The notes under the pieces: model-generated | Seen by the model: only the letters and a program-made list of their open reading frames with translations | The model's database searches: none | Told to the model about the DNA's origin: nothing | From: an uncultured Anaerolineae bacterium | GTDB taxonomy: Bacteria; Chloroflexota; Anaerolineae; Aggregatilineales; UBA3940 | Reading direction: 5' to 3' | Length of the DNA: 64,000 bases | Assembly: GCA_964603985.1 (NCBI GenBank) | Contig: CAZRXG010000015.1 | Coordinates: 11,957-75,956, forward strand | Made by a program: the position numbers and the translations under genes | In this document: positions 1 to 64,000 of the stretch, piece after piece | Numbering within the stretch: position 1 is the first letter of the stretch | How the letters are laid out: each line of letters opens with the position of its first letter

Positions 1-63
1 GCGAGCGGTATTGGTGACACACCCGGAGCCAGTGGAACCGGTGGGGAAAAATGGAGCGGGGGA

Positions 64-792
64 ATGTCCGAGATCACGGAAGGCGTGAAGCCGACGATAA
101 GCTCGTTGGGCGACCTCAACCGGGAGCGTTGCGGGTTCGTCATTTTGTTCTTTGCGTTGATATGCCTCGTGGGTGCTCTGTTAGTTGGGACGTTCATATG
201 GGCCGCCGGGGCCGCAATCAATGTGATCCTAAGTGTCATCTTGATCGCCGCAGCACTCGCCAGAGTCGCCCTGGTCTTCATATTTGCCAGCAGAATCGGG
301 ATGCAGCGCGGAGCACTGTTCAGCTTTATCGCTTTCTGGCCGGTTATCTACTGGGCCGCTTTCTTCGCCGTCGTCGGCTTCGCCCCCGATCACCTGAAGA
401 AGGGCGAAGAGGAGCCAAAGGTGGTCTATTCTCTGATCGGCTGGGGAGTGATCGCCGAGTTGTGGCTCGTGCCATTGGGGCTTATGGGCCTCCTGCTTTT
501 GAGCAATCCCGATTACGCGAGTAAGCTTTTTCTCGGCCCACCAGTTGGCGCATACATGCCAGGGTTATCTATCCCCTGCGGGTGGCCGATTCTCGCGCTG
601 CTGCTCGTGCTTCTAAGTCTGGGATCTGTTTCCTCATGGCTCGGTGCCTGCAAAAGGTACGTGCGGGGAGGGTGGCTGGCACTTCTAATTATGCTGCTTC
701 AAGTGTACGTTATATTCCCCTCCCTCTGGATCGTTACAGTTGGCCCGGCAGCAGTGCAGCTTTACAAGGTTTTTACACTCGAACAGTACTGA
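64..792 (+). CDS. hypothetical polytopic membrane protein (242 aa)
   Basis: Complete ORF in the track. Several hydrophobic helices (FVILFFALICLVGALLVGTFIW, WPILALLLVLLSLGSV, LALLIMLLQVYVIF). No family recognised. Confidence 0.55.
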   Translation: MSEITEGVKPTISSLGDLNRERCGFVILFFALICLVGALLVGTFIWAAGAAINVILSVILIAAALARVALVFIFASRIGMQRGALFSFIAFWPVIYWAAFFAVVGFAPDHLKKGEEEPKVVYSLIGWGVIAELWLVPLGLMGLLLLSNPDYASKLFLGPPVGAYMPGLSIPCGWPILALLLVLLSLGSVSSWLGACKRYVRGGWLALLIMLLQVYVIFPSLWIVTVGPAAVQLYKVFTLEQY

Positions 793-835
793 CTTTATCA
801 CCGACCAAGCCTGGGTAGCTCACCGGAGTGACACC

Positions 836-1831
836 GTGATCGAAACCATTCGCAAACTGGCAGCGGCCTACGGCCCCAGCGGACACGAAGACCAGATCCG
901 TGCCTTGATCCTCGACGAGATCACCGGCCTGGTCGATGAAAAGCCGACCGTCGATGCGATGGGCAACGTCATCGCCTGGAGGCGCGGCGGCAAGACAGAC
1001 GCGCCGATGGTCATGCTCTCGGCCCACATGGACGAGATCGGCGTGATGGTCACCCACATCGATGAGGATGGCTTCTTGCGCTTCACCCACATTGGTGGGG
1101 TGCTGGCCGTCTCGTTGGTTGGCAACCGGGTGCGCTTCGCCGATGGCACCGTCGGCGCGATCTACGTCGAGAGGCGTGACAACACTGGCAGCGTCCCCGC
1201 GCTGAGCCAGCTTTACATCGACGTGAGCGATGGCAGTGGCAAACATGCCGTCAAGGTCGGCGATGCGGCGGGCTTCGTGCGTGATCTGGTGGTGCGAGGT
1301 GACAGGTTAACCGCCAAGAGCCTGGATGACCGCGCGGGGTGCGCTGTCCTGATTGAGGTGCTGCGCGGCCTCAAGGACTCCCCCAATGACGTGGCCTTCG
1401 TCTTCACCGTGCAGGAGGAGGTTGGATCGCGTGGTGCGCAGACTGCTGCCTATGCCATAGACCCTGACGTTGGCATCGCGGTTGACGTGACCCGCACCGG
1501 TGACACGCCCAAAGACCGGACGATGGACGTGGTGTTGGGCAAAGGTCCGGCCATCAAGATCAAGGATGGGCGCATGCTGGCCGCGCCGGAGGTGGTTGAC
1601 CTGCTGGAGAAGGCCGCCCGGAAGGCCAGAGTCCCCTGCCAGCGAGAGGTGCTGCTCAGTGGTGGGACCGACGCTGCCGCGATGCAGCTTGTGCGGGCGG
1701 GCGTCCGTGCGGGCTGCCTGAGCGTCCCCTGCCGTTACGTCCACACCACCAGTGAGACGGTGGACATCAATGACGTGCAGAATGCGGTCAAACTGCTGGT
1801 CGCGCTGCTGGAGGGGCCGGTCAAGGTGTAG
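836..1831 (+). CDS. M42 family metallopeptidase (FrvX / glutamyl-aminopeptidase-like)
   Basis: ORF 740..1831. Motifs YGPSGHEDQIR, SAHMDEIG, DDRAGC and FTVQEEVGSRGA are typical of M42. Start moved to the in-frame GTG at 836, which is preceded by GGAG, because 740-835 overlaps the upstream gene. Confidence 0.8.
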   Translation: MIETIRKLAAAYGPSGHEDQIRALILDEITGLVDEKPTVDAMGNVIAWRRGGKTDAPMVMLSAHMDEIGVMVTHIDEDGFLRFTHIGGVLAVSLVGNRVRFADGTVGAIYVERRDNTGSVPALSQLYIDVSDGSGKHAVKVGDAAGFVRDLVVRGDRLTAKSLDDRAGCAVLIEVLRGLKDSPNDVAFVFTVQEEVGSRGAQTAAYAIDPDVGIAVDVTRTGDTPKDRTMDVVLGKGPAIKIKDGRMLAAPEVVDLLEKAARKARVPCQREVLLSGGTDAAAMQLVRAGVRAGCLSVPCRYVHTTSETVDINDVQNAVKLLVALLEGPVKV

Positions 1832-1838
1832 ACTCCCC

Positions 1839-4286
1839 GTGAGCGCCCGCAATGCAACGTCCCACCCCCGGCTCCCGGTCACCACGTTGCTGGCCGTCGG
1901 GCTGCTCTCGGCGGCGATGCTGTCCTTTGAGCTGACGCTGACGCGCCTGTTCGCCGTCGCGCAGTTCTACCACTTTGCTTTCATGGTGATCAGCCTGGCG
2001 CTGCTGGGCCTGGGTGCGGCAGGCTCGCTGTTGAGCGTGTGGCCGAGCCTGGGTGAACACCCCGCCCGGTGGGCGGTGGGCCTTGCGCTGGCGACGTTGG
2101 TAAGTTATGCCATCCTCAACCTGATCCCCTTTGACTCGTATGCCATTGCATGGGACCGCCGTCAGGCGCTTTACCTGGTGCTGACCTTCGCCGGGGCGGC
2201 GCTGCCCTTCGTGTTCGGTGGGTTGGTAGTCGGTGGGCTGCTGGCCGCAGACGTGCGTGGCCTGCATCGCGTCTATGCCGCCAATTTGGCCGGGTCGGCG
2301 TTGGGCTGTGTCGTCGTGCTGCCGCTGCTCGGTTGGTTGGGTGGTGAGGGTGCGTTGTTCGCCGGGGCTGCGTTGGGGCTGGTGGGGGCCGCGTTGTTCG
2401 GCATCGGGCGTGCCGATGGGGGGCGGAGGATCGGGGAACTGGTTGGGGTCGGGGCTGGCATCGTCGCCCTGCTCGTCCTGGCGGTCGCACGCCCGGAGTG
2501 GGCGGCCATCCGGCTCTCGCCTTACAAGGGGCTGCATCAGGCGCTGCTCGCCCCCACTGCCGATCACACCGTATCGGAGTGGGGGATCGTGGCGCGCGTG
2601 GACGTGGTTGAGAGTGACTCGATCCACATCATGCCCGGCCTCAGCCAGAATGCGCTGATCGCTTACCCGCCGCGACAGGCCGGGCTGACGCTCGATGGGG
2701 ACAATCTGATGCCGATCACCGCGCTTGCGCCTGAAGATGAATTAGCCCGCGCGCTGGCTGCCAACGTCCCCCAGGCGGTGGTGACCGCGCTGCGCCCTGC
2801 CCCGGCGTCGGTCTTGATTCTGGAGCCGGGTGGTGGATGGGACGTGCTGTTGGCGCTGGCGGGCGGTGCGGAGTCGGTGATGGTCGTCGAGCGCAGTCCG
2901 CTCGTCGTGAGCGTCCTGCGGGACGATTATGCCGATTTCACACGCCGCCTGTACGATGACCCGCGCGTGATGGTCGTCGTGGCCGAGGGGCGCACTTACG
3001 TTCGTCGCACCGAGCGGCGCTTTGACGTGATCGTCCTCTCGTTGAGTGATTCGTTTCACCCGGTCACATCGGGAGCTTACAGCCTGAGTGAGGATTATCG
3101 CTACACCGTCGAGGCGGTCGGTGATGCGCTGGATCACCTTGCGCCGGGGGGGGTGCTGGTCATGATGCGCTGGTTACAAACCCCGCCCACAGAGTCGCTG
3201 CGCGCGCTGGGGACGGTTGAGGCTGCGCTCCGTGCCCGTGACGTGGAGCGCCCTGCCGATCACATTGCTGCGCTGCGTGGCATGCGCACCATGACCTTCG
3301 TCGTAGGTGAGCAGCCGCTCGGCGCTGCCGACCGGGGGGCAATCCGCGCCTTTGCCGCCTCGCGCGGTTATGACCTGGTCTGGTTGCCGGGCATCTCACC
3401 CGATGAGGTCAATCTCCGCAGTCGCCTGCCTGAACCGGCTTATTACCTGGCCTTCGCTGCGCTGCTCGATGACCCGGTGGGCTTCGTGCGCGGCCACGAG
3501 TTTGACATCCGCCCGCCCACAGACGACCGGCCTTTCTTCTTCCACTACTTCCGTTGGCGGCAGACGCCGCGCGTGTTGGCCGAGTTGGGCCACACCTGGC
3601 AGCCCTTCGGTGGGAGCGGTTACTTTGTGCTGGTGGCGCTGCTCGTCCTGGTGACGATCCTGGCCGCGCTGGCGATTTTCGGGCCGCTGGTGGCCGGGAG
3701 AGTCCCCGCGCCGGGGCCTCGCCCTCACCGGCGGGGAGTGCGCGTCCGGGCGCTGGCTTACTTCTTCGCCCTGGGGTTGGCCTTCCTGTTCGTCGAGATC
3801 CCGCTCGCGCAGCGCTTCATCCTGTTCCTGGGCCAGCCGGTGACGGCGCTGTCGGTGGTGCTGTTCGCGATTCTGCTTTTTTCGGGGGTGGGCAGTCTGA
3901 GTGCGCCGCGCTGGTCGATCCGGGTCGCGTTGGGTGCGTTGGTGATTGCCGTGCTGCTGACGCCGCTCGTGCTGCGCGGCGTGTTCGCGCTGGCGCTGGG
4001 GTGGCCGCTCGCGGGGCGCGTTGCCGTCGCGATCCTCAGCCTGGCCCCGATGGGCGTGCTGATGGGCGTGCCCTTCGCGCGAGGGATGGCCCTCGTTGAG
4101 GAGGCCGCGCCCGGCCTGACGCCCTGGGCGTGGGCGATCAATGGCAGTGCGTCGGTCATCAGTGGGGTGTTGGCGGTCATGGCTGCGCTGAGCTGGGGGT
4201 TCTCGGTGGTGCTGTGGGTGGGCGCGGGGACATACGCGTTGGCGCTGGTCGCCATCGGGGGGATGGACACGGCCCCCACCGGATAG
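1839..4286 (+). CDS. membrane-embedded spermidine synthase-like (aminopropyltransferase-fold) protein
   Basis: ORF 1752..4286, trimmed to the in-frame GTG at 1839 just after the upstream stop. Many TM helices at both ends. Central SAM-MTase/spermidine-synthase-like block: VLILEPGGGWDVLLAL...VMVVERSP...DPRVMVVVAEGRTYV...FDVIVLSLSD...LAPGGVLVM. Confidence 0.75.
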   Translation: MSARNATSHPRLPVTTLLAVGLLSAAMLSFELTLTRLFAVAQFYHFAFMVISLALLGLGAAGSLLSVWPSLGEHPARWAVGLALATLVSYAILNLIPFDSYAIAWDRRQALYLVLTFAGAALPFVFGGLVVGGLLAADVRGLHRVYAANLAGSALGCVVVLPLLGWLGGEGALFAGAALGLVGAALFGIGRADGGRRIGELVGVGAGIVALLVLAVARPEWAAIRLSPYKGLHQALLAPTADHTVSEWGIVARVDVVESDSIHIMPGLSQNALIAYPPRQAGLTLDGDNLMPITALAPEDELARALAANVPQAVVTALRPAPASVLILEPGGGWDVLLALAGGAESVMVVERSPLVVSVLRDDYADFTRRLYDDPRVMVVVAEGRTYVRRTERRFDVIVLSLSDSFHPVTSGAYSLSEDYRYTVEAVGDALDHLAPGGVLVMMRWLQTPPTESLRALGTVEAALRARDVERPADHIAALRGMRTMTFVVGEQPLGAADRGAIRAFAASRGYDLVWLPGISPDEVNLRSRLPEPAYYLAFAALLDDPVGFVRGHEFDIRPPTDDRPFFFHYFRWRQTPRVLAELGHTWQPFGGSGYFVLVALLVLVTILAALAIFGPLVAGRVPAPGPRPHRRGVRVRALAYFFALGLAFLFVEIPLAQRFILFLGQPVTALSVVLFAILLFSGVGSLSAPRWSIRVALGALVIAVLLTPLVLRGVFALALGWPLAGRVAVAILSLAPMGVLMGVPFARGMALVEEAAPGLTPWAWAINGSASVISGVLAVMAALSWGFSVVLWVGAGTYALALVAIGGMDTAPTG

Positions 4287-4303
4287 GGCTGCGCGCCGCC
4301 TTT

Positions 4304-4513
4304 CCCCATTGATGAACTTTGACCGTTTTATCCGGTCACCGTTTGCCCCCCCCCCCCCGCCCCCCCCCCCCCATACCCCCCCGGCCGCGCGGGGGGGGGG
4401 GGGGGAGGCAGACCGGCGGCCGGCGGGCGGGGGCGGTGCGGCGCACAGGTGGACGAAGCGAGCCGATCAGGCGACCGCCTGATTTGCGTCCACGTCTCGT
4501 TTAAGTTCGCAAA
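4304..4513 (+). repeat. MITE/REP-like intergenic element, copy A (homopolymer-expanded)
   Basis: Left end gaactttgaccgttttatccggtcaccgtttgcc and right end aagggactttg match copy B. The internal arms are expanded to C13-g-C13 ... C7 ... G15. Lies between convergent genes. Confidence 0.6.
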
Positions 4514-4537
4514 GGGACTTTGTGAATATTCCATCCC

Positions 4538-5395
4538 TCAGTAGCCCGCGCCGGTACCGCCGCTGCCGCCCAGCTTCACGACCACGGTGAAAGTGCGGCC
4601 CTGCCGCCACACGCGCAGGCGCACCGACTCGCCCTCTTCGTAGCGCTCCAGCGCGTCGTTCAACGTGTAGTCCTCGGTCAGATCGCGCCCGTCAATCGAC
4701 AGGATGATGTCGCCGGTAGCCAGACCGGCTGCCTCGGCAGGGCTGCCGCCGTGCAGGACGATGATCTGTGCCCCGTCGCTCACGTCGAAGGGATCGCCGG
4801 GCACCACCATGCGGTATTTGACGCCCAGCCGTGCCTCGCTGGGGGACTGATCCTGGTCGGGCGGCGGCGGCACGTAGTGTATGGTGGGCGTCGGCAGGGG
4901 CGGGATGGGGGTGACCGCCGCTCCAAACACGCCCAGCACGACGGTGTATTCGTGGATCATGCCGGGTGGACGGCGGATCACGACCATGATCTCGTCGCCC
5001 GTCTTGTGGCGCTCGATGATGCTGCGGGCCTGCGCCGCGCCGGTGATGTTCTTGCCGTCGATGGACAGCAGTTGGTCGCCGGTTTGCAGACCGGCCAGAT
5101 TCGCCGGGCCGCCCGCCTGCACCGGGTCGAGCACCACTTTGTTCCCCCGGTCCTCGATGATCGCGCCCAGCAGGTCGACGTACTCGACCCGAGGGCCGAA
5201 CAGACGACCGCCCAGGAAACCCATGATGCTGCCCGAAGCCAGCGCGACCAACACGATCACTGCCACCAGAATCCATATCCAGGTCGCCGTATTGGACGAG
5301 GTCGCGGGCGCGGTCTCCTCGACGCGTGGCAGGCGGCCTTCTGCCGCCTCGGTCGCGCGCCGATCCTTCTCTTGCGGGGTCAGGTCTTTACTCAC
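4538..5395 (-). CDS. membrane-anchored protein with two PDZ domains
   Basis: GTG start preceded by GAGGAAGGAGAG. One TM helix (WIWILVAVIVLVALASGSIMGF). Two PDZ signatures: GPANLAGLQTGDQLLSIDGKNI and SPAEAAGLATGDIILSIDGRDL. Confidence 0.8.
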   Translation of the reverse strand: MSKDLTPQEKDRRATEAAEGRLPRVEETAPATSSNTATWIWILVAVIVLVALASGSIMGFLGGRLFGPRVEYVDLLGAIIEDRGNKVVLDPVQAGGPANLAGLQTGDQLLSIDGKNITGAAQARSIIERHKTGDEIMVVIRRPPGMIHEYTVVLGVFGAAVTPIPPLPTPTIHYVPPPPDQDQSPSEARLGVKYRMVVPGDPFDVSDGAQIIVLHGGSPAEAAGLATGDIILSIDGRDLTEDYTLNDALERYEEGESVRLRVWRQGRTFTVVVKLGGSGGTGAGY

Positions 5396-5518
5396 GGGCC
5401 GCTCTCCTTCCTCACGCGTAACTGCTCACAACACGTCCTCACCGATCAAGACGAAAAAACCCCGCCCCAGGTTCCCCTGCGGCGGGTGTGCCGCACATGT
5501 GTCGCCGGGGTTGGCGGG

Positions 5519-6517
5519 TTAAGATTTGCGGCGTGTCCTCTTCGCCAGCTTCGACAACCGGCCTTTGGCAAAGTCGCCGATCAGCGACTCGAAGACCGCC
5601 GACACCACGAATGACCCCACCATGCCCCCCAGCGCGACTGCCATCTCGCCGACCGACCCGACCCGGTAGGAGAACGTCAGCACCGGTTTGAGGAACCGCC
5701 AGGCGGGTGGCACGTAGCTGAAGGTCACCGGGACGCGGGCACGCTGGACCCAGGTGACGGTCTCGCTGCGCAGGTAGGGATGCGTCTCCAGGCTTCTGGC
5801 AAGTCGGGCGTCGAAGAAGGAGCCGCGCGGGAAGTCCTGCAGCTCCACGCTGAGGGTGTCGTAATCCCGCTCGAACCGGTTCAGCCCTTCCGCGCGGAGA
5901 GCCTGCTCGACCAGGTCGCCCTCGCCAAAGGTGATCTCTTTCAGCAGCAGGCCGCGCTTCTCGCCCGTCACGGAAATCGTCGGCAGTGGCACGGAGAAGG
6001 GGGCGCTGCGCACCTCCCGCGCGCACACGCCCCAGTAGCCGTCGTCCAGGCCGGGCGCGAAGGCGGTGACGCTCCCCCCGACTTCGAGCGTCCCCGTGCG
6101 TATGTTCTCGCCCAGCACGACGATCTCGACGCCGGTCACGATGGCGTCCGGGCACGGCACGGCTTCCTGGGCTTCGGCCTCCATCTCTTCGATGGTCTCC
6201 TCCCGAGGGCCAGCCATGGGTGCCAGGAGCAGGGCACCGCCGCCTACGACGACCAGGCACAGCATCCCCACCGCGCCCAGTGCCACCAGCCACACCCACC
6301 ACCGGCGTTTGCGGACGCCCGCCTCCTTGCGCGCCCTGCGCCGCCTGGCGATGCCGACCACCAGCCGCCACGCGAGCCAGGCGATCACGATGCCCGCCAG
6401 CAGCGCCGTGCCCAGCGCGTAATCAACCGCGAAGAAGACCAGGGCCAGGGCCGCGACCGCCAGTAGAATGATCGCAATCAACCCCGCCGCTCTGGCCGTA
6501 TGTGCGCGCTCACTCAT
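5519..6517 (-). CDS. hypothetical membrane protein (332 aa)
   Basis: ATG preceded by AGGAGGAAG. N-terminal and C-terminal TM helices. Sits in an operon-like series with 6537..8684 and 4538..5395. Confidence 0.6.
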   Translation of the reverse strand: MSERAHTARAAGLIAIILLAVAALALVFFAVDYALGTALLAGIVIAWLAWRLVVGIARRRRARKEAGVRKRRWWVWLVALGAVGMLCLVVVGGGALLLAPMAGPREETIEEMEAEAQEAVPCPDAIVTGVEIVVLGENIRTGTLEVGGSVTAFAPGLDDGYWGVCAREVRSAPFSVPLPTISVTGEKRGLLLKEITFGEGDLVEQALRAEGLNRFERDYDTLSVELQDFPRGSFFDARLARSLETHPYLRSETVTWVQRARVPVTFSYVPPAWRFLKPVLTFSYRVGSVGEMAVALGGMVGSFVVSAVFESLIGDFAKGRLSKLAKRTRRKS

Positions 6518-6536
6518 CGTGCTTCCTCCTGGTGGG

Positions 6537-8684
6537 CTATGGTGCCCAGCGAATGTCGTACACGCCCGACAGGCCCTCGATCACGAACATCTCGCCGGTG
6601 GCCGGGTTGACGATCATCAACTGCCCGGCGAGCGTGCCGAACTCGTCTATGCGCCCTTCGGCCAGCCCGGCGATCAGCACCCCGTCCGGTGAGAGGACCG
6701 GCTGCTCCAGCACAATCGCGCCCGTCTCCGGCTGGAGATCGACAATTGGGACCGAGGAAGCTTTCTCCAGCAGCGCGCCGTAAATCTGCACGCTGGTCGG
6801 GCCGGTGGTGTAGGCCGGGCTGAGGCGTCTCAGCAGGGCCAGGCTTCCGTCGGGGCGCACCACCACGTCGGCGATGGGCAGGTCGAGCAGGTCAATAATC
6901 GTCGTCGGCGTCCCCGGCTCGACCAGCTTGAGCGTTGGCTCGCCGTAGTGGCCGCCCTCGTTGTAGACCATGACCAGCCCCTCGTCCGTCCACTTGGCCT
7001 GAGACTGGAAGAGGCCCAGCGTGGTCGGGTTGGGCCGCGTGCCCGTCGAGAGCAGGGCGAAGTCGTAGCCCTCGTAGAAGTTGACCTGCGCCAGCAGCCA
7101 CGCGCCGTCGGGTGACCACTGGGGGTGGCTGTAAATCCTGATCAGCTTTTCCTCGCCGTCTCGCGGGAGGGTATCGGCCACCAGACGGCGCTGCTCGCCC
7201 GTCTCCAGGTCGATGACCCACAGGCCGTTGTTGGCGTAGGCAACCTGCTTGGCGTCCGGCGAGAAGCCCAGTGTCCCCCCGACCGGTTCCGGCAGCGCGA
7301 TCACCTGTGAGACGGACAGCGTATCGACCGCCGCCCGGTAGATCACGCCCTCGCTGGTGTAGACGATCTCCGTCCCGTCCGGGGCGACGTCGTAGGCGGT
7401 GACATCGGAGATGGCGTCGGTGATCACCTCCGGTGGCTGGCCGTTGGATGGGAGCCGCCACACCTGCACCACGTCGTTCTTTGGGGCGAGGAAGTACAGG
7501 TCGGCGGGCAGCGGCAGGCTGGTCACGCTCTGTGGTGGGGGATCGCCCCAGCCGAAGCCGACCGGTGACCCCGCTGCCTCAAACGTCGCCTGTGCCCCCG
7601 TCAGCGCGTCGAGCAGCAGGATGGTCGTCGGGCCGTCGGGGTCGCGGCCTATCAGGCGGGTGGCGGTCGGGTTCCAGATGAAGTCCGCCGTCTGCACGGG
7701 CAGGTTGCCCTCCTGGTGGAAGCTCAGGTCTTCCGGGTCGCCCAGGTACAGAAAACCCGGCCCCTCGATGCCCTCGTCGTGCACGAAGAAGACCAGCGTC
7801 CCGTCGGGCTGCTGGCCCGGCAGTGAGACCTGCCGGTCCTGGCGCACCATGAAGGCCCGCGAGTCGAGGTCTTCTGGGTGGACCAACGCCAGCCCGCCCT
7901 CAGCCGGGGCGAAGGCCAGCCGCCCGTCGGCCAGCCAGGTGTAGCCGTTGATCGCGCCCAGCTCGACCCACAGCGCCAGCAGCGGGTCGGAGCGGTACAG
8001 CGTGGCGACGCCGTCCGCACGCCACGCCAGCAGCCACCCCGAATCGGCTGACCAGCCCAGGTCAACCAGCGGCTCCTCAGGCGCGTCGAAGACCAGCGGC
8101 CCGAAGTCCACGCCCGCGCCGGGGATGTACAGCCGGAAGCCGGTGCCGGTGGAGTAGGCTATCTTGCTGGCGTCCGGCGACCAGCATACCGTCTGCCCGC
8201 GCGCGTCTTCCGGCGGCGTGCCGATGCCGTTGTCGAGCATCTGGCCGCCGGTCCCCGTCAGCGAGGCGACGGCCAGGAACTCGTCGGTGCGGTAGAGCAG
8301 CCAGTCCCCGCCCGGTGCCACGTCGAAGTCACGCACCACCAGGTCGAGGCGCGTCACGGAAGCGGCTGCGTGCTCGTCCCCGGCCAGCGGCTGCCACCAC
8401 ACCTGCCCGGCGTCGTTCAGGTAGAACAGGTCGGCGGCCAGCGGCCAGGCCGTCATCAGGGGTGGCTCGGTGGGCGGCGGGGTCGGGGTGAGCGTCACCA
8501 GGTCGGCCGTCGGCGTGGGCGGCGGGGCCTCCATCGGCTCGACCTCGGTCTCGACTTCGGGTGGGGTGGCCGTCGCCGCAGAAACCGGTTCGCCGGGCGG
8601 CGCGTTGGGCGCGGCTCCCGGCATCTCCAGGATGCTGCACGCCGGTAACATCAGCAGGATTAGCACTGCAAGGGCTTTACGCAT
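6537..8684 (-). CDS. lipoprotein with TolB-like beta-propeller (WD40-like) repeats
   Basis: Lipobox MRKALAVLILLMLPAC. Pro/Thr-rich linker. Repeated motifs of the WSPDG.../FSPDAKQVAY type. Confidence 0.75.
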   Translation of the reverse strand: MRKALAVLILLMLPACSILEMPGAAPNAPPGEPVSAATATPPEVETEVEPMEAPPPTPTADLVTLTPTPPPTEPPLMTAWPLAADLFYLNDAGQVWWQPLAGDEHAAASVTRLDLVVRDFDVAPGGDWLLYRTDEFLAVASLTGTGGQMLDNGIGTPPEDARGQTVCWSPDASKIAYSTGTGFRLYIPGAGVDFGPLVFDAPEEPLVDLGWSADSGWLLAWRADGVATLYRSDPLLALWVELGAINGYTWLADGRLAFAPAEGGLALVHPEDLDSRAFMVRQDRQVSLPGQQPDGTLVFFVHDEGIEGPGFLYLGDPEDLSFHQEGNLPVQTADFIWNPTATRLIGRDPDGPTTILLLDALTGAQATFEAAGSPVGFGWGDPPPQSVTSLPLPADLYFLAPKNDVVQVWRLPSNGQPPEVITDAISDVTAYDVAPDGTEIVYTSEGVIYRAAVDTLSVSQVIALPEPVGGTLGFSPDAKQVAYANNGLWVIDLETGEQRRLVADTLPRDGEEKLIRIYSHPQWSPDGAWLLAQVNFYEGYDFALLSTGTRPNPTTLGLFQSQAKWTDEGLVMVYNEGGHYGEPTLKLVEPGTPTTIIDLLDLPIADVVVRPDGSLALLRRLSPAYTTGPTSVQIYGALLEKASSVPIVDLQPETGAIVLEQPVLSPDGVLIAGLAEGRIDEFGTLAGQLMIVNPATGEMFVIEGLSGVYDIRWAP

Positions 8685-8749
8685 CGCTGCTTCGCCTCAC
8701 TAAAAATAATACGACACCGGGTTCGGGCCGGGCGGCTCGCCGTCCCGGC

Positions 8750-8992
8750 TTACCCTCTGATGGCCTTCTTGAATGCTTTACGGATCTCGCCAACCTCGGC
8801 GTGACGACCCGTCCGCAGCTTACTGTAGACCAGATCGCCGTTGATCTCCACCTCGAAAGCGCCTCCCCCGCCGGGGATGAGCGTCCACTCGTCGATGTAG
8901 GACTCGAACTCCTGGAGGATGTTTTCCGTCATACTGACGGCGTAGGGGAGGTAGTGTCAAGCCGCGCAGTAGGTGATCGATACGGACAGCAT
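8750..8992 (-). CDS. Rdx family (SelW/SelT/SelH-like) selenoprotein with in-frame UGA = Sec at 8957-8959
   Basis: My own minus-strand reading: GAAGGAG-6nt-ATG(8992) MLSVSITYCAA-TGA-HYLPYAVS, then the 60-aa track ORF MTENILQEF...LIPGGGGAFEVEINGDLVYSK.... The C-x-x-U redox motif and the PG.GG.FEV block match the Rdx family. Confidence 0.8.
8926..8940 (-). promoter_or_regulatory. candidate bacterial SECIS hairpin
   Basis: CCGUCA-GUA-UGACGG, a 6-bp stem with G/U in the loop, starts 16 nt after the UGA. Confidence 0.35.
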
Positions 8993-9030
8993 GCGTTACT
9001 CCTTCGATGTGGGTGGTGATAACTGCCGCA

Positions 9031-9039
9031 AGTATAGCA
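9031..9039 (-). promoter_or_regulatory. extended -10 promoter (TGcTATACT) for the selenoprotein gene
   Basis: The minus strand reads cttGCTATACTtg, about 40 nt upstream of ATG 8992. Confidence 0.35.
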
Positions 9040-9107
9040 AGACCCGCCGGGAATCAAAAGACCGCGCTCGTGGTGCAGGCAAGTTCTTTTTCCTCCCGGC
9101 GCTCGAT

Positions 9108-9224
9108 GAGCTTTAACCGTTTAGTCCGGGCACCGTTTGCCCCCCACCCCCGCCCAGAGCAGCCAGACGAGCCACATCTCCGTCATGGCCGGATTAGGCT
9201 CAAGGTGTATAAGGGACTTTGCGG
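9108..9224 (+). repeat. MITE/REP-like intergenic element, copy B (short form)
   Basis: gagctttaaccgtttagtccgggcaccgtttgccccccaccccc ... gcagccagacgagccacatctccgtcatggccggattagg ... caaggtgtataagggactttgcgg. Lacks the central hairpin module. Confidence 0.65.
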
Positions 9225-9245
9225 CTGCGTGCCTGGAGGGGCATC

Positions 9246-11321
9246 CTACTCGCACGGCTCGCCGGGCGGGGCGAAGTACCAGTCCTCGACGTTCCAGGAG
9301 GCGTAGTTGATGGGGCCTTTCTGCGGGCCGCACAGGCCGGGGGCGTGCGCCTCGACCTCAACCCGCTGGAACAGCGGAAGCTGCGGCAGCTCCGCGTTGA
9401 AGATGCGCTGCGCCTCCAGGTAGAAGGGCCGCCGCTCGGAGGGGGCGAGGGCGTTCTGCCCGTCGAATAAAGCCTGGGTCATCGCGGCACTGCACCAGGC
9501 GAGGTAGTTTTTGCCTTCCAGGCCGTCGCGCGTCTCCGGGACCTGCTCCGGGTAGTGCAGCACGTAGCTCTCCGGCAGATTCTCCGCCGTTGGTCTCCCG
9601 AACAGGAACCACTCGCGCGGGCTGGGATACAGAGCAGTCATCTCGTAGGGGACGACGATCTGGCCGAGCAGGTCGGGATGATCGGCCAGAATTTGTCCGG
9701 CGACCAGAAACTTGCCGTCGGGCGTGCGGTAGATGTTTTGCCCGGCGAAGAGGCCGAGCTTGTCGGGGTTGGGGCCAGAGGTCCAGGCAGATTGGCCGAT
9801 CTGGTAGGTGCGCCCGAAGAGCAGCCCCTCCGGGTCGAACCACACCGAGGGCAGCAGGAGATCCAGGTTGACCTTGATGCCGATGTCGGCCATGTTGGCC
9901 TGGAACAGCGTGCTCAACTGCTCGCGCATCGCGTCGCCGGTGGTGGTGTGGAAGGTGACCTCAAATGGCGTGCCCGCCGGGATGGTCCAGGTGCCGCGCT
10001 CGCAGCCGTACTCGCCGCTCAGATCCTCGCGTGCCTCGCGGACGCCGTCGCCGTCGATGTCCAGCCAGCCCGCCTCTTCGAGCAGGGCGCGTGCGTGGTC
10101 GGGGTCGTAGGGATACTGGCCCTCGATCTCCGGGTTGAAGGCCCAGTGATCGGGTGGCAGGAAGCTGTCGAGCGGCTCGACCTCGCCGTAGAGGACCTGA
10201 TCGGCCATCTCGCGGCGGTTGGTGCCGTAGGCGACCGCCTGGCGCACGCGCAGGTCGGCGAAGAAGGCCCACCCTCCGCTCTCGGCGTCGGGCGGGGGCC
10301 AGTGGTTGAAGTCGATGTGCTCCCAGGTCGTCGAGGGGACGGCGCTGTATTCGATCAGGCCCTCGTCTGCTGCCTCGCGGATGGTGGGCAGCTGGGTCAA
10401 TGGGAGGCCGTCGCCGGTCGCGTAGTCGCACTCGTCCGCCAGCAGCGATGACAGCATCTGTTTGGTGTCGGGGATGAAGCGGTAAACCAGATTGGGGGTT
10501 TTGACCTCGCCGCCCCACCAGCTCGTGACGGCCCGCATGGTGACGTGCTCTCCTGCCGCCCACTCGACGAACTCGTAGGGGCCGAGCACGGGGTTGGGCA
10601 GGCGGGCGTACTCGCTGCGCTCGATCTCGGCGGGGGTCATGCCGCCCAGAACGTGCTCAGGCAGGATGGTCGAGAGCGCCGCCGGGCCTGCCAGCGGCGG
10701 CAGAAAGTACGTCGGGTCGAGGACGCCGGGCGGGTAGGTCACGCGCAGCGTGTGGTCGTCGATCTTCTCGAAAGTCTGCCGCTCCAGGATGCCGCGCGAG
10801 GTCGCCCCGGAGCCGGGGTCGATGACCACCTGGCGGGTGAAGATGATGTCGTCCACCGTGAACGGCTCGCCGTCCGACCAGGTGATATCGTCCTTGAAGC
10901 GAAAGGTGACGCTCAGCACGGCGTTGGGGCCTTCTCCCTGCAGCGTGGCGCTGCCGTCCTCGAAGCCGGGGAATGCGTCGTCCGCGAGCATCTGCGTCGC
11001 GTAGAAGTAGTCGCTGTCGTAGATCCAGCCTTTGCCGTCGGCGGCGTGCAGGATCTGCACGGTGGCGGCCATGGTGCTGGTCACCGCGTACAGGCTGTCC
11101 GGCTCCTGGCTCATGCAGATGGTGATGGTATCTTTTGGCTCAGGCGTCGCGGCGGGGGCGGTCGTGGGGGGCGTGGTCGGCTCCTCGGTGACCCTGGTCG
11201 CGGCGGCGGTCAGGGTCTTGCCGCCGTCGCAGGCTGCCAGTGCGAGCGCAGCCGCCAGCACGAGTGTCCCGACGAGCGCCCGTCGATTGCTGAGTGTGGT
11301 CTGCTTGGTCTTCGTTGTCAT
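9246..11321 (-). CDS. ABC transporter substrate-binding protein, family 5 (peptide/nickel type), lipoprotein
   Basis: Start set at MTTKTKQ (ATG 11321, AGGAG upstream). Lipobox LALAAC. Length and composition are typical of SBP_bac_5. No cognate permease genes are adjacent. Confidence 0.8.
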   Translation of the reverse strand: MTTKTKQTTLSNRRALVGTLVLAAALALAACDGGKTLTAAATRVTEEPTTPPTTAPAATPEPKDTITICMSQEPDSLYAVTSTMAATVQILHAADGKGWIYDSDYFYATQMLADDAFPGFEDGSATLQGEGPNAVLSVTFRFKDDITWSDGEPFTVDDIIFTRQVVIDPGSGATSRGILERQTFEKIDDHTLRVTYPPGVLDPTYFLPPLAGPAALSTILPEHVLGGMTPAEIERSEYARLPNPVLGPYEFVEWAAGEHVTMRAVTSWWGGEVKTPNLVYRFIPDTKQMLSSLLADECDYATGDGLPLTQLPTIREAADEGLIEYSAVPSTTWEHIDFNHWPPPDAESGGWAFFADLRVRQAVAYGTNRREMADQVLYGEVEPLDSFLPPDHWAFNPEIEGQYPYDPDHARALLEEAGWLDIDGDGVREAREDLSGEYGCERGTWTIPAGTPFEVTFHTTTGDAMREQLSTLFQANMADIGIKVNLDLLLPSVWFDPEGLLFGRTYQIGQSAWTSGPNPDKLGLFAGQNIYRTPDGKFLVAGQILADHPDLLGQIVVPYEMTALYPSPREWFLFGRPTAENLPESYVLHYPEQVPETRDGLEGKNYLAWCSAAMTQALFDGQNALAPSERRPFYLEAQRIFNAELPQLPLFQRVEVEAHAPGLCGPQKGPINYASWNVEDWYFAPPGEPCE

Positions 11322-11574
11322 GTCTCCTATGAGCAGCAGGCGCGGGTGTGCTCGCTTTGCGGCGCTCGCACGACCACACGGCGGAAAACCGGTCACAAGC
11401 AGGTCTTCCGCCCCACCTAGCCGTCTGGTTGCTTCGCCTGTCGTGTCGGATGATATGGTTGGGCGTGATGCGGTTCGCGCACCGGCCAGAGATTAACCGA
11501 ATCGGCGGCAAAAGGCAAGGAGGGCGAATCGCGAACCGGTAAGGCGCGCGCGCAAGGGGCGGGCCGGGAGGCCC

Positions 11575-12789
11575 TCAACCCTCCGTCGTGATGTGTCCCT
11601 CGACCACGTGCCAGCGCGTCGCCTGGCGCAGAACCTCGTCCGGCAGCAGGCCCGGCTCGGTCGTCGTCAGCAGCACCTGATCTGCGCCGTTGATTTGCTC
11701 CATCAGGTAGGCGCGGCGGTGCTCGTCGAACTCGGCGGTGACCTCGTCGAGCAGCAGCAACGGCCACTCACCGGTGCGCTCGCGCATCCAGGCCAGCTCG
11801 GCCAGCTTGAGCGCCAGCACCGCCGTCCGGTTCTGCCCGCGCGAGCCGTACAGCCCCAGGTCGCGCCCGTTGACGAGGAAGCGCATCTCGTCGCGCTGCG
11901 GCCCGATGGTCGTCATGCCGCGCACGAGGTCGTCGCGGCGGTGGGCATGTAAGGCCGCTTTGAAGCGCTCCGCGATCTGTGAGGGTGGCAACTGCGGCAG
12001 TGCCTCGACGCCCAGGTCGCCTGCGTCAAAGCTCAACTGGCCCTCCGGCGTGGGGGCCGGGTCGAAGCCGGGCAGGTAGCGCAGGCGGAGGTTCTCGCCC
12101 TCGCCGGAGAGGTCGCGGTGGATCTGGCGGGCCCCGCGCTCCAGGTCGCGCACCAGCCGGTAGCGCCCGGCGACGATGACCGCGCCGTTACCGGCCAGCC
12201 GCTCATCCCAGAAGGCCATCTGCGAGGCGTCGCCGCGCCCGCCCCGCTCCTGAAGCTGCCTCAGCAGGGCGTTGCGCTGCGAGAGGACTTTGTCGTACTC
12301 GCTGAGCGCGCGGCAGTAGGCCGGGTCGACCTGGCACAGGGTGATGTTCAGGTAGCGGCGGCGGGTGCTCGGTGAGCCTTCGACCAGGTCCATATCCTGC
12401 GGCAGGAACATCACCACCCGGATCTGGCCCAGCAGATCCATGACGCGCCGGGGCAGCCCGTTGACGCGGATCTGCTTCTTGAAGCGCACCTCTCGCCCCG
12501 TGCGCTCAAGCATCATCCCCACCTCGACGCGCTTGAGGCCCTCGCGGGTCTGCACTTCGGCCACCAGCCGCGCGAACGGGATCGGCTCGTCGTCGGCCAG
12601 CCAGTTGATCAACTGGCGGTCGGAGGTGGTGTGCGGCGAGCGCGAGGTCGTCAGGTAGTAGATCGACTCAAGCAGGCTGGTCTTGCCCTGGGCGTTATCG
12701 CCGTGCAGGACGATCATCCCCGGCGGCAGGTCCAGCTCCAGCCGGGCGTAATTCCTGAAATTGGTCAGCGAGAGATGCGAGATGCGCAT
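11575..12789 (-). CDS. recF: DNA replication and repair protein RecF
   Basis: MRISHLSLTNFRNYARLELDLPPGMIVLHGDNAQGKTSLLESIYY (Walker A), plus LLLDEV and the signature region. Start taken at the second Met of the ORF. Confidence 0.9.
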   Translation of the reverse strand: MRISHLSLTNFRNYARLELDLPPGMIVLHGDNAQGKTSLLESIYYLTTSRSPHTTSDRQLINWLADDEPIPFARLVAEVQTREGLKRVEVGMMLERTGREVRFKKQIRVNGLPRRVMDLLGQIRVVMFLPQDMDLVEGSPSTRRRYLNITLCQVDPAYCRALSEYDKVLSQRNALLRQLQERGGRGDASQMAFWDERLAGNGAVIVAGRYRLVRDLERGARQIHRDLSGEGENLRLRYLPGFDPAPTPEGQLSFDAGDLGVEALPQLPPSQIAERFKAALHAHRRDDLVRGMTTIGPQRDEMRFLVNGRDLGLYGSRGQNRTAVLALKLAELAWMRERTGEWPLLLLDEVTAEFDEHRRAYLMEQINGADQVLLTTTEPGLLPDEVLRQATRWHVVEGHITTEG

Positions 12790-12808
12790 GAGTCTCCACC
12801 GGCTCATG

Positions 12809-12950
12809 AAATTTAACTATTTAATCCGGGCATCGTTTGCCCCCCACCCCCGGCCCCTCCCCCACATTCCGCGCCTGACGGCGCCGGGGGGAGGGGAGAA
12901 GTCAGACGAACCGGTATTTCCATCGTGGCCGGATTAAATGCTCAGTGCAT
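12809..12950 (+). repeat. MITE/REP-like intergenic element, copy C (full form)
   Basis: Terminal inverted repeats tatttaatccgggca / tggccggattaaat. Central hairpin CCCCTCCCCC-acattcc-GCGCC-tgac-GGCGC-c-GGGGGGAGGGG. Confidence 0.7.
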
Positions 12951-12967
12951 AGACCGGCTCACACAGG

Positions 12968-13690
12968 TTACATACCGCCGCCGGGAGGTGAGACACCCCC
13001 GGCAGTGCCCTCCGCCCGCTCCTTGATGCCCAGCAGCATCTTACGCTCCATGATGAAGTGGGCCGGTTCCAGGACGGCGTACACGAGCGGCGCAAGCGGC
13101 AGCCGAGGCTCGTAGATGGCCCGCAGGCGCGCGATCAGGCGCGTTGTCCCGTTGTCCAACTCGTTGAGCAGGAAGGCCCACGTTCCGTCGAAGCGGGGGC
13201 CTGTGTCGTCAGTCGCAACGGCCTGCCCGGTGAGGGGGTTCAGCGTGGCGCGCAGCACGAGTGAGCGCCCCGGCTCGATGGCGGCGACGACGAACCATCC
13301 CACGTCGGGGGCGGCGGGCACCGGGTCGCCGACCTCCAGGTGCTGCAATTCCGGGATGATGCGGTCGGCAGATTCGCCGTCGACGAAGTCACCGGCCCCC
13401 AGGGCATCCTCCAGGCGGTCGTAGCTGTACCACCCGGCACGGTTATACCCGATCTGCACCAGCCAGGGCCAGATGTCGGCGGCGGGGGCGCGAACGGTGA
13501 TGGCGCGGGTGGTTTGCACCAGCGGGTGGGGCACGATCTCGTCGCCCGGCAGCGAGCGGCTGACCTCGTCGTCGGCAGCGCCCCACCTGAGGTGCCAGGG
13601 CCGGACCAGGAGCAGATACGACGCGACGGCGGTGGCCCCGGTCTTGACCAAGCCGCTCGAAGCTCTGAAGACGGATGATCGCTTAGGCAT
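12968..13690 (-). CDS. SRPBCC family protein
   Basis: 240-aa ORF. The pattern ...TRAITVRAPAADIWPWLVQIG..RAGWYSYD... is typical of SRPBCC / polyketide-cyclase-like proteins. Confidence 0.65.
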   Translation of the reverse strand: MPKRSSVFRASSGLVKTGATAVASYLLLVRPWHLRWGAADDEVSRSLPGDEIVPHPLVQTTRAITVRAPAADIWPWLVQIGYNRAGWYSYDRLEDALGAGDFVDGESADRIIPELQHLEVGDPVPAAPDVGWFVVAAIEPGRSLVLRATLNPLTGQAVATDDTGPRFDGTWAFLLNELDNGTTRLIARLRAIYEPRLPLAPLVYAVLEPAHFIMERKMLLGIKERAEGTAGGVSPPGGGM

Positions 13691-13838
13691 CTGTTTTGCC
13701 TCCGGTGTACTGTTGTCTATCGATACGGCGTCCCCATTTTAACACGCTCCCGGCGCACGTGGGGGCCTGGACCCCGTCCCGGCGGTTTGAATTTCCTTAC
13801 CGGGGGGCGCTCAGGCGGGTGCCGGGCCGGGCGTTTCA

Positions 13839-13847
13839 TGCTAAAAT
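13839..13847 (+). promoter_or_regulatory. extended -10 promoter (TGcTAAAAT)
   Basis: catGCTAAAATaac lies 80 nt upstream of ATG 13929. It argues against the track start at 13854. Confidence 0.4.
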
Positions 13848-13928
13848 AACCCTATGGGGGCGGGGATAGCAGACTCAGAGGGCGCTGCTGTGACACGAAG
13901 GTGTGGGTCGCGCCAGGAGAAAGTCGCT

Positions 13929-14609
13929 ATGACCGGTGAAGAATCGGAGAAGAAGCAGGAAAAGGAGTTGGAGGAGAAGCAAAAGTCACCTCTGCCGAAG
14001 ACTACTGCTCGTCTGGAACACCCCAAACGGGACAGTGGGCTGAGCGCACTGGAGTCCGAAGCCGAACGGCTGAACAGGGCGGCAGCGGCCAGACGTGCCC
14101 AGTTGTCCGGGCCGACCGAGCGCCTGCCGCAAGAAGCGCAGGCGGCGATCCCGTATACACCCGGGCTGGCATTCGGCGTGCTGGGAGACGGCGCGACCCA
14201 TTACGTCGTTTTGCCGGGGCACATGGCAGGCACCAAACTGCCGGACGGTACACCGCGCTGGCGCATCGAGCTGCACGGGTTGGCCCCTGGCGCCGCGCCG
14301 GTGGGGCTGGACATCGTGGGGGACACGGTGCTGGGGCGCGGCAGCACCGGCAAGCACGTCCCCGACCTCGACCTGGAGGAGTACAAGGCCCTCGATCTGG
14401 GCGTGTCACGGCGTCACGCGCTGCTGCGCCCGACGGCGCGCAACCTGTACATCATCGACCTGGACAGCACCAACAGCACCAAAGTCAACGCCATCCCGCT
14501 GGGGCCGGGCCTCGCGCGGGCGCTGGCCCACAACGACACCGTCACACTGGGCAGCCGCAGCTTCACGATCAAGCTGATCGAGAGGCCGAACGACCGCAAG
14601 GAGCCTTGA
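13929..14609 (+). CDS. FHA domain-containing protein
   Basis: C-terminal FHA signature: LGRGS...DLDL...GVSRRHALL......LYIIDLDSTNSTKVN...L...D.VTLG. Start at ATG 13929 with AGGAGAAAG 6 nt upstream. Confidence 0.85.
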   Translation: MTGEESEKKQEKELEEKQKSPLPKTTARLEHPKRDSGLSALESEAERLNRAAAARRAQLSGPTERLPQEAQAAIPYTPGLAFGVLGDGATHYVVLPGHMAGTKLPDGTPRWRIELHGLAPGAAPVGLDIVGDTVLGRGSTGKHVPDLDLEEYKALDLGVSRRHALLRPTARNLYIIDLDSTNSTKVNAIPLGPGLARALAHNDTVTLGSRSFTIKLIERPNDRKEP

Positions 14610-14638
14610 AAGCGGAGAACCGGTTTTTCGAGCGCACA

Positions 14639-14679
14639 CCTCCCCGGACGCCGCGTGCGGCGGGGGAGGTTTTTCTTTT
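14639..14679 (+). terminator. rho-independent terminator after the FHA gene
   Basis: CCTCCCC...GGGGAGG stem with inner CGCCG/CGGCG pairing, followed by TTTTTCTTTT. Confidence 0.65.
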
Positions 14680-14702
14680 GCCGGGGGTGGGGTCAATCCG
14701 GC

Positions 14703-15458
14703 TCAATCGACGATGGAGAAGTCCTCCGAGGCGGCCAGGTCGTCGCCGACGTAGAAGCGGATCTCGTAGCTCCCGGCGGGCCAGCCGCCCTGAGCCTCGA
14801 ACCAGTAATAGGCAACCCCCTCGCTATCGTGATCCCACGCCTCGCTCTCGCTGCGAACCACGTTGCCGTTCAGCAGAAGCACCTGTGACCATGATGCCCC
14901 GTTGACCATGCCGGTGAATTCCAGCCAGAAGTAAATGCGCTGCGTCCCGGCGGGGAAGGTGGTGTTGGGGTTGACGGGCGTCAATTGGGGGGAGATTCCG
15001 CTGGAGATAGCGGTGATGGTCAGGCTGGCGTCGGCGGGCGGCCTGACGTCGGACTCGATCGTGGCGATCAGGGAGGTGGGCGATGGGAGAGGCGTCGCCT
15101 GGGTGGGCGTGATGGTTGGCGGCACGCCGGTGGCCTCGCCCGGCATTGGGCCGGAGGTGGCCGTGCGGGGTGGGGCGATCTCCTGGGCAAGGGTGGGCAG
15201 GGGCGTCGGCGGCCTGGAGAAGGGCGATATTCGCCCCGGTGGGGGGACGATGGTGCGGGCGCGGATTGCCGCGCCGAGGACGGCCAGCGAGACGACGATG
15301 ATCAGCACCCAGCGCCAGGCCTGGCGGGCGGCCCGCCGCCGGAACCGAAAGTAGGGGCTTGTGCGTGATTGTCGGAAGTTGGAGTAGGCCGCGATGAGAG
15401 CCACCAGCAGCACAACCCCCAGCACGTATGGGATCAGGTAAACGACAAGCGAGAGCAT
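14703..15458 (-). CDS. hypothetical signal-anchored protein (251 aa)
   Basis: N-terminal TM helix (LVVYLIPYVLGVVLLVALIAAY) and a second TM. Pro/Thr-rich linker. The C-terminal domain was not recognised. Confidence 0.6.
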   Translation of the reverse strand: MLSLVVYLIPYVLGVVLLVALIAAYSNFRQSRTSPYFRFRRRAARQAWRWVLIIVVSLAVLGAAIRARTIVPPPGRISPFSRPPTPLPTLAQEIAPPRTATSGPMPGEATGVPPTITPTQATPLPSPTSLIATIESDVRPPADASLTITAISSGISPQLTPVNPNTTFPAGTQRIYFWLEFTGMVNGASWSQVLLLNGNVVRSESEAWDHDSEGVAYYWFEAQGGWPAGSYEIRFYVGDDLAASEDFSIVD

Positions 15459-15699
15459 GGCGGGCTGTCCCCCTGGTTATCCGGGCAGGTGCCGACTCGG
15501 CTCACAGCCAGTATAGCACAAGAGGGGGCCGCCGGAGCAGCGAGAATCAGGTGGAAGGTAATGAGTCGAAAGCGGCGGGCAGGCGCGGGCGGGGGGCCAC
15601 CGGTGGACGCGCGAATCCACCCCTTTCTTAAAGGACTCTTAACATAAGGTTAATAGGGATTTAAGCGACAGCCGCTAGAATGCGGGCGCATTAAGTGCA

Positions 15700-15990
15700 G
15701 CGACGGTCACCCCCACTTCCGCCTTCCCCCTTGCCCCCTCAGGCAAGGGGGAAAGCTATTGTAAGGGACGTGTGGGCCGGTGCGCCCGCCGCAAAGTCCC
15801 CCGATGCACCTTAACCATTTAATGCGGTAACAACATGGGTGCTCTGTCAACCTGGATCGTGCGAATTGTGGCCCTGCCCTCACCCATCTCGGACGGCCTG
15901 GCCGTCCTCGATTCGCCCTCTCCCACCGGGAGAGGGCAGACTGAGCGCGACCGGAGGTCGCGACCGCAGGTCGGGCGAAGGCGGGTGAGG
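15700..15990 (-). repeat. composite GC-rich repeat region containing inverted copies of modules from the MITE-like family
   Basis: The reverse complement contains ccgcattaaatggttaaggtgcatcggggg (compare copy D ccggattaaatactcaaggtgcatcgggg) and gggagagggcgaatcgaggacggccaggccgtccgagatgggtgagggcag (compare 21199-21250). Extra hairpins such as CCCCCTTGCC-ccctca-GGCAAGGGGG. Confidence 0.5.
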
Positions 15991-16029
15991 GCTTGAGCAA
16001 CAACTTGTGAAAACCAACTTAACGGAGCA

Positions 16030-16920
16030 CTAGTAGCTCGTCTCCATGTCGATCAGCCCCTTCTGCTTCGCCCGGCGCAGCGCCCACCGGTAGAAGAACA
16101 CCGACACGACCCCCAGCACCACGCAGAACCCCAGCAGAATCCCCATCAGCGCTGCGTTGGAGAAGCGGGCCAGCGTCGGGAAGGCTGCCGCCTGCGGGCC
16201 GAGCATCGCCCGCCGCGCCACCTCCAGCCAGTACGTCACCGGGAGGGCGAACCCGACCGGCCTCAGCCACACCGGCAGCACGTCCAGCGGGAAGATTGCC
16301 CCTGTGAACAGGTACAGCCCTCCTGCCACCGCCGTGCCGATTGACCAGAAGTGACGGGCCATCATCATCGTGGCGCTGCCCATCATCAGCCCGATGCACG
16401 CCAGCGCGATCACGCCCAGCGCCGTGCTGCCCAGCAGCAGCGGCCAGTTGATCGTCGCCGCGCTGATCGGCAGCTTGAAGACGACCATCCCGAAGCCAAT
16501 CGTGATCAGCACCGAGATCGTGCCGATGATCAACTGCGCCACCCCGCGCCCCATCAGGTAGAAGTAGCCGCTCATCGGCGTGGTGTGCAGCTGCCTGGCC
16601 GTGCGGTAGTGCTCGCGGTCGTCGATCACCGTCCAGCTTATCCCCGTGATCACCTGCGAGACCAGGATGTAAAGCGCGTTGCCCAGGTAGATGTAGGCGA
16701 AGATCGGCTCGCCCGTCGCGCCGCCGGTGATCACGTTGTACATCACCACCAGGATCAGCACGCTGGCGACCGGACGCGCGAATGAGTAGATCGCGAACAG
16801 GAACGGGTCGGCCCAGTTTGACTCGATTTGCCATCCCAGCCACGCCGCGACCGTGAAGGTGCGCAGCGCGTCGTTCTTGCGCACCAGGGGTATGTTGAGA
16901 ATCCGCTCTGCGATGATCAT
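16030..16920 (-). CDS. ABC-2 type transporter permease
   Basis: 296 aa with about 6 TM helices. Adjacent to a second permease and the ATPase. Confidence 0.8.
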   Translation of the reverse strand: MIIAERILNIPLVRKNDALRTFTVAAWLGWQIESNWADPFLFAIYSFARPVASVLILVVMYNVITGGATGEPIFAYIYLGNALYILVSQVITGISWTVIDDREHYRTARQLHTTPMSGYFYLMGRGVAQLIIGTISVLITIGFGMVVFKLPISAATINWPLLLGSTALGVIALACIGLMMGSATMMMARHFWSIGTAVAGGLYLFTGAIFPLDVLPVWLRPVGFALPVTYWLEVARRAMLGPQAAAFPTLARFSNAALMGILLGFCVVLGVVSVFFYRWALRRAKQKGLIDMETSY

Positions 16921-16932
16921 ATTCCTGCCCTC

Positions 16933-17784
16933 CTAGCGGCGGCGCTCGATCAGCCGACCCTCGCGCCGCCCGATCTCCTCCAGCCTGCCCAGCATCCACC
17001 ACGCCCCGGCGATGAAGGACACCGACAGCGCGGCCAGGATTGCGATCTCAAGCGGCACCGGGAGGAAGCCCAGCGTCGGGTCGCTGCTGAAGAGCAGCTG
17101 CCGCATCGCGTCCAGCCCCACCGTGAGGGGGATGATCGAGGTGAAGGTGGCCGCCCAGGGGCCTAATGCCTTGACCGGGAAGAAAAACCCCGATGCCAGG
17201 TAGATCGGCTCCTGGAGCAGGTTAGCCAGATGCCACGCCTCGCGCCCGCTCGCCAGGAACACCGATGCGAACATCATCCCCATGCCGTACAGTGCCGCCA
17301 TCGTCAGCGCGAACACTACCAGCAGCAGCGCCACGCTGCCCACCTGGTACGGCACGCCGAAGATGATCGACCCCACCACCAGGATGATCGCCGCCCGCGT
17401 GCCCGTCATGATCAACCCGCCGACTGCCATGCCCAGCAGCACGGCCATCATCGGGCCGGGGCTGACGACGTACAGCTCCAGGTTGCCGCCGTCCTTGTCC
17501 CAGTAAAGCTGGCTCGCCATGCCCCACAGCATGTTCAGCCAGAAGGCCGTCATCGCCCCGCCCACCACCACGAAGCCGATGTACTCCCCCGGCGCGCCGA
17601 CGGCCCGGTAGACGAACACGTACGACGCCGTCCCCATCAGTGGCAGCAGCGTCTCGAAGAATATCCAGCTTGGCTCGCGCACCGAGCCGACAATGCGGGG
17701 GTAGGCCCGTGCCCACACCGTCGCCACGAACAGCCGCCAGCCGCGTGTCTTCTCAACCTGCCCTGCGCCCGGTTGGCTCATCAT
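16933..17784 (-). CDS. ABC-2 type transporter permease
   Basis: Only the C-terminal 283 codons of track ORF 16933..18501 look like protein (MMSQPGAGQVEKTRGWRLFVATVWARAYPRI..., about 6 TM). The ATG at 17784 overlaps the ATPase stop as ATGA. Confidence 0.8.
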   Translation of the reverse strand: MMSQPGAGQVEKTRGWRLFVATVWARAYPRIVGSVREPSWIFFETLLPLMGTASYVFVYRAVGAPGEYIGFVVVGGAMTAFWLNMLWGMASQLYWDKDGGNLELYVVSPGPMMAVLLGMAVGGLIMTGTRAAIILVVGSIIFGVPYQVGSVALLLVVFALTMAALYGMGMMFASVFLASGREAWHLANLLQEPIYLASGFFFPVKALGPWAATFTSIIPLTVGLDAMRQLLFSSDPTLGFLPVPLEIAILAALSVSFIAGAWWMLGRLEEIGRREGRLIERRR

Positions 17785-18836
17785 GCCCTCTCCTGCTGCT
17801 GATCGCCGCTTTCCCCGGCGTGGCGCTGCGACGTGTCCACGCTCAGGCTGCGCCCCACCAGGTCGATGAACACGTCCTCCAGCGTCGGCTCGCGCTTCTC
17901 CAGCGAGATCAGGTTTGAGCCGCGCTGTGTCAGGTGCGCCAGCACGTCCGACAGCACCTCCTCCTGCTCCAGGATCAGGCTCAGGTTGGTGTAGCCGTTC
18001 TGGTCGGATACGCCCACCTGCCGCACGCCCGGCACTGCCTCGATCATCGCGTCGCCGCTGGGACGCGGCCCCAGCAGTCCCACCTTGAGGTGAAAGATCG
18101 CCTCGCGTTGCAGCCGCCGCTTGAGGTTGGCCGGAGTGTCGCACGCCAGCACCTTGCCCCGGTCGATGATCGCCAGCCGGTCGCACAGCTCGTCGGCCTC
18201 GGCCATGTAGTGCGTCGTCAGCAGGATCGTCCGGTCGGGATGCTCGACCATCCACTGCCGGACGAACCCCCGCACGTCGCGCGCTGCCGCCACGTCCAGG
18301 CCCAGCGTCGGCTCGTCGAGGAAGATCACGCCCGGATCGCACACGAAGCCCCGGACGAAGTTCATCTTCTGGCGCAGCCCGGTCGAGAGGTCTGAGATCT
18401 TGGTGCGCTTGCGGTCGGCCAGCTCGACCACGTCCAGCAGCGCGTCGATGCGCCGGCGGGCGGTCTTGCTGTCCAGCCCGTAGAAGCGCGCGAACATCCA
18501 CAAGTTCTCCTCGACCGTCAGCAGGCCGTAGCCGCTCGTCTCCCCGCCGCTGACCATGCTGATCAGCCGCCGGATCTCCTTCACGTCCCGCGTCACGTCC
18601 AGCCCCTCGACGTAGGCCCGCCCGCCGGTCGGCAGAAGCAGTGTCGCCAGGATCTTGATCAGCGTGGTCTTGCCCGCCCCGTTTGGCCCCAGCAGCCCGA
18701 ACAGCTCCCCTCGCTCGACCGTCACGTCGACCCCGTCCAGCGCGATCACCTCCTGCGGGTCGTCTTTGCGCTTTGGGCCGCGCAGTTTGTAGGTCCGGCG
18801 CACGTCCTCGGTGTAAATCGCCGCTGTGTCTTTCAT
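17781..18836 (-). CDS. ABC transporter ATP-binding protein
   Basis: Walker A GLLGPNGAGKTT, signature LSTGLRQK, Walker B VIFLDEPT. Start at MKDTAAIY (ATG 18836, AAGGGGA upstream). Confidence 0.9.
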   Translation of the reverse strand: MKDTAAIYTEDVRRTYKLRGPKRKDDPQEVIALDGVDVTVERGELFGLLGPNGAGKTTLIKILATLLLPTGGRAYVEGLDVTRDVKEIRRLISMVSGGETSGYGLLTVEENLWMFARFYGLDSKTARRRIDALLDVVELADRKRTKISDLSTGLRQKMNFVRGFVCDPGVIFLDEPTLGLDVAAARDVRGFVRQWMVEHPDRTILLTTHYMAEADELCDRLAIIDRGKVLACDTPANLKRRLQREAIFHLKVGLLGPRPSGDAMIEAVPGVRQVGVSDQNGYTNLSLILEQEEVLSDVLAHLTQRGSNLISLEKREPTLEDVFIDLVGRSLSVDTSQRHAGESGDQQQERA

Positions 18837-18970
18837 CTGTCCCCTTCTTTTTACGTGTGAGTTAAATCCCTGAGCCGGTCGCGTTCCCTTGCCTTCGATC
18901 GCCATAAAACACACAGGCCGTGTGTTACCCCGGACCCGGCACCCACGGCCTGCAAGAAATACGACCGGCC

Positions 18971-19008
18971 AAAATAAAAACCGTGGGCGGCTTCGCAGCG
19001 GCCCACGG
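18971..19008 (-). terminator. rho-independent terminator
   Basis: Minus strand: CCGTGGGCcGCTgcgaAGCcGCCCACGG followed by TTTTTATTTT. Confidence 0.7.
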
Positions 19009-19034
19009 GTTGGTATCGAATCAGGATACGTATC

Positions 19035-19127
19035 TCAACCATCAGCAGGCGCACTACGGCCCGGGTAAGCAGCAGCATCGAGGGCTGTATGTGCCGTCAT
19101 ACGTGCTGGCCCAGGTGTAATGAACAT
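19035..19127 (-). CDS. candidate small protein (30 aa, MFITPGPARMTAHTALDAAAYPGRSAPADG)
   Basis: Below the track size cut-off. AAAGGAGG lies 10 nt upstream of the ATG. Sits between a consensus promoter and an intrinsic terminator. Confidence 0.35.
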   Translation of the reverse strand: MFITPGPARMTAHTALDAAAYPGRSAPADG

Positions 19128-19159
19128 GTGTCGCCTGCCTCCTTTCGTAAGATGGACGG

Positions 19160-19188
19160 AGTATAACTCCCCCTGCGAGGCGTGTCAA
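19160..19188 (-). promoter_or_regulatory. sigma70-type promoter, TTGACA-17 nt-TATACT
   Basis: Minus strand: TTGACAcgcctcgcagggggagtTATACT. Perfect -35, 17-nt spacer, 5/6 match at -10. Confidence 0.6.
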
Positions 19189-19262
19189 AAACAAGGGGGA
19201 CGTAGCGGCAGCCGATCCATCCATCCGCGAAATCCGCGAAATTTGCGGACTGAACTCTCCCC

Positions 19263-20858
19263 TCACGTCTCCTCGTGACGGTCTTCAAGCGTCAGCACCT
19301 TGATGCCGATCGCCGCCTCGATCTCGTCCGCCAGCGCCTGCAGCGCCTCGCGCTGGAACAGGCTGCTGTCCCTCTCCGGGCTGCCCAGCACCACCAGGCT
19401 GACCTCCTCCTCGTGGGCCACGGCCTGAAGCTGCTCGCGCAGGGTGCCCGTCCTGACGATCACCCGCGCCCGCACGCCTGCCTGACGGGCCTGCTCTTGC
19501 GCCGTCGTTTGCAGGAAGGCCAGCATGTGCTCGACCTGGGCCTTGACGTTGATCACAATCGGCGTCGCCACCCGCTCCAGAAGGCGCTGGTCGAACACAT
19601 ACAAAAAGAGCAGTTCGGCGTCCTCCGCCCGCGCCAGCGCGATGGCCTGCTCGTGGGTTGATTGGCTGGTTTGCCCGCCCCGCGTCGCGCACAGGATCTT
19701 GCCCCGGCCCCTTTCCTGCTCGCCGATCCTGGCGGCGATCAGGTCGCCGATCCACTTGCGGCCCGCCAGCCCCAGCCCTCCCACTGCGATGATCACCCCG
19801 CACACTGCCAGCCAATCGAGCAGCGTCCCCCCGGCTGCGATGACCACCTGGTAGGCGAGGAAGCCCAGGTACGTCATCAGCAGGTACGCGCCAACCACGC
19901 GGTTGATCGTGCGCGCCCTGCCCAGCCATTGCGCGTCCAGCAGCAGCAGGGCCACCAGCGTCAGGTTGATCGCGTTCATGAAGATGAAGCTCAGGATGGC
20001 CGTCTCCCCGATGTCCAGCGGGCGGATCAGCGCCGGAAGTCCCAGCCCGAACAGCAGGTTGAACAGGTTGCTGCCGAAGGCCGTGCCCAGCACCAGGTCG
20101 GCGTGCCCGCGCCGCGCCGCCTGGATCGACGATGCGATCTCCGGCAGTGAGGTGCCCGGCCCGATGATCGCCAGCCCTATGATGAACTCCGGCACGTTCA
20201 GCACCATTGCCAGCGCCGTCGTGTTGAGGATCAGCACCCGCGAGGCCAGCACCAGCACCACCAGCCCCCCGAACAGCGCCAGCAGTGCCTGCCCGCGCGT
20301 GAGGTGCAGCGCCGTCGGGTGCGAGATGGCCTCGATCTCGGTCATCTCGACCAGCAGCACGCTTCTCTCGTGGGTGCTCCTGGCGTACTGGATGATCAGG
20401 TACACCGCTGCCACGAACACAGCCAGCATCAGCGCCGCCTCAAGGTGTCCGATCCGCCCGTCGATGACCAGTGCCGTCATCAGGCCGGTCGCCGCCACGT
20501 ACAGCGGGACGTCCTTCTCCAGTGCGGCGCGCGGCACCGCGATCAGGCCGGCGATCAGTGCCGATACGCCCAGCTCGATGCCGAAGTTGACCAGGTTCGA
20601 CCCCAGGATGTTGCCCGCCACCGCCGACGTGTCGCCGCTGCCCAGCACGACGACCAGGTTGACCGCCAGCTCAGCCGACGAGGTGCCCATCGCGACCACC
20701 GTCGCCCCGATCACCAGTGGGCTGATGTTCAATGCGTGAGCCATGTGGACGGCGCCGTCCACCAGGTAGTGCGAGGCGCGGGTCACGACGTACAGTGCGC
20801 CGAGGATGAGCAGGATGTTGATGGGCAGCGGCAGCCCGCAGAAGAAGCGTTCCAGCAT
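19263..20858 (-). CDS. Ca2+/Na+ antiporter (CaCA family) fused to a C-terminal universal stress protein (USP)-like domain
   Basis: Two alpha-repeat regions (GTSSAELAVN.., GTSLPEIASS..) and about 10 TM helices. The C-terminal roughly 150 aa (KILCATRGGQTSQ...LLFLYVFDQ...VVLGSPER) is USP-like. Confidence 0.85.
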   Translation of the reverse strand: MLERFFCGLPLPINILLILGALYVVTRASHYLVDGAVHMAHALNISPLVIGATVVAMGTSSAELAVNLVVVLGSGDTSAVAGNILGSNLVNFGIELGVSALIAGLIAVPRAALEKDVPLYVAATGLMTALVIDGRIGHLEAALMLAVFVAAVYLIIQYARSTHERSVLLVEMTEIEAISHPTALHLTRGQALLALFGGLVVLVLASRVLILNTTALAMVLNVPEFIIGLAIIGPGTSLPEIASSIQAARRGHADLVLGTAFGSNLFNLLFGLGLPALIRPLDIGETAILSFIFMNAINLTLVALLLLDAQWLGRARTINRVVGAYLLMTYLGFLAYQVVIAAGGTLLDWLAVCGVIIAVGGLGLAGRKWIGDLIAARIGEQERGRGKILCATRGGQTSQSTHEQAIALARAEDAELLFLYVFDQRLLERVATPIVINVKAQVEHMLAFLQTTAQEQARQAGVRARVIVRTGTLREQLQAVAHEEEVSLVVLGSPERDSSLFQREALQALADEIEAAIGIKVLTLEDRHEET

Positions 20859-21003
20859 TGACGCTATTTACCTCTCTGTGTAACTGGGTTGTTCGCCAGG
20901 TCGCACAGGGGCGGTTTGCGACCTGCCCCTGATCTCACTTACATCATACAACATGTCGGGTGCGAATCCGAGAGCGTTTCTGGGTTGTGTTTCTGAGTGC
21001 CCT

Positions 21004-21250
21004 GTTAAGCTTTCTAATTCCCCCTCGTCGTCGCTGCGCTCCGGTCATCGTTTGCCCCCCACCCTCGTCCCCTCCCCCACATTTCGCGCCTGACGGCGCT
21101 GGGGGGAGGGGGCAGTCAAGCAGCCAGGCAGCCAGGCAGCCAGGCAGCCAGACGAGTCACATTTCCATCATGGCCGGATTAAATACTCAAGGTGCATCGG
21201 GGAGAGGGCGAATTGAGGACGGTCTGCCGTCCGAGATGGGGGAGGGCAGT
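21004..21250 (+). repeat. MITE/REP-like intergenic element, copy D (longest; 8-bp VNTR plus second module)
   Basis: ccggtcatcgtttgccccccaccc...cccctcccccacatttcgcgcctgacggcgctggggggaggggg. (GCAGCCAG) x4 perfect plus 1 degenerate unit at 21112-21151. ...catcatggccggattaaatactcaaggtgcat. Then the module gggagagggcgaattgaggacggtctgccgtccgagatgggggagggcag. Confidence 0.7.
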
Positions 21251-21301
21251 ATGGGGGACGGATGAGCCGTCAGGCTCACAGGGGGGTGGCGTGGTATGGC
21301 A

Positions 21302-21331
21302 TTGACCTGATGCCGGGTTGCTCTATACAAT
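21302..21331 (+). promoter_or_regulatory. candidate promoter for the GTPase gene (TTGACC-18-TACAAT, or -16-TATACA)
   Basis: aTTGACCtgatgccgggttgctcTATACAATtgg, about 107 nt upstream of ATG 21438. Confidence 0.4.
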
Positions 21332-21437
21332 TGGAGGTGTACCACGCAGGCATGTTGTCTGTTTTGGGAAAGGTCGTGCACCAGAAGATGAGCAAGCTCG
21401 TCAGCAGCGTACTCAGCAGGAAAGTGAGCGGGTAGCC

Positions 21438-22427
21438 ATGCCAACCAACCTTCCCCCGGAGTATTATGATGTTGAGAAGCTCTATCGGGAGGCCAGAACG
21501 CCGGAGGAGAAGGCCGAGCACCTTGAGGAAATGCTCAGCACTATCCCCAAGCACAAAGGCACCGATAAACTGCGGGCCGACCTGCGCCGCAAGCTCTCCA
21601 AGTTAAAAGCTGCCGCCCAGACCCAAAAAAAGACCGGTCGGCGGGAATCGGCCTATCGCATCGACAGAGAGGGCGCCGGGCAGGCGGTCGTCGTCGGGCC
21701 GCCCAACGTGGGGAAGTCCTCGTTGGTGGCTGCGCTGACCAATGCCACCCCTGAGGTGGCCGATTATCCGTACACCACGCAGTTGCCCATTCCAGGCATG
21801 ATGCCGGTTGATAATATCAGGGTCCAGTTGATCGATACGCCCCCTGTGGGCGGGGAGTTTGTCGAGCCGCAGGTGTTCAATCTGATCCGGCAGGCGGATC
21901 TCATCCTGTTGGTCGTGGACCTCCAGACCTACCCCATCGAGCAGCTTGAGGACACGGTTGCCGCGCTGGAGGAGCGACGCATCGTCCCAGGCCACCTGAG
22001 AGAGCGTTACGCCGGGGATCAGCGCCGCCTGACCTTCATCCCGCTGCTGGTGCTGGTCAACAAGAACGATGACGCAGGCTCCGACGAGGATTTTGAGGCG
22101 CTGTGCGAGTTGATCGGCGGTGATTGGCCGCTGGTGCCCGTCTCCGCCGCGACCGGTCGCAACCTCGACCGCCTGAAGCAGCTTGTGTTCGATCACCTGG
22201 GGATCGTCCGCGTTTACTCCAAGCCCCCCGGCAAGGAGCCGGATTTCAGCTCCCCGTTTGTCATGAGGAAGGGCGGCAATGTGGAGGAGTTCGCGGGCAA
22301 GGTGCACAAGGACTTCGTCGAAAACCTGAAGTCGGCTCGCGTCTGGGGCAGTGGCGTGCACGACGGGCAGATGGTGGGCCGCGATCACGTCCTTCATGAT
22401 GGTGACGTGGTGGAGCTGCGCATTTAG
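21438..22427 (+). CDS. DRG/Rbg-like GTP-binding protein with C-terminal TGS domain
   Basis: G1 GPPNVGKSS, G2 YPYTT, G3 DTPP, NKND. C-terminal TGS-like VRVYSKPPGKEPDF..PFVMRKGGNVEEFAGKVHKDF. Start at MPTNLPPEYY. Confidence 0.85.
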   Translation: MPTNLPPEYYDVEKLYREARTPEEKAEHLEEMLSTIPKHKGTDKLRADLRRKLSKLKAAAQTQKKTGRRESAYRIDREGAGQAVVVGPPNVGKSSLVAALTNATPEVADYPYTTQLPIPGMMPVDNIRVQLIDTPPVGGEFVEPQVFNLIRQADLILLVVDLQTYPIEQLEDTVAALEERRIVPGHLRERYAGDQRRLTFIPLLVLVNKNDDAGSDEDFEALCELIGGDWPLVPVSAATGRNLDRLKQLVFDHLGIVRVYSKPPGKEPDFSSPFVMRKGGNVEEFAGKVHKDFVENLKSARVWGSGVHDGQMVGRDHVLHDGDVVELRI

Positions 22428-22553
22428 CGTGCGCCTGTGGGGGGCATCGCGTCCAGATCTTGCCGGTAGTGCGCTTCCTGTGTATCTATTTTGTCCTGGT
22501 GTGTTTAGTAGTACAGCACACTCTCGCGGCAGGCGTAAAGTCGGGGCGGCCCC

Positions 22554-22586
22554 AAACGGCAAACGACCCGGCTCAGACCGGGTCGC
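22554..22586 (-). terminator. candidate terminator after the lipoprotein gene
   Basis: Minus strand: GCGACCCGG-tctgag-CCGGGTCG followed by TTTGCCGTTT. Confidence 0.45.
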
Positions 22587-22646
22587 TGCGGTGGCACTGC
22601 TGGGGGCGCTGTGGCCCTGCTGCAAAGAGGGGGTTAACCACTCTTG

Positions 22647-23147
22647 CTATTGGCTGCGGGCCGTCTCGATGCGCCACACCATCGTCAGGGTGGTCTCGGT
22701 CACGCTCACCGATTGCAGCTTGCGGTTTGGGCGGCGCTTACCGGCCTTCTCCAGCCGCTGGGCGATGCGCTCGCTCCACTTCTCGACGCGCTCGTCGTCG
22801 GCCGGTTCGCCGTTGACCTTCACGTCGGAGATGGTGGCGGTCAGGCCCTCGTCCTTGACGCCCAGTTCCACGCGGAAGGTGATCTCGTCGATCTGCCCGC
22901 CTTCAGGCCGCTCGCGCTCCATCGCCACGTCGATGTAGCCGTCCTTCAGGTCGGCGCTCACGCTCTGAACCTGCGTGTCGTTCTCGCTGAGGGCCAGCTC
23001 AAGCTCCTGCTGGATGCTCTCCTCGGTCATCACCGACGTGGCGGTCAGCGAGCCGTCGGGGTTGCGCTCCACGTCGATGCTGCACGCGCTGACCAGCGCG
23101 CCGAGGCCGATCACCAGCATTGCTACCAGAACACTTCTGCCCTTCAT
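22647..23147 (-). CDS. hypothetical lipoprotein (166 aa)
   Basis: MKGRSVLVAMLVIGLGALVSAC lipobox. Acidic soluble domain. Family not recognised. Confidence 0.65.
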   Translation of the reverse strand: MKGRSVLVAMLVIGLGALVSACSIDVERNPDGSLTATSVMTEESIQQELELALSENDTQVQSVSADLKDGYIDVAMERERPEGGQIDEITFRVELGVKDEGLTATISDVKVNGEPADDERVEKWSERIAQRLEKAGKRRPNRKLQSVSVTETTLTMVWRIETARSQ

Positions 23148-23387
23148 CTTAGATAAACCTCCTGATTGGCTTTTGCTCAACTCACCCTTATCCTGGCACA
23201 CACGTGTAAACAGACATCCTCAAGGATGTAAAACGTGTGTAAAATGCCGCCAGCACGGGGTTGATACGACGTAATGCCGCCGGTGAGTGACCTGCCCCCG
23301 GCTTCTCTGATCGCCTTTTCGCCTGCTCGGAATTGGCTATACTGAGTGGCGAGGGTCGGGTATGGTTCATCAATGTGAAAGGCAGTC

Positions 23388-25580
23388 ATGTCTCAAGTGA
23401 TTCGTGAGCTTTCTCCTGGGCGCTTGCTCCCCGGCCTGGCTGCCGGTCTCGTTACAGCCATCATCCAGATCACGGTGGCAACCGCCTTTGCCGTGCTCGT
23501 CTTTTCGGGAGACCTTTCTGATTATGTCCCTGTTGGCGTTGGTTATATGCTCTTTGCCGCCGTCGTCATCGCCACGTTGATGGGCCTGTTCAGCTCCTTC
23601 CCCGGCCTGGTCGCCGGACTTCAGGACAGCGCGGTGGCTATCCTGGCGCTTGTGTCAGCCGCGATTGTCCAGGGCATGCCGGCTTCTGCAACGCCTCAGG
23701 AGACATTCGCCACCGTTGTCGCCGCCGTCGCCCTCGCATCGCTGTTAACCGGAGTGGCTTTCTTGATCCTGGGATACTTCAAACTGGGGGACTTGATACG
23801 CTACATCCCTTACCCGGTAGTTGGGGGGTTCCTGGCGGGCACCGGCCTGCTGCTTGTCCAGGGCGCAGTTCTCGTGATGACCGATGCGCCCCTTGGTCCC
23901 TCCTTGACCCGGCCAGACTTGCTGGCAAAATGGCTCCCTGGGCTGGCCTTCGCCGTCCTCTTGTTGGTGGTGTCGCGCCGCTCCGGGCATTTCCTGATCA
24001 TGCCGGGGATGCTGCTGGCGGCCAGCGTGATTTTCTTCGTGGTCTTGTGGTTGGCCCACATCACCGCCGCCGAGGCAACTGCTCAGGGTTGGTTGTTAGG
24101 CTCGCTTCCTGAAGGTGGGCTTTGGCAGCCGCCGACTCTGTCTGACCTTGGACGGGTGAATTGGTCGGTCCTGCGGGGGCAGGTTGGCAGTCTGGCGGCC
24201 ATCGTCCTCGTCAGCGTCCTGTCGCTTTTGCTTAATGCAACCGGGATCGAGCTCGTTACCGGGCACGAGATGGATTTGAATCGTGAGCTCACGGTTGCCG
24301 GTGTTGCTAATCTCGTCGCGGGCCTGGGCGGTGGAATGGTTGGCTTTCATGTTCTGAGTGACACGGCCCTGGTTCACAAGATGGGTGTCCGGGGCCGCAT
24401 GGGGGGCGTCGTCCTGTCTGCGGTGTGCGGTGCTGTGCTGTTGGCCGGTGGCTCTCTGCTGTCCCTGTTCCCCAACTTTGTTCTCGGTGGCTTGCTGCTC
24501 TTCCTTGGTTTAGGCTTCCTGATCGAGTGGATATATGATGCCTGGTTCACGCTGCCCCGGATCGATTACCTGCTCGTCGTTCTGATCCTGGTCGTCGTTG
24601 GCGCGGTTGGCTTCTTGCAAGGCGTTGGTCTGGGTGTGGTTGTGGCCGTGATTTTGTTCGTCGTCGATTACAGCCGCATCAACGTGGTCAAGCACCAACT
24701 CTCAGGCACCAGTCATCATAGCAATGTCGAGCGTCCCCGGCTCTATCGTCAGTTGCTGCGCCGGAAGGGACATTGGCTCCACATCCTCAAACTGCATGGG
24801 TTCATCTTCTTTGGTACGGCCAACAGGCTGTTTGAGCAGGTTCGTCGGCGCGCAAATGACTTGAGCTCGCCGTCGCCGCGTTACGTGGTGCTCGATTTCC
24901 GGCTGGTAACCGGCCTCGACTCTTCCGCCGCGTTCAGCTTCGCGAAGATGAGGCAACTGGCGGAAAGGGAGAACATCGTCCTGGTTTTTACACATCTCTC
25001 AACTGAGATTCGTCGCCAGTTGGAAAGGGTGGCCTTTGAGGGTGGGGAGGTGCGCGTCTTTCCGGACCTGGATCATGGCGTCGAGTGGTGCGAGGACCAG
25101 ATGATTGCGACCTTCGAGAGCGTGGGGCTTGCGGCGAGGTCGCAGACCTTGATGCAGCAATTGGGAGATGCCCTGCCCCAGGCCGATGGCTTCGCCGGGC
25201 TGCGGAAATATCTCAGCCGGAAGGAGGTTCAGCCGGGGGATTGTCTCGTGCGTCAGGGCGATGCGCCCGGTGGGATTTACTTCATTGAGACAGGGCGGGT
25301 GACCTGTCAGCTTGAGCTTGCCGATGGCAGCGTAGTCCGCCTGCGCACGATGGATGCGGGTACGGTTGTCGGCGAGTTGGGCACGTATTTGAAAGCGCCT
25401 GCTACTGCGTTGGTCGTCGCCGGACAGCCCACGACGCTGCTTCACTTATCGGTGGATGCACTCAGGCAGATGGAAACTGAAGACCCTGAGTTGGCGTTGG
25501 CGTTCCACCGCTTTATGGCGGAGTTGATGGCCGAACGGGTGGCTTCTACCAATGACACGATAGAGGCGTTGCTCCAGTAG
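23388..25580 (+). CDS. SulP family anion transporter with STAS and cyclic-nucleotide-binding domains
   Basis: About 11 TM helices. STAS block (LKLHGFIFFGTANRL...VVLDFRLVTGLDSSA). C-terminal cNMP-binding-like block (GDCLVRQGDAPGGIYFIETGRV...GTVVGELG). Confidence 0.9.
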   Translation: MSQVIRELSPGRLLPGLAAGLVTAIIQITVATAFAVLVFSGDLSDYVPVGVGYMLFAAVVIATLMGLFSSFPGLVAGLQDSAVAILALVSAAIVQGMPASATPQETFATVVAAVALASLLTGVAFLILGYFKLGDLIRYIPYPVVGGFLAGTGLLLVQGAVLVMTDAPLGPSLTRPDLLAKWLPGLAFAVLLLVVSRRSGHFLIMPGMLLAASVIFFVVLWLAHITAAEATAQGWLLGSLPEGGLWQPPTLSDLGRVNWSVLRGQVGSLAAIVLVSVLSLLLNATGIELVTGHEMDLNRELTVAGVANLVAGLGGGMVGFHVLSDTALVHKMGVRGRMGGVVLSAVCGAVLLAGGSLLSLFPNFVLGGLLLFLGLGFLIEWIYDAWFTLPRIDYLLVVLILVVVGAVGFLQGVGLGVVVAVILFVVDYSRINVVKHQLSGTSHHSNVERPRLYRQLLRRKGHWLHILKLHGFIFFGTANRLFEQVRRRANDLSSPSPRYVVLDFRLVTGLDSSAAFSFAKMRQLAERENIVLVFTHLSTEIRRQLERVAFEGGEVRVFPDLDHGVEWCEDQMIATFESVGLAARSQTLMQQLGDALPQADGFAGLRKYLSRKEVQPGDCLVRQGDAPGGIYFIETGRVTCQLELADGSVVRLRTMDAGTVVGELGTYLKAPATALVVAGQPTTLLHLSVDALRQMETEDPELALAFHRFMAELMAERVASTNDTIEALLQ

Positions 25581-25599
25581 CGGAACAGCCGCGATGCGC

Positions 25600-27255
25600 T
25601 CAGCCGTCCCCCTGGCCGTAGATCCACTGGCCGAAGAGCAGCCCGGCCTCCTCCCCGAAGTGCTCAAGCATCAGCCGCTCGACGTCGGCGGTGTGCGCGA
25701 TGCGGTAGCGGTAGGTCTCGTAGTAGGCTCGCAGGAAGTCGCGCATCAGGTCGGGGCCGTAGGTGTCGTACAGGTGGCCGTAGAACAGCGCCCCGGCCCG
25801 GTAGACGAACACGTTGTAGGCTTCTTGATCGGCGTATGCGCCGGTCGCCAGGCCCACCGGGAGCTGGGGCTTGCCGGTCAGGCGGTAGATGTCGGTCTGC
25901 TTTTGCTGGTACTCGCGTACCGCTTCGGCCCCCGCCTCGCCCTTCGTCGTGCGGAAGTACACCTCGACGCTGTACTCGGCCAGTGCCTCGTCCAGCCAGG
26001 GCTCGTCGACCTGGTTGCTGCCCACCACACTGTACCACCATTGGTGAGCCACCTCGTGGGCGGTCAGCCACTCCAGCGTGTAGCTGTCCTCGTTCCACAG
26101 TGCGTTGTTGAGGTAGATCAGGCCGGGGTACTCGACGCCCACCACGATGAATGGGGCCTGCACCACGTCAAGCTCGGCGAAGGGGTATGGTCCGAACTGC
26201 TCGTCGAAGATCGCGAGTGCCGTTTGTGCGAAGTCCATCACCTGCTGATCGCGCCCGTGGCCGCCCGGCCATGACCACACGTTGACGGTGATGCCCGCCT
26301 CGGTCGCGCTCAGCAGCTCGAGGTGATCGCTCAGCATCAGCGCGAACTCGCGCACCGGGCCGGTGGTGATGGTGTAGGTGGTCGTGCCGTCGCCGTTGGG
26401 GGCTGCCTCGACCGTGTGGCCGCTGCTGGCCATCGCCAGCCCGTCCGGTGCGGTCAACTGCACGTCAAACAGGGCCGTCCCCCCGTAGACCGGGTCGCCC
26501 ACGCCCGCCGGTTGGCCCGTCCACCACATCCCACCCGGCTCGTAGACCGACAGCGTCGGGAACAGCCCGAACAGGGCGATCACGCCCTTGAAGTCGGCCA
26601 GACGCCCGTCGCCGTACTGGAAGTCGGGGGCCAGCTCGAGTGCAAATGCCAGGTCGATGTCGACCGCCTCGCCGGGGGCCAGCGTCCGGCCAAGCTCCAC
26701 CTGTAGAGCCGTGTTGCCCTGCTGCAAGTGCATCCCGGCGGGCTGACCGTCGATGGCAGCCGACTCGACGGTCAGGAGGGGCAGGTCGCCTTGCTCTGGG
26801 GCGTAGACGTTGGGATACAGACGGAAGTACACGCTGTCGCAGGGCGCGGCGTCGACCGGGTTGTGGAAGCGCACCCGCTCGGTGCCGTCGACGTGCACGG
26901 GGTCGTCGCGCATCGTCAGTGATACCCAGTAGCGCGTCCCGGCGGCGTGCGCGTCAACGTCGCCCTGGAAGCCTTCGCGCATCGCCAGGTGGTGTGCCGA
27001 CACGCCCTCGTCGATGATGACCGGTATCGGCGTCGTGGCGACGGCCTGTGCCTGGGTGGTGGCCTCGGTGGTGGGTGGTGGTGTGTTGGTCGGGGGCACC
27101 GGCAGTGGTGTGCCGGTCGGGATGGCGGTGGGTGGGGGCGGTGTGGTGGCCTCGATGGTGGGGTGGGTGCAGCCCGTGACCACGACGCCTGCCAGGATCA
27201 GCGCGCGGATGGCGTGCGCCGAACAGCAGTTGAGTTTGTGCATCGGAGGTCTCAT
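25600..27255 (-). CDS. M1 family metallopeptidase (aminopeptidase N-like), lipoprotein
   Basis: HEVAHQWW-(18 aa)-E gluzincin motif (LTAHEVAHQWWYSVVGSNQVDEPWLDEALAEY). N-terminal LILAGVVVTGC lipobox. Confidence 0.85.
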   Translation of the reverse strand: MRPPMHKLNCCSAHAIRALILAGVVVTGCTHPTIEATTPPPPTAIPTGTPLPVPPTNTPPPTTEATTQAQAVATTPIPVIIDEGVSAHHLAMREGFQGDVDAHAAGTRYWVSLTMRDDPVHVDGTERVRFHNPVDAAPCDSVYFRLYPNVYAPEQGDLPLLTVESAAIDGQPAGMHLQQGNTALQVELGRTLAPGEAVDIDLAFALELAPDFQYGDGRLADFKGVIALFGLFPTLSVYEPGGMWWTGQPAGVGDPVYGGTALFDVQLTAPDGLAMASSGHTVEAAPNGDGTTTYTITTGPVREFALMLSDHLELLSATEAGITVNVWSWPGGHGRDQQVMDFAQTALAIFDEQFGPYPFAELDVVQAPFIVVGVEYPGLIYLNNALWNEDSYTLEWLTAHEVAHQWWYSVVGSNQVDEPWLDEALAEYSVEVYFRTTKGEAGAEAVREYQQKQTDIYRLTGKPQLPVGLATGAYADQEAYNVFVYRAGALFYGHLYDTYGPDLMRDFLRAYYETYRYRIAHTADVERLMLEHFGEEAGLLFGQWIYGQGDG

Positions 27256-27311
27256 GATGCTTCCAGTATATGCACGCCTGGACGGTGGGGCAACAGGGGG
27301 GCTGCCCGCCT

Positions 27312-27370
27312 GCCGGTCATTGTTTGCTCCCCCACTCCCGACCCCTCCCCCGGTACCGTCAGGCTCGTCA
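27312..27370 (+). repeat. partial copy (E) of the MITE-like element
   Basis: ccggtcattgtttgctcccccactcccgacccctcccccggtaccgtcaggctcgtcagaccgggggg. It abuts the stop of the 27368 gene. Confidence 0.45.
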
Positions 27371-28327
27371 GACCGGGGGGTCAGCGCGAAAGTGTCTCTT
27401 GACGAACACGACGAGCGCCACGGTCACGAGAAGGGGAACGGCGACCATCACGGTGATGTGGTGGCTCTGGAAGGGCACGTTCTGGAAGGCCGCCGTTTCC
27501 AGGGGTGGGAAGCTCAGCAGCAGCAGAATATCGCCGAAGGTGTAGCGTGGCAGCGTGACCAGCGACGACAGCGTCAGGGCGCCGAAGGTGATCAGCGTGC
27601 CCCACCAGGCCCATAGCTTCAACCGCGCAAGGCCCCAGATAAGCCCCACCAGCACCAGGATCACCACGTCAAGGGCGACGATGCCGTGTAGATTGGACAG
27701 CAGCGTGCCGAACAAGGGGAAAAGGCCGTGCAGCAGGATCATGACGTGCAGCGCCAGAACGTACAGGCACAGCAGCGCGCACAGCACCCGCACGGCCAGT
27801 GGGATCGAGTCAAGCCAGGAGGGGGTAGGGTCTGTGCGCTCAAAGGTGGCCTGTACGTCTTTGCTTTGATAGAAGCGGATCAGCCCCACCGGCACGATGG
27901 GATAGGCGATCAGGGCGAATGGCAGCGACGCCAAAAGCGTGCCCGGCGTGGGGTCCTTGGCCTGAATGAATATCAGGTAAGTCACGATCATCAGCGGGAA
28001 TCCCGCCAATACCCAGAACCACAGCAAAGTCAGCGTCAGCGCCCTGGCCCATCGACGGCCTGCCAGGTGCCCGTATCCCAGGGAGATGCCGGTGATGGCG
28101 ATCAGGTAGTAGCCCACAATCTGGGTGGCGATGTTGGCAAACATGAACGACCCCACGCCAAACCCCTCGTAGTGGAGGCGGCCTCCCTCGGAGAACAGGT
28201 AGAAGCAGTACATCTCGACCGGCCCGATAAACGCGACGGCAATGCCGGTCAGAAGCATGAGCGCGCCGATAGCCTTGAGGATCAGGCCCCGGTCGCGGTG
28301 CTCTGAATTGTCAGTCGTATCGTGCAT
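27368..28327 (-). CDS. hypothetical polytopic membrane protein
   Basis: Start set at MHDTTDNSE (ATG 28327, AGGGGGA upstream). About 9 TM helices. Confidence 0.65.
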   Translation of the reverse strand: MHDTTDNSEHRDRGLILKAIGALMLLTGIAVAFIGPVEMYCFYLFSEGGRLHYEGFGVGSFMFANIATQIVGYYLIAITGISLGYGHLAGRRWARALTLTLLWFWVLAGFPLMIVTYLIFIQAKDPTPGTLLASLPFALIAYPIVPVGLIRFYQSKDVQATFERTDPTPSWLDSIPLAVRVLCALLCLYVLALHVMILLHGLFPLFGTLLSNLHGIVALDVVILVLVGLIWGLARLKLWAWWGTLITFGALTLSSLVTLPRYTFGDILLLLSFPPLETAAFQNVPFQSHHITVMVAVPLLVTVALVVFVKRHFRADPPV

Positions 28328-28521
28328 TTGTCCCCCTGGAGTTTGTGCCCCGGCTCCCCATAAAAGATAACACCGCTGCGGTGTAGTTTTGCGACAGGCG
28401 GCCTGTGAGTCTTTCGTTCCTTCATACAATTCGTGCCGTCCACCCATTTGCGTAATGGGCGAGAATAGGCGAGACTCCGGCCAACAAATCCACACCCTGC
28501 TTGACAAGGAGGTTCAGCATC

Positions 28522-28917
28522 ATGTCCTACACTATCGAGGTGCTCCCTGGCGAGCCGATCATCTTCTCCAAGCTCTCCAAATCTTTCAGCATCGAGCGCG
28601 ATCTACCGGTGGCGATAGACACAATATTCGAACTGTTGGAAGGTATGGACGGGAAGTGTTTCTTCATTGTCGATTCGGGAGGATTCGTTCCCGACCTGCA
28701 GGGCATCGTGACCAGCGCCAGCATGATGGCCAGAGGCGAGGACCCCGTATGGCACCATCCCAACATATGGGAGGTTATCGTGGTTACGTCGGCAAACATT
28801 GTTAAGATGAGCGTTGATGGACTTCGACATGCGGCGTTTGGGCATCTGAAAATCCAGGCCTTCAGCACGCCCGAAGAAGCGCTGGCCTACGCCCGTGGGA
28901 AGATCGCCGGGGAATGA
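28522..28917 (+). CDS. hypothetical protein (131 aa)
   Basis: ATG 28522 with AAGGAGG 9 nt upstream. Lower GC than its surroundings. Family not recognised. Confidence 0.6.
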   Translation: MSYTIEVLPGEPIIFSKLSKSFSIERDLPVAIDTIFELLEGMDGKCFFIVDSGGFVPDLQGIVTSASMMARGEDPVWHHPNIWEVIVVTSANIVKMSVDGLRHAAFGHLKIQAFSTPEEALAYARGKIAGE

Positions 28918-29138
28918 AAGAACTGGTGCTTCGTTAAGTTGGTTTTGCCTCCCTTCTTGGGCACCCTCATCGCCGCTGCGCTCCGATGTGTCGCCCGCGC
29001 ATGGGGGGACGGACGATCCGTTGGGCTTCGCAGGGGGGTGGGGGCTTCCTGGAAATGGAGTGAATGAGCTACCAATGCCCTGCAAAGGGGGAGGCTTTTG
29101 GTGACAATTTGTTCGTGCCTCCCGCCAGAACCCGGCAT

Positions 29139-29167
29139 TTGATACCTGGTCTGCTTGCGATTATAAT
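29139..29167 (+). promoter_or_regulatory. sigma70-type promoter TTGATA-17 nt-TATAAT (a second extended -10, TGaTATAAT, at 29180-29188)
   Basis: TTGATAcctggtctgcttgcgatTATAAT read directly, with gTGATATAAT 15 nt downstream. Confidence 0.6.
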
Positions 29168-29206
29168 CCCGCTACCGGGTGATATAATCCAACGGGCACG
29201 TGACAG

Positions 29207-29230
29207 AGGTGCCGCCAGCGGCACCTTTTT
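29207..29230 (+). terminator. leader terminator/attenuator upstream of the 465-aa gene
   Basis: aGGTGCCGccagCGGCACCt followed by TTTTT. The upstream GGCAC (29195-29199) can pair with the GTGCC arm instead, as an antiterminator. Confidence 0.5.
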
Positions 29231-29294
29231 GCCTTATGCGGGCGAGACCGTCGCCCCAGCCAATAAACTAAGCGAAGTGGGGGAGTCAAACAGT

Positions 29295-30692
29295 ATGCTA
29301 GTCCACGAACAACCAACAACGACCACCAGACACCCGGAGAGGGTATACACATGGCAGCCAAGGGCGTTCAATGTGTGGGTGGGCACGGAGCCTTACAACG
29401 CTTTGCAGGCACGCTTCCTGGCGCAGCTGCGGAAGCGCCTGGAGGCGCAAGGCTGCATCTTTGTCGAGGTGCCGGAGCAGGAGACAAAGCTTGGTCCGGT
29501 GGCCCACCTGGCTATCGCCTTCGGTAGGGACCTTGAGGAAGAGATCAGTCCCGTGACGCTGGTGGGGCGTATGCCCAAGCCGCGTGGCATGATGCTGGTC
29601 GTCAACGCGGTTGGCCGCATCCCGGCCATGCGCCTGTTCGACCTGGCGCGTGGACAGCTTGTCAGGAAGGCGGGCCACATCGGCGTCACGCTGGAGGGCA
29701 GGCTGGACGGTGCGCGCATCGAGCGGGCGCTGTGGGCCAGTATGGCGGGCAACAATCGCCTGCTCGATGGGGCCGAGAGCGCGATCCTGGACAGCCTGGC
29801 GCTGCGCGTGGAGGCGCACGTCAGCGCCCAGAAGATCAACGACCACGCGGGAGACGTTGAGACGCCGATGACGTGGGCCGAGTGGAGCGCGTCGCCCGTC
29901 CACGCGGACATCGCCCGTGCGGCGCGCGCGCTGGGAAAGGCCGGGATCATCGAGGACGAGGTGCCGCTGGGGCAGTATGGCTCAGGCGGCCAGGTGCGCC
30001 ACGTGCTGCGTTTTCTGAAGCGGGCGGCGCTGGGCGAGGGCATGCGCAGCCAGCTTGACCTTGACCTGGGCGTCATGGGGGTGACGACCTCCGGCGGCAA
30101 CAAGATCAGCGTCAGCGATGACGCCGAAGAAGCGCACATCGTGCCGGTCAGCCAGTTGACGCAGACGGGCTACGTGCGGGCCATCCCGGAGGACTGCCCG
30201 GTCAGCTACATCTCGCCGTCGGTGGAAACGCACGAGAACGGCATGGTGTACCTGGCCGACGCGCTGGTCAATGCCGGTCTGGTCGACAGCTTTGACAGCT
30301 TCCTGGGCTACCTGGAAGCTCACTTTGCTCGGCATGAGCGGATCGACATCCTGCCGCAGGGGACGTGGCACAAGGTAACGGCCATCGACCACTTTCACCG
30401 GCAGCCCAGGCTGGACAGCATCAAGGAGTCGGAACGGGTGGAGATCGTCTACCCGGACACGGAGCGCTTCCCGGAGATCGATTTTCCGTGTGGCGTGCGC
30501 GAGGCGGAGCTGCATCTGCTCTCGGCGCTGTTCAAGTCGGAGCTGTTTCTCACGCCGGAGCCGCTGGGTGAGCGTGCGATCGTCGTCGTGCTGCCGGGAC
30601 ACGGGTCGGTGGCGCTGTACGGCGGGCCGCGCGACGAGCTGACCGACCTGCTGGTGAGTGGGATGGAGATGGAGGAGATCGTGCGGATATAG
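29295..30692 (+). CDS. hypothetical protein (465 aa), family not recognised
   Basis: Long ORF with normal amino-acid composition. Start set at MLVHEQP (ATG 29295), downstream of the promoter/leader. The track start at 29064 would lie upstream of the promoter. Confidence 0.65.
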   Translation: MLVHEQPTTTTRHPERVYTWQPRAFNVWVGTEPYNALQARFLAQLRKRLEAQGCIFVEVPEQETKLGPVAHLAIAFGRDLEEEISPVTLVGRMPKPRGMMLVVNAVGRIPAMRLFDLARGQLVRKAGHIGVTLEGRLDGARIERALWASMAGNNRLLDGAESAILDSLALRVEAHVSAQKINDHAGDVETPMTWAEWSASPVHADIARAARALGKAGIIEDEVPLGQYGSGGQVRHVLRFLKRAALGEGMRSQLDLDLGVMGVTTSGGNKISVSDDAEEAHIVPVSQLTQTGYVRAIPEDCPVSYISPSVETHENGMVYLADALVNAGLVDSFDSFLGYLEAHFARHERIDILPQGTWHKVTAIDHFHRQPRLDSIKESERVEIVYPDTERFPEIDFPCGVREAELHLLSALFKSELFLTPEPLGERAIVVVLPGHGSVALYGGPRDELTDLLVSGMEMEEIVRI

Positions 30693-30821
30693 GAGGCAGG
30701 CGCACGAACCTGCTCCTGAGTGTCTATCCGTCCGGTCGCCGCGCACCCCGGATCGTTGTGTCCGGGGTCTTTGATGTTGCGGCGGCCCCCGGTTCTTTCT
30801 AAACAAGGAGAAGGTGCACGC

Positions 30822-32072
30822 ATGACACGGCGTAATCGGACGTTGCTGGTGGGCGCTGTGCTGGCGCTGGGTGTGGTGCTGTTGGTGATCACCGGATGCG
30901 GTGGGCAGCGCCAGCGCCCCGACGTGGCCGCCATGGAGAAGGGGGCGGGCGTTGACTTTTGCGACCGCTACCCGCAGCCGGTAGCCAGTCCATACGTTCC
31001 GTTGAGCGACGTACTGGCGGGGCTGCCCGGCGAGCACGCGCGCGGGGCGAGGCAGCCGATCGTCCAGTTCACCCTGTACGGCGACCTGCAATGCCCGCCT
31101 TGTGCCGAGACGGTGAAGAGCCTCGATAAGCTGCTCGAAGCGTATCCCGACGAGGTGCAGGTGGTCTTCCATCACCTGCCGCTGGTCGATGTGCATGACA
31201 AGGCTCATCTGGCCGCTCAGGCGACTGAAGTGGCATCCGGTCAGGGTGGCAGCGAGGCCTTCTGGGCGATGCACGACTTGCTTTATGAGCGCCTGGAGGA
31301 GTGGGACCCGCTGTCTGAAGAGGAGTTCAAGGAGAAGTTGGCCGATTATGCCGGGGAGATCGGGTTGGACGAGGAGCAGTTCACCAGGGAGCTTGAGAGC
31401 GGGGGCTATGCGGGGTTGATCGACTTCTCCCTCACCACCGCGCTTGAGATGCCCGGCATGCAGGGGGTGCCGATACTGTACGTGAACGGCCAGCCGCTCG
31501 TGTTGCCGCCGGTTGACTTCGTCAGTCTCGATGCGCTGTTCAAGCTCCTCCGGGCGCAGTCGGTTTACAGCGAGGCGCCGCCGATGAAGATCGACCCGAA
31601 GAAGGAGTACGTGGCCTGGATCGTCACCGAGCACGGCGACGTGGCGGTCAACCTGTTCGCCGACCTGGCCCCGGAGACGGTCAACAACTTCGCGTACCTG
31701 GCCTGTACCGGCTACTACGACGACCTCACCTTCCACCGCGTGATCTCCGGCTTCGTGGTGCAGACCGGCGACCCCAGCGCGACGGGGTATGGCGGGCCGG
31801 GCTACACCGTCCCCGACGAGTTTGAGAACAGCAAGCTGGCCTTCGACCGGCCCGGTTGGCTCTCGATGGCGCACACCGACCAGCCGGATACGGCCGGCGG
31901 GCAGTTCTTCATCACGCTTGGCTCGGCACCGCAGCTTAACAATGCCTTCACCATCTTCGGGGAGGTGGCCGACGGGATGGACGCGGTCTACCAGATCGGC
32001 GAGCACGACCCGGAGAACCTGTACGTACCGGGCGACCGGCTGGTGACGGTGATCGTGCGCGAGGTGGAGTAG
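30822..32072 (+). CDS. lipoprotein fusion of a DsbA-like thioredoxin domain (CPPC) and a cyclophilin-type peptidyl-prolyl isomerase
   Basis: AAGGAGAAGG SD. LLVITGC lipobox. YGDLQCPPCAE. C-terminus FHRVISGFVVQTGDP...GGQFFITL is the cyclophilin signature. Confidence 0.85.
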   Translation: MTRRNRTLLVGAVLALGVVLLVITGCGGQRQRPDVAAMEKGAGVDFCDRYPQPVASPYVPLSDVLAGLPGEHARGARQPIVQFTLYGDLQCPPCAETVKSLDKLLEAYPDEVQVVFHHLPLVDVHDKAHLAAQATEVASGQGGSEAFWAMHDLLYERLEEWDPLSEEEFKEKLADYAGEIGLDEEQFTRELESGGYAGLIDFSLTTALEMPGMQGVPILYVNGQPLVLPPVDFVSLDALFKLLRAQSVYSEAPPMKIDPKKEYVAWIVTEHGDVAVNLFADLAPETVNNFAYLACTGYYDDLTFHRVISGFVVQTGDPSATGYGGPGYTVPDEFENSKLAFDRPGWLSMAHTDQPDTAGGQFFITLGSAPQLNNAFTIFGEVADGMDAVYQIGEHDPENLYVPGDRLVTVIVREVE

Positions 32073-32097
32073 CGGTCGGCAGTCGGGCGGCAGCGCG

Positions 32098-33342
32098 ATG
32101 CACGTCACGATCCTGGCCTACGGCTCGCGCGGGGACGTTCAGCCTTACGTGGCGTTGGGCGTGGGGTTGCAGGGGGACGGTCACACAGTGCGGGTGGCCG
32201 CGCCCCGGCCATTTGAGGCGCTCATCACAGAGCGCGGGCTGGAATATGCGCCGTTGGCGGGTGACCCGGCCCTCCTGGTGCGAGGGCTGGTTGACCGGGC
32301 GGGGCACAACCTGGCCCGCATCGTGCGGGTGATGGGTGAGTACACCATCCCCCTGGCGCTGGAGGTGCTGGCCGACACACAGCGTGCCTGCCGGGGGACG
32401 GATGCGATCGTGCACTCGTTCTTGATGACGCTGGCCGGGCACCAGATCGCGCAGGCGATGGGCGTGCCTGACTTCTCGGCGCTGCTGTACCCGATCTTTG
32501 CGCGCACCGGTGCCTTCCCCAACCCGATGTTCCCCCGGCTGCCGTTGGGTGGTGCTTACAACCGGCTGACGCACGATTTCTTCACCCGGTCGTTTTGGCA
32601 GTTCAGCCGCCTGGCGTATGGGTGGCTGCGGCGTGGTCGGCCTGACCTGCCGCCGCTGCCGGGGTGGCCCTTCGCCGCCGCGAATCCACACCCGCCGCCC
32701 ATCTTGTACGGGTTCAGTCCGCGTGTGATCGCGCCGCCGCGCGACTGGGGCGAGCACGTTCACGTGACGGGTTACTGGTTCCTCGACGCGGCCTCCGGCT
32801 GGCAGCCGCCCTCTGCGCTGCTCGATTTTCTGGAGGCCGGGCCGCCGCCGGTGTGTATTGGCTTCGGGAGCACCATCGCCGGGGAGATGGAGCGGCTGGC
32901 CGGGATCGCGCTGAAGGCGCTGGCGCGCACCGGCCGGCGCGGAGTTCTGCTGACCGGCTGGGCGGGGGAGATCGGCGGCGGGGGCGACGACGTGTTCGTG
33001 ATCGATGCGGTTCCGCATGGATGGCTGTTCCCGCGCGCGGCGGCCATCGTGCATCACGGCGGGGCGGGTACGACGGCGGCGGGGCTGCGGGCGGGCGTAC
33101 CGGCGGTCGTGGTGCCGTTTGGGAGTGACCAGCCGTATTGGGGGCGGCGGGTGTGCGAGTTGGGGGCCGGGCCGGAGCCGATCCCGCGCAAGAAGCTGAC
33201 CGTCGAGCGGCTGACCGAGGCGATCCGGATCGCGACCGGGGATGCGGCGATGCGCCGCCGGGCTGCCGAATTGGGCCAGCAGATCCGGGCGGAGGACGGC
33301 GTCGGTCGGGCGGTGGCGATCATCGGGCAGCGCCGGGCATGA
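32098..33342 (+). CDS. glycosyltransferase family 1 (UDP-glycosyltransferase / MGT-like)
   Basis: MHVTILAYGSRGDVQPYVALG... and C-terminal VHHGGAGTTAAGLRAGVPAVVVPFGSDQPYW. Confidence 0.85.
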   Translation: MHVTILAYGSRGDVQPYVALGVGLQGDGHTVRVAAPRPFEALITERGLEYAPLAGDPALLVRGLVDRAGHNLARIVRVMGEYTIPLALEVLADTQRACRGTDAIVHSFLMTLAGHQIAQAMGVPDFSALLYPIFARTGAFPNPMFPRLPLGGAYNRLTHDFFTRSFWQFSRLAYGWLRRGRPDLPPLPGWPFAAANPHPPPILYGFSPRVIAPPRDWGEHVHVTGYWFLDAASGWQPPSALLDFLEAGPPPVCIGFGSTIAGEMERLAGIALKALARTGRRGVLLTGWAGEIGGGGDDVFVIDAVPHGWLFPRAAAIVHHGGAGTTAAGLRAGVPAVVVPFGSDQPYWGRRVCELGAGPEPIPRKKLTVERLTEAIRIATGDAAMRRRAAELGQQIRAEDGVGRAVAIIGQRRA

Positions 33343-33359
33343 CTCACCCGGCGCTGTTT

Positions 33360-33368
33360 TGCTATAAT
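33360..33368 (+). promoter_or_regulatory. extended -10 promoter (TGcTATAAT)
   Basis: ttTGCTATAATcc lies 34 nt upstream of the TTG start at 33402. Confidence 0.4.
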
Positions 33369-33401
33369 CCGGGCTGACTTTGTGACAGAGAGGGGGACAC
33401 T

Positions 33402-34079
33402 TTGTTTAATTTAACACCTGCGGTCCTGATCTCGCGGGCCATCGTGCTGCTGGTGGCGATGACGGTGCACGAGTTCGCGCACGCGTACATCGCCTACCGG
33501 ATGGGCGATTCGACCGCCAAAGAGATGGGGCGTATGACGCTCGACCCCAGGGCGAACATTAACGTGTACGGGTTCATCGTTGGGGTGTTGATCGGTTTCG
33601 GCGTGCTCGGCTCGGCACCGGTCAACCCGTACCGGATGCGCAACCGCCGCCTGGGGATGTTCCTGGCCGTGCTGGCCGGGCCGGTCTCCAACCTGATCCT
33701 GGGGGCGCTGTTCGCGCTGCCGTTCCGCTTCGGGGTGATCCCTAACTTCATGAACGGGTTGGGGGACGGCTTCTTTCTGCCGTCGCCGGTGGACGTCCTG
33801 TACCAGATGATATTCTTGAACGTGCTGCTGTTCGTGTTCAACATCCTGCCCCTTTACCCGCTCGACGGCTGGACGATCATGCTGGCTGCGCTGCCGCCCA
33901 ACATGGCGATCTGGTGGGAGCGCAACAAGCAGACCAACATGTACATCTTCTTTGGGCTGATCGCGCTGGCGTTCATCGCGCCGCAGTTGAGCAATCTCGG
34001 GCTGGGATTTCTGGACCCGCTGGGCTGGCTCATCTGGCAGCCAACCGAGAGGATCATCAGCCTGCTGATAGGGTACTAG
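33402..34079 (+). CDS. site-2 protease family (M50) membrane metalloprotease
   Basis: HEFAHAY zinc motif, multiple TM helices, NILPLYPLDG motif. TTG start after GAGAGGGGGA. Confidence 0.8.
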   Translation: MFNLTPAVLISRAIVLLVAMTVHEFAHAYIAYRMGDSTAKEMGRMTLDPRANINVYGFIVGVLIGFGVLGSAPVNPYRMRNRRLGMFLAVLAGPVSNLILGALFALPFRFGVIPNFMNGLGDGFFLPSPVDVLYQMIFLNVLLFVFNILPLYPLDGWTIMLAALPPNMAIWWERNKQTNMYIFFGLIALAFIAPQLSNLGLGFLDPLGWLIWQPTERIISLLIGY

Positions 34080-34085
34080 CCGGAC

Positions 34086-34601
34086 ATGTGGTGGTACCGC
34101 CTCAAGCAGGTGTGGTGGGATCTGACGGCCATCGTGCTGCCGGTTGATTACACGGAAGCCGAAGCCGCGCTCTCGCCGGAGCTGCTGGCGCTGTTCAAAC
34201 GGATGAGGAAAGGCGACCAGCGGCACGGTCTGCGGGTGATGGGCAAGCTCACGGCGGCGGGGCACATGCACCCTGACCTGCTGGTCGCCGCCCTGCTGCA
34301 CGACGTGGGTAAGGCGCGCTACCGGTACACGGTCTTTGACCGGACGTTGGTGGTGCTGGCGAAGCGGTTCGCGCCGCGCCGGTACGCGCGCCGGTCGCGG
34401 GGCGAGGCGCGCGGGTTGTGGCGACCGTTGACGATCTCGGCGCAGCACCCGCAGTGGTCGGCGGAGGACATGGCAGCCGCCGGGGCGAGCGAGCTGGCGG
34501 TCGCGCTGGCGCGGCGGCACCAGGATGCGCTTGAGGGGGAGCCAAATTGCGAGGAAGACCGGCTGCTGGCGCTGCTCCAGTCGGTGGATGATGAGAGTTG
34601 A
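34086..34601 (+). CDS. HD domain-containing protein
   Basis: ...DQRHGLRV...ALLHDVGK... matches H...HD metal-dependent phosphohydrolase motifs. Confidence 0.65.
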   Translation: MWWYRLKQVWWDLTAIVLPVDYTEAEAALSPELLALFKRMRKGDQRHGLRVMGKLTAAGHMHPDLLVAALLHDVGKARYRYTVFDRTLVVLAKRFAPRRYARRSRGEARGLWRPLTISAQHPQWSAEDMAAAGASELAVALARRHQDALEGEPNCEEDRLLALLQSVDDES

Positions 34602-34659
34602 GGCTTGGCGAATGTCCAAAGTCCCATTACTGCCCAATGCACTCTAAGAGAGGGATGGG

Positions 34660-36351
34660 GTGATAAGTGTTATGCAGGCATTGAATGATATGATTGAGGC
34701 TCATCCCACTCACAAAATACATAGGGAGTTGAGAAAGCAACAGGTTCTGGAAGCTTTCTCGGACTATATTGATGAGACCACCTTTTACCAATGGCATCTG
34801 AGCCTCTATAAGTTCGCTACGGTCAGGCCATTAGTTTACTATCGTGATTCCACCATTTCTGACGCGCTAGACTTCTTTAGTCAGAGTCCTGATCTGGCCC
34901 TGGAAGCCATTTGTGCCTTTCAGCGAGAGTTAAACCACTCCATCATGTCGTTACTACGCCCAGCCAGAAGCTGGGAGAAGGAAGATAAACTATCCCTGGA
35001 TAACCCAGAGCAAATCTTCGAATTTGAGAGTGTGTGGCACCCTGAGTACCAGAGATACTCTGAGCATGTATTCAATCATCTAATCAATGTGCCTTTGTAT
35101 ATGTTGGGTCGCCTCAACCGAAAACCTAAAGCGAAGAAGCCAAAGGACTTCGTCAGTCAAACCCTCGCCAATAGAGTAGAGACGCTCAAAGACAAGAAGT
35201 TAACTTCTTTGACTGATGGGTTTGAACCGATTGTGAGAAATGCGATCTCTCATGGAGGAGTAGACTTCGGACTTGTTGAGATTACATATATCGACAAGAG
35301 AAAGAATGCCCAAAAGGTCCTCTCTGCTTATGAGTTCTCGCAGCTTTTCGACGACATGGTCGACACGTGTCATTCTATTCTCATAGCAATGCTTTTGTTT
35401 GTCTGCAATCACCGCCCTCTTGTCCAAACCCATGGTCTGCATCGTCTTCCATTGGGCCTACGTTTTTTGTTTATTGACGCGATTGCCTCAACTACTCGCT
35501 TTCAACTCCTTACAATGATAGAGAGCCGCGCAGTTATAGGCAACCGGAGGCAACTGAACATATCATGCAGGATAGATACATGCTCGCGCTTAACACACAC
35601 ATATGAGGCGATTGCTGCCTGCTGGCATTCAGCCAGCTTTGGCGGGGAGGATTATGAACGCTTTGCAGTGAGTATAGACTGTGGGAGACTCGTTACTTCA
35701 TCCCTATTCGTAGATGGGGATGTACTCCATCAAGCGATCTCCAAAAACTGGACAATTGATCAATGCAGAGAAGCAAAATTGGTGGAAACTGATCTTCTGT
35801 GGTTTGATGTGCCGACTTTACAGCGGAAGATGAACTCCTGGCGTAACTTGTTCTTAGCACGGTGGGAGTTGTGTAAGCGACAAGTGATCCAGCAATGGCG
35901 TCAAGGCGGTTTTAAGATGCTGGGCTCGCGTTATTCAATCCGACATATCATCGACAAGAGCGCCGAAAAAATCCGTCGAATTGAGGCCTATGTTGTACTG
36001 CATGAAACCGGAACTATCACTGATGCAGAGATTCATAGCATCATCAGGCACATTGTCAAGCGATTACGAAAACATAGGATTAAAGGAAAAAGATTAGACA
36101 GAGAGATTGGGTTTTCTAGGAAGCCAAACTATATCTGGATACGGTTGTATGCTGCCGATAGAAGGCTCAGACGATTTTCAGGCTGGCATGATGGTAATTT
36201 AATCCTAATGGCTGAGTGGTTTTCGCGTTGGAAAAATAATGGCCCAATATTTGTCAAGAGTCCACATCAGGAAATTAGTGAGATCCGTATTCGGTATAAT
36301 CCGGAATTGACCATAGACGAGGATGGAAATCCCGCATTTACTGTTGCCTGA
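34660..36351 (+). CDS. hypothetical 563-aa protein in a low-GC island, with an RNxxxH (HEPN-like) motif
   Basis: Clean ORF with no antisense shadow ORFs. Hand-counted 60-nt lines give 38-55% GC, against about 75% just upstream. Contains EPIVRNAISHGGV. No family recognised. Confidence 0.7.
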   Translation: MISVMQALNDMIEAHPTHKIHRELRKQQVLEAFSDYIDETTFYQWHLSLYKFATVRPLVYYRDSTISDALDFFSQSPDLALEAICAFQRELNHSIMSLLRPARSWEKEDKLSLDNPEQIFEFESVWHPEYQRYSEHVFNHLINVPLYMLGRLNRKPKAKKPKDFVSQTLANRVETLKDKKLTSLTDGFEPIVRNAISHGGVDFGLVEITYIDKRKNAQKVLSAYEFSQLFDDMVDTCHSILIAMLLFVCNHRPLVQTHGLHRLPLGLRFLFIDAIASTTRFQLLTMIESRAVIGNRRQLNISCRIDTCSRLTHTYEAIAACWHSASFGGEDYERFAVSIDCGRLVTSSLFVDGDVLHQAISKNWTIDQCREAKLVETDLLWFDVPTLQRKMNSWRNLFLARWELCKRQVIQQWRQGGFKMLGSRYSIRHIIDKSAEKIRRIEAYVVLHETGTITDAEIHSIIRHIVKRLRKHRIKGKRLDREIGFSRKPNYIWIRLYAADRRLRRFSGWHDGNLILMAEWFSRWKNNGPIFVKSPHQEISEIRIRYNPELTIDEDGNPAFTVA

Positions 36352-36404
36352 AGTAACTGATAGTGAGTCTTCTGACGTGAGCCTGAGATTTGAGATCGGA
36401 CAAC

Positions 36405-36608
36405 ATGAATTGGCGAGAGTACATTCATTCGGACCCGGATATTCTGGTTGGAAAGCCCGTCGTAAAGGGCACCCGGATAGGCGTGGCCTTTATCCTCGAC
36501 CTGCTTGCCGCAGGGTGGACGGAGAAGCAAATATTGGAAAACTACCCGTCGTTGACGCGCGACTCCCTGAAGGCTGTTTTTGCGTTTGCCGCTGAGAAAC
36601 GGTCGTAG
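36405..36608 (+). CDS. DUF433 domain-containing protein (antitoxin-like HTH)
   Basis: MNWREYIHSDPDILVGKPVVKGTRIGVAFILDLLAAGWTEKQILENYPSLTRDSLKAVFAFAAE matches the DUF433 consensus (dP.i..GkPvi.GTRi.V..il..l..G.s.eeIl..YP.Lt.e.i.aal.yA). Confidence 0.8.
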   Translation: MNWREYIHSDPDILVGKPVVKGTRIGVAFILDLLAAGWTEKQILENYPSLTRDSLKAVFAFAAEKRS

Positions 36609-36612
36609 CATC

Positions 36613-37296
36613 ATGACCCCATTTATCGACCTCAGTCACGTCTTTGAAGACAACATGCCCGGCTTCAAGCTGAAGAACGAGGACGGGACGGTCACACAGT
36701 ACACGGCCCGCATCCGGCCCTTCATGACGCACGCCGAATCGGCCCCCAAGTACGAGGGCCGGTGCTCATTTGAGGTGACGGAGATCACGTTCCAGACTTC
36801 GGTGGGCACCTACCTCGACTCGCCTTACCACCGCTACCCGGATGGGCGTGACATTGGACAGATCCGGCTGGAGGAGGTGATCCTGCCGGGTGTGGTCGTC
36901 GATGCGCGGGGGCGGGGGCCGTTCGAGGCGTTGAGCGGGGAGGCCCTGCCCGCCGACGCCGACCTGGAAGGCCGGGCGGTGCTGTTCAACTTTGGGTGGG
37001 ACAGGCATTGGGGGAGGGAGCAGTACCACGCCTACCCGTTCGTCTCACAGGCGGTCATCGAGCGGCTGATCGCGGCGCGGGTGAAGCTGGTCGGCGTCGA
37101 TACGGTGAACGTTGATGACTCGCGTGACCTGACCCGCCCGGCCCACACGTTGTTTCTGCGGGACGAGATCCTGATCGTCGAGAACCTGGCCCACCTCGAC
37201 CGGCTGCACGGCCAGCGCTTCCGGTTCTTCGCCGTGCCGATCAAGGGACGGGGCGTCGCGGCGATGCCGGTGCGGGCGTTTGCGGAAGTGCTGTGA
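36613..37296 (+). CDS. cyclase family protein (arylformamidase / kynurenine formamidase-like)
   Basis: MTPFIDLSH.F...MP.... and ...GTYLDSPYH...VGVDT.NVD.. motifs. Confidence 0.75.
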   Translation: MTPFIDLSHVFEDNMPGFKLKNEDGTVTQYTARIRPFMTHAESAPKYEGRCSFEVTEITFQTSVGTYLDSPYHRYPDGRDIGQIRLEEVILPGVVVDARGRGPFEALSGEALPADADLEGRAVLFNFGWDRHWGREQYHAYPFVSQAVIERLIAARVKLVGVDTVNVDDSRDLTRPAHTLFLRDEILIVENLAHLDRLHGQRFRFFAVPIKGRGVAAMPVRAFAEVL

Positions 37297-37368
37297 GCGG
37301 TTGGAACCCTGGCGGGCATTTGCACGTTATGATCACGGACACTCGATCACATGACAGCAGAGGAACAC

Positions 37369-38961
37369 ATGGCACAAGCAGCACAACAACCCGCTCCTGA
37401 AAGAGGACGCGCGCGCCGCCGGGCGAAAAGGCGGCGTTCTCGCCGCTGGCCCTTCAACCGGTACACGCCGCGCGCGGTACTGATCGGGGTGGGCTTGGGG
37501 TTGGTGACCTTCGTCCTGCTGGGCGTTATGATGGTCGTCGGGGCCTACGGGTACTTCCAGGTGTTCGGGCTGATCGTGCCGGGCGTGCACGTCGGGGGCG
37601 TGAAGCTGGGCGGGATGTCGGTCGAGGAGGCGTCGCTGGCGCTGGATGAGGCGTGGAACGTCGAGCAGGGGGGGATCATCCTGACCGACGGCCAGCGCTC
37701 GTGGTACGCGCCGCCCTCGGACTTCGGGCTGGCGCTCGATCCGGTGGCGACGGCGCGGCGTGCCTCCGACGTGGGGCACGGTGGAAGCGTGATCGGCGAG
37801 ATGGTGATGATGATCGACAGCACGCTGAACGGGACGCCGGTCGAGCCGGTGGTGCAGGTGGATGCCGAGGCAGCCAGAGCGGGGTTAGAAGATTGGGCGG
37901 AGAAGATTGACCTGCTGCCGCAGGATGCCTCGATCCGCATCGAGGGCGGTGAGGTGGTCGCGGTGCCGGGTGTGCCGGGTTACACGCTGGACGTGGAGGG
38001 CACGCTGGCGGCGCTGGTCGCCGCCCCCGGCCTGGCGCTGATAGACGGTTACCTGCCGCTGGTGCTGGTGCCGGTCGCGCCGCGCGTCGCCGATGCGGGG
38101 GATGCCGCCGCCGATGCCGAGCGGCTGCTGGCCTCTGACTTGAGCGTTGAGGGCTATGACCCGATCACGGACGAGCACTTACAGTGGACGGCCTCGCGGG
38201 AGGAGATCGCGTCGTGGTTGGCGGTCGTGGAGGGCGAGGATGGGCCGGAGGTGGTCGTGGGCGAGGAGCGGTTGGCGGCCTACCTGGATGAGTTGAGCGC
38301 CTCGTTGGGGGAGGGGCGGTACTTCGATGCGCAGGAGAGTGCGGGGTTGCTTGAGGCGGCGCTGCGCGAGGAGTCGGCGGCGGCGCTGATCGTCCGCCAC
38401 ACGCCGACGACGTACACCGTTGGGGCGGGTGATACGCTGACCAGCATCTCGTGGGACGTTGGCATGCCTTACTGGCGCATCCTGGACGCCAACCCTGGCC
38501 TCGACTCCGAAACGCTCACGGTGGGGCAGGTGCTGACCATTCCCTCGAAGGACGACCTGCTGCCGCTGCCGGTGGTGATCAACAAGCGGATGGTGGTCAG
38601 CATCAACCGGCAGCGGTTGTGGACTTACCAGGATGGCGAGCTGCTGCATGAGTACGTGATCAGCACGGGCATCGACCGCTCGCCGACCCAGCCGGGGATT
38701 TTCCAGGTGCAGACGCACGAGCCGCTGGCTTACGCCTCGGTGTGGGACCTGACGATGCCGCACTTTTTGGGGATTTACGAGTCGTGGCCGGGCTTCATGA
38801 ATGGCTTTCACGGGCTGCCGTCGCGGGGCGGCGGGCAGGTGCTGTGGGCCGCCTCGCTGGGGCGCAAAACGTCGTTCGGGTGCATCATCCTTGACCTGGA
38901 CGATGCTGAGGCGCTTTACAATTGGGCTGACGAGGGCGTGGTGGTGGAGATCGCGGAGTAA
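37369..38961 (+). CDS. L,D-transpeptidase (YkuD domain) with LysM domain, membrane-anchored
   Basis: LysM: YTVGAGDTLTSISWDVGMPYWRILDANP...VGQVLTIP. YkuD: ...GFHGLPS...SFGCIIL. One N-terminal TM helix. Start at ATG 37369 after GAGGAA. Confidence 0.85.
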   Translation: MAQAAQQPAPERGRARRRAKRRRSRRWPFNRYTPRAVLIGVGLGLVTFVLLGVMMVVGAYGYFQVFGLIVPGVHVGGVKLGGMSVEEASLALDEAWNVEQGGIILTDGQRSWYAPPSDFGLALDPVATARRASDVGHGGSVIGEMVMMIDSTLNGTPVEPVVQVDAEAARAGLEDWAEKIDLLPQDASIRIEGGEVVAVPGVPGYTLDVEGTLAALVAAPGLALIDGYLPLVLVPVAPRVADAGDAAADAERLLASDLSVEGYDPITDEHLQWTASREEIASWLAVVEGEDGPEVVVGEERLAAYLDELSASLGEGRYFDAQESAGLLEAALREESAAALIVRHTPTTYTVGAGDTLTSISWDVGMPYWRILDANPGLDSETLTVGQVLTIPSKDDLLPLPVVINKRMVVSINRQRLWTYQDGELLHEYVISTGIDRSPTQPGIFQVQTHEPLAYASVWDLTMPHFLGIYESWPGFMNGFHGLPSRGGGQVLWAASLGRKTSFGCIILDLDDAEALYNWADEGVVVEIAE

Positions 38962-39106
38962 GGCGCCCGGCGCTTCGCCGCGAGCCGGTGGAGGCGGGGA
39001 GATTCAATCCGCAGATGGCGCAGATGGCGCGGACATATAGCTACTAGCGGTGGGGCCTGCGAGATTCGCAGGCTCTCGGTTTGAGATATGCCGCCAGAGG
39101 CCCGGT

Positions 39107-39135
39107 TTGACTCTCGCCCGTGCCTTACATAAGAT
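39107..39135 (+). promoter_or_regulatory. candidate promoter TTGACT-17 nt-TAAGAT
   Basis: TTGACTctcgcccgtgccttacaTAAGAT, 39 nt upstream of ATG 39174. Confidence 0.45.
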
Positions 39136-39173
39136 AGGGCCGCGTACCGCGCGATCAACCGGAGGGGGACACA

Positions 39174-41357
39174 ATGGCCCGGCAATCCTATACGCCCGAA
39201 TACCAACACTCCTGGGCGCTCGTGATCGGCATCGACAGCTACCAGGACACCAGCCTCCCGCCACTGGAAACGGCGGTCAAGGGCGCGCGGGAGGTGGCCC
39301 AACTGCTGCAAGATGACCTGGGCTTCGACGCCGGGCGCATCATCCGGCTGGAGAATGAGCAGGCCACCCAGCGCGCCATCCGCCGGGCGTTCGCCGATCC
39401 GCTGGGGCGGGCCGACCGGGTTGGCCGCGATGACCGGGTGCTGATCTACTTCGCCGGGCACGGCTTGACCTACGACACCGCAGAGGGCCTGATCGGCTGC
39501 GTCGCGCCCTACGACATCGAGACGGCCTATTGGGACACTGCCATCCCGATGGATGAGCTGACGCGGCTGGCGAACCGCAGCCATGCCAAGCATGTGCTGT
39601 TCCTGCTGGATGCGTGCTTCTCAGGCTTCGCGACGGTGCGCGAGGTCGACAGCGGGGCACAGCGCCAGGTGGCCGACTACCTGACCCGGCCCGTGCGGCA
39701 GGTGATCGCCGCCGGGACGCGTGAACAGGCGGTCAGCGACCTGTGGGGGCCGGGGCGGCACTCGCTGTTCACGGGGTTCCTGCTGGAAGGGCTGAGCGGA
39801 GCCGCGCCCGCGCCGGGGGGCATCCTGCGGGCGTTCCACCTGGCGGGGTATTTGCAGGACGTGGTGGCACAGCACTCGCGCTCGCGGCAAACGCCGCAGT
39901 ACGCGGCGCTGATGGGCAGCAGCGGCGGCGACTTTGTATTTGGCGTGCGTGACGTGGTGCAGCTTCCCCAGTGGCTGACGGCCTTCGCCGAGAGCGCCGA
40001 CCCCAGCCAGCGCGTGATGGCCGTCCGTGAGCTTTTGAAGACGGCCCAGGGCGACGATCCGTGCCTCGCCGATGTGGCACTGGATCACCTGGAGCGGTTG
40101 TGTGGCGACGAGGACGCCATTGTCCGCTCGTCTGCGGCGGCGGCGCTGGGGCAGGTCGCGCCCGCGCCTGAGCCGCCCGCCCCGGAGGACGTGCGCGATG
40201 AGCCGGTGCAGGTCGCGCCCGCGCCTGAGCCGTCCACCCCAACACGCCCGGTGCCGGGTGCGAAACGCGCACGTCAGGGCTTAAAGCCGCTGTGGATCGT
40301 CGGCGGGCTGGCAGGCGCGGCGGTGCTGGTGGTTGTGCTGCTGGCGCTGTCGGGGGTGATCGGGAAACCGGCAGCCGAGGAGGAGCCGGTAGAGGAAGAG
40401 GAACCGGCGGTTGTGGAGAGTATCCCGGTTCCCGACGTGGTGGGCATGGACATCGCTTCTGCCAGAGCGGCCCTGGAAGACGCCCGGTTTGTGGTTGAGG
40501 TGCTCGAAGAGGAAGGTGAGTTGATCATCGGCCAGGCGCCCGCCGTCGAAGAGCAGGCCGACATCGTCGACGATCAGGACCCTGACGCCGGTACGCTTCT
40601 GGGTACAGGAGAACGGGTGATTATCGTGCTGAAGATGCCCCCAACTTATGTCACACCCACTCCCTCATACGAGAAGCCCCCCCTCACGGTGGGAGATTAT
40701 TTTGTCTACAGAATGAGCTGGGACGAATCGGAGAAGACCTACAGCGTCGTGGGCGGGGACCAGGTAAACGGGCGTCCTGTCTGGGTTGTGGAGGCCACCT
40801 GGGATACGGACGGCTACCAGTCGTACCTGGAGACGGTCTGGGTAGATCAGGAAACAGGCGTGCACCTCCAGCTCGAGTTGAACGAGGTTTACGCCTCTCC
40901 TAAAACCTGGCTCATCGACGAGGAACAGGTTCAGGTTACGGAGAGAAGATACAGCTCCAGCTATGAGCTTGAGGAGGGCATCCAGGAAAAGGTATCGATT
41001 GTAATTGACACCTCGAATGAGGAACACGAATCATTCGGTCAGATCGTAGGAGGCCCCAGCATCTTCAAAATCACCCGCGATCTGAAAATAGACGAATGGT
41101 ACCCCTGGAAATTTGAGGGTCAATGGCCCTCGCAGGTGGTCGGGGAGGACGTTATCGCCGTACCGGCGGGCACCTTCGACTGCTGGGCTGTCAAGACCGT
41201 TCAATCGGAGGACGGGCAGCACTACATTCGCTACTTCGATAAAGAGACGGGCATGCTGGTCAGGTACGAAAACTGGGTCAAGCGTGACGACGAGTGGGAG
41301 ATCGTCGAGGGGGAAGTGCTGATCTCGTTCCTGTACAGCGCAGCCGGGAACAGGTGA
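39174..41357 (+). CDS. caspase-like (peptidase C14) protein with HEAT-like repeats, TM helix, PASTA-like segment and an unknown C-terminal domain
   Basis: WALVIGIDSY..., catalytic His in VLIYFAGHG, catalytic Cys in VLFLLDACFSG. HEAT-like VRELL...DEDAIVRSSAAAALGQ. TM LWIVGGLAGAAVLVVVLLAL. PASTA-like VPDVVGMDIASARAALEDARFVV. Confidence 0.85.
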   Translation: MARQSYTPEYQHSWALVIGIDSYQDTSLPPLETAVKGAREVAQLLQDDLGFDAGRIIRLENEQATQRAIRRAFADPLGRADRVGRDDRVLIYFAGHGLTYDTAEGLIGCVAPYDIETAYWDTAIPMDELTRLANRSHAKHVLFLLDACFSGFATVREVDSGAQRQVADYLTRPVRQVIAAGTREQAVSDLWGPGRHSLFTGFLLEGLSGAAPAPGGILRAFHLAGYLQDVVAQHSRSRQTPQYAALMGSSGGDFVFGVRDVVQLPQWLTAFAESADPSQRVMAVRELLKTAQGDDPCLADVALDHLERLCGDEDAIVRSSAAAALGQVAPAPEPPAPEDVRDEPVQVAPAPEPSTPTRPVPGAKRARQGLKPLWIVGGLAGAAVLVVVLLALSGVIGKPAAEEEPVEEEEPAVVESIPVPDVVGMDIASARAALEDARFVVEVLEEEGELIIGQAPAVEEQADIVDDQDPDAGTLLGTGERVIIVLKMPPTYVTPTPSYEKPPLTVGDYFVYRMSWDESEKTYSVVGGDQVNGRPVWVVEATWDTDGYQSYLETVWVDQETGVHLQLELNEVYASPKTWLIDEEQVQVTERRYSSSYELEEGIQEKVSIVIDTSNEEHESFGQIVGGPSIFKITRDLKIDEWYPWKFEGQWPSQVVGEDVIAVPAGTFDCWAVKTVQSEDGQHYIRYFDKETGMLVRYENWVKRDDEWEIVEGEVLISFLYSAAGNR

Positions 41358-41411
41358 CGGTCGAGTCGGACGCCCTGCTGCCCGGCGATAAGCCCCCGTT
41401 ATCCAATCCCG

Positions 41412-41437
41412 ACTCTCTCCGGATGCCCGGAGAGAGT
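41412..41437 (+). terminator. strong hairpin between the caspase gene and chrA (possible terminator/attenuator)
   Basis: ACTCTCTCCGG-atgc-CCGGAGAGAGT, an 11-bp stem followed by TCGTCTTG (weak U-tract). Confidence 0.4.
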
Positions 41438-41460
41438 TCGTCTTGATGGGAGAAAGCGCC

Positions 41461-42657
41461 ATGACCGGACATCCTACCTCCCAACCCGGCCCCCCGCTCG
41501 CCCGGCGGCTGGTCGCGATTGCGGCATTGTTCCTCAAGCTGGGCTTCACTGCCTTCGGTGGCCCGGCGGCGCACGTCGCCATGATGCGCGACGAGGTCGT
41601 CACGCGGCGGGGGTGGCTCGACGACCAGCACTTCCTCGACATGCTGGGCGCGACCAACCTGATCCCCGGCCCCAACTCCAGCGAGATGGCGATCCACATC
41701 GGCTACACGGTGGCCGGGCTGCCGGGCATGATCGTCGCCGGGCTGTGCTGGATGCTGCCCGCCTTTGGCATGGTGCTGGTGCTCTCGTGGGTGTACGTGC
41801 GCTTCGGGGCGACGCCGACGGCGGACGCGCTGATGTACGGCATCAAGCCGGTCATCATCCCCATCATCGTGCTGGCGCTGTGGAGCCTGGGCAGGCGGGC
41901 GGTCAAGGGCTGGTTGACCGGGATCGTGGGGGCGGTGGTGCTGGCGTTATACCTGCTGTGGGGCAATGTGCTGGCGCTGCTGGTGGCGGGTGGCCTGGTC
42001 GTGATGGTGGTTGAGAACGCACGGCGGCTGGTCGGGGATAAAAGGGGAGTCAGGCTGCTGCTGCCGGGCGTGGGTGCGCACCTCGTGCCCCTGCTGGCCG
42101 GTGCCGCTGCGCCGTTCAGCCTGGGGGTGATGTTCCTGACTTTCCTCAAGGTGGGCGCGGTGTTGTACGGTGGTGGTTACACGTTGTTCGCGTTCCTGGA
42201 AGCTGACTTCGTGCGGCGGCTGGGTTGGCTGACCGGGCCGCAGTTGATCGACGCCATCGCGGTGGGGCAGATGACGCCCGGCCCGCTGTTCACGACGACG
42301 ACCTTCATCGGCTACGTGCTGGGCACGCAGTTCGGCCTGCCGCCCGTGCCCACCGCCGCGCTGGCGACGCTGGGCTTTTACATCCCGTCGTTCGTTTTCG
42401 TCGCGATCAGCAACCCGATCATCCCCCACGTGCGCGAGTCGGCCTGGGCGAGCGGCTTCCTGGATGGGGTGAACGTGGCCGCGCTGGGCGCGATGGCCGG
42501 GGTGACGCTGCACCTGGGGCAGGCGGCCTTCGCCGACCCGGTGGCGGTGGTGATCGGCCTGCTCGCGGCGGCGGCGCTTTTCCGCTTCCGGGTGAATTCG
42601 GTCTGGTTGGTGATCGGCGGGGCGGCGGCGGGACTGCTGGTCTCGCTGGTGCGTTAG
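41461..42657 (+). CDS. chrA: chromate transporter ChrA
   Basis: FLKLGFTAFGGPAAHVAMMRDEVV..RGWL and a second repeat FLKVGAVLYGGGYTLFAFL. Duplicated CHR domain architecture. Confidence 0.85.
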   Translation: MTGHPTSQPGPPLARRLVAIAALFLKLGFTAFGGPAAHVAMMRDEVVTRRGWLDDQHFLDMLGATNLIPGPNSSEMAIHIGYTVAGLPGMIVAGLCWMLPAFGMVLVLSWVYVRFGATPTADALMYGIKPVIIPIIVLALWSLGRRAVKGWLTGIVGAVVLALYLLWGNVLALLVAGGLVVMVVENARRLVGDKRGVRLLLPGVGAHLVPLLAGAAAPFSLGVMFLTFLKVGAVLYGGGYTLFAFLEADFVRRLGWLTGPQLIDAIAVGQMTPGPLFTTTTFIGYVLGTQFGLPPVPTAALATLGFYIPSFVFVAISNPIIPHVRESAWASGFLDGVNVAALGAMAGVTLHLGQAAFADPVAVVIGLLAAAALFRFRVNSVWLVIGGAAAGLLVSLVR

Positions 42658-42747
42658 GGCACTCTCGCCGGATTGCGCTACAATACCAACCCTGCGGGAC
42701 CGCAGAGTCGGCCCCTTCTGTGACTACACCTGGAGGAGAGAGACACC

Positions 42748-44184
42748 ATGTCAGCCCCGGCACTCCAGCTTGACGAAGAAACACGTCAGGCCCTTTGGCG
42801 CTACGTCGTCGATGCGGTCGAGGATTATATGCAGCGCGTTGGCTCGACGCGCGTTGCCCCGGAGCTGGACCCGGACGTGGTACGGGCAATGCTCGGCCCG
42901 CTCGACTTTGACGACCCCCTCGACCCGCTGGAGGCTGCCGAGTTCGTGGTACAGGGGTTGTGGGGCCATCAGGTGCACACGCCGCACCCGCGTTACTTCG
43001 GCCTGTTCAACCCGGCCCCCACCGCGATGGGCGTCGCGGCGGATACCCTCGTGGCGGCGTTTAACCCCCAGTTGGCGGCCTGGAGTCACAATCCGCTCGC
43101 CAACGAAATCGAGCAGCACACGATACGCGCTATCGGCGCGCGCTTCGGCTACGATCCCGCTCTGGTGAACGGTGCCTTCACTTCCGGCGGTGCGGAGGCC
43201 AATCACACCGCGCTGCTGACGGCGCTGGTCGACAGGTTCCCGCAGTTCGCAGTTGAAGGTCTGCGTGCCCTGGATGCGCAGCCGGTGTTTTACGTCTCCG
43301 CGCAAAGCCATCACTCCTTTGTGAAGGCGGCCAGATTCTGCGGGTTGGGCACGAACGCGGTGCGGTCTGTCCGCGTAAATGACCAGTTCCAGATGGATAC
43401 CGACCGGCTTGCCGAGCAGATCGCAGCCGACCGGGCGGCGGGGCTTGCGCCGTTCATGGTCGCGGCGACGGCGGGCACCACCAACGCCGGTGTGATCGAC
43501 CCCCTCCCCGCGTCAGGCCAGATCGCCGCTCAGGAGCGGTTGTGGTTCCACGTGGACGCAGCCTGGGGGGGAGCAGCCGTGTTTGTGCCGGAGCTTCGTC
43601 CCCTGCTTGCGGGTATCGAGCGGGCCGACTCGATCACGTTTGATGCCCATAAGTGGCTCTCCGTCCCGATGGCAGCCGGGATCTACCTCACCCGGCACCC
43701 TGAGATCCTGCACCGGACGTGCCGCATCACGACCGAGTACATGCCCCGCGAGGGGTCCGATCTCCCGACCACGGACCCGTACACGCACTCGATGCAGTGG
43801 TCGCGCCGGTTTATCGGGCTGAAGGTCTTTCTATCGCTGGTGGTGGCCGGTTGGGATGGGTACGCGGACGCCATCCGCCACCAGGTGGCAATGGGGCAAC
43901 TGCTGCGCCGGGAGCTGGAGGCGGCGGGCTGGCGGATCGTTAACCAGACCGACCTGGCGGTCATTTGCTTTGTGGACGGCGACGATGTTCTGGGGCACAG
44001 TGCCCCGTACCTGGAGGCGATCGCCCACGACGTGGTCTCGTCTGGCCGCGCGTGGCTGTCGACCACCCGCCTCGACGAAGCGACGGACGTGCTGCGGGCG
44101 TGCGTTACCAATTACCGCACCGGCCCGGAAGACGTGAATGCGCTGGTTGAGGCCCTGAACAGCGCCCGGCAGAAACATAGATAA
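42748..44184 (+). CDS. pyridoxal phosphate-dependent decarboxylase (group II)
   Basis: ...TSGGAEANHTAL..., HVDAAWGGA..., SITFDAHKWLSVP (PLP lysine). Confidence 0.85.
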   Translation: MSAPALQLDEETRQALWRYVVDAVEDYMQRVGSTRVAPELDPDVVRAMLGPLDFDDPLDPLEAAEFVVQGLWGHQVHTPHPRYFGLFNPAPTAMGVAADTLVAAFNPQLAAWSHNPLANEIEQHTIRAIGARFGYDPALVNGAFTSGGAEANHTALLTALVDRFPQFAVEGLRALDAQPVFYVSAQSHHSFVKAARFCGLGTNAVRSVRVNDQFQMDTDRLAEQIAADRAAGLAPFMVAATAGTTNAGVIDPLPASGQIAAQERLWFHVDAAWGGAAVFVPELRPLLAGIERADSITFDAHKWLSVPMAAGIYLTRHPEILHRTCRITTEYMPREGSDLPTTDPYTHSMQWSRRFIGLKVFLSLVVAGWDGYADAIRHQVAMGQLLRRELEAAGWRIVNQTDLAVICFVDGDDVLGHSAPYLEAIAHDVVSSGRAWLSTTRLDEATDVLRACVTNYRTGPEDVNALVEALNSARQKHR

Positions 44185-44207
44185 GGGATTACTGGCGAGG
44201 TTATGTC

Positions 44208-44654
44208 ATGTTTCCTGGAGAAGTGAAGCTTCCAACGTGGGTCCTGCTGGTCATTCTGGGGATCATCATCCTGATCGCCGTCCTGACGCTGCTCGGCCCC
44301 GTGATCGGCCCCATTGATTGTACGCCGGTCGCGTGCCTGGACGGGGTGACGATCTACTTCGAGGGGCCGTTGCCGCCCGACCACACCTTTGAGGCGGTCA
44401 CGGACGCGGGACGGTTCGCATACGTGTGCCGGGACGGCCAGCGGGTGGAGGGCACCGTCGAGGGGGTGAATCTGGGGCAGTGCACGACCTGGCTGGAGAT
44501 TCACGGGCTTACGCCCAAGAAGATGACCATCACCGTCACCTGGGAAGGTGGGGGCAAGACCGAGACCTTTTACCCGGTTTACGAGGCCGTCGAGCCGGAA
44601 CGATGCATGGACTGCCGCCGCGCCAGGGTGGTCGTGAAACTGCCCGGAGGCTGA
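44208..44654 (+). CDS. hypothetical signal-anchored Cys-rich protein (148 aa)
   Basis: N-terminal TM helix (WVLLVILGIIILIAVLTLL). 7 Cys in the soluble part. Confidence 0.55.
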   Translation: MFPGEVKLPTWVLLVILGIIILIAVLTLLGPVIGPIDCTPVACLDGVTIYFEGPLPPDHTFEAVTDAGRFAYVCRDGQRVEGTVEGVNLGQCTTWLEIHGLTPKKMTITVTWEGGGKTETFYPVYEAVEPERCMDCRRARVVVKLPGG

Positions 44655-44762
44655 GGCCCCGGCGGCCCGGCTCACGCCAACGAGCGACGGGAATACGCTT
44701 CCCTCCGCGTGGGCAGGGAGTATAATCGGTGAACAGCGTCGCTCGTGATGAGGGAGATCGAC

Positions 44763-46193
44763 ATGCTTGAGTACCAGCCGTTCTACGCCAATTCATACGC
44801 CCTGGTGATGGGCATTAACGCCTATAAGCACCTGGCTCCGCTCTCGGCGGCGGTGGGTGGTGCGGAGCGCCTGGCGGGCGTCCTGGAGGAGCACTATGAC
44901 TTCGAGGTGACGCTGCTGGCGGATCGGCGCGTGACGCGTGATGCGGTCTTCGAGTGGTTGGGCGCGATGGCCCACGACGCCGGGCCGGACGACCGGGTGC
45001 TGATCTACTTCGCCGGGCACGGGATGACGCGTGGATCGGGCGTCTATGAGCGGGGTTACCTGGGCCTGGCGCACTCCGAGCCGGGCCGCTGGCACACCAC
45101 GCTGGCGATGGACGACATCATCGAGGAGGCGCGCTTCCTCAAGGCCAAGCACCTGCTTTACCTGCTCGACTGCTGCTTCGGCGGGATGGCGCTTGAGACG
45201 CGGGCGGCGGTCGACGTGCCGCGCGAGCTTGATTACTACCTGACACGCCCGGTGCGCTACGTGATCACGGCGGGCGGCAAAGAGGTGGTCGATGATGCGC
45301 TGGCCCCCGGCATGGAGCAGAGCCTGTTCACCCACCACCTGCTGGAGTGGCTGGTTAGCGAGCACGTCAGGCCGCCGGGGGGCATCTGGCGGGCGCGCGA
45401 ATTGGGCAATTACCTTGAGCGCACGGTGGCGCGCAACCGGCGCAGCGGTCACAAGCCGAATCACAATTACCTGCCGGGCAGCGGTGATGGCGATTTCCTG
45501 TTCCGGTGGGAGAGCGACCCGCGCCTGATCACCGAGGGCGTGAGTGGCGCGCTGCGCTCGACGAGCTGGCACGTGCGGCAGGGCGCGGTGGCGGCGCTGA
45601 TCGACATGGCGCGCGGTGACGATGCCGAGCGGGTGGCCTACGCCCGTGACCGGCTGGCGCGCATCGCGGGGGAGGACGCGGACGAGCGCGTGCGGCAGAC
45701 GGCGCAGGTCTTCCTCGATGAAGAGCCGCCCCCGCCTCCACCCGTGACCGAAGCCCCGCCGCCTGTGCCGGTCGCCGCGCCGCCGGAGGTGCGGCCCCGG
45801 CCCGCCGGGGTGATGCCCGTCCTCAGGCGGTGGTGGGGCGTGATCCTCTGTGGGCTGGCCGCCGTGCTGGTGGCGATCCGCTTTGCGGTGGATGTACTCG
45901 AACTTTTCTGGAGTGACTTCGTTTACGGCTCCAGGCAGGAGATCGTGGTCGCAGCCGGGCTGCTCATCGGCGTGGTCGGCGTGGGGCACCTCACCAGACG
46001 GCGCTGGCTGCGCGGCGCGCTCTTCCTGCTGGCCGCGCCGGGCTGGCTGTTGTTCGTGCTGTACGAAACCTTCGAGTGGTACAACACCTGGCTGCACTGG
46101 TTGGACTACCTGGTGTGGCTGCCCTTTGTCCTGACCGTCGGAGCGCTGGTCTGGTCGGTGGTGGACGCCGTCCGGGGCGGGGAAGAGAGCTAG
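44763..46193 (+). CDS. caspase-like (peptidase C14) protein with HEAT-like repeat and C-terminal TM helices
   Basis: YALVMGINAY..., VLIYFAGHGMT, LLYLLDCCFGG. HEAT-like HVRQGAVAAL...DADERVRQTA. 3-4 C-terminal TM helices. Start at MLEYQ after GAGGGAG. Confidence 0.85.
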   Translation: MLEYQPFYANSYALVMGINAYKHLAPLSAAVGGAERLAGVLEEHYDFEVTLLADRRVTRDAVFEWLGAMAHDAGPDDRVLIYFAGHGMTRGSGVYERGYLGLAHSEPGRWHTTLAMDDIIEEARFLKAKHLLYLLDCCFGGMALETRAAVDVPRELDYYLTRPVRYVITAGGKEVVDDALAPGMEQSLFTHHLLEWLVSEHVRPPGGIWRARELGNYLERTVARNRRSGHKPNHNYLPGSGDGDFLFRWESDPRLITEGVSGALRSTSWHVRQGAVAALIDMARGDDAERVAYARDRLARIAGEDADERVRQTAQVFLDEEPPPPPPVTEAPPPVPVAAPPEVRPRPAGVMPVLRRWWGVILCGLAAVLVAIRFAVDVLELFWSDFVYGSRQEIVVAAGLLIGVVGVGHLTRRRWLRGALFLLAAPGWLLFVLYETFEWYNTWLHWLDYLVWLPFVLTVGALVWSVVDAVRGGEES

Positions 46194-46217
46194 GCCCTGC
46201 TCTCCAGGGGTGATAAG

Positions 46218-47084
46218 ATGCCGACCGCCATTGCCTGCGCTTCGGGCGCGTTCCGGGGAGTCTTCACGCATGGCGTGCTGAGCGCGTTTGAGGCGTCCGG
46301 CCTGCGCGCCGATGCCTACGCCGCCGCCTCCTCGACCGTCGTACCGGCTGCGCTTGCCGCCACCGGCCAGCTTGACGCGTTGGGCGGGGCCGCTTACTGG
46401 CGGGACGGCATCGACGTGCTGCGGCAGTTGGGCGACATCAGCCAGATGATCCTGCGCGGCATTGCCGAGCATGGCCCCCGGCTGCGCGGGGCGCTGTTCG
46501 AGCCGGAGGTGCCGCGCTTCCTGATCGTGGCCAGCGCGGTCGTCACCGGTGAGGCCGCCGAATTAACGCAGGGGCCGGGCGCGCGGCGGTTGGGGCAGAA
46601 GCTGCTGCTGGCGATGCGCACCGGGGATCGCAGTTGGGCGGACGAGCACCTCGCCCCCCACCTGTACGACACCGCCGGGCACGGCGGTGTCGACCTGCGC
46701 CTCGCGCCGGAGAACCTGGAGGCGGTGGCTTACGCCTCGACGCGCATGCTGCACGCCTGGAAAACCCCGGCCTGGATCGATGGGCGGCCTTACGTCGATG
46801 CGTCGTACACGTGCGCCTGCCCGGCGGTCGAGATGGTCGGGCGCGGCTACGATGCCGTGATCGCCATCTCCCCGGAGCCAGGCCCTATCTACCGTGACCT
46901 GTTCCGGTCGGAAACCATCCCCGCAGCGTGGCGGGGCGTCCCGATCCACATCGTGCAGCCGGACGTAGACCTGGGCAGCCTGGGCGTGGACTTCACCGCC
47001 GCCACGCCCGGCGGGTTGGAGGCTGCCTTCCGGCACGGCGAGGCGAAGGGCCGGGCGTTCCTTATGGAGCAAGACAGAACGTGA
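46218..47084 (+). CDS. divergent patatin-like phospholipase family protein (tentative)
   Basis: IACASGAFRGVFTHGVLSAFEASGL..DAYAAASSTVVPA resembles the patatin GGGxRG ... GxSxG blocks, but with A-A-S-S-T. A later YVDAS sits in place of DGA/DGG. Confidence 0.45.
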   Translation: MPTAIACASGAFRGVFTHGVLSAFEASGLRADAYAAASSTVVPAALAATGQLDALGGAAYWRDGIDVLRQLGDISQMILRGIAEHGPRLRGALFEPEVPRFLIVASAVVTGEAAELTQGPGARRLGQKLLLAMRTGDRSWADEHLAPHLYDTAGHGGVDLRLAPENLEAVAYASTRMLHAWKTPAWIDGRPYVDASYTCACPAVEMVGRGYDAVIAISPEPGPIYRDLFRSETIPAAWRGVPIHIVQPDVDLGSLGVDFTAATPGGLEAAFRHGEAKGRAFLMEQDRT

Positions 47085-47106
47085 TAACCTGCCTGCCGGG
47101 GGACCT

Positions 47107-47418
47107 TCATGGTGTCACGAACGCAACCAGCACGAAGAAAGATGCCACCATCGTAATGAACAACAGCGCGACGGCCAGGGCAATCACCCGCCACATGGTC
47201 GCCGTTTGGGCGCGGCGCAGGGTCCTCATCTGGTGGTTCGGCGGCAGCTCCACCGGTGTTGCCTGGAGCAGCTTATCGTTCATGCGGCGCGCCATCCGGG
47301 CGAACTCCGGGTCGCCTTCAAAGTAGCCCTCGACCAGCCGCCTGGTCTGCTCACTGGCCTCGCCGGAGAAATAGGCGGGCAGCAGGTCGATAATGATCTC
47401 ACGAGTCACTTCTGTCAT
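47107..47418 (-). CDS. anti-sigma factor (single C-terminal TM helix)
   Basis: Immediately downstream of, and overlapping, the ECF sigma gene. C-terminal TM helix WRVIALAVALLFITMVASFFVLVAF. Start uncertain (47418, 47430 or 47454). Confidence 0.6.
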   Translation of the reverse strand: MTEVTREIIIDLLPAYFSGEASEQTRRLVEGYFEGDPEFARMARRMNDKLLQATPVELPPNHQMRTLRRAQTATMWRVIALAVALLFITMVASFFVLVAFVTP

Positions 47419-47911
47419 GTCGTCCTCCATCCATCTCTTGATCGCGGAAATCAACCAGCTTCAGCCGTGCCCGGTGAACCTTCACCCGGGCCGCTGCCAA
47501 TGAGACACCCAGCGCTGCCGCGATTTCCTGATAGGGCATATCGTACAAGGCGCGCATCAGCAGCGCGGCGCGGTCGACCTCGGTCAGGGTTTGCAGGCCG
47601 CGCAGCACCGCCCGCAGCTCGGATCGCTGCTCGACACTGGCTTCCGGGCCTGACGCCCGGCTGGGCAGGTGATCGTCCAACCGGGTAAAGCGCTGCTCGC
47701 TTCGGAGCTGCTTGAGGTACAGATTGCGCACGATAGCCAGCAGGTACGCCTTGACGGTCGGCATCCACAGCGAATCGCGCCGCGTCCAGACGCGCACAAA
47801 CGTCTCCGAGGTCAGATCCTCGGCCCAGTCGGTGCTGCCACACAGATACAGCGCAAAGCGGAACACGTCACCGGCATAGTTCCGGTACAGTTGGGTGAAA
47901 TCTTTTATCAT
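47399..47911 (-). CDS. ECF (sigma-70 family, group 4) RNA polymerase sigma factor
   Basis: Region 2 (DLTSETFVRVW) and region 4 HTH (MPYQEIAAALGVSLAAARVKVHRAR). Confidence 0.9.
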   Translation of the reverse strand: MIKDFTQLYRNYAGDVFRFALYLCGSTDWAEDLTSETFVRVWTRRDSLWMPTVKAYLLAIVRNLYLKQLRSEQRFTRLDDHLPSRASGPEASVEQRSELRAVLRGLQTLTEVDRAALLMRALYDMPYQEIAAALGVSLAAARVKVHRARLKLVDFRDQEMDGGRHDRSDS

Positions 47912-48011
47912 CGCGCCTCATCTACAATATCCATTCGAGGGGCAAAAGTTACAACCCGGAGGGTATGACGGTCAGTAGACCGCAATCGTCCGGTCAGGCA
48001 GGGTGGCTTAT

Positions 48012-48173
48012 GAGCTTTAACAATTTAATCCGGTCACCGTTTTTGCCCCCCACCCCCGGCCCCTCCCCCACATTCCGCGCCTGACGGCGCTGGGGGGAGG
48101 GGGCAGCCAAGCAGCCAGGCAGCCAGACGAGCCACATTTCCATCATGGCCGGATATAAATACTCAAGATGCAT
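48012..48173 (+). repeat. MITE/REP-like intergenic element, copy F (full form)
   Basis: gagctttaacaatttaatccggtcaccgtttttgccccccacccccggcccctcccccacattccgcgcctgacggcgctggggggaggggg, then (GCAGCCAG) x2 plus 1 degenerate unit, then gccacatttccatcatggccggatataaatactcaagatgcat. Confidence 0.7.
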
Positions 48174-48312
48174 TAGCCCCCCGTAGGAGAATGGCCCGCG
48201 TGGGGGCGCTCTCCTAAAGGCGCGAAGTACGCTATACTGTCCCCCCGTTGAACAACCTATCGAGACTCGATACGATACCCGACCCTCGTGAAACAAAGGA
48301 GATCCTCCAGAC

Positions 48313-49479
48313 ATGCGAATCCGACGTCACCTGGCACCTGTGATCGTGGGCGGCCTGGCCGCGCTGGCGTGCAACCTCAGCGGGTTGGCCCTGGGCGAAA
48401 GCCCGACCGCCGCCCCGGTCGTTGTAGCACCGACTGTGGCACAGGCACCTGCCGAACCGGCCCCGGCAACCGAGACCTCCGCCGTATCCACACCCGTCAC
48501 GGCCACGCGAACGCTCAGGCCCCGGCGCTGCCAGGATACGACCGACTTAAGCGGGTGGTGCCTGCTCGGCGATGGTGTGGCGTTGGACGTTGCCGCGCCG
48601 GTGGAGAAGCCCCAGTTCTTCGACTATGCCCCGGCGACCAACCGGGTGCTCTATGGCAGCCACCCCTACGGCGAGCCGACCACCGGCCCCGGCAGGCTGG
48701 CCCTGACCGATCTGTGGAGCGTTGACCTGAGCACGAACGAAGCACAGCCCGTCGTTGACGAGGACGTGATCGTCAAGGCTTTCTGGGCACCCAACGGACA
48801 GGACCTGGTTTACCTGCGCGCCACCGACGTTACCTATGAGCTGCGCCGCCGCATGGCCTCCGGCGAGGACACGCTCCTGGCCGTCGACGTGGCCCCGCTG
48901 TTTGCCGTCTCGCCCGCAGGTGACGAGGTGGCCTTCGTGCGCGAGCCTGGGCGTGGGGTGGACGTACGCTCCGGGCTGTACGTGATCCCAATCGCCGGTG
49001 GGGAGGAACGGTGGATCGCAGAGGTCGACCGCTCCGGAGGTGGCAGCGTCGACGACCGCCCGATCTGGTCGCCGGATGGGCAAACCATCCTGCTGCCGGT
49101 CTCAAGCCGTGAAGGGTCAACCGGGATGCTGCGCGCGACTGCCGCCGGCGGTTCGGGCATCATCGGCTTTGACGAAGCGCTGGCCGGACAGCCCGGCTAT
49201 GGTGAATTAGGGGCGTTTCTGCTGTGGCACCCGGACAGCCAATCGCTGATCGGCACCGGTATGACCGGCCACCCGATGACCAACGACGCGCGGTGGTGGG
49301 TCGTGCAGTACAGGCTGGACGCGGCGCGGGAACGCGTCACCGGGATAGTGGTCGTGGCGGAGGACGCGCTGCTGCTGGGTTGGGATAGGCCCGGCGAGTC
49401 GGTGTGGGTCCAACCCGTCGAGAGCATGCCGGACGCGGCCCCGCTGCCGATGCCCGTGGTCGTGCCGCTGCCGGAGTGA
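48313..49479 (+). CDS. lipoprotein with TolB-like beta-propeller repeats
   Basis: Lipobox GGLAALAC. PIWSPDGQTILL and FWAPNGQDLVY motifs. Confidence 0.7.
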   Translation: MRIRRHLAPVIVGGLAALACNLSGLALGESPTAAPVVVAPTVAQAPAEPAPATETSAVSTPVTATRTLRPRRCQDTTDLSGWCLLGDGVALDVAAPVEKPQFFDYAPATNRVLYGSHPYGEPTTGPGRLALTDLWSVDLSTNEAQPVVDEDVIVKAFWAPNGQDLVYLRATDVTYELRRRMASGEDTLLAVDVAPLFAVSPAGDEVAFVREPGRGVDVRSGLYVIPIAGGEERWIAEVDRSGGGSVDDRPIWSPDGQTILLPVSSREGSTGMLRATAAGGSGIIGFDEALAGQPGYGELGAFLLWHPDSQSLIGTGMTGHPMTNDARWWVVQYRLDAARERVTGIVVVAEDALLLGWDRPGESVWVQPVESMPDAAPLPMPVVVPLPE

Positions 49480-49572
49480 GCGCCACTCTCTGCCTGCCGC
49501 CGCTTTCCCAGCACATGAGAATGACTATAATGGGAGAAGTTTAGTCGTTTTCATAGTGAGGGATGATGCAAG

Positions 49573-50127
49573 ATGGCGCAAGATAGAGAGAGGGTTTTTG
49601 TCGAGCGGGAGAGCGAGAAGGGTAAGAGGCTGAACTGGCATGCGGCCTGGCTGCGACTTGATCAGATGACGGGTGTCATCGCGCTGCAATCGATGGGGGT
49701 GGCGAAGAAGTGGGCGGTGACGTTTCAGGTTGCTCAGCTTGAGGCGTTTGAGATCCTGCGCGTCAGTGACGTGCGCACGCTGACGGCGATGTACGGTGGC
49801 GGGCTGGCGGGCTGGGCGATGGCCGCGATCATGTCGCGGTGGGCCAAAGTGCCCGTCATTAAGCTGTCCCAGCAGTCCGCCGAGGCAGGCGGGCGGTGGG
49901 CACACATCCGCATGCCGGGGATGCGGCCCAAGAAGACACGCGATCTGGCTAACCGGATCGCGGACCTTCTGCGCCAGCACGGTTACAGCGGCATGATGCC
50001 GAACCTGGCCGACGAGGAACTGTGGAAAGCACCCACCGGCCCGATCCTGATCGGGTGCGGGCTGCTCATCGTCATCGTGGTGTGCCTGGTCGCTGTGATA
50101 ACCGTGATCGGTACCTCCGGTTCGTGA
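49573..50127 (+). CDS. hypothetical protein with C-terminal TM anchor (184 aa)
   Basis: ORF in the track. C-terminal helix ILIGCGLLIVIVVCLVAVITVI. Family not recognised. Confidence 0.55.
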   Translation: MAQDRERVFVERESEKGKRLNWHAAWLRLDQMTGVIALQSMGVAKKWAVTFQVAQLEAFEILRVSDVRTLTAMYGGGLAGWAMAAIMSRWAKVPVIKLSQQSAEAGGRWAHIRMPGMRPKKTRDLANRIADLLRQHGYSGMMPNLADEELWKAPTGPILIGCGLLIVIVVCLVAVITVIGTSGS

Positions 50128-50229
50128 GAGGGGGCCGAATCGCGAAGGGGCGAAGGCCGCAGGAATGCACAAGGGCCTGAGTTCTAAGTCGATCCCAGGC
50201 CCTTGGGTGGTAAAGATCTCCTCTGGCAT

Positions 50230-50682
50230 TCAGGGGTTCCTGTAAGCATCCTCTACAACAGTCTCTTTCCAGCGGTAGCATCTGTCCCATTCGACTTGCA
50301 GGTGATATGTCACATTGCCGCCTGGAGATTCATCTTTGATATAAAGCTCGTAGTCACCAAACGGTGAGGCATTTCCTATACACACCGGCCAGTCATACTC
50401 CCTGCACCCTGCTGCAATATAAAAGGCCACGACATCCGCATATGTATCTGTGGTCTCATACTCATATACGTATGTAGCGTATTCATATCCATCAATATCA
50501 ATATGCTCTTTCGTGAGAACACTACCTGGATAGACAGGGGCCTCAGGAATAATGGTATCGCGCTCGCGGCAGTTGGTAATTGGCTTGCCATCTACTAGTG
50601 CCACAGCAGTACATAGACACACAGTAATGACCACCAGTGCCACCGCAGCGATTCTCGCAAGGTGCTCTTTGAAACTCATCAT
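50230..50682 (-). CDS. hypothetical secreted/anchored protein in a low-GC patch
   Basis: MMSFKEHLARIAAVALVVITVCLCTAV signal/anchor. Tyr/Glu/Asp-rich domain. AT-richer than the flanks. Confidence 0.6.
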   Translation of the reverse strand: MMSFKEHLARIAAVALVVITVCLCTAVALVDGKPITNCRERDTIIPEAPVYPGSVLTKEHIDIDGYEYATYVYEYETTDTYADVVAFYIAAGCREYDWPVCIGNASPFGDYELYIKDESPGGNVTYHLQVEWDRCYRWKETVVEDAYRNP

Positions 50683-50904
50683 ATCTCGCTCAAGTAAGCG
50701 ACATGCCAACATAGCCCGCGCCACAGTCTACATCAGAATCCCCAACCTGAACACCCACCACCCGGCGATGAAGGTCGCGCTGCGGCACCGCGATTGCCCA
50801 TCTGTTCAACCTCCACTAGAATACACCAGAGTCGGGTACGTCGGACGCCCGCAGGCAGCGCGCGGCATTGCTGTGTGACGGGTACGCAGTACGCGAGGAT
50901 CGCC

Positions 50905-51663
50905 ATGCCAGAACTGCAACCCTACAAAGGCTTGTTCGCCGAGTGGCTTGCATCGATGGACACAGCGCAGGCGGAGCAGGTCAGGCAGCCCTCCGGGATC
51001 ACCGACCTGGCGCATTTGGCGCCGGGCGGGTATGCGCGGCGTTTGATCATCGGGGCCGTCGTCGCCTGGTGGCTGCTCGGCGTCGGGCTGTTCGTCGCCG
51101 TCTGGCTCCTCGGCGGTCTCTCGCTCGTGATGCGCAAGGGCGGGATACTGGGGGTGGTGGGCATGTCTTATGTGCCGTGCCTGTGCTTCCTGCTCCTGGT
51201 CGCGGGCACGGTTGCCGTCGCGTTCGGCGGGCCGCGGCTCCAGGCCGCCATCGTCGGTCGACGTCTCGGTTCGCCGGTGATGTGGGCCTCGGCGGAAGAA
51301 CTGCTGCGCGGCGACACGCTCGACCTGACCTTCAGCCAGGACATCAACAGGCCAACCGACATCCAGAGTGTGGTCTTTCAGTTGTTGCTGCGCGAGACGG
51401 TCACTTATACCAGCGGCACCGACCGGGTCACCGTCACCCACGACCACGTCATCGGGCGGGTGGAGCGCCCCGGACGCCCCATGCAGAAGGGCTACCGGCT
51501 GGAGGAGCGCGCCGACTTCCGGATTCCCCCTGACGCGATGCACACCTTCGTCGCCAGCAACAACAAGCTCCAGTGGTTCGTCACCGTGCAGGTCAAGATC
51601 GCCCGCTGGCCGGACTTCCGCAAGGTCTACCAGGTGACCGTCCTGCCGGAGATCACACCGTAA
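50905..51663 (+). CDS. membrane-anchored protein with C-terminal arrestin/Spo0M-like beta-sandwich domain (paralog 1)
   Basis: MPELQPYKG..., 3 TM helices, then LRGDTLDLTF.QDIN.PTDI.SV..QLLLRET.TYTSGTD.VTVTHDHV... FRIPPDAMHTF.... The fold assignment is by eye only. Confidence 0.65.
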   Translation: MPELQPYKGLFAEWLASMDTAQAEQVRQPSGITDLAHLAPGGYARRLIIGAVVAWWLLGVGLFVAVWLLGGLSLVMRKGGILGVVGMSYVPCLCFLLLVAGTVAVAFGGPRLQAAIVGRRLGSPVMWASAEELLRGDTLDLTFSQDINRPTDIQSVVFQLLLRETVTYTSGTDRVTVTHDHVIGRVERPGRPMQKGYRLEERADFRIPPDAMHTFVASNNKLQWFVTVQVKIARWPDFRKVYQVTVLPEITP

Positions 51664-51720
51664 TCAGAACACTGTAGGGGGCGCAGTGTGATGCGCCCCC
51701 CACAAGGAGAAGAAACCGGC

Positions 51721-52482
51721 ATGCCAGAATTACAACCTTATCGCGGTGGGCTGACCGAGGCGGCGGCAAGGGCAGGCGTGTCCCGGTCGCCCGCAGCCAG
51801 GCGGATGGTGGGGGGCGTCGCCAGCATGGCGAAGCCCGCGCTGGGCAAGCAGCAGGGTTGCGTGATAGCTGCCACCGTCTTCGGCTGGTGGGGGCTGGGC
51901 GTCGGCCTGTTCCTGCTGCTGGAGTTCGCGGGGGGCCGGTTTGTCGAGTCGCTGCTGGGCGAAGACATAGGCACGGCCTTCATGTCGGCGCTGCCGTGCG
52001 TGTGCTTCCCGCTGATCTTCGCGGGGACGATCGCGGTCGTGATCGGGCGCTCGTGGCTGATGGGCCTCATCGTCAGCCGCAAGCTGGGGCCGCCCAGCAT
52101 GTGGGCCTCGGCGGAGGAGGTGCTGCGCGGTGACGTGCTCGACCTGACCTTCGGCCAGGACATCAACAGCCCAACCGACATCGAGAGCGTGATCATCCAG
52201 CTTCTGCTGCGCGAGACGGCCACCTACACCAGCGGCACCGACACGGTGACCGTCACCCACGACCACGTCATCGGGCAGGTGGAGCGCCCCGGACGCTCCA
52301 TGCAAAAGGGCTTCCGGCTGGAGGAGCGCGCCGACTTTGAGATCCCGCCTGAAGCGATGCACACCTTCGTCGCCAACAACAACAAGCTCCAGTGGTTCGT
52401 CACCGTGCAGGTCAAGATCGCCCGCTGGCCGGACTTCTACGAGTTCTACCACATTACCGTGCTACCGCAGGAGGCAGCCTGA
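51721..52482 (+). CDS. membrane-anchored protein with C-terminal arrestin/Spo0M-like domain (paralog 2)
   Basis: AAGGAGAAG SD. MPELQPYRG.... The C-terminal half is nearly identical to paralog 1, including about 85 nt with a single mismatch at an offset of 819 bp. Confidence 0.65.
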   Translation: MPELQPYRGGLTEAAARAGVSRSPAARRMVGGVASMAKPALGKQQGCVIAATVFGWWGLGVGLFLLLEFAGGRFVESLLGEDIGTAFMSALPCVCFPLIFAGTIAVVIGRSWLMGLIVSRKLGPPSMWASAEEVLRGDVLDLTFGQDINSPTDIESVIIQLLLRETATYTSGTDTVTVTHDHVIGQVERPGRSMQKGFRLEERADFEIPPEAMHTFVANNNKLQWFVTVQVKIARWPDFYEFYHITVLPQEAA

Positions 52483-52928
52483 TGGCACCCAAACAAGACA
52501 CCCGCGCGGACGTTCGTTTTGTGCTGGAGGGCGAGGTGGAGCGCGACGGCCTGATGGTCTACCCGCCGGGCGCGACCGTCACCGGGCGCTTCGAGGTCAT
52601 GCCCAACCGCGACCTGGAGTGCCGTCACCTGCTGCTCCAGCTTGAGTGGCACACCGAGGGACGCGGCGACCGTGACGGCAAGGTCATCGAGGAGGCCGAC
52701 CTCTTCCAGGGCGTGCTGACGGCGGGCGTCTCAATCGGGGAGGACTTCGTCTTCACGCTGCCCGACCAGCCCTGGAGCTACGCCGGGCACTACGTCAACA
52801 TCGTGTGGGCCGTCTCGATCAAGATCGACATCCCGCGCGCTAAGGACGTTAACGCCAGCCAGCCGTTCATCATGACGCCCGACCGGGACCGTGTGACGCC
52901 AGAATCCGCGCCAGACTCGATCTGGTGA
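52482..52928 (+). CDS. soluble arrestin/Spo0M-like domain protein
   Basis: Its ATG shares one base with the upstream TGA (TGATG), and GCAGGAGG is the SD. Pattern VRFVLEGEVERDGLMVYPPGATVTGRFEV...LLLQLEWHTEGRGD...FTLPDQPWSYAGHYVNIVWAVSIKIDIP. Confidence 0.65.
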   Translation: MAPKQDTRADVRFVLEGEVERDGLMVYPPGATVTGRFEVMPNRDLECRHLLLQLEWHTEGRGDRDGKVIEEADLFQGVLTAGVSIGEDFVFTLPDQPWSYAGHYVNIVWAVSIKIDIPRAKDVNASQPFIMTPDRDRVTPESAPDSIW

Positions 52929-53565
52929 TCGCGCCCGGCGCGTCCAGGCGCTGGAAAACCTCGTACAGCAGCAGCTCCGACGCGCGCAGGTCGCCGCCGT
53001 AGGTCTCCCACAGCAGTGCGACTGCCTCTGGCGTGAGGCTCACGCGCGGCGGGTCGTCGAGTGCGAAGGCTACCAGCCGACGCGCCAGCGCCGCCGCCAG
53101 ATGCTCGCGCGTGACCGCCGCCGCCAGGTGGACGGTCGTCAGCGGCAGGCCGCGCCGCGCAAAAGCCGCCCCCAGATCGTCGTGGCTGGCGACGACCAGC
53201 CGCAGTCCGCGCATTGCCGCTCGCAGCAGCCGCGCCCGGTGCCGCCCGCCGAGCCGCTGCGCCTCGTCGAGCAGGAAGCGGTCGAGGCCGCCCAGGCTGG
53301 TGTGGAAGCGGCGCTCGCCTTCGGGCAGGCGCTCGTAGGCCACGCGCTCGCCCGCCTCGCCGAAGTGCTCGGCCAGCCACAGCAGCACGGTCGTCTTGCC
53401 GAACCCCTTCTCGCCGATCAGTTGCAGGTGCGCGGGGTCGGCCTCAAGCGCCGCCGCCACCGCCGGGGGCAGCACCGCGATGGCCGCCCACTCGTCACGC
53501 GTCAGCGCGCCGAACGGGTTGCGCTCGAAGCCAAGCCTGCGGAACGGGAAGTAGCGGTCGGGCAT
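52870..53565 (-). CDS. ExeA-like AAA/P-loop ATPase (231 aa)
   Basis: Start at MPDRYFPFRRLGFERNPF (an ExeA-type N-terminus). Walker A GEKGFGKTT, Walker B FLLDEAQ. The 3' end overlaps the convergent gene by 59 nt. Confidence 0.65.
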   Translation of the reverse strand: MPDRYFPFRRLGFERNPFGALTRDEWAAIAVLPPAVAAALEADPAHLQLIGEKGFGKTTVLLWLAEHFGEAGERVAYERLPEGERRFHTSLGGLDRFLLDEAQRLGGRHRARLLRAAMRGLRLVVASHDDLGAAFARRGLPLTTVHLAAAVTREHLAAALARRLVAFALDDPPRVSLTPEAVALLWETYGGDLRASELLLYEVFQRLDAPGAITRSSLARILASHGPGRAS

Positions 53566-53688
53566 GGTGACTATGGTAGCACGGGCCGGGCCGGGGGGCG
53601 AGGTGGGCCTTTGCGCTCCAACACGGTTGACACGTCGCCCGGCGCGGAGTTTAATAGTAGCCTGCCCTGATCGTACAGGAGCGTAGCC

Positions 53689-54681
53689 ATGACTGACCAA
53701 CCGAAGCGCGACCGGCGAGATGAATCGGCCAGCACACACGCCAACGGCGATTTTGTTGCGGGCGACAAGAGCCAACTGGCCGACATCGCCCGTATGCGCG
53801 GTGACTGGGACGAAGCCGGGACGCTCTACCGCGCGGCGCTGGAGGAGTTCGAGGCGCTGGGCGACCGGTGGGGCGTGGCGGTCAGCAAGGGCAAGCTGGC
53901 CGACATCGCCGCCAATCGCGGCAACTGGGCCGAGGCCGAGGCGCTGTTCGAAGAGGCCATCGCCGTCATGAAACAGTTAGGTGACCGGCAACAGGTGGCC
54001 GCGATGCAAGGGGTGTTGGCCGACGTCGCCCGCATGCGTGGCAACTGGGACGAGGCCGAGAAGTTGTTGAATGAAGCTATGGCAGTTTCCATCGAGATTG
54101 GCGACCGGCGTGATGCGGCCGTCAAAAAGGGCAAGCTGGCCGACATCGCCGCCCATCGCGGTGACTGGGACGCAGCCGAGATGCTACGCAAAGAGGTGCT
54201 GGCCGAATACGAGGCGCTGGGCGACCGGCAGGGTGTGGTGGTCAGCAAGGGCAAGCTGGCCAACATCGCCGCCAGGCACGGCGACTGGGCCGAGGCCGAG
54301 ATGCTCTACGGCGCGGCGCTGGCGGGGTTCGAGGCGCTGGGCGACCGGCAGCAGATTGCAGTTGTCAAGGGTAAGCTGGCCGACATCGTCGCCCATCGCG
54401 GCGATTGGGACGCAGCCGAGACACTCAACCGCGAGGCACTGGGTGAGTGCCGGGCGCTGGGTGCGTTGGTCGAGGAGGCGGTCAGGTCGTATAACTTTGC
54501 GGGTATGCTGTGCAGGCTGGGGCGGTTGGCCGAGGCCGTCGAGCTGATGGAACGTGTGGTGGAGATCGACGAGCAGGTCAACCACCCCGATCTGGAGAGG
54601 AACCGGGCGCGCCTGGAGCAGTTCCGTGCCGAGTTGAAGAAACGCGGCGGCGGGCAGGGAGATCAGGCCGCCAGGGGATGA
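53689..54681 (+). CDS. TPR-like helical repeat protein with 6-7 tandem 40-residue repeats
   Basis: Repeats of the form KGKLADIAAHRGDWDEAE.L...AL..FEALGDRQGVAV. The 120-bp period is visible at the DNA level. Confidence 0.75.
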   Translation: MTDQPKRDRRDESASTHANGDFVAGDKSQLADIARMRGDWDEAGTLYRAALEEFEALGDRWGVAVSKGKLADIAANRGNWAEAEALFEEAIAVMKQLGDRQQVAAMQGVLADVARMRGNWDEAEKLLNEAMAVSIEIGDRRDAAVKKGKLADIAAHRGDWDAAEMLRKEVLAEYEALGDRQGVVVSKGKLANIAARHGDWAEAEMLYGAALAGFEALGDRQQIAVVKGKLADIVAHRGDWDAAETLNREALGECRALGALVEEAVRSYNFAGMLCRLGRLAEAVELMERVVEIDEQVNHPDLERNRARLEQFRAELKKRGGGQGDQAARG

Positions 54682-54727
54682 CGCCGGGCCGTCTCGTCTT
54701 CTGCGCGGAGTCGTGCTATGATGGCCT
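54682..54727 (+). repeat. 46-bp perfect direct repeat, copy 1 (contains extended -10 TGcTATGAT)
   Basis: cgccgggccgtctcgtcttctgcgcggagtcgtgctatgatggcct is identical to 55342-55387. Confidence 0.9.
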
Positions 54728-54755
54728 GGCAGGACACAGTCCCTGGGAGCGGCAT

Positions 54756-54956
54756 ATGCAGGTTCAACTGGACGGCCAGCTTGTCAGGCTGCTTCAGCGC
54801 CTCGCCGAGCAGCAGGAGCGCGGCGTTGATGAGCTTGTCAAGGAGGCGGTGGAGCAGTATCTCATCCGCCAGCAAGAGGCAGCGGAGTTCGACGCCGACA
54901 TCAGGCGCATCATGGATGAACACGCCTGGCTGCTCAAAAAACTTGCCAAGTCGTGA
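54756..54956 (+). CDS. putative antitoxin (Phd-role; RHH-like by eye) of the Doc toxin
   Basis: 66 aa, MQVQLDGQLVRLLQRLAEQQERGVDELVKEAVEQYL.... Its stop overlaps the GTG start of doc as GTGA. Confidence 0.7.
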   Translation: MQVQLDGQLVRLLQRLAEQQERGVDELVKEAVEQYLIRQQEAAEFDADIRRIMDEHAWLLKKLAKS

Positions 54957-55333
54957 CACGCTACCTCACCGCCGACGAAGTCGAGCGGATCAATGGCATG
55001 GTTCTGGGCGGCCAATCGGCGCTTCGCGACCGGGCCTTACTTGAGTCGGCTGTAGCACGCCCGGCGAGCAGCGCGTTCGGCGAGGATGCATACCCGACGA
55101 CGCTTGATAAAGCTGCTGCCCTGTTGCACTCGCTCGTGCTCAATCATCCCTTTGTGGATGGCAATAAGCGCACCGCGACCGTGGCGATGATCTACTTCCT
55201 GGAACGCAATGGCCTACGCGTCACGTGGGAGCCTGCTGAGGCGTTGGACTTCATCCTCGAAGTCGCCCAGGGCCAACATGATGTCCCTGCTATTGTGGCT
55301 TGGCTGGCAGATAATACGGAAGCCGCGCCGTAG
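54953..55333 (+). CDS. doc: Doc (death-on-curing) Fic-family toxin
   Basis: HPFVDGNKRTA motif, 126 aa, paired with the small upstream gene. Confidence 0.9.
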   Translation: MTRYLTADEVERINGMVLGGQSALRDRALLESAVARPASSAFGEDAYPTTLDKAAALLHSLVLNHPFVDGNKRTATVAMIYFLERNGLRVTWEPAEALDFILEVAQGQHDVPAIVAWLADNTEAAP

Positions 55334-55341
55334 TCCCCCGC

Positions 55342-55387
55342 CGCCGGGCCGTCTCGTCTTCTGCGCGGAGTCGTGCTATGATGGCCT
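55342..55387 (+). repeat. 46-bp perfect direct repeat, copy 2
   Basis: Identical to 54682-54727, exactly 660 bp downstream. Confidence 0.9.
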
Positions 55388-55419
55388 CGACGTGTTCATT
55401 CATACCGGGTAGCACGCAC

Positions 55420-55683
55420 ATGGAAGCCATACGCATCCGCACGACGGTCGAGGAAGGCGGCAGAATCTCCCTGGCCGACCTCCCCCTCAAACAGGGCCAG
55501 GAGGTCGAGGTCATTCTGCTGGTCGGGGCCGACGATCAGGTCCTCACGGCTCGCCAGTTGGCGGAGTCCGAGGTGGTCGGCCTGTGGGCAGATCGGGAGG
55601 ACATTCAGGACAGCGCCACCTATGCGCGGGAACTCCGCAGCCGACGTGACACCCCCTCGCGCCGGAGAAACCCGACGCGGTAA
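55420..55683 (+). CDS. orphan antitoxin-like small protein (87 aa)
   Basis: MEAIRIRTTVEEGGRISLADLPLKQGQEVEVILL...GLWADREDIQDSATYARELR resembles AbrB/DUF104-type antitoxins. No toxin gene follows. Confidence 0.5.
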   Translation: MEAIRIRTTVEEGGRISLADLPLKQGQEVEVILLVGADDQVLTARQLAESEVVGLWADREDIQDSATYARELRSRRDTPSRRRNPTR

Positions 55684-55686
55684 CTC

Positions 55687-56358
55687 ATGGCAGACTCCCC
55701 ACCCGCCCGCACGCCCGGCATCCATCCTCAAACCCTTGCCCGCGAAGGGGCCAGGGACCTGCGCTACACGCTCGCCATCCCCGCCGATTTCGCCCCCGAC
55801 CGCCCCGCGCCGCTCGTCATCGCGCTGCACTACGGCGGCCCGGTGACGCCCTTCTTCGGGCGCGGCGTGCTCGTCGACCTGGTCGAACCGGCCCTGCGTG
55901 ACCTGGGCGCGCTCATCGCTGCCCCCGACTGCCCCACCTCGGCCTGGGCCAACCCCCAGAGCGAGGGGGCCGTCGTCGCGCTGCTCGATCACCTGACCGC
56001 CGCCTACCGGATCGACCCGGCGCGCGTGATCCTGACCGGCTACAGCCTGGGCGGCATGGGGACGTGGTACATCGCCGCCCGCCACCAGGCGCGTTTTTCG
56101 GCGGCCATCCCAATCGCTGGGCAGCCCCAGCCCGACACCGCCGACTTCACCTGGACGACCCCGCTCTACGTGCTCCACAGCCGCCACGACGGGTTCATCC
56201 CCCTCGCGCCGACCGAGGAGGTGGTCGGCAGGCTGAAGGAGGCGGGCGCGCGCGTCGAGCTGGTCGTCGTCGAGGACATCACCCACTTCGAGGTGCCGGA
56301 CTTCGTGCCCCACCTGCGCGCGGCAGTCCCCTGGATCAAAAAGACCGCCTGGACGTAG
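55687..56358 (+). CDS. alpha/beta hydrolase (esterase / PHB-depolymerase-like)
   Basis: VILTGYSLGGMG nucleophile elbow. Later HSRHDGFIP and THFEV. Confidence 0.75.
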   Translation: MADSPPARTPGIHPQTLAREGARDLRYTLAIPADFAPDRPAPLVIALHYGGPVTPFFGRGVLVDLVEPALRDLGALIAAPDCPTSAWANPQSEGAVVALLDHLTAAYRIDPARVILTGYSLGGMGTWYIAARHQARFSAAIPIAGQPQPDTADFTWTTPLYVLHSRHDGFIPLAPTEEVVGRLKEAGARVELVVVEDITHFEVPDFVPHLRAAVPWIKKTAWT

Positions 56359-56458
56359 CTGGGTGTTTCAGCGCCGGGGCTGCTAACCCCCGGCGTACAC
56401 AAACCTTCCTCTAACCACGCGCCAACCGGACGCAAATTTTTGTTGTACATTTGTCCAA

Positions 56459-56486
56459 TTGACAGCCGCTTATCCTGTGCTACAAT
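56459..56486 (+). promoter_or_regulatory. strong sigma70-type promoter TTGACA-16 nt-TACAAT with extended -10 TG
   Basis: TTGACAgccgcttatcctgTGcTACAAT read directly. Confidence 0.6.
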
Positions 56487-56516
56487 GGATATAGAACGCA
56501 AGTTCTACGTGGGCCG

Positions 56517-57920
56517 GTGGGCGCGCCACGCGGCAACCCCAACCACAGGCGGGGCGCATTGATGGGCACCGGTGAGGTGCTCGCGCCGCCCCGGAGAGCA
56601 TGTCAACGACCGCATGGTCACGAGCCGGACGGCCAGCCGCCCACCGCGACGCACAGCACGCCGGGGGTACGAGACACCGTGCCCCCGGCGGCGCTGGCAA
56701 GTGAAAGGAGTGACACAATCGACAGGTTACGTTATCGCGTCTCAGATCTGCGGGCCGACCAGCGCGCCATCGCCCGGTGCGACGTGCGCTTCAAGGTCGT
56801 GGCTTGTGGACGGCGCTGGGGCAAGACGACGCTCGGCCTGGTGATGGCCGTAAACTCCGCGCGGCGCGGTCGGCGGGTGTGGTGGGTCGCGCCGACCTAC
56901 GGGCTGGCCTTCCACCCCTGGAGGGCGCTCAAGTCGGTGCTGTTCCGCGAGTGGGCGCTCAAGCTCGAAGCGGAGCGCTACATCGAGCTGAAGAACGGGG
57001 GCAACATCACCGTCAAGTCCGCCGAGGACCCGGACAGCCTGCGCGGGGTGGGGCTGGACGCGCTCGTGATCGACGAGGCGGCCTTCGTGGCCGAGGAGGC
57101 GTGGACGGCCTGCCTGCGCCCGGCGCTCGCGGATCGCAGGGGGCGGGCGTTGATGATCTCGACGCCGAAGGGACGCAACTGGTTCTACCACGCCTTTGAG
57201 CGCGGGCGTGACCCGCTGGTCGAGGATTGGCGGGCGTGGCGCTATCCGAGCGCGGCCAACCCGCTGATCGGGGATCGCGAGATCGCCGATGCGCACGCGC
57301 TGATGCCCGATCGCATCTTCAAGCAGGAGTTCGAAGCCGAGTTCATGGCCGACGGCGGTGAGGTGTTCCGCAACCTTGAGGCGGCGGCCATCGCCCCCAT
57401 CGACGCGCAGCCCACCCTCGGCCACCGCTACGTGATGGGCGTTGACTTCGCGCGTTACGAGGACTTCACCGCGCTGGTCGTGATCGACGCCGACGAGGGG
57501 GCGATGGTGGCACTGGACCGCTTCAGCGAGGTCAACTGGGGAGTGCAGCGGGCGCGCATCGCGGCGCTGGCGCGGCGGTGGGACGTGTCGATGATCCTGG
57601 CCGAGGCCAACGCGATGGGCGAGCCGAACATCGAGGCGCTGCGCGACCAGGACCTGCCGATCCAGGGCTTCACCACGACGGCGCGCAGCAAGCCGCCGCT
57701 GATTGAGGGGCTGGTGGTGGCGATTGAGAACGAGGATCTCAGACTGCTGCCCGACCCGGTGCTGTTGGGCGAGTTGGAGAGCTTCGCTTACAGCAACACG
57801 CCCTTTGGGACGCAGTACGGCGCGCCGCCGGGCCGCCACGACGACACGGTGATCGCGCTGGCGCTGGCGTGGCGGCTGGCCTCGGTGCCCAGGTTGACGC
57901 TGGCGATTGCGGTGGTGTGA
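56517..57920 (+). CDS. phage terminase large subunit (orphan); true start uncertain, probably near 56680-56720
   Basis: Walker A VACGRRWGKTT, Walker B ALVIDEAAF, STPKGRNWF. C-terminal RNaseH-like nuclease with VMGVDFA and HDDTVIALALA. The first roughly 60 codons are Arg/Pro-rich and unlikely to be coding. Confidence 0.8.
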   Translation: MGAPRGNPNHRRGALMGTGEVLAPPRRACQRPHGHEPDGQPPTATHSTPGVRDTVPPAALASERSDTIDRLRYRVSDLRADQRAIARCDVRFKVVACGRRWGKTTLGLVMAVNSARRGRRVWWVAPTYGLAFHPWRALKSVLFREWALKLEAERYIELKNGGNITVKSAEDPDSLRGVGLDALVIDEAAFVAEEAWTACLRPALADRRGRALMISTPKGRNWFYHAFERGRDPLVEDWRAWRYPSAANPLIGDREIADAHALMPDRIFKQEFEAEFMADGGEVFRNLEAAAIAPIDAQPTLGHRYVMGVDFARYEDFTALVVIDADEGAMVALDRFSEVNWGVQRARIAALARRWDVSMILAEANAMGEPNIEALRDQDLPIQGFTTTARSKPPLIEGLVVAIENEDLRLLPDPVLLGELESFAYSNTPFGTQYGAPPGRHDDTVIALALAWRLASVPRLTLAIAVV

Positions 57921-58017
57921 GGGGGGTATGTTGCACAGGCACCCTGGCGAGAGTATAGTTGTGAACAAGCTCTGTCCCTTTGCGAATTCAGACAGGCGTT
58001 GGCTTCGCGGGTGCTTG

Positions 58018-58779
58018 ATGGCCGATCTAGCCAGAATCAAATATCGCCACTCCCCCATCATAGAGGTTGTGTGTGAGTTCCGCTTTGTCTCAGACGCACG
58101 GTGGGATGCGGCCGTTCCTGACCGGATCTACGACCGGATCAAGGGCGTATTTCCGGGGAAGAGGAAGGCCCAGGTGGTCGAAAGCATAACCGGGGTGGCA
58201 CATGAGGCTGGCGTTGAGCAGAAAGTAACCATAATTGAGCGCCAACAGTTCCTGCGGGAAGATGAAACTGCATTCGTTCAGGTCAGCCCCAACTTTCTGG
58301 CAATCAACCATCTCAAACCGTATCCTACCTGGGAGAAGTACTTACCGTTAATAAGGCATGCGTTCGAGGCTTACGTTGGCGCGGCGCAACCGCAGGGGCT
58401 GCACCGCATTGGGCTGCGGTACATTAACCGGATCGAGTTTGAGGCCAAGAAGACGTACCTGGAAGAACACTTCAAGTTCCGACCGCAGCACCCATCCATG
58501 TCCGAGGTCAGGTTTGAAGCATTCCTGGTTGGGCTGGACGTGGTATATGAAGAGGAGCGCGACCGGTTGAGAATGCAATTGGCCAGCTCACCGCCTGAAT
58601 CACCGGGTAAGCTCGTGGCGATCTTTGACCTCGACTATTCGCTCGTCCAGGCTGAGGCGGTATCGCTGGACGAGGCAATCGGCTGGGTGGATAAAACAGC
58701 TCACTCGCGCATACAGCAGGCTTTTGAGGACTGTCTTACTCAGGATCTGAAGAACAGGTTTGAACCGGAACAGGAGTGA
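58018..58779 (+). CDS. TIGR04255-like uncharacterised protein
   Basis: MADLARIKYRHSPIIEVVCEFRF... matches my recollection of the TIGR04255 N-terminus (Y.n.Pl.EV..E.RF). Lower GC. The family call is unverified. Confidence 0.6.
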   Translation: MADLARIKYRHSPIIEVVCEFRFVSDARWDAAVPDRIYDRIKGVFPGKRKAQVVESITGVAHEAGVEQKVTIIERQQFLREDETAFVQVSPNFLAINHLKPYPTWEKYLPLIRHAFEAYVGAAQPQGLHRIGLRYINRIEFEAKKTYLEEHFKFRPQHPSMSEVRFEAFLVGLDVVYEEERDRLRMQLASSPPESPGKLVAIFDLDYSLVQAEAVSLDEAIGWVDKTAHSRIQQAFEDCLTQDLKNRFEPEQE

Positions 58780-58785
58780 GTCATC

Positions 58786-59199
58786 TTGCAGGCTTTTACT
58801 CCCTCAAGGTGGTACATACCATCGCCCACCACGAGCCATACTAAGCCGGAACTTGCAATCGATCCAACCGACCGGGCCTGGCCAAGTATTGAGGGCTTCT
58901 ACACCGTCCAGGATGAGGACACCATATTTGCTTTTCTAAGAAAACATCCGGAGATCAATGTTCTGCTTATAGAGGCACGCCGACCGCTCAGCAAACTCTT
59001 TGGCCCCAACCCGCAAGTAGAACTCCGGGTAGTCTCTGACCCGGAGGCAGAGGGGTTCGAAGAGCTGTTCGGCTATATCAGGACATCTCTACCGGTTGAG
59101 GAAGCCCTTGCACAACTCGATGCGTTCGATGAAGCTTGGTTGCTAAATGCCCTCGACAGAGCCAATGGGAAGCTCAACTTTAACCTTATTTTCCAATGA
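58786..59199 (+). CDS. hypothetical protein (137 aa) translationally coupled to the HEPN gene
   Basis: TTG start 7 nt after the upstream stop. Its stop overlaps the next ATG as ATGA. No nucleotidyltransferase (GS..G / DxD) motif seen. Confidence 0.5.
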   Translation: MQAFTPSRWYIPSPTTSHTKPELAIDPTDRAWPSIEGFYTVQDEDTIFAFLRKHPEINVLLIEARRPLSKLFGPNPQVELRVVSDPEAEGFEELFGYIRTSLPVEEALAQLDAFDEAWLLNALDRANGKLNFNLIFQ

Positions 59200-59573
59200 G
59201 TTTTGACTGGTCGGACTATCTCTCGCTGGCCGAATCTCTGTCTCAACACCCCGAAGCCCCCGGTCCCGAAGAAGCCGCCCTTCGTGCGGCCATCAGCCGG
59301 GCATATTATGCAGCCCACTGTACGGCCCGTAATTTCGCACGCAGCCGGGGGATCACCCTGACTAGAACGGGGCGCGATCATCAACTGGTTATCGACTATT
59401 TCAAGGAATCAAAGGACAAGGGAAGAAAAAGCATCGGTCTCTGGTTAGACCGTCTGCGCGATGATCGAAATAAAGCTGACTACGACGACACGCTGACCGG
59501 CGATCCCAGGTTACAGGCCCAATCCTCGGTAGCTCAAGCCAGGAGTGTCCTCACGAAGCTCAATACCCTTTGA
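59196..59573 (+). CDS. HEPN domain protein (UPF0332-like)
   Basis: ...AISRAYYAAHCTARNFARSRGI......DHQLVIDYF............WLDRLRDDRNKADYDD matches the HEPN/UPF0332 pattern sRaYYa.fhaa.alL...gi....H..v...F...l...R...DY. Confidence 0.65.
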   Translation: MSFDWSDYLSLAESLSQHPEAPGPEEAALRAAISRAYYAAHCTARNFARSRGITLTRTGRDHQLVIDYFKESKDKGRKSIGLWLDRLRDDRNKADYDDTLTGDPRLQAQSSVAQARSVLTKLNTL

Positions 59574-59645
59574 TCAGCCAAAAACCTCCTTTAACCCGGA
59601 GGCCGATCCTCCGGAGAAGGTCATAGTGAGAGCAGCTGCCAGCCC

Positions 59646-61208
59646 TCACCGCCTGCGCAATAGCAGCGCCATGATAGCCAGCACCAGCGCGATGCTGCCC
59701 AGCGTGATCCCCAGGTAAGGCGCCGTCTGCGTGACGGTGATCCCGGTCAGTGCGAGGATCAAATCGGCCAGCGCCGCGCCGGTCAGGATCCCCGCCAGCC
59801 AGTTGAGGAACTCGGTGGCGCGCGCCTCGCGGTAATCGTGGAACTCGCTGGCGTAGCTGAGCAAAAGCTCCTGCTTGCACTCGAAGCGCTCGGCCAGTTG
59901 GTCGAGCTTGTGATAGCTTCCTGCCCGCTCCAGGAACTCGACGCGGGTGGCGAAGGGCGTGATGCCCTCGCGGTACTGCACCAGGTCGGCCAGCGCGCCC
60001 TGGAGCGCGGCGATCATCGCGCGGCGGTGCGGCGTGGGGGCGGCGGCCAGCGCGTCGAGGCGCTGGATGTAGGAGCGCAGGATGGCGTCCTGCAGGTAGA
60101 CCCACTCCAGCAGGACGGTGTAGTGAGCGTAGAGGTAGGTGACGGCGTGTTCGGCGTCCAGACGCAGGCGCTTCTCCAGGCCGGGCAGGATGCCGGACAG
60201 CAGGTCGTTGTAGAGGATCAGCTCGCTGTTGCCCAGCAGGTAGACCGCCGCCTCGCTGTCCACGCTCAGATTGTCGGCTAGCTCGCGCTCGACCAGCCAC
60301 CCGGCGCGCTCGTGGTAGAAGGTGTCCATCGCGCCGATGCCGCGCAGTGGGGCGGCGTGCCCGGCGATGAAGGCCGGGAAGTCGGCGGCGGCAGGTGGGT
60401 CGGTTTCGAGCAGCACGACGGTCGTCGAGCCGGTGGGGCGCGGGGCCTCGCCGAGGACGGCCTGCTGCCGCTCCTGGTGCTTGCGCTGACGGCGTCTGCG
60501 CGGCGGCGCGGTGGACTCGTAGCGCGCGCTCAGGCGGGCGGCCATGACCTGTGCAACGTCGCGCAGGCTGGCGACGGCCAGGTGCCAGCCGGGGGTGTCC
60601 TCGACGATCAGGGAGATGTGGGCCGTCGAGGGGTCGGCGGGCAGCACGGCCCGCCAGTCGGCTGACAGGTTGAGCAGTTGCTGGCTGATGCCCAGCCGCA
60701 CCAGCTCGATAGCCTGCTCCGGCGTGTAGCCGGGAGCAGCCTCACCGGTGGGGGCGTCAAATGAGGCGTGGTACTCCATGATGCCCACCCCGGCCCGGTG
60801 GAGCAGCAGGAAAGGCGTGATCGCGATCCACGCGCTCGCTTCGTCGGCCTCCAGTGCGGCCTCCACAACCTGGCCGGGCATGAGTGCGTCGGGTGGACGG
60901 CGATGCCTGTCGCAGGCCGTGCGCAGGCTTGCCATCTCAAAGGATGCGAACTGGAATCGCAGCAGGTCGTCGTAGCCGATGCTGGCCACGTTGCGCGAGA
61001 CGCGCTCCAGCACGCGCAGTCCGGGGGGCTGGACGTTGCGGGGCGAGAGGCGGTCGGCGTGATAGCAGGGCAGGGGGGTCAGGCGCTCGCGGCTGCCTTC
61101 GAGGAAGTCGGGCAGTGGGTCGGCGACGACGAAGGTATTGCGCCAGATGACGTGCATTTGCCGGACGCGCAGGGTGGGCGCGGGCGTGGATTCGGGTTGA
61201 ACGGTCAT
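59646..61208 (-). CDS. hypothetical 520-aa protein with two C-terminal TM helices (CorA-like topology, no GMN motif)
   Basis: Long ORF with normal composition. C-terminus FLNWLAGILTGAALADLILAL ... LGITLGSIALVLAIMALLL. Confidence 0.65.
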   Translation of the reverse strand: MTVQPESTPAPTLRVRQMHVIWRNTFVVADPLPDFLEGSRERLTPLPCYHADRLSPRNVQPPGLRVLERVSRNVASIGYDDLLRFQFASFEMASLRTACDRHRRPPDALMPGQVVEAALEADEASAWIAITPFLLLHRAGVGIMEYHASFDAPTGEAAPGYTPEQAIELVRLGISQQLLNLSADWRAVLPADPSTAHISLIVEDTPGWHLAVASLRDVAQVMAARLSARYESTAPPRRRRQRKHQERQQAVLGEAPRPTGSTTVVLLETDPPAAADFPAFIAGHAAPLRGIGAMDTFYHERAGWLVERELADNLSVDSEAAVYLLGNSELILYNDLLSGILPGLEKRLRLDAEHAVTYLYAHYTVLLEWVYLQDAILRSYIQRLDALAAAPTPHRRAMIAALQGALADLVQYREGITPFATRVEFLERAGSYHKLDQLAERFECKQELLLSYASEFHDYREARATEFLNWLAGILTGAALADLILALTGITVTQTAPYLGITLGSIALVLAIMALLLRRR

Positions 61209-61377
61209 GGTTACCTCGCGGAATCAAAAGGCCGCAGCCTGGATGGGGATTATCATCTGGTGCCATTGTATGCGTCCTGGCGTGGGTGGCAAATGGGCGG
61301 AATTGGCAAGAGCGGCAGGCGATTCTACAATCGGGTGGAAGCGATACAGGCCGATCACCACAAAGGAGGGCTACTGT

Positions 61378-61608
61378 ATGCATAAATGGGAGTACCTGAT
61401 CATCACCTACGACCATGCCAATGACGCCTGGCGACCGCGCTACGCCAGGGGACGGGAGATGCCCGACTGGGAGACGGGGCCGACCTCGCATCAGTTCATG
61501 GACCAGCTCGGCGAGCAAGGCTGGGAGTGCTTCGACGTGGAGATCACGCGCGATGGCAAGGGCGAAGTTCGCTCGTACTGGATGTACTTCAAGCGGGCCC
61601 GGACGTAG
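61378..61608 (+). CDS. DUF4177-like small protein (76 aa)
   Basis: AAGGAGGG SD. MHKWEYLIITY...QFMDQLGEQGWE... is the typical DUF4177 pattern. Confidence 0.65.
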   Translation: MHKWEYLIITYDHANDAWRPRYARGREMPDWETGPTSHQFMDQLGEQGWECFDVEITRDGKGEVRSYWMYFKRART

Positions 61609-61654
61609 GCCGGACGGAGCGCCGCGCGGGGGCGGGATGGCGTGCGCCCCGTGC

Positions 61655-62410
61655 TCACAGGTCGAGATCGGCCAACCAGTCGAGGATCTGGCGCTGTAAC
61701 CAGGGACGGTGCCAGGTGAAGGAGTGATTGGCCTCCGGGTGGACGGCCAGCCTGCGCGGCTCACCGGCCCGCTCGAAGAGGGCCTCCGACTGCTCGACCG
61801 GCACCGCCTCGTCGCCCTGGCCGTAGATGACGAGCAGCGGGCGCGGGGCCAGCCGTGCGACCTGCTCGACCGGCGCGTAGGCGGCGTCCAGCTCCCGCCA
61901 CTGGGCGACGAGCGCGTCGGGCGTCAGGCCGGGCAGCCAGGGTGTGAACTCGGTGGCGGCGACCTCGGCGATGGCTGCCGTGAAGTCGGGGCGGCGGGGG
62001 TCGGTCACGCTCCCGTAGATGGCGACGGCGCGGGCGCGCGGGTCGGCTGCGGCGGCCAGGATGGCGGCCCAGCCGCCCATGCTGTGGCCGATCAGCACCA
62101 GGCGTGCCGGGTCAACCTGGGGATAGCGCCCGCTGCTCAGATCGTCGAGCGCGGCGTGCACGTCGTCGGGGATGGTCTTGAAGGTGTAAAGGCCCTGGCT
62201 GCCCCAGCAGCCCCGGTAGTGGAAGATCAGGCTGTTCCAGCCGTCGTCGCGCAGAGCGTGGGCCAGGTCGTAGTTCTTCTCGATGCCGGGCAGGCCGTGC
62301 AGGATCACGGCGGTCGGCTTGGGATCGTCGCCCTGGGCCAGGAAGAGGCTGCCCAGCAGGCGGTAGCCGCCGCTGTCAAAGGTGACGCCGATCTGGCCTT
62401 CGTGTGGCAT
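61655..62410 (-). CDS. alpha/beta hydrolase
   Basis: VILHGLPG..., nucleophile elbow LIGHSMGG, C-terminal ...PEANHSF. Confidence 0.8.
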   Translation of the reverse strand: MPHEGQIGVTFDSGGYRLLGSLFLAQGDDPKPTAVILHGLPGIEKNYDLAHALRDDGWNSLIFHYRGCWGSQGLYTFKTIPDDVHAALDDLSSGRYPQVDPARLVLIGHSMGGWAAILAAAADPRARAVAIYGSVTDPRRPDFTAAIAEVAATEFTPWLPGLTPDALVAQWRELDAAYAPVEQVARLAPRPLLVIYGQGDEAVPVEQSEALFERAGEPRRLAVHPEANHSFTWHRPWLQRQILDWLADLDL

Positions 62411-62516
62411 GGGGGTGTCCTTTCACCGGTAGGCCCTCATTCTGCGAGGGATGGGGACAAGGCGCTCGTGAGCGTGGGTATATTATGGCACCGGGTGTAA
62501 AATCGGGAAAACGCAA

Positions 62517-63380
62517 ATGGGAGGAAAAGCTGTGATTGAAGCGACGGGTAAGCGGGTAGCCTTTCAGGGAGAGCGGGGGGCGTACTCGGAGATGGCGGCG
62601 CTGGACGCCCTGGGCGAGGGGATCGTGCCGGTGCCGTGCCGCACCTTTGATGAGGTGTTCGACAGCGTAGAGGCGGGTGAGAACGATCTGGGGCTGGTGC
62701 CGATTGAGAACTCGCTGGCGGGCAGCATTCATCGCAATTACGATTTGCTGCTGCGTCACGGACTGCACATCGTGGGGGAGACGCAGTTACGCATCGAGCA
62801 CTGCCTGATCGCCAACCCCGGCGTGAAGCTGTCCGACGTGAAGGTGGTGCGGTCGCACCCGCAGGCGCTGGCGCAGTGCGAGCGTCACCTGGCCGAGATG
62901 GGCGTCGTGGCCGAGGCGGCTTACGACACGGCGGGCAGTGTGCGTGACCTGCGTGACGGTGGGGCGCGTGACGCGGGGGCGCTGGCGAGCCGCCTGGCAG
63001 CCGGGGTGTACGGCATGGCGATCCTGCGGGAGAGCATGGAGGACAACCAGCAGAATTACACCCGCTTCCTGGCGCTGGGGCGCGAGCCGGTTGATCCGCC
63101 GGGTGAGAGCAAGACCTCGATTGTGTTCGCGCTGAAAAACGAGCCGGGGGCGCTCTTCAGGGCGATGGCGTGCTTTGCGCTGCGTGACATTGACCTGACC
63201 AAGATCGAGTCGCGGCCCCGGCCAGGCTCGCCCTGGGAATACCACTTTTACCTGGATTACATCGGCCACAGAGATCGTGGGCCGGGACAGCGGGCGCTCG
63301 ACCATCTGGCCGAGGTGGCAACCGAGCTTCGGGTGCTGGGAACTTATCCGAGGGGGGTGTGGGTCCCGCAGGAGGAGTAG
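62517..63380 (+). CDS. pheA: prephenate dehydratase with ACT domain
   Basis: VAFQGERGAYSE..., VPIENSLAGSI, TRFL.LG, ESRP motif (TKIESRPRPGSPWEYHFYLD). The start may be the GTG at 62532. Confidence 0.85.
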   Translation: MGGKAVIEATGKRVAFQGERGAYSEMAALDALGEGIVPVPCRTFDEVFDSVEAGENDLGLVPIENSLAGSIHRNYDLLLRHGLHIVGETQLRIEHCLIANPGVKLSDVKVVRSHPQALAQCERHLAEMGVVAEAAYDTAGSVRDLRDGGARDAGALASRLAAGVYGMAILRESMEDNQQNYTRFLALGREPVDPPGESKTSIVFALKNEPGALFRAMACFALRDIDLTKIESRPRPGSPWEYHFYLDYIGHRDRGPGQRALDHLAEVATELRVLGTYPRGVWVPQEE

Positions 63381-63417
63381 TCGTTATCTTGTAAGCCGGT
63401 AAAGGAGCGAGATGGGA

Positions 63418-64000
63418 TGAAGCAACTCACACACGCACGGCTGGCCGTGCTGATTGCAGCCGGGTTGTTTATTGGGGGGTGCATTCTCACCGGGGTGGGG
63501 CCGTCGCAGCCGGAACCGACGGTGGTGACCGTCGAGGAGGTGATAGTTTCCCCTCTTGCCGAGGCCGTCGATACGCCCACGCCCTTCGTGCCGCCTGATA
63601 CCCCAACCTGGCCGCCCACGCCCACCGGTGTCCCTTCGCAGGAAACCGCACCTCCGGCGGGCGGCGATGTCCAGACGGACACGCCCACGGACACGCCCAC
63701 CCCTACCCCTACGCAGACCGCAACCGTAGCGCCCACCGACACGCTGCTCCCTGGCAGCGGGGTGGTGGCCGTCTACGCCAGCCAGGAGGGGGGGAACGTC
63801 GAGATCTTCGTGGAGTATGCGGATGGCACGGTGGTCAACGTGACCAATGACCCGGCCAATGATGGCTATCCCGACCTTTCGCCGGATGGGACGCGGATCG
63901 TGTTTTCGTCGAACCGGACGGGGTGGGCGGAGATCTACGTCATGAACGTGGATGGCTCCGGGGTGACGCGGTTGACCGACCGGCAGAGCGAGGATACCGA
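63418..64000 (+). CDS. TolB-like beta-propeller lipoprotein, 5' part (runs off the window)
   Basis: Not in the ORF track because it has no stop in the window. AAAGGAG SD. MKQLTHARLAVLIAAGLFIGGC lipobox. ...YPDLSPDGTRIVFSSNRTGWAEIYVMNVDGSGVTRLTD. Confidence 0.7.

Follow-up and report, generated by a model that had tools for sequence, protein, structure and literature searches.

Is the small open reading frame on the minus strand at 8750-8932 a complete gene, or is it the larger part of a gene whose beginning was cut away at a TGA codon that the cell may read as selenocysteine (Sec)? The question concerns one locus of the window, by which we mean the whole 64-kb stretch of DNA analysed here. 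The mechanical list of open reading frames gives at this locus a 60-residue ORF only. However, the same frame can be followed further upstream, through a TGA codon and up to another ATG at 8992. If the TGA is a stop, the product is a protein of 60 residues. If it is decoded as Sec, the gene codes for a SelW-like protein of 80 residues with a Cys-x-x-Sec motif. From the comparative sequence analysis presented below we hold with high confidence that 8992-8750 is a genuine gene for such a Sec-containing SelW-like protein.

Gene layout and reading frame

The coding part of the locus and its translation signals are as follows.

8750-8992, minus strand: full SelW-like (Rdx) coding sequence as seen by translation, 80 residues with the putative Sec at residue 12, stop codon TAA at 8752-8750
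8999-9005, minus strand: Shine-Dalgarno sequence GAAGGAG, 6 nt before ATG 8992 (spacer TAACGC), read directly from the sequence
8992-8990, minus strand: start codon ATG, read directly and by translation
8966-8968, minus strand: TGC for Cys9, with which the CxxU redox motif begins; this Cys is invariant in all orthologs
8957-8959, minus strand: in-frame TGA, putative selenocysteine codon (residue 12), at a column which holds TGA or Cys in the relatives
8932-8930, minus strand: internal ATG, read directly
8750-8932, minus strand: 60-aa ORF given by the mechanical call and by public annotation, without strand beta-1 and the redox motif

From 8992 the minus strand reads ATG CTG TCC GTA TCG ATC ACC TAC TGC GCG GCT TGA, and the TGA at 8959-8957 is followed by CAC TAC CTC CCC TAC GCC GTC AGT ATG, the last of these codons being the internal ATG. 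The frame translates as MLSVSITYCAA up to the TGA and continues behind it with HYLPYAVSMTENILQEF...AIRG to the stop codon. The first-pass annotation of this DNA had proposed that a frame from ATG 8992 runs through the TGA and is fused to the 60-aa ORF, that ATG 8992 has a good Shine-Dalgarno sequence and ATG 8932 has none, and that the 60-aa ORF lacks the redox motif of its family. All three statements are borne out, the first of them in every coordinate. GAAGGAG is found at 9005-8999, direct reading of the sequence shows no GGAG-like site before ATG 8932, and the match of the 60-aa ORF to its family begins only at profile position 19.

Family assignment and predicted fold

With U written as C, the 80-residue product matches the Pfam family Rdx (PF10262) with 69.4 bits (E=3e-19, profile positions 2-71 of 74, cut-off 22.6). 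The 60-aa ORF reaches 44.3 bits and covers positions 19-71 only. The rise of the score on adding the 20 upstream residues, the extended profile match and the presence of TGA in 37 related loci (see below) together put the full frame well beyond chance. The NCBIfam model TIGR02174 (CXXU_selWTH) is also passed, with 57.7 bits where 34.2 are required (profile positions 1-70 of 74). Thus, the assignment to the Rdx (SelW/SelT/SelH) family in the first-pass annotation is confirmed by two models. Among the NCBIfam models NF041051 (SelTWH_Campy) has the top score, 79.7 bits, which is below its curated cut-off of 88 bits; membership in this equivalog was therefore rejected.

The motif C9-A-A-U12 follows directly after VSITY, that is, after strand beta-1, at the place where the family carries its CxxC or CxxU. 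Eight solved structures match by sequence, namely 2fa8, 3dex, 2ojl, 2ljk, 2oka, 2obk, 2p0g and 2npb (mouse SelW). These matches begin at query residue 4, or at residue 2 in the case of 2npb, and in the three alignments that were printed (2fa8, 3dex and 2ojl) a CxxC stands opposite the query's C9-A-A-U12.

The fold was judged on the AlphaFold model of P0004, a Cys-form homolog with 56% identity, and was transferred to the window protein by homology. The model (pLDDT 80) shows the order beta1(6-13)-CxxC-alpha1-beta2-beta3-beta4-alpha2. In Foldseek it superposes on 2fa8, 2obk, 2oka, 3dex and 2p0g with TM values of 0.72-0.88 and an rmsd of ~1.5 A; bacterial SelW-related structures are ranked first, followed by mouse SelW and MIEN1 and then by thioredoxins. 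By homology a thioredoxin-like beta-alpha-beta-beta-beta-alpha fold is predicted for the window protein. The 20 dropped residues make up beta-1, the redox motif and the first part of alpha-1, so that a product of 60 residues would contain only part of the domain.

The TGA codon and the upstream start in related loci

A protein search returned ten relatives. Nine of them are stored as fragments of 57-61 residues, and the tenth, P0004, has its full length of 92 aa and carries CxxC. All fragments with readable DNA continue upstream through an in-frame TGA to M-L-K-V-S-I-T-Y-C-x-x, with a stop before it, so that a segment M..(I/L)x(Y)C-x-x is conserved ahead of the in-frame TGA in these homologs. 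The exact 60-aa sequence is present in public collections, and other members of its 90%-identity cluster, near-identical fragments of 60 residues, bear the JGI name 'selenoprotein W-related protein'.

We then compared 72 loci, 71 of which come from an alignment-based metagenome scan and one from a Pirellulales genome. The CxxU column holds TGA in 37 and TGC or TGT in 34 of them, the motif region being missing in one; one of the two metagenome search patterns required Cys and the ratio of TGA to Cys is thus not an unbiased frequency. The Cys forms are the more distant homologs, mostly with less than 45% identity, and among the closer relatives nearly all are of the Sec form. The proposal that a U stands in this column is therefore upheld by the orthologs.

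When the genome contigs were scanned with the single protein, one locus only was found, which also carries the TGA. This Pirellulales locus (L009, 3001-3243 of the MAG contig DASZPH010000100.1) is a SelW-like gene of 42% identity in a Planctomycetes genome. It reads RYCSV-TGA-NYEPQAVS at the CxxU column and has a hairpin at about the same distance as the window gene. Since TGA is found here in the Planctomycetes, the Sec form spans several phyla.

The segment (I/L)xYCxx-TGA-xYxPxAV is kept in the orthologs, with synonymous variation around the TGA across the 37 loci. Most of the 35 distinct orthologs have an upstream ATG with a GGAG-type site before it. The codon which corresponds to ATG 8932 is often CTG, GTC, TTG or GTG, and ATG 8932 is therefore not a conserved start. 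The first-pass annotation had named a consistent start of the orthologs at the downstream Met as a point that would speak against its proposal; what we find is the reverse, as the upstream start and its Shine-Dalgarno sequence are conserved and the downstream Met is not.

A separate observation concerns the locus L051 (1501-1716). It reads ECCAV-TGA-GDLLRAV, has the changes Y8C, Y14D, P16L and R63C at otherwise invariant positions, and its hairpin is disrupted. This ortholog looks degraded and may be in the course of decay.

These comparisons bear directly on the possibility that the TGA is a real stop. The locus would then be a decayed Cys-form Rdx gene, or it would code for a leader peptide and for a separate 60-residue protein which starts at ATG 8932. 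Such a reading agrees with the output of the gene callers, which is exactly the 60-aa ORF here and in the relatives, and with the fact that no Sec machinery is seen in the window. However, the 60-residue product would be devoid of beta-1 and of the redox motif, which define the fold, and it would have to be translated from an ATG without a Shine-Dalgarno sequence at a codon that is not a start in many orthologs. In addition, the TGA and both flanking peptides are kept in 37 loci with synonymous variation, which is unlike a pseudogene, and the upstream start, its Shine-Dalgarno sequence and the -10 element described below are conserved. We therefore regard a real stop at this position as very unlikely. 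The 60-residue call is a truncation artefact, in which the UGA Sec codon was read as a stop by the gene callers, and truncation at UGA is a familiar type of annotation artefact.

A SECIS-like hairpin downstream of the UGA

The first-pass annotation had put forward the following hairpin as a candidate SECIS element.

8926-8940, minus strand: candidate bacterial SECIS core CCGUCA-GUA-UGACGG, with a 6-bp stem and a 3-nt loop

The hairpin lies within the coding sequence and begins 16 nt after the UGA. It consists of CCGUCA (8940-8935), the loop GUA (8934-8932) and UGACGG (8931-8926), and the distance from the UGA to the loop is 22 nt. In the bacterial SECIS model the loop has 3-9 nt, with a G as its first or second nucleotide and mostly a G or U behind it; the upper stem comprises 4-16 bp, the UGA and the loop are 16-37 nt apart and the MFE is <= -7.5 kcal/mol (PMC13188914). 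The window hairpin fits these constraints with its 3-nt loop GUA (G then U), 6 bp, 22 nt and -7.8 kcal/mol; the energy was obtained for a local fold with short flanks and lies marginally within the limit, and only if flanking bases are included. For the bare stem-loop of the Sec-form hairpins the median energy is ~-6.5 kcal/mol, and a value of <= -7.5 is reached in only 10 of 32 Sec forms. A wider fold of 76 nt is not significantly more stable than its shuffles (z = -1.35). The support is thus limited to the short hairpin, and there is none for a long lower stem.

The comparative evidence comes from 35 distinct orthologs of the Sec form, which align without gaps and in which the G of the loop (column 26, G26) is invariant. 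In the specified helix of seven pairs 84% of the cells are paired and four of the seven pairs have changed on both sides (22 cells); as the orthologs are related and the set is partly redundant phylogenetically, fewer independent changes lie behind these counts than the number of cells suggests. The pairing and covariation scores of the alignment were not attained in any of 500 shuffles, and if the 3' arm is slid by 1-3 columns the pairing falls from 84% to 18-53%. RNAalifold, which was supplied with no structure, arrives at the same helix (columns 20-24 with 30-34) and shows compensatory changes at four of the five pairs. Thus, the candidate proposed earlier gains from both sides: it fits the model of a bacterial SECIS, and covariance folding yields a conserved helix with compensatory substitutions at four pairs.

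Could the covariation be a by-product of the protein sequence? Pair 21/33 links the wobble base of an Ala codon to that of a Thr codon, and the two codons occur as GCC/ACG (15), GCG/ACC (8) and GCU/ACA (3). Furthermore, the Ser codon in the loop of the hairpin is AGU (AGT), which makes up only 5% of the Ser codons in the window genes. Coding constraint therefore does not explain the covariation. The Sec forms (n=32) have on average 5.5 of 6 pairs and 23 of them are perfect, whereas the 27 distinct Cys forms have on average 2.9 of 6 pairs and none is perfect. A hairpin which covaries in the Sec forms and is absent from the Cys forms appears to be under selection as RNA. Rfam gave no matches, neither for the whole window at gathering thresholds nor for 8600-9400 at E<=1; this is consistent with no described family fitting a short hairpin within a coding region.

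Promoter and downstream gene

Upstream and downstream of the gene two further features are of interest.

9031-9039, minus strand: extended -10 element TGCTATACT (TGn + TATACT), 38 nt upstream of ATG 8992, read directly
6537-8684, minus strand: downstream neighbour coding for a 715-aa protein with a lipoprotein-signal-like N-terminus, 65 nt after the selenoprotein stop

The extended -10 element had been noticed in the first-pass annotation and is indeed present at 9039-9031. Of the 35 distinct orthologs, 17 have the motif TGnTAnAnT in the 130 nt ahead of their start codon, whereas ~0.01 occurrences per 130 nt are expected from the window's own frequency. It is therefore very probable that the SelW-like gene has its own promoter. 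The promoter claim rests on the conserved extended -10 element; a consensus scan of 8500-9400 did not find a full sigma-70 site with both hexamers. Within the same limits (8500-9400) no intrinsic terminator was found, which includes the interval between the SelW-like gene and the next gene.

The 715-aa protein has no Pfam match at 1e-5 and only faint precomputed matches of the Tricorn/PD40-type beta-propeller kind. In the closest clade (L001-L008, L014, L016 and L017, with proteins 55-61% identical) its gene comes directly after the SelW-like gene, an order that is not kept in the more distant Sec-form loci. The neighbour is located at 10224-12377 in L001 and at 8469-9640 in L006. Because no terminator was found and the two genes are syntenic in the closest clade, a bicistronic transcript of both genes is possible. 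A functional link between them is possible as well, judging from the gene order. Of the independent transcription unit that had been suggested for this locus, the part which stands is the own, conserved -10 element; the separation from the next gene is not supported, as no terminator was found before it and the gene order is retained in the closest clade.

Genetic code and selenocysteine machinery

The window contains 24 genes with Pfam support, of which 11 end with TGA, 10 with TAG and 3 with TAA. With TGA terminating 11 of 24 supported genes UGA is an ordinary stop codon in this organism, and any recoding is site-specific. The standard code is thus in use in the window. We also looked for other genes with an in-frame TGA in the window and found no convincing candidate; the crude GC3-flank scan used here narrowly missed the SelW gene itself and therefore excludes none.

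ARAGORN predicts no tRNA in the 64-kb window and no tRNA-Sec in either the window or 31 related loci, and the Rfam model for tRNA-Sec (selC) has no match in the 64-kb window. Signature motifs of SelA, SelB and SelD are absent from the six-frame translation of the window (regex search). Likewise, SelA, SelB and AIRS domains are absent from a Pfam scan of 40 window ORFs, which cover all long coding regions. The absence of selA, selB, selC and selD from 64 kb says nothing about the whole genome. The RecF protein of the window (11575-12807) has its nearest relatives among proteins named Anaerolineae or Chloroflexi bacterium and shares 58% identity with the protein of Aggregatilinea lenta. The Chloroflexi are reported to include Sec decoders (PMC1794560; PMC5322559), and we expect that selA, selB, selC and selD are encoded elsewhere in the genome.

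It could be argued that read-through of the UGA inserts an amino acid other than Sec. Either a near-cognate insertion of Trp or Cys would be stimulated by the hairpin, or UGA would be reassigned throughout the lineage. In favour of this argument one may cite that the hairpin is minimal and that no Sec machinery was found within the 64-kb window. A reassignment is, however, at odds with the use of TGA as terminator in 11 of 24 supported window genes. A near-cognate insertion has to contend with the position of the UGA, which is the column of the second redox Cys in a family named for its CxxU motif, and with the hairpin itself, which has the invariant loop G, the UGA-to-loop spacing and the stem length of a SelB-dependent SECIS element; the Sec decoders reported among the Chloroflexi likewise speak for selenocysteine. 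We consider read-through with another amino acid to be very improbable.

Two more speculative ideas can be entertained. The lineage might do without canonical selB and selC and the hairpin might bring about UGA read-through by another route; in a milder version, the SelW-like protein and the 715-aa protein might form a specific redox pair. We give little credence to them. Finally, the TGA might be a misread or misassembled TGC or TGT, for which a single-base difference would suffice. This is effectively refuted, as independently made assemblies of an identical or nearly identical sequence (L085 from a Logan run; L013 from JGI) have the TGA too, and so do dozens of orthologs that have diverged further.

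Other features of the window

The window contains several other genes which we note in passing. A 563-aa ORF at 34660-36351 (plus strand) has GC contents of 0.50/0.37/0.48 at codon positions 1/2/3, the surrounding GC3 being ~0.85. It has no match in Pfam, PHROGs or PADLOC and by its composition looks like a recently acquired gene. At 56517-57920 (plus strand) a phage terminase large subunit is encoded (Pfam Terminase_6N/6C; PHROG 2, E=1e-41), and near to it, at 54953-55333 (plus strand), a Doc-like toxin gene (PHROG 577, E=6e-31). The ORFs 57907-58779 and 59646-61208, which flank this region, gave no family matches. The terminase/Doc region may be a prophage remnant or another mobile element.

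Two proteins with a caspase domain (Peptidase_C14) are encoded less than 7 kb apart, at 39174-41357 and 44745-46193 (both plus strand), and the first of them also has a PASTA domain. In a 450-aa protein at 30720-32072 (plus strand) a DsbA/thioredoxin-like domain is joined to a peptidyl-prolyl isomerase domain of the cyclophilin type. The 844-aa ORF at 1752-4286 (plus strand) has no Pfam match and weak PADLOC matches only (mad2, E=1e-6; JetC, E=2e-4).

Discussion

We suggest that the gene is expressed as a selenoprotein in the following way. Translation would begin at ATG 8992 behind the Shine-Dalgarno sequence and would give an 80-residue product of the Rdx family. The hairpin CCGUCA-GUA-UGACGG, which we take as a minimal bacterial SECIS inside the coding sequence, would recruit SelB carrying Sec-tRNA(Sec), and the UGA at 8959-8957 would then be decoded as selenocysteine. 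The product is likely a small protein of the thioredoxin fold, and Cys9-x-x-Sec12, placed between beta-1 and alpha-1, could act as its thiol/selenol redox centre.

The SelW-like gene and nearly all of its public relatives are stored as fragments of 57-61 residues without the catalytic motif. Owing to this kind of storage, selenoprotein counts and the apparent use of selenium in the Chloroflexota come out too low where pipelines ignore UGA as a Sec codon. The set of orthologs is a clean and covariation-backed case of a very compact bacterial SECIS in conserved codons, and it could help to train SECIS predictors. Knowledge of selenoprotein biology is unchanged by this SelW-like gene; its value lies in the annotation.

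How does the gene compare with known systems? Bacterial SelW-like selenoproteins have reportedly been catalogued by Zhang and Gladyshev in their surveys of the Sargasso Sea and GOS selenoproteomes. SelW-like proteins with CxxU belong to the earliest and most abundant bacterial selenoprotein families that computation brought to light. With 48 genes the SelW-like family is the largest selenoprotein family of the Sargasso Sea data (PMC1088965). The family is also found in genomes of Deltaproteobacteria, Clostridia and Symbiobacterium, and Sec has been proposed as its ancestral state (PMC1794560). In a 2026 review SelW-like (PF10262, CxxU) is listed as 'predicted with high confidence' (PMC13188914). 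The window protein shares with these selenoproteins the domain, the size class of ~80-100 residues and the position of CxxU directly after beta-1. The mixture of Sec and Cys forms and the small G-loop SECIS hairpin in the coding sequence just after the UGA are also common to both. There is no difference in kind. What sets the window copy apart is its origin in an Anaerolineae lineage that is uncultured, a SECIS core that with 6 bp and a 3-nt loop is among the smallest the model allows and, in its closest clade, the downstream gene for the 715-aa protein with a lipoprotein-like N-terminus.

The solved Cys forms are Agrobacterium Atu0228 (2fa8), Streptomyces SAV_2001 (3dex) and the proteins from Pseudomonas (2oka/2obk), Vibrio (2p0g) and Bordetella (2ojl). 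Similarity to the window protein begins at residue 4 with the CxxC aligned, and the P0004 model agrees with them at TM 0.72-0.88. They differ in having CxxC (TQC/VPC types), no UGA or SECIS, a length of ~100-108 residues and longer tails. Mammalian SelW (2npb, CxxU) and MIEN1 (2ljk, CxxC) share the thioredoxin-like Rdx fold and carry the motif at the same place, but their sequence similarity to the window protein is weak (E ~1e-4). Eukaryotic Sec insertion relies on a SECIS in the 3'-UTR with a kink-turn quartet and on SBP2, not on a hairpin in the coding region that is bound by SelB. In summary, the window gene is an ordinary member of a well-known and abundant family of bacterial selenoproteins, and what we report is a re-annotation and not a discovery.

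Follow-up and report, generated by a model that had tools for sequence, protein, structure and literature searches.

A hairpin-forming intergenic repeat of an Anaerolineae genome, probably a non-autonomous mobile element joined without target duplication at hairpin centres

The window, that is, the whole 64-kb stretch of DNA analysed here, covers positions 11957-75956 of contig C15 in the 4.67-Mb draft genome (G000; 93 contigs, 63% G+C, 96% complete) of an uncultured Anaerolineae bacterium. It carries five copies of a small repeat that we call E, one fragment of E and one copy of a related element, E2 (Table 1). All five E copies lie on the + strand, in line with the common orientation noted in a first-pass annotation of the sequence, and they are spaced 3.7-27 kb apart with genes on both strands between them. 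The repeat family described in that annotation is present in the sequence, and its boundaries are refined here. The earlier tally of at least seven window copies holds for the five copies and the fragment. The stretch at 15700-15990, previously taken for an inverted and rearranged copy, is E2, a different family with six copies that has only about 24 nt at the terminus in common with E. The small open reading frames over the copies are indeed translations of the repeat, and there is no transposase within or beside them. The alternative that the similarity reflects low-complexity sequence is ruled out: the AT-rich termini align column by column and the copy number is far above chance.

Table 1. 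Copies of E and E2 in the window and the parts of the focal copy (window positions)
Feature	Position	Strand	Details
Focal E copy, long form	12806..12950	+	145 nt, no microsatellite; nhmmer 141.7 bits, model positions 2-143
Neighbouring genes of the focal copy	11575-12790/12807 and 12968-13690	-	two genes
Left terminal inverted repeat, focal copy	12806..12832	+	ATGAAATTTAACTATTTAATCCGGGCA; alignment of 31 full copies
C-rich tract, focal copy	12839..12863	+	GCCCCCCACCCCCGGCCCCTCCCCC; direct sequence reading
Central nested hairpin, focal copy	12854..12896	+	folds; outer stem CCCCTCCCCC/GGGGGAGGGG, inner GCGCC-TGAC-GGCGC
Right terminal inverted repeat, focal copy	12926..12950	+	TGGCCGGATTAAATGCTCAGTGCAT; 2-nt deletion relative to the consensus CTCAAGGTGCAT
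8-bp direct repeat flanking the focal copy	left 12798..12805, right 12953-12960	+	ACCGGCTC; right copy 2 nt past the element
E copy, long form	48010..48173	+	164 nt; nhmmer 138.8 bits; (GCAGCCAR)n-type microsatellite, GCAGCCAA + 2 x GCAGCCAG, between central hairpin and right arm
E copy	21006..21197	+	20-nt insertion within left arm; 4-5 microsatellite units; followed by an M2 repeat arm (about 21235-21290)
E copy, short form without central hairpin	9107..9210	+	104 nt
E copy, degenerate and truncated	4312..4413	+	model positions 1-100; right arm lost; expanded homopolymer runs C13/C13/G15
E fragment	27312..27370	+	inner left arm and C-rich tract only; below nhmmer E<=1e-5
E2, mosaic element	15804..about 16040	+	about 255 nt; common to E: terminus ATGCACCTTAACCATTTAATGCGG only

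E measures about 105-190 bp and keeps no open reading frame across copies. Its consensus reads ATGAACTTTAACAATTTAATCCGGTCATCGTTTGCCCCCCACCCCCG-TCCCCTCCCCCACATTCCGCGCCTGACGGCGCTGGGGGGAGGGG-[(GCAGCCAR)0-5]-AGAAGCCAGACGAACCGGCATTTCCATCGTGGCCGGATTAAATACTCAAGGTGCAT. The two ends, ATGAACTTTAACAATTTAATCCGGTCA and TGGCCGGATTAAATACTCAAGGTGCAT, are imperfect inverted repeats of 27 nt with 21 of 27 positions matching; the first-pass annotation had recognised these repeats and understated their length. In folds of the focal copy the left repeat pairs with positions 12924-12950. The arms themselves are rich in A+T and lack a GTAG/CGTC tag; apart from CCGG they contain no palindrome. The central hairpin described earlier, CCCCTCCCCC-ACATTCC-GCGCC-TGAC-GGCGC-N-GGGGGGAGGGG, is seen in both the alignment and the folds, and the RNAalifold consensus structure pairs columns 67-76 with 101-110 and 84-88 with 94-98, giving a nested hairpin. 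A short form of about 105 nt without this hairpin occurs at six loci with an identical internal boundary, which bears out the modular build suggested from the window. In the long form the bottom strand of the C-rich tract contains four G-runs (G5 A G4 CC G5 T G6), a G-quadruplex-type motif. Folded as RNA, E reaches -61 to -73 kcal/mol with z-scores of only -1.7 to -2.9, and RNAalifold detects almost no covariation within it. A search of the 64-kb window gave no Rfam match at the gathering threshold, and scans of E found neither promoter-like nor terminator-like sites.

Three rounds of nhmmer identified 82 non-overlapping E loci in the draft genome, 65 of them at 50 bits or more and 31 full length. 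With genes called by a crude home-made codon-usage caller, 81 of the 82 loci are intergenic. Among the 62 classifiable copies there is no preference with respect to the flanking genes (>E> 20, <E< 18, <E> 12, >E< 12), 38 of them lying between co-directional genes. Identity among copies is about 88% (range 74-97%). Pairs on the same contig are hardly more alike than other pairs (mean 88.3% vs 86.8%) and the closest relatives of a copy are mostly on other contigs, so E has spread by dispersal and not by local duplication. The loci are clustered, with nine on the 85-kb contig C15 and none on the 305-kb C1 or the 249-kb C3. Copies are often found at contig ends and many contigs end inside one, indicating that E breaks the assembly. 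Truncated and nested copies also occur.

The junctions of E carry a signature in their flanks. Target-site duplications, the defining feature of a MITE, which the first-pass annotation had proposed to look for, are absent both from a direct-repeat scan and from empty and filled sites in the M2 repeat described below, the focal copy excepted. No duplication is enriched (mean direct repeat 1.16 vs 1.48 in shuffled left/right pairings; 25 copies), and the focal copy with its 8-bp repeat is the only one of 26 complete copies to show anything of the kind. When the two flanks are joined, 15 of the 26 complete copies yield a hairpin whose 4-nt loop is split two and two by E. The joined flanks fold with a mean dG of -6.1 kcal/mol, compared with -3.5 kcal/mol in shuffled pairings (Mann-Whitney p = 6e-6). 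A perfect stem of at least 5 bp in exactly this geometry is present at 8 of 26 copies and at 0.16% of 100,000 random intergenic positions (p = 8e-17). Run on copies extended by 12-nt flanks, RNAalifold unprompted pairs columns 6-10 of the flanks with 201-205 and counts 4-12 double changes for each pair. The flank stems are typically 5-10 bp long and unrelated in sequence (GCCTGTCC, GCGTGCC, CCATTGC, GTCGGCT, GGCGGC, CCCCGCC and others), the loops vary (TCTG, TCTC, TGCA, GAAT, TGTA, TAAA and so on), and so does the dinucleotide 5' of E (TC, TG, AG, CG, CT, TT and others). About 40% of the copies have no flanking hairpin. Several flank arms overlap the ends of genes, and at C4:106373 the reconstructed empty frame lengthens a peptidase by 13 residues, an uninformative difference.

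Repeat families that occur with and without E provide paralogous counterparts of empty and filled sites. The M2 repeat, with 55 left arms in the genome, has the form GACGGCTCATCCGTCCCCCC-RTGCAY-GGGGGGAC... and about 25 of its copies have a short centre of 3-7 nt. Its empty palindrome, CCCCCC-ATGCAT-GGGGGG, and its filled counterpart, CCCCCC-ATG-[ATGAAC..GATGCAT]-CAT-GGGGGG, differ by E alone, exact to the base; no parse with a duplication of 2, 3 or 6 bp (AT, ATG, ATGCAT) reproduces the observed junctions. E occurs within M2 in either orientation. In the M4 repeat (12 copies), E replaces 113 nt between the loops of two hairpins, and both junctions sit at loop centres, the pattern that an insertion with a later deletion beside it should give. 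Such adjacent deletions likewise end at hairpin-loop centres. The E variants at the M4 sites are not each other's closest relatives. That flanking hairpins are older than the insertions is shown only through these paralogous repeats, M2, M4 and a third, M3. For the focal locus itself, an exact-protein look-up in Logan led to one contig from another assembly, in which the same insertion is present; the same look-up with a second gene had no match in Logan. Between G103 and its congener G102 the intergenic DNA did not align, and this comparison supplied no empty site.

Orientation of E follows the composition of the strands. Adjacent copies on a contig are co-oriented in 24 of 29 pairs. At third codon positions G exceeds C on the top strand of E for 52 of 65 copies and on 29 of 36 contigs, and after subtraction of the coding-strand effect the bias is kept in 29 of 36 contigs. 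The skew is +0.028 in genes that share the orientation of E and -0.073 in anti-oriented genes (25 of 33 contigs, p = 5e-5). The rightward strand of the dnaA neighbourhood is G-rich over about 50 kb, which fits, without proving, that the G-rich strand is the leading strand; replication direction is read here from skew in a 93-contig draft, where GC3 skew is noisy and the link rests on the sign beside dnaA. The unrelated M2 repeat has the same strand bias in 19 of 25 contigs, so the polarity is a shared property of these hairpin repeats. It may come from the insertion mechanism or from selection on the orientation of hairpins or G-runs.

Within the collections searched, whole E is confined to G000: it is found in none of the 381 other genomes of the order and in no plasmid or phage record, and exact patterns for its central hairpin, right end and left end have no match among GTDB representatives or JGI metagenome contigs. 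A 19-base terminus pattern gave seven single matches in unrelated taxa, roughly as many as chance predicts. In relatives, only the C-rich tract of E is matched. Its hairpin core (CACCCCCGGCCCCTCYCCC-loop-GGGRGAGGGG) recurs commonly across the order with inner hairpins that differ between genomes, which marks the core as cargo.

The ends of E are conserved more widely. A terminus of about 24 nt, 5'-ATG[A/C]AC.TT.AC..TTTAAT..GG ... CAT-3', occurs 97 times in G000, 85 times in E and 12 times in other small mosaics. Elsewhere in the order it was counted 15 times in genome G060, eight times in G103, three times in G086 and twice each in G003 and G236, compared with 0-1 for a reversed control pattern. 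The loci fetched from these genomes are non-coding elements of 116-193 bp, bounded by the termini and quite different in their interiors. Twelve of 15 elements from other genomes lie at the centre of a site-specific hairpin, and none of the 15 has a duplication. In one example, GGACAGCA-TG/E/TA-TGCTGTCC (slashes mark the junctions), the same genome carries the REP-like hairpin GGACGGCA-TGTA-TGCCGTCC.

Among a sample of 250 Chloroflexota genomes the terminus is present in two more distant ones, again with complementary flanks. G386, of another class, has seven copies, one of them in a mosaic of about 600 bp with the flanks CTGAATA.A/TATTCAG. In G475, of another order, ten identical termini fall into two types of five each, and every one lies at a contig end; for at least one of them the inferred site is a REP hairpin, GTAG...CTAC, split TT/AA. 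The interior of the G475 element is absent from its assembly and from 150 genomes of its family. The internal cargo of these elements is demonstrably interchangeable and includes hairpin modules, the microsatellite and nested elements.

No gene stands out as the mobilising partner. An autonomous insertion sequence (IS) with the same ends, which the first-pass annotation had envisaged, was found neither in G000 nor in the 381 other genomes of the order, GTDB representatives, JGI contigs, plasmids or phages. Where two termini lie 0.35-6 kb apart, the genes between them are all ordinary ones of membrane or FIST type. A Pfam search of the 96% complete genome returned no match to IS110 (PF01548) and none to IS4/IS5 transposases, and a single, broken TnpB. 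An IS630 remnant is likewise single and broken, has low G+C and bears ends unrelated to E. The sole Y1 domain (PF01797) of G000 lies inside a methyltransferase frame, with one copy of another hairpin, GACAAGGGGCTTAAGCCCCTTGTC, on either side. A small Y1_Tnp gene is present in five of five other element-bearing genomes tested; the Y1 gene of G103 is flanked by its own REPs, and no Y1 gene has an E terminus nearby. The only GIY-YIG nuclease match in G000 falls within a 624-aa open frame, which we take to be UvrC, and not in a small stand-alone gene. A 30-aa frame at C8:9121 with a terminus-like start is not a gene.

The ends of E are conserved, its cargo is exchangeable, its copies are dispersed and in part truncated or nested, and it has multiplied in a burst within a single lineage; only a non-autonomous mobile element explains all of this economically. 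We consider it probable that this non-coding element is joined without duplication at the centre of a hairpin, as or into single-stranded DNA. The hairpin loop would be the exposed single-stranded target, with E joined at its centre, and the substrate would be folded E with its two ends paired into a blunt stem. Insertion into one strand would leave the target unduplicated, and the polarity would come from the exposure of one template strand during replication. A putative enzyme that recognises the conserved termini would mobilise E in trans; since the copies are about 88% identical to one another, this enzyme may be gone from G000. Single-strand joining at loop centres accounts for the missing duplications, for stems of any sequence, for the two-and-two split of the loops and for the strand polarity. 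There is precedent in IS608 and ISDra2, for which transposition of single strands at the lagging-strand template is established (PMC3333891). A copy inside an operon would be predicted to place a very stable hairpin in the mRNA, as an effect on the host. Together with the termini from other genomes, E is best read as belonging to a superfamily of non-autonomous elements that spans the phylum and inserts at hairpin loops, probably via single-stranded DNA.

More tentatively, E could be the product of an undescribed, structure-guided transposition system in which hairpins are recognised as such, the loop is opened at its centre and the blunt-stemmed element is joined without duplication. The loop would be opened while the DNA is single-stranded, probably as the replication fork passes. 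Against a single-strand reaction, terminal inverted repeats like those of E are characteristic of DDE transposons, and these do make duplications. The variability of the loop sequences argues against a sequence-specific HUH enzyme of a known type, and to our knowledge the sequence-specific single-strand (HUH) transposases that have been described would not accept loops so varied.

It is unlikely that E is an ordinary MITE, a deletion derivative of a DDE-type IS that moves by cut-and-paste into double-stranded DNA, with the apparent hairpin preference reflecting the symmetric target preference of a dimeric transposase. The label fits in form, with dispersed, intergenic, non-coding and modular copies, inverted ends of 27 nt and small size. 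One base in, the ends read TG..CA, like those of IS3-type elements; the focal copy has its 8-bp direct repeat; and the ten identical termini at contig ends in G475 could mark a longer autonomous element with an unassembled interior. IS elements of five families target REP palindromes, and ISRm22 inserts exactly on the palindrome axis (PMC1525189). Against this stand the absence of target duplication in 25 of 26 complete copies and in the 15 elements of other genomes, the M2 empty and filled sites that differ by E alone, and target stems that share structure and not a sequence consensus. A polarity of orientation is not expected of a DDE MITE, no collection searched contains an IS with E ends, and G000 has neither an IS4/IS5 nor an IS110 transposase, with IS630 and TnpB present only as broken remnants. 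The MITE label first given to E thus describes its appearance, without the target duplication that should accompany it and with no cognate IS in the collections searched.

Comparison with known elements that look or insert like E leads the same way. Like E, the bacterial MITEs Correia/NEMIS, ERIC, Nezha and Chunjie are shorter than 200 bp and non-coding, have terminal inverted repeats and many intergenic copies, form a stable predicted hairpin around a modular interior and are presumably mobilised in trans (PMC3184786). E differs from them in lacking a target-site duplication and a detectable cognate IS, in inserting at hairpin-loop centres whatever their sequence, and in an orientation that follows strand composition. 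REP-targeting IS (IS1397/ISKpn1, ISPsy8, ISRm22, ISPa11, ISPpu9/10, IS621) also insert into repeated palindromes, some at the loop or axis. They are autonomous, each is specific for one REP sequence, and most leave duplications of 2-6 bp, with ISPa11, of the IS110 family, leaving no direct repeats (PMC1525189). E, in contrast, is non-coding and uses many unrelated hairpins, in a genome without an IS110-type transposase. Elements of the bridge-RNA IS110/IS1111 type require a DEDD transposase and one specific target, whereas G000 has no PF01548 match and the target stems of E are unrelated.

An origin as a REPIN, in which two inverted REP-like arms form a long hairpin mobilised by a RAYT (Y1/HUH) enzyme as in Pseudomonas and E. 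coli, seems just as improbable. E shares with REPINs and REP-BIMEs its inverted arms around a variable spacer, a long single-strand hairpin, an extragenic position and the lack of duplication, and a single-strand mechanism is plausible for both (PMC3116915, PMC3333891). A Y1 enzyme that works on the template of the lagging strand would fit the polarity of E (PMC3333891), and the small Y1_Tnp genes of the five other element-bearing genomes point in the same direction. The REP-like label of the first-pass annotation nevertheless does not hold: the AT-rich arms are not themselves palindromes, the GTAG/CGTC tag is missing, and the only Y1 domain of G000 is embedded in a methyltransferase frame and flanked by another hairpin, not by the arms. 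No conserved tetranucleotide adjoins the ends, the Y1 gene of G103 has REPs of its own on its flanks, and no RAYT is flanked by arms of E. In REPINs, REP-like hairpins form the ends; E-type elements insert into such hairpins and carry them as cargo.

Two further systems differ from E in defining features. IS200/IS605 elements such as IS608 and ISDra2 make no duplication, depend on DNA secondary structure and have an orientation bias, which in their case is tied to replication. They carry a subterminal hairpin at each end, have no terminal inverted repeats and insert 3' of a fixed target of 4-5 nt, whereas the ends of E are inverted repeats of each other and its flanks are variable. Integron attC sites (RYYYAAC ... 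GTTRRRY) belong to arrays of short cassettes; the right end of E, CTCAAGGTGCAT, lacks GTTRRRY, and its copies are 3.7-27 kb apart. E is MITE-like in form and fails as a REPIN, as an IS200/IS605 element and as an IS110 element on the defining features of each.

It is more doubtful still that the flanking palindromes were made after insertion, the E hairpin provoking template switching by which one flank is rewritten to match the other (quasi-palindrome correction). The flank complementarity is specific to each copy, several flank arms overlap gene ends, and neither the Logan look-up nor the comparison of G103 with G102 produced an orthologous empty site, all of which speak for such copying. An outward extension of the E stem would, however, be contiguous with it, whereas 2+2 mostly unpaired bases regularly separate E from the flank stem, as a former 4-nt loop would leave. 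M2, M3 and the REP-like hairpins of G103 occur many times without E and with loops exactly as predicted, and the M4 junctions sit in two different pre-existing loops.

Least probable is an immobile host element under selection (a small RNA gene, an mRNA stabiliser or attenuator, a protein-binding or G-quadruplex site): its very stable fold, the 38 of 62 classifiable copies between co-directional genes and the strand polarity with the four-G-run motif could reflect selection, but E in the window matches no Rfam family, has no promoter- or terminator-like site, lies in either orientation relative to genes, has z-scores of only -1.7 to -2.9 and almost no covariation, is confined to one of 382 genomes of the order with only its termini conserved, and includes truncated and nested copies.

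In many bacteria the intergenic DNA is full of small palindromic repeats, and we know of no established mechanism for the spread of most of them. E adds a set of rules that holds in several genera: conserved 24-nt ends, free choice of cargo, no duplication, landing at the centre of a hairpin loop, and strand polarity. These rules are at odds with conventional cut-and-paste transposition; they point towards a reaction of single strands that is guided by structure. In practical terms, E-type repeats break short-read assemblies of Chloroflexota and generate spurious small open reading frames. The enzyme, if found, would explain the origin of nested hairpin mosaics and would reveal what turns REP-like hairpins and terminators into hot spots of insertion. 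If a structure-guided system is indeed at work, hairpins, whether REPs, terminators or other repeats, would be general landing sites for mobile DNA, which would explain the hairpin-within-hairpin mosaics of these genomes.

M4, a repeat of about 190 nt in the source genome (G000), is composed of two hairpins and occurs in 12 copies. In four of these, the inner 113 nt are substituted by E, the short non-coding mobile repeat, and both junctions lie at hairpin-loop centres. M2, a second repeat family with about 55 copies genome-wide and the layout GAGCCTGACGGCTCATCCGTCCCCCC-RTGCAY-GGGGGGACACATCGGAGCGC, is a frequent landing site into which E is often inserted. Its palindrome is REP-like and carries the CGTC tag. 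Adjacent M2 pairs are co-oriented in 22 of 28 cases, and M2 orientation is biased with GC3 skew (G versus C excess at third codon positions).

Repeats, small elements and transposase sequences (contigs are those of G000 unless stated)
Feature	Location
M4 without E	C2:189413, C8, C10, C20, C23, C38, C80
M4 with E	C32:33325, C37:16015, C45:13344, C48:5970
M2	window 21235-21290; elsewhere e.g. C43:26211, C53:14556, C62:8471
Third element	C15:7320-7560, C48:6015-6250 (both outside the window)
50-nt module	window 16010-16059, 28897-28946; C53 (L014, about 3150)
Expanded C/G tracts of truncated E copy	window 4343-4410
Tandem 120-nt units	window 53758-54537
46-nt direct repeat	window 54682-54727, 55342-55387
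Y1 domain in ORF	L011, C19:31663-34956
IS630-type remnant	L014, C53:11546-14815, about 1240-1860
G475 termini	contig ends, L069, L074-L082

A third small element (about 235 nt, ends CAGGGGTAGGTTTTT / AAAAACCTACCCCTG) is nested in two E copies near the E apex. The 50-nt module AAAACCAACTTAACGGAGCAC... forms a distant inverted pair in the window, recurs on another contig, and is probably another small repeat family adjoining the mosaic element E2. One truncated E copy has C/G tracts grown to C13, C13 and G15 homopolymers, which could reflect slippage or a draft-genome assembly artefact. Inside one ORF of the window, five 120-nt units stand in tandem and encode 40-aa repeats. Elsewhere in the window, a 46-nt sequence is directly repeated without mismatch at a distance of 660 nt.

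A Y1 (IS200/RAYT-type) transposase domain is inserted in frame within a 686-aa N6-methyltransferase-like ORF, flanked by two of the genome's six copies of the hairpin GACAAGGGGCTTAAGCCCCTTGTC, and each side reads DKGLKPLV. Contig C53 carries a frame-broken, low-GC remnant of an IS630-type (DDE_3) transposase that bears no relation to E.

In the more distant Chloroflexota genome G475, two kinds of element terminus occur, ATGAACATTAACAATTTAGTTCGGTAAC... and ATGCACATTAACAAATTAATTCGGTAAC..., together making ten identical termini, and each lies about 30 nt from the end of a contig. They mark a young element, present in multiple copies, the interior of which the assembly lacks, and are the most promising place to find an autonomous member.

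Follow-up and report, generated by a model that had tools for sequence, protein, structure and literature searches.

A foreign AT-rich gene with a HEPN-like motif beside a truncated DUF433 antitoxin gene at one chromosomal insertion site in an Anaerolineae bacterium

An island of sharply low GC content is located at 34602–36612 of the window (the whole 64-kb stretch of DNA that was analysed) and consists of one long open reading frame (ORF) followed by a DUF433 gene; all features described here lie on the + strand. The island is bordered to the left by a host HD-domain gene (34086–34601; Pfam HD, E = 2.3e-5; GC3 0.872) and to the right by a host cyclase/kynurenine-formamidase-like gene (36613–37296; Pfam Cyclase, E = 2.7e-26; GC3 0.868), the start of which was corrected to the ATG at 36613. 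The GC content drops from 0.69–0.73 (34200–34650) to 0.41–0.49 (34650–36450) and has recovered by ~36750. The ORF (34660–36351) has a GC content of 0.451 and a GC3 of 0.482, compared with a GC3 of 0.80–0.90 in seven neighbouring host genes, and its GC content gives z = -6.8 against all other 1692-nt segments of the 64 kb (mean 0.655, sd 0.030, minimum 0.543). Antisense "shadow" ORFs are absent, the longest off-frame open stretch being 85 aa in the island versus 260–415 aa in host genes. An earlier note on this DNA had described both the sharp GC drop and the loss of shadow ORFs, together with the absence of an integrase and of flanking repeats, and these observations were confirmed: none of eight genes around the island that were scanned with Pfam has an integrase domain, and the flanks revealed no meaningful repeat beyond chance. 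No tRNA was found at the island, matches to Rfam families did not go beyond chance and promoter or terminator signals were in no excess over chance.

The longest version of the large ORF starts with a GTG at 34660 and encodes 563 aa, as the earlier note had it, and the gene is called at the same length in an independent assembly of the same organism (L027, 99.99% identical over 11.4 kb). The probable true start is the ATG at 34672 (559 aa) since it lines up with the 'MQ' starts of the homologs and is preceded, 9 nt upstream, by a Shine-Dalgarno sequence, GGGGTGAT. The left junction together with the 5' leader of the gene (34602–34659) is unlike the 21-nt spacer between the HD and cyclase genes of the empty site described below and also unlike the leaders of the homologs.

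The small downstream gene (36390–36608) was identified as DUF433 (COG2442), in agreement with the earlier note, by a match to PF04255 with E = 1.5e-22 and 79.6 bits against a cut-off of 23.6, and has a GC content of 0.539 and a GC3 of 0.685. It begins either at TTG 36390, 38 nt past the stop of the large ORF, or more probably at ATG 36405, 53 nt past it; the adjacency of the two genes stood while the distance of 54 nt given earlier was recounted. The gene is truncated at its 3' end. When comparing it with a 96%-identical relative (L025), where DUF433 is followed by an intact DUF5615 gene (PF18480) and then by the cyclase gene at 95–96% nucleotide identity, the two DUF433 copies were 95.4% identical at the nucleotide level, and blastn coordinates, junction sequences and alignment revealed a 4-nt deletion scar, AAAC (36597–36600), replacing 411 nt of L025 (131–541 in the L025 numbering). 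The deleted stretch comprises the last DUF433 codons, leaving the antitoxin in the window short of its last ~16 codons, and the whole DUF5615 toxin gene; in L025 the two genes overlap by one base, as in canonical pairs. The lack of a DUF5615 toxin, which had been pointed out before, is thus due to this deletion, and neither a copy nor a remnant of DUF5615 was found anywhere in the 64-kb window.

COG2442/DUF433 is a predicted antitoxin with PIN genes as its only conserved neighbours, and COG2442(DUF433)-PIN pairs are plentiful in chloroflexi and cyanobacteria (PMC2701414). The small gene in the window resembles the VapBC-like type II pairs of the COG2442(DUF433)-PIN(DUF5615) kind in being a bona fide DUF433 but differs from them in that the toxin gene is gone and the antitoxin truncated and orphaned. 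Since the toxin gene has been deleted, what is left is a remnant and not a functional toxin-antitoxin (TA) pair; judging from the comparison with L025, the DUF433 gene is the orphaned remnant of an ordinary DUF433-DUF5615 TA pair.

In a more distant relative (L026, 79%) the site is empty and the HD ortholog (68% identical) directly adjoins the cyclase gene with a spacer of 21 nt; the cyclase orthologs of the two relatives show 96% and 79% identity. Further empty sites were sought in metagenomes with the HD protein as query, which returned one uninformative 1.4-kb contig. The horizontal acquisition proposed in the earlier note was borne out by the empty site in L026, the foreign composition and the patchy phyletic spread of the protein family, and the large gene is thereby supported as a foreign, horizontally acquired insert between the HD and cyclase genes. 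The island would combine two foreign pieces, unrelated to each other, that reached the same landing spot, the HD/cyclase junction: a single AT-rich gene (34660/34672–36351), which may have travelled alone, and the DUF433 gene, probably the antitoxin half, now truncated, of a canonical DUF433-DUF5615 (COG2442-PIN) pair, the two being adjacent by accident and without any partnership. Three states of one chromosomal hot spot are represented, namely the empty site, the site occupied by a TA pair, and the site occupied by a TA remnant together with a lone foreign gene.

The large protein had been described as an orphan, which proved wrong as the searches returned 77 close relatives and over 500 distant ones (512 cluster representatives at E <= 1e-3); among the 150 best matches listed, those of full length have ~520–600 aa. 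Members are spread over at least six phyla, with occurrences in Chloroflexota, Desulfobacterota, Gemmatimonadota, Acidobacteriota, Ignavibacteriota and Bacteroidota as well as on a Clostridium plasmid, and most of the family belongs to phyla that have been little studied (Chloroflexota, Acidobacteriota, Gemmatimonadota). The statement that the protein belongs to no recognised family did hold: neither the full protein nor its isolated central domain gave a significant match in Pfam, NCBIfam, PADLOC or PHROGs, the only PADLOC-DB v2.0.0 match being JetA at the level of noise (E = 0.035), and PDB sequence searches with the single protein, two profiles and the Clostridium homolog as queries gave noise only. 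The gene matches no PHROG, i.e. none of the core phage families, and tblastn of 50,697 phage records gave no match, while in IMG/VR one of 2.9 million contigs, a Herpetosiphon prophage-like element, contained a match.

An analysis of 19 homolog loci showed the gene to be poorer in GC than its flanks in 17 of them (p = 7e-4). A defence or mobile context appeared in 11 of the 19 (a raw count, with no background control), where the gene either has restriction-modification (RM), Gabija-like, STAND or TA genes as neighbours or is carried by a prophage, an integrative element or a plasmid. Individual contexts include MNT/HepT and a prophage; E2/JAB/E1 genes with a relaxase, also an IMG/VR contig; PDC-S31; Gabija-like genes together with RM, a type IIG RM system and an integrase with RM; an integrase with Rep; and STAND. 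The remaining eight loci, like the window itself, have housekeeping or unidentified neighbours only. The mobile or defence context expected of the homologs in the earlier note is moderately supported by the count of 11. Blastp among the neighbours of six loci showed no recurrent neighbour gene, and another large hypothetical protein, encoded on the Clostridium plasmid and considered as a conserved partner, was unrelated.

An AlphaFold2 model of the large protein was obtained with high confidence (pLDDT 93.4, pTM 0.92; the second of two confident models had pLDDT 91.5). DSSP on the models and the indels in the alignment delimit a putative HEPN-like helical core at residues ~116–250 (35005–35409). 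Its first part is a long helix (116–141) carrying WHPEY and E135, followed by a variable segment (153–168) that is the most indel-rich stretch of the domain, and its second part consists of a helix (190–198) closed by R193-N-x3-H198, a three-stranded beta-meander in the non-helical stretch (200–221) and another long helix (223–250), which agrees with the HEPN layout at the level of secondary structure only. The C-terminal half (residues ~280–563, 35497–36351) is predicted to form two alpha/beta domains of the beta-beta-alpha-beta-beta type with a long helix (386–415) between them, and is proposed to be a sensor or regulatory part.

The candidate catalytic motif RNAISHG (R193, N194, H198, G199; 35236–35256) and the block WHPEYQRYSEHVFNH (35035–35079, with E135 at 35062–35064) hold the only residues, E135, R193, N194, H198 and G199, that are invariant among 62 divergent members at 18–28% identity, while W126, H127, H136, N139 and H140 are conserved in the closer subfamily only. 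HEPN proteins are defined by Rx4-6H with a polar residue (N, D or H) directly after the R and by a second conserved acidic residue upstream, typically Ex3[KR] in helix-2 (PMC3710099). Their RNase activity is metal-independent and depends on the R and the H, with a composite active site at the interface of a dimer. R193-N194-A-I-S-H198, invariant in 35 close and 62 divergent members, has the Rx4-6H spacing and the polar residue after R, and E135 is found in the long upstream helix, in the context E-x3-N and not the typical E-x3-[KR]. The invariant set matches the catalytic constellation of HEPN proteins and occupies the place in the secondary structure that is expected of it; the RNxxxH motif remarked on in the earlier note holds at the level of the motif, and its being functionally central is supported at this level from the sequence conservation.

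No Pfam HEPN model was significant. In pooled scans of 89 members, sub-threshold Pfam matches included HEPN_LA2681 (0.069), HEPN_RiboL-PSP (0.045) and Hypoth_Ymh (0.23); HEPN families thus make up 3 of ~31 such matches (P about 1e-5 to 7e-5), each in one member, and are not independent evidence since they are probably driven by the motif itself. Aligning the domain profile by hhalign with one HEPN sequence, a HepT-like protein of one homolog locus (L001), gave no alignment. The HEPN fold, a four-helix up-down bundle, could not be confirmed by Foldseek, the check named in the earlier note: neither the full-length model nor the isolated domain matched any PDB structure, HEPN or other, at E <= 1e-3 (best E for the isolated domain 0.86, with Csx1, 4eog, at rank 14 and probability 0.03), and the full model had no significant match in BFVD (viral structures). 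As Foldseek performs poorly with helical domains of small size, the null result makes HEPN membership less probable without refuting it. Partial Foldseek matches (4lg3 DUF487, small phage proteins), which probably involve the C-terminal alpha/beta domains, were non-significant and uninformative on function.

The earlier note had suggested a new two-gene module in which the 563-aa protein would act as toxin or abortive-infection effector and DUF433 as its cognate antitoxin. The two genes do lie side by side on one strand, a short gap apart, both are compositionally atypical and the window has no DUF5615 toxin; against this, the DUF433 gene is 95% identical in DNA to a copy with its canonical DUF5615 toxin in a near-identical genome, the 411-nt deletion accounts for the absent toxin and has also cut off the C-terminus of the DUF433 protein, and the GC3 of 0.48 for the large gene versus 0.69 for DUF433 suggests separate origins. 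Moreover, the co-occurrence with DUF433 that was to be looked for among homologs failed to appear: phmmer found neither DUF433 nor DUF5615 in any of the 19 homolog loci (246 kb), the two closest homologs included. The two-gene module is therefore largely refuted and very improbable, and the case shows how an orphan antitoxin beside an unknown gene can be taken for a novel system of two genes. Nor is an RNA antitoxin of the AbiF or ToxIN kind likely, given intergenic spaces of just 58 and 38 nt that contain no repeats. Even less credible, to the point of being nearly negligible, is that the low-GC ORF is non-functional, either a decaying remnant or an AT-rich non-coding insertion with a chance open frame. 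It could be argued from homologs in two loci (L015 and L021) that are broken into two or three ORFs, where the frameshift in L021 may be a sequencing error as this is a nanopore assembly, and from the NCBI annotation of the gene in the window at only 468 aa; yet the frame is open across 563 codons despite the AT-rich DNA, homologs are colinear and full-length with motifs conserved down to 18% identity, the structure prediction is very confident and the gene is identical in L027.

The reading we put forward, to which we give slightly less than an even chance, is that the large protein is a stand-alone, self-mobile HEPN-like conflict effector. It would be a cytoplasmic protein of ~550 aa, sporadic in many phyla and often on mobile elements or in defence islands, whose central helical domain may carry the HEPN constellation for metal-independent RNase activity (E135, R193-N194-x3-H198-G199). 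Such a stand-alone RNase would normally be auto-inhibited, as a lone toxic RNase without antitoxin would require, and may act in defence as an abortive-infection or conflict-type effector in which the two C-terminal alpha/beta domains sense the trigger or control oligomerisation; no antitoxin gene would be needed, as for ApeA and DARNA/PD-T7-3. A serious possibility, though somewhat short of even, is a mobile accessory protein with a new, non-HEPN fold, where the E/R/N/H/G cluster binds a ligand or phosphate or catalyses another reaction and the role is element maintenance, regulation, anti-defence or something outside conflict. The missing structural neighbours in PDB and BFVD despite high-confidence models, the lack of a significant profile match to any HEPN family, the beta-meander right behind the motif, an uncommon feature in HEPN proteins, and the eight loci without recognisable defence or mobile neighbours all speak for this. 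Against it, the invariant residues coincide with the HEPN catalytic set as published, down to the polar residue that follows R and the acidic one upstream; the motif closes a helix that is followed by a loop and a long helix and preceded by a variable insert; HEPN families are over-represented among the weak matches; and RM and defence neighbours are frequent, resembling the contexts of known HEPN families. It is rather doubtful that the family is an unrecognised single-protein immune or conflict effector with a divergent HEPN-type RNase core and two novel alpha/beta sensor domains, which would spread from phylum to phylum as a bare single gene that brings no recombinase of its own. The beta-meander after the catalytic motif and the absence of a PDB neighbour would be the marks of such a divergent core.

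Abi-type and R-M-associated HEPN genes are often located beside restriction-modification systems and on mobile elements (PMC3710099). The large protein shares the R-N-x3-H motif and the upstream acidic residue with AbiD/AbiF/AbiJ, Ymh PF09509, LA2681 and RiboL-PSP, and these Abi-type and R-M families are the only recurrent theme among its weak Pfam matches, but the matches are far below the curated cut-offs (E = 0.045–0.23, one member each) and the conserved ~550-aa architecture is its own and fits none of their models. The family is a candidate member of the HEPN superfamily. If the fold is truly new and non-HEPN, an E/R-N/H active site would have been invented independently. In practical terms the finding is of modest value before an activity is demonstrated, since there are many candidate families of this kind.

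The closest functional parallels to the proposed effector are ApeA, in which a HEPN Rx4H motif mediates tRNA anticodon cleavage and abortive infection and the oligomer is activated by ligand binding (bioRxiv 10.64898/2026.01.26.701840), and DARNA/PD-T7-3, which keeps its active site occluded before it is activated (bioRxiv 10.64898/2026.02.22.705581). As in the proposed model, ApeA is one protein of several hundred residues that combines a HEPN catalytic domain with trigger-sensing parts and has no antitoxin gene, and DARNA/PD-T7-3 is likewise a single-protein HEPN effector with sensor domains. In contrast to this likeness, no sequence relationship to ApeA was detected, either in PADLOC, which should cover ApeA, or among the Pfam HEPN models, the predicted structure retrieves no solved structure and the domain order is different, running from a helical region at the N-terminus through a central domain with the motif to the two alpha/beta domains at the C-terminus. 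Should the HEPN-like reading be true, the family would add a new architecture to the single-protein RNase immune effectors exemplified by ApeA and DARNA, and since its sensor domains have no known relatives, a new mechanism of trigger recognition could emerge from it.

When the GC content was analysed in 300-nt windows, it was found to fall from 0.69–0.73 to 0.41–0.49 across approximately 34650–36450 and to be at least 0.66 again by 36750. The ORF in this region (34660–36351, forward strand, between the HD-domain gene and the cyclase gene) has a GC of 0.451, z = -6.8 when compared with every other 1692-nt window in the 64 kb, and a GC3 of 0.482 against 0.80–0.90 in the seven surrounding host genes. 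The longest off-frame open stretch is 85 aa in the island versus 260–415 aa in host genes. This confirms the observation in the earlier note of a low-GC island with a long ORF and a DUF433 gene, where antisense shadow ORFs vanish. The absence of an integrase (domain scan of the eight genes around the island) and of any significant flanking repeat was also borne out, and no tRNA or known RNA family was found at the island. In 1-kb windows milder dips (0.54–0.57 against a mean of 0.65) appeared at 58001–59500, spanning several short same-strand ORFs (57907–59573), at 49501–51000 and at 28001–29500; these could be other foreign insertions.

An independent assembly from the same organism (L027), 99.99% identical across 11.4 kb, likewise contains the large ORF reported earlier, called there with a length of 563 aa. 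Three starts are in circulation: 468 aa (P0001, NCBI), 563 aa (GTG at 34660, longest ORF and Logan) and 559 aa (ATG at 34672). The NCBI call is too short, because residues 1–95 are conserved among the homologues, while ATG 34672 aligns with the homologues' "MQ" starts and has a Shine-Dalgarno sequence, GGGGTGAT, 9 nt upstream; the likely product is therefore the 559-aa protein.

The large protein is a member of a genuine mobile family that lacks annotation. Its close relatives number 77 (29–55% identity, nearly all full length), and an exhaustive profile search gave 512 cluster representatives with E ≤ 1e-3, of which 184 reach E ≤ 1e-30. Full-length matches among the best 150 of the 512 are ~520–600 aa with one of 805 aa, and among the matches listed no family member carries a Pfam domain or informative name. 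By species-representative genomes, members occur in Syntrophaceae, Anaerolineae, Herpetosiphon, Chloroflexia, Longimicrobium, Bryobacterales, Melioribacteraceae, Rikenellaceae and Polaribacter, and a full-length relative (21% identical) lies beside a ParA-like gene on the Clostridium argentinense plasmid pRSJ17_1 (L024). The homologous gene is AT-richer than its flanks in 17 of 19 loci (mean difference -0.09, sign test p = 7e-4). Since the upstream leaders of the homologues do not align to one another and no neighbouring gene recurs among their loci, what is transferred is essentially just the ORF.

The homologue is broken into three ORFs in a Chloroflexia MAG (L015, 5983–7630) and into two in a nanopore assembly (L021, 5992–7601), being either pseudogenes or sequencing frameshifts. 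In P0209 (261 aa, 930-nt contig) the WHPNY-RNAISHG region of the family is linked to DUF4910 and HTH_47 domains, through a natural fusion or else a chimeric assembly, and the 805-aa P0109 has an extra C-terminal extension of ~265 residues without significant family match.

The small gene (36390–36608, forward strand) is a DUF433 gene (E = 1.5e-22). DUF433 (COG2442) is a predicted DNA-binding antitoxin, particularly abundant in chloroflexi and cyanobacteria, with PIN genes as sole conserved neighbours (PMC2701414). Using the cyclase as synteny anchor, two informative relatives were obtained. In L026 (cyclase 79% identical) an M50 peptidase gene is followed by the HD gene (68% identical), a 21-nt spacer and the cyclase, so this HD-cyclase junction is an empty site and, together with the AT-richness relative to the host, upholds the proposed foreign origin of the large gene. 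The other relative, L025 (cyclase 96% identical), starts within the DUF433 gene (95.4% DNA identity to the window copy), followed by an intact 120-aa DUF5615 (PF18480) gene and then the cyclase, YkuD and caspase-PASTA genes in the gene order of the window. Blastn matched L025 1–130 to window 36467–36596 and L025 542–4180 to 36601–40240, and therefore 4 nt in the window replace 411 nt of L025, in which the 3' end of DUF433 and the complete toxin gene lie. Elsewhere in the window there is neither a copy of DUF5615 nor a remnant of one, in agreement with the earlier note, which saw no such toxin. The GC of the toxin-antitoxin DNA (0.54–0.58; GC3 0.55–0.69) is unlike that of both host and large gene and speaks for an independent origin. 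Neither DUF433 nor DUF5615 was found in any of 19 homologue loci (246 kb), the two closest homologues included. Together with the intact pair in L025 and the replacement in the window, this refutes the suggested two-gene module; the DUF433 gene is a toxin-antitoxin remnant and not a partner of the large protein.

The L025 contig (1–540) ends inside DUF433 exactly where the large gene would lie, which may reflect strain heterogeneity at a hot spot. The host protein at 39174–41357 shows an unusual architecture of caspase (Peptidase_C14), HEAT repeats, a probable membrane segment, PASTA and a DUF3108/LolA-like C-terminus; its gene adjoins a YkuD/LysM L,D-transpeptidase gene, an arrangement kept in L025.

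Within the fetched flanks, defence or mobile hallmarks were found in 11 of 19 homologue loci, in line with the expected contexts, but only suggestive of enrichment because the count stands without a background rate. They comprise MNT/HepT with RHH (L001), methyltransferase genes and a capsid gene on a prophage (L003), E2/JAB/E1, relaxase and tail tape-measure genes (L005/L022, also as an IMG/VR contig), the PADLOC candidate PDC-S31 directly downstream with Rad52/SSB/RadC (L006), HTH, GajA-like and GajB-like genes followed by a LexA-like gene and an AlwI restriction-modification (RM) system (L007/L008), type IIG RM enzymes (L009, L010), integrase and Rep_trans (L017), the plasmid with TnpB (L024), an NB-ARC/TPR STAND protein (L028), and an integrase and SMODS-like gene with Eco57I methylase and XhoI endonuclease directly upstream (L029). 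The other 8 loci, and the window too, have housekeeping or unknown neighbours. The family does not belong to the core genes of phages, with no PHROG match and no match in 50,697 phage genomes.

In L005 (Herpetosiphon giganteus DSM 589; 1775–6099) a Prok-E2_D/Prok-JAB/ThiF cluster, DUF3102 and a Replic_Relax relaxase lie upstream and the tape-measure gene downstream of the homologue; the L005/L022 element looks prophage- or ICE-like. L007 (3998–9623) and L008 (1421–7046) share a block of HTH, GajA-like AAA_15/OLD-TOPRIM, UvrD-like helicase, a 285-aa protein (weak TIR-effector match) and the homologue, with differing right flanks (LexA-like gene and AlwI RM in L007, GlnRS directly in L008); the arrangement resembles a variable defence island beside aminoacyl-tRNA synthetase genes. 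A DUF5677 gene immediately upstream of the homologue in L013 (5116–5991, 4-nt gap, no PADLOC match) is the sole tightly coupled neighbour in any locus examined. In a Longimicrobium MAG (L014, 2954–5083) a Ro60/TROVE and vWA protein is encoded ~0.9 kb upstream, and an opposite-strand 554-aa ORF without Pfam match overlaps the 3' end of the homologue. Close to the distant homologue, the plasmid pRSJ17_1 encodes a TnpB-family RNA-guided endonuclease (401–1642) and a second hypothetical protein of 554 aa (1932–3596), for which hhalign showed no relationship to the homologue.

An AlphaFold2 model (35-sequence alignment, pLDDT 93.4, pTM 0.92) predicts an N-terminal helical region (residues 1–110), a central helical domain (~116–260) and two alpha/beta domains (~280–380 and ~420–550) linked by a long helix (386–415). 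Residues invariant in the close subfamily include W126-H-P-E-Y130, E135, R193, N194, H198, G199 and Y210; after adding 61 divergent members (18–28% identity, plasmid protein included) exactly five invariant columns remained, E135, R193, N194, H198 and G199, which supports a functionally central RNxxxH motif. The short relatives P0211 and P0212 keep "IRNAISHGGV" and the subsequent strands and helix and lack WHPEY. HEPN domains are defined as four-helix up-down bundles in which a variable insert separates helices 2 and 3, the R is followed by a polar N, D or H, and helix-2 bears a further conserved acidic residue upstream (PMC3710099). At the level of sequence and secondary structure the protein fits this definition: E135 in a long helix, a stretch rich in indels (153–168), a helix ending in R193-N...H198 and, after a non-helical connection formed by a three-stranded meander, a long helix (223–250). 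E135 itself stands in E-x3-N, where Ex3[KR] is typical.

When 89 members were scanned against Pfam at permissive settings and the results pooled, ~31 weak matches emerged, three of them HEPN families (LA2681 0.069, RiboL-PSP 0.045, Ymh 0.23). If Pfam is taken to hold 30–60 HEPN families, the probability of three by chance is ~1e-5 to 7e-5; the motif itself probably gives rise to these matches, and they are not independent of it. The HEPN assignment proposed earlier is supported by motif and secondary-structure layout, while the fold is unproven, and the main rival, in which the fold is new and the activity a different one, is a serious possibility at somewhat below even probability. The large protein is regarded as a candidate single-protein HEPN-like effector.

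The solitary mobility, AT-richness and frequent RM/defence neighbours of the gene fit a conflict gene. As such an effector the protein would be a cytoplasmic, stand-alone RNase with an E/R-N/H site, which might become active only when the C-terminal domains detect a trigger or bring about oligomerisation. Analogous behaviour is seen in ApeA, where ligand-activated oligomers cut tRNA anticodon loops (bioRxiv 10.64898/2026.01.26.701840), and in DARNA/PD-T7-3, which combines a HEPN domain and a sensor domain with an occluded active site (bioRxiv 10.64898/2026.02.22.705581).

Follow-up and report, generated by a model that had tools for sequence, protein, structure and literature searches.

The three arrestin-like genes and the adjacent ATPase gene in the window, the 64,000-nucleotide stretch of DNA analysed here, belong to gene families that are linked across approximately 80 genomes. 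The components are a membrane arrestin-fold protein (present twice, as genes A and B), a coupled soluble paralog (gene C), and a convergent AAA+ ATPase. With moderate confidence, we interpret this locus as the Chloroflexota representative of a three-component module not yet described, in which the arrestin lobes would pair as a clamp with an ATPase switch.

Composition and conservation of the locus

The three open reading frames of the initial annotation all exist, and all three are intact. The features of the locus are as follows:

50905..51663, plus strand: gene A, 252-aa membrane-anchored arrestin-fold protein with the MPELQPY N-terminus; hairpin helices at approximately residues 48-66 and 81-99, predicted cytoplasmic beta-sandwich from approximately residue 120
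51721..52482, plus strand: gene B, 253-aa membrane-anchored arrestin-fold protein; hairpin helices at approximately residues 48-66 and 90-108
52482..52928, plus strand: gene C, 148-aa soluble single-lobe arrestin-fold protein
52870..53562, minus strand: convergent, minimal AAA+ ATPase gene, approximately 230 aa
approximately 51260..51620 in gene A, paired with 52079-52439 in gene B, plus strand: putative gene-conversion tract, marked by a drop in synonymous divergence
50161..51699, no strand: segment absent from the closely related locus L002, carrying gene A and a low-GC minus-strand ORF (50230-50724)
51672..51705, no strand: GC-rich hairpin with a 14-bp stem in the A-B spacer, just 5' of the ribosome-binding site of gene B

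The MPELQPY start common to A and B was confirmed, and the two proteins are 61% identical over 250 aa. Genes B and C share base 52482 within TGATG, as had been annotated, and this overlap of the C start with the B stop supports the proposed translational coupling of the soluble gene. Gene C is preceded by AGGAGG 6 nt upstream of its start and carries the family hallmarks WHTEGRGDRD and LPxxPWSYAGHYVNIVW, while its 3' end is overlapped for 59 nt by the 3' end of the ATPase gene.

A neighborhood survey of homologs, which had been recommended, was run over approximately 80 loci and found the gene families linked. The membrane gene adjoins the soluble gene in 78 of 80 loci, with a median gap of approximately 1 nt and many overlaps of 1 nt and 4 nt. 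A convergent ATPase gene was present in 55 of the 74 loci with enough downstream DNA; of the 58 loci having an ATPase gene, 56 have it on the opposite strand. It is convergent with overlapping 3' ends in the window and in most Chloroflexota loci, the overlap usually being 20-29 nt. Five genomes lack an adjacent ATPase gene, and four of these keep a homolog elsewhere (E 1e-77 to 1e-84).

One membrane gene together with one soluble gene and a convergent ATPase gene makes up the conserved unit, rather than the three-gene arrestin array that had been taken as the unit. A single membrane gene was found in 75/80 loci; several membrane genes per soluble gene were found in the window, L054, L055, L056 (four copies) and G007, and L001 has a tandem membrane pair without a soluble gene on a 5.4-kb contig. 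An ATPase/TPR pair had also been suspected to be part of an uncharacterized system. The ATPase half of that suggestion stands, but the TPR half does not, as the flank past the ATPase gene varies (a TPR gene in the window, an NB-ARC gene in L002) and the TPR gene showed no recurrence in the survey.

The module is conserved across three phyla, the five Planctomycetota loci in the survey forming one clade, and the tree of the soluble protein runs largely along taxonomy. It is rare and patchy: it was found in 5 of 40 relatives and in 2 of 400 further genomes drawn as a sample of the phylum. Among the 80 surveyed loci, no record is labelled as a cultured strain and all but one carry a MAG label, so that heterologous work would be needed. 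No description of the module was found in the literature, and NCBIfam was uninformative.

Hist_deacetyl is the immediate upstream neighbor in 24 loci, Pkinase is divergent from the ATPase gene in 10 loci and in 4/4 unlinked ATPase loci, and a GAF histidine kinase with a response regulator occurs in 11 loci. Each of these neighbors is restricted to certain lineages and may reflect inherited synteny. Toxin-antitoxin, HEPN and caspase-like genes are abundant in the region of the window itself.

Such surroundings would be expected of an anti-phage or abortive-infection system in which the AAA+ protein senses infection, the two-helix proteins disrupt the membrane and paralog diversity reflects an arms race. 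The patchy spread, the presence or absence of gene A between close strains, the repeated tandem amplification of membrane genes and the variable flank past the ATPase gene fit this explanation as well. In contrast, neighbors elsewhere are HDAC, kinase, two-component and ABC genes in lineage-wide stable synteny, and not defense islands, and the soluble-protein tree mostly tracks taxonomy. Moreover, no nuclease, protease or NADase effector is found at the module. When searched with PADLOC (PADLOC-DB 2.0), A, B, C and the homologs P0129 and P0130 gave no match beyond noise and the ATPase gave marginal P-loop matches only, and no PHROGs model was matched by the arrestin-fold genes of the module. 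A defense function is thus considered improbable.

Fold, membrane topology and ATPase type

Structures were predicted for B and C, each as a single protein, and each has one beta-sandwich. The B domain was modeled with a pLDDT of 76-89 and matched the ARRDC3 N-lobe (E 5e-9) and Spo0M (2.5e-8) in Foldseek, and also TXNIP and beta-arrestins. The C model (pLDDT 88.5) matched the ARRDC3 N-lobe (2e-9), Spo0M (4e-8) and Vps26, the latter with a TM-score up to 0.70. For both, Foldseek gave a probability of 1.00 for an arrestin-type beta-sandwich, with the ARRDC3 N-lobe, Spo0M, TXNIP-N, beta-arrestin and Vps26 at the top.

Together with Pfam matches of family members, these results confirm the arrestin/Spo0M-like fold that had been assigned from the sequence. 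Arrestin_N was matched by 44 of 52 soluble homologs (E <= 0.01; best 4.3e-9), and Arrestin_C by 18 of 60 membrane homologs (best 1.9e-7); just one of the 60 matched Arrestin_N. The window proteins remained below the Arrestin_N/Arrestin_C gathering scores (19.4 vs 24.9 bits for C and 13.3 vs 27.7 bits for A, with no match for B). A DUF3592-type match was absent from the Pfam results for the membrane proteins. Profile-profile comparison of the alignments of 60 and 52 sequences bore out the beta-sandwich pattern that C had been said to share with A and B (probability 90.7%, E 1.3e-6, 123 columns); made from 7 sequences only, the comparison gave no signal (probability 0.4%).

The initial annotation had counted approximately three transmembrane helices in A and B. 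Hydropathy gives two, arranged as a hairpin whose flanks are basic and whose loop is acidic or neutral, and from this positive-inside pattern the membrane protein is predicted to be N-in/C-in with a cytoplasmic beta domain. Relatives of 255-445 aa carry additional helices and a middle region of approximately 130 aa that has no assignment, but no soluble-type lobe was detectable in them with the profiles used. Likewise, no lobe-lobe fusion of the Rosetta stone type was found among the long variants in the surveyed data.

Position 53562 is the most likely start of the ATPase gene, giving a product of 230 aa, because the N-terminus read from there is conserved in 30 homologs. The protein has an N-terminal FPFxxLGFxxNPF motif, a Walker A motif (GxGKT, within the AAA+ pattern GxxGxGK[ST]), a Walker B motif (LDEAQR, with hhhhDE) and a C-terminal helical lid with a conserved Arg. 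Residues G50, G53, G55, K56, D99, E100, R103, H127 and R162 are invariant among the 30 homologs. Searched by itself against PDB sequences, the window ATPase returned noise only, and all Pfam matches (AAA_22, AAA_30, nSTAND5, AAA_16) were under the cut-off. The ATPase profile aligned over the core and lid with RFC, DnaA and an 'ATPase, AAA family' chain (8g28), and over the core with RuvB. Judged by profile, the ATPase is of the clamp-loader/DnaA/ORC-like group rather than of the unfoldase type.

The type of ATPase bears on another possible role, in membrane-protein quality control, where arrestin-fold adaptors would bring clients to a protease such as FtsH and the AAA+ protein would be a chaperone-like helper. 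Spo0M, for which a link to FtsH is reported, is among the best structural matches, and the domains are predicted to lie at the cytoplasmic face of the membrane. Against this, the ATPase is not of the unfoldase type, and no conserved protease gene was found nearby in the survey. The likeness to Spo0M is also distant in sequence: the Spo0M profile weakly matched 6/52 soluble homologs at E <= 0.01 and none of A, B and C at E <= 1. Taken together, the evidence makes this role quite improbable.

Divergence of the two membrane genes

The direct repeat reported at an offset of 819 bp between A and B was confirmed (repeat families D1, D3 and D8). The repeat given as an example consists of two perfect runs of 22 nt and 61 nt (51535-51556 and 51558-51618), split by the g/a mismatch already recorded; the 61-nt run falls within the putative gene-conversion tract. 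The C-terminal domains of approximately 130 aa, which had been called nearly identical, are similar (80% protein and 86% DNA identity) but fall short of near-identity over their full length. The N-terminal and membrane parts have strongly diverged, in agreement with the initial annotation (39% identity).

Synonymous divergence between A and B falls from approximately 0.75 to approximately 0.2 within the tract and is 0 in codons 211-240. Among codons for the same amino acid, 18% differed synonymously in the C half compared to 43% in the N half (p = 0.003), and the A-B pair was an outlier against an ortholog background of 25 between-locus pairs. The synonymous contrast and the outlier status support the gene conversion that had been offered as one explanation, and the C-terminal halves of A and B look homogenized by it. 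The other explanation offered, diversifying selection on the membrane part, was not borne out by the computed dN/dS, since omega there is approximately 0.8, below 1, with divergence near saturation; omega is <1 in both halves.

The two genes had also been described as recently duplicated. The N halves have a dS of approximately 0.75 and differ at the level of orthologs, and the N part of A shows no greater similarity to B than to homologs from other organisms. In L002, where the flanks are 96% identical to the window at the nucleotide level, the 1.54-kb segment 50161-51699 is replaced by 73 unrelated bases. These findings argue that A is not a recent duplicate. The N-half and C-half trees of the MPELQPY subfamily were unresolved, so that the timing of duplication is not readable from topology, and the history of A and B was read instead from matrices of identity, from synonymous sites and from the ortholog background.

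Collinearity with L002 resumes in the 3' arm of the hairpin at 51672..51705, and the minus-strand ORF in the segment is low in GC (48.5%). The ortholog of B in L002 is 92% identical. Gene B is the conserved membrane subunit, and gene A, absent from L002, is an extra paralog peculiar to the window genome. The end of gene A resembles the L002 spacer (ATCACAxCGTAA), but over too short a stretch for a deletion scar to be called. In L002, the partial gene that precedes B was rejected as an ortholog of A; it is the homolog of the window gene at 49573-50127.

Gene A might then be a redundant leftover that is being lost, in which case the A/B mosaic would be meaningless and only B, C and the ATPase would be functional. 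Its absence from L002, the adjoining low-GC foreign ORF and the single membrane gene at most loci are consistent with this. However, gene A retains a full-length open frame with all invariant and nearly invariant family residues. It has its own AGGA ribosome-binding site, read from the sequence 5 nt before the ATG, as well as a predicted promoter-like site upstream, and omega is below 1 in each half. Multi-copy arrays, moreover, arise independently elsewhere. Only a small chance is therefore given to gene A being dispensable.

A possible split clamp and its relation to known arrestins

In the favored interpretation, the membrane and soluble lobes would pair on the cytoplasmic face to form a two-lobed, arrestin-/Vps26-like clamp that binds a membrane-proximal client. 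The ATPase would be a nucleotide-driven switch or an assembly/release factor for the clamp, and the invariant NPF peptide at its N-terminus may serve for docking. The association of Ser/Thr kinase, HDAC-type deacetylase or two-component genes with the module in different lineages suggests that it works in signalling or as an adaptor and not in metabolism. In the window genome, A and B would use one common soluble subunit and one ATPase. Gene conversion may keep their partner-facing beta domains alike, and the divergent N-terminal and membrane parts may provide two different membrane inputs or addresses. Weighing against this interpretation are the lack of lobe-lobe fusions among the long variants surveyed, the tandem membrane pair of L001 and the lineage-bound occurrence of the neighbors, as well as the structural closeness of both proteins to N-lobes.

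A further-reaching version, which we regard as speculative and rather unlikely, is a split arrestin in which a tethered C-like lobe and a free N-like lobe form a clamp driven by the AAA+ ATPase, coupled in some lineages to a Ser/Thr kinase or deacetylase. It would be a prokaryotic modification-reading membrane adaptor and may represent the unfused ancestor state of two-lobed arrestins and Vps26. Because both proteins are structurally nearest to N-lobes, the division into N-like and C-like lobes depends on preferences in Pfam that are weak.

Spo0M, whose function is still obscure, is soluble, approximately 250 aa long and has an extra C-terminal domain. Like the proteins of the module, it is bacterial and has a single arrestin-like beta-sandwich, and it is a top-5 Foldseek match of both B and C. 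Unlike the module, it comes without a membrane hairpin, a paired paralog or a dedicated ATPase. The best structural matches were alpha-arrestins (ARRDC3, TXNIP/VDUP-1, ARRD-6) and visual/beta-arrestins, the ARRDC3 N-lobe having E values of 2e-9 to 5e-9, and eukaryotic arrestins have the strand motif LPxxxPxS[FY]xG...hxW in common with the window family. In eukaryotic arrestins, a single soluble chain contains both lobes, whereas the module has single lobes on two chains, one of them membrane-anchored. Their partner is a GPCR or a Nedd4 ligase and that of the module is an AAA+ ATPase; A, B and C also have no PPxY motif, as read directly from their sequences. Vps26 of the retromer also has a two-lobed arrestin fold, with TM-scores of 0.64-0.70 between its lobes and C, but it belongs to a eukaryotic coat as a soluble subunit made of one chain, and its Pfam model was matched by 3 of 52 soluble homologs.

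Within the arrestin clan (Pfam CL0135), the sole prokaryotic branch described so far is Spo0M (Pfam PF07070, PDB 5CL2; Alvarez 2008, PMC2515105). The module would be a second, distinct bacterial use of the arrestin fold, in which one lobe is fixed to the membrane, its paired lobe is free and an ATPase is dedicated to them. Membrane subunits recur in multiple copies, and in the window their partner-facing domain is converted and their membrane parts are divergent, which suggests built-in input diversification. If the lobes pair, the module would offer a testable model for the origin of two-lobed arrestins and for the role of the fold before GPCRs.

The arrestin-fold genes of the window

The three same-strand ORFs described in the initial annotation were all present, with a P-loop ATPase gene converging on the third.

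Genes of the arrestin-fold locus
50905-51663, + strand: gene A (membrane-anchored), ORF of 252 aa
51721-52482, + strand: gene B (membrane-anchored), ORF of 253 aa
52482-52928, + strand: gene C (soluble), ORF of 148 aa
52870-53562, minus strand: P-loop ATPase, 230 aa, start set by alignment with 30 homologs

Both A and B started with MPELQPY, as reported, and were 61% identical overall. The direct repeat at an offset of 819 bp was real, as was the near-perfect stretch quoted for it, and the longest perfect run was 61 nt (51558-51618). The one-base overlap of B and C was found as TGATG, shared by the stop codon of B and the start codon of C, and AGGAGG was located 6 nt 5' of the latter. The 3' end of the ATPase gene (52870) overlapped C by 59 nt. 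The locus was single copy in the window's genome.

When B was modeled by AlphaFold2 with 7 homologs, the model was moderate (mean pLDDT 69; beta domain 76-89), and the structure search matched the beta domain to the ARRDC3 N-lobe (E 4.8e-9) and Spo0M (2.5e-8), and also to TXNIP-N and beta-arrestins. The C model, built with 52 homologs, was good (pLDDT 88.5) and matched the ARRDC3 N-lobe (2e-9), Spo0M (4e-8) and Vps26 (TM-score up to 0.70). The window proteins themselves scored under the Pfam cut-offs. Among homologs, Arrestin_N was matched by 44 of 52 soluble proteins, while Arrestin_C and Arrestin_N were matched by 18 and just 1 of 60 membrane proteins, respectively. The membrane family (relatives of A and B) and the soluble family (relatives of C) were homologous (hhalign probability 90.7%, E 1.3e-6). 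The arrestin/Spo0M-like fold originally proposed was borne out by the structure searches with the B domain and C models and by the Pfam matches of the families.

Hydropathy gave two membrane helices in A and B, not the approximately three first counted. Their N-terminal and post-helix flanks were basic and the loop was short and acidic or neutral, indicating that the beta domain is cytoplasmic, like C and the ATPase. The soluble family was approximately 130 aa long, and two hallmark motifs, WHTEGRGDRD and LPxxPWSYAGHYVNIVW, were nearly invariant in it. EGRGDRD, a charged hairpin tip between two long strands, was the best-conserved element of the soluble lobe and is possibly the counterpart of the finger-loop region of arrestins. 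A soluble protein from Armatimonadota (locus L017, 6001-6624) carried the C-terminal domain of ribosomal protein L7/L12 fused to its own C-terminus (Pfam E 9e-19), as did 3 more members of the soluble-family alignment. This domain recruits translational GTPases on the ribosome, and in the fusions it might contact a P-loop partner.

A word-indexed search found only 6 full-length relatives of A and B, and an exhaustive profile search found 2354 membrane-family clusters at 50% identity, mostly of 195-240 aa. A small branch of this family comprised the proteins of the MPELQPY form, which have an N-terminal tail of 45 residues. In six longer relatives of 381-445 aa (P0242, P0260, P0257, P0244, P0190 and P0247), the usual hairpin and beta domain were preceded by an additional membrane-helix pair and a region of approximately 130 aa.

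Duplication and probable gene conversion of A and B

L002, a metagenome contig of a close relative, aligned collinearly with window 49614-50160 at 94% identity and with window 51700-53616 at 96%. Where the window has 50161-51699, L002 had 73 bases of unrelated sequence. The missing segment carries gene A and a low-GC minus-strand ORF (50230-50724; 164 aa, 48.5% GC compared to 64.8% for the window), which looks foreign and matched no Pfam or PHROGs family. Nucleotide identity of A and B was 81-86% in the 3' half and approximately 55% in the 5' half, compared to 96-97% between B and its L002 ortholog B'. A was therefore not duplicated after the two strains split, contrary to the recent duplication first suggested.

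In their N parts, A and B shared 39% identity, about as much as A shared with homologs of other organisms (31-37%), and in their C parts 80%, compared to 60-65% with those same homologs. In 25 between-locus pairs of similar C-domain identity, N-part identity was never as low as the 39% of A and B (minimum 55%). A-B dS fell from 0.75 in the N half to 0.28 in the C half, with a value of 0 over codons 211-240, and same-amino-acid codons differed in 43% and 18% of cases in the N and C halves, respectively (Fisher p = 0.003). These sequence comparisons support the gene conversion that had been suggested between the C-terminal halves and fit an old duplication whose 3' halves were homogenised, probably more than once. 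Diversifying selection on the membrane part was not demonstrated, as omega was < 1 in both halves of A/B.

A may be absent from L002 because it was imported into the window lineage by recombination. However, A was equidistant from B and B', indicating that conversion is older than the strain split and making it the simpler reading that the L002 lineage lost A. A 36-nt match (97%, opposite strand) between the ATPase-upstream spacer of L002 (2544-2579) and the distant window 21253-21288 may be a short dispersed repeat.

Multiple membrane genes were also found elsewhere: two each in loci L001, L054 and L055 and in genome G007, and four in L056, besides an array in genome G013 that combined at least four membrane genes with two soluble ones. 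The array paralogs outside the window look like ordinary old duplicates. One soluble gene serves several membrane genes in L054, L055, L056 and G007, with G013 as the exception. The G013 array (L095/L099, contig C277) had the order TM..TM-SOL-TM-SOL followed by one convergent ATPase; one membrane gene was degenerate, and the whole membrane-soluble pair was duplicated, not the membrane gene alone. Directly upstream of the tandem pair, L001:1-1299 was a homolog of window 59646-61208 (minus strand), a 520-aa protein without a Pfam match in which a 230-aa stretch was 83% identical. In the window this gene lies 7 kb off on the other strand, and the L001 order may reflect an older neighbourhood that island insertions have split.

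Linkage of the arrestin pair to an AAA+ ATPase

A pattern scan, run on one genome per species, found 80 loci, mostly from Chloroflexota (chiefly Anaerolineae), with 8 from Armatimonadota and 5 from Planctomycetota. The membrane gene adjoined the soluble gene in 78 of the 80 and was directly upstream in 77. With ORFs called stop-to-stop and starts approximate, the gap had a median of approximately 1 nt, and 1-nt and 4-nt overlaps were frequent. One ATPase family converged on the soluble gene in 55 of the 74 loci with enough downstream DNA, usually with a 3' overlap of 20-29 nt, and 4 of 5 genomes without an adjacent ATPase kept a strong homolog elsewhere (E 1e-77 to 1e-84). The protein is a minimal AAA+ that combines Walker A, Walker B and a lid with an N-terminal G..NPF peptide, the latter invariant. 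By profile, RFC, RuvB and DnaA were its nearest relatives of solved structure, and every Pfam match was under the cut-off. What the analysis shows is the arrestin fold, its topology and the genetic linkage between all three components.

Of the ATPase/TPR pair initially named as neighbours, only the ATPase was retained. Homology between the window and L002 stopped near 53767, beyond the ATPase, and L002 had an NB-ARC gene (2705-4060) in place of the 330-aa TPR-only gene of the window (53689-54681). Nucleotide similarity (83%) ended approximately 80 nt into this gene, indicating a variable spot in the flank on the far side of the ATPase.

Other neighbours differed by lineage. In 24 loci, the membrane gene was immediately preceded on its own strand by an HDAC-type deacetylase gene (Hist_deacetyl, E 1e-57 to 5e-65; e.g. 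L040:4287-5342 and L069:4234-5331), which commonly overlapped it (often by 4 nt). These loci came from several deep branches of the tree of soluble proteins. A GAF histidine kinase and response regulator were upstream in 11 Anaerolineales loci. In 10 loci (L016, L018, L022, L031, L033, L040, L046, L057, L075 and L085), the ATPase gene had a divergent gene for a Ser/Thr kinase of approximately 800 aa as its neighbour, with kinases in just 12 of 80 loci overall. All 4 unlinked ATPase genes (L100-L103) were likewise divergent from such a kinase, so that this neighbourhood was kept with or without an adjoining arrestin pair.

Distribution and possible role of the module

In the genome samples, the membrane family was present in 5 of 40 relatives, all of one family-level group, and the soluble gene in just 2 of 400 other genomes drawn evenly across the phylum. 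The soluble-protein tree mostly tracked taxonomy, with Planctomycetota as one nested clade and Armatimonadota mixed with some Chloroflexota, which suggests that inheritance was mainly vertical, that loss was frequent and that a few transfers took place. It is possible that the module is a defence system, given this patchy distribution, the strain-level indel of the gene A segment and the island context of the window locus. However, PADLOC and PHROGs models gave no component match beyond marginal P-loop ones, and the stable synteny in other genomes speaks against a defence role.

Spo0M has been listed as the sole prokaryotic family of the arrestin clan (Alvarez 2008, PMC2515105). Our literature search found no paper on a module of arrestin pair and ATPase.

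We infer its mechanism throughout as follows. The tight translational coupling, together with one soluble gene for several paralogs whose partner-facing domains are kept alike, suggests that the membrane and soluble lobes would form a heteromer. The weak but consistent preference of the membrane family for Arrestin_C and of the soluble family for Arrestin_N suggests that this heteromer would be the counterpart of a two-lobed arrestin, placed at the inner membrane face, and the retained, dedicated AAA+ ATPase would be its switch.
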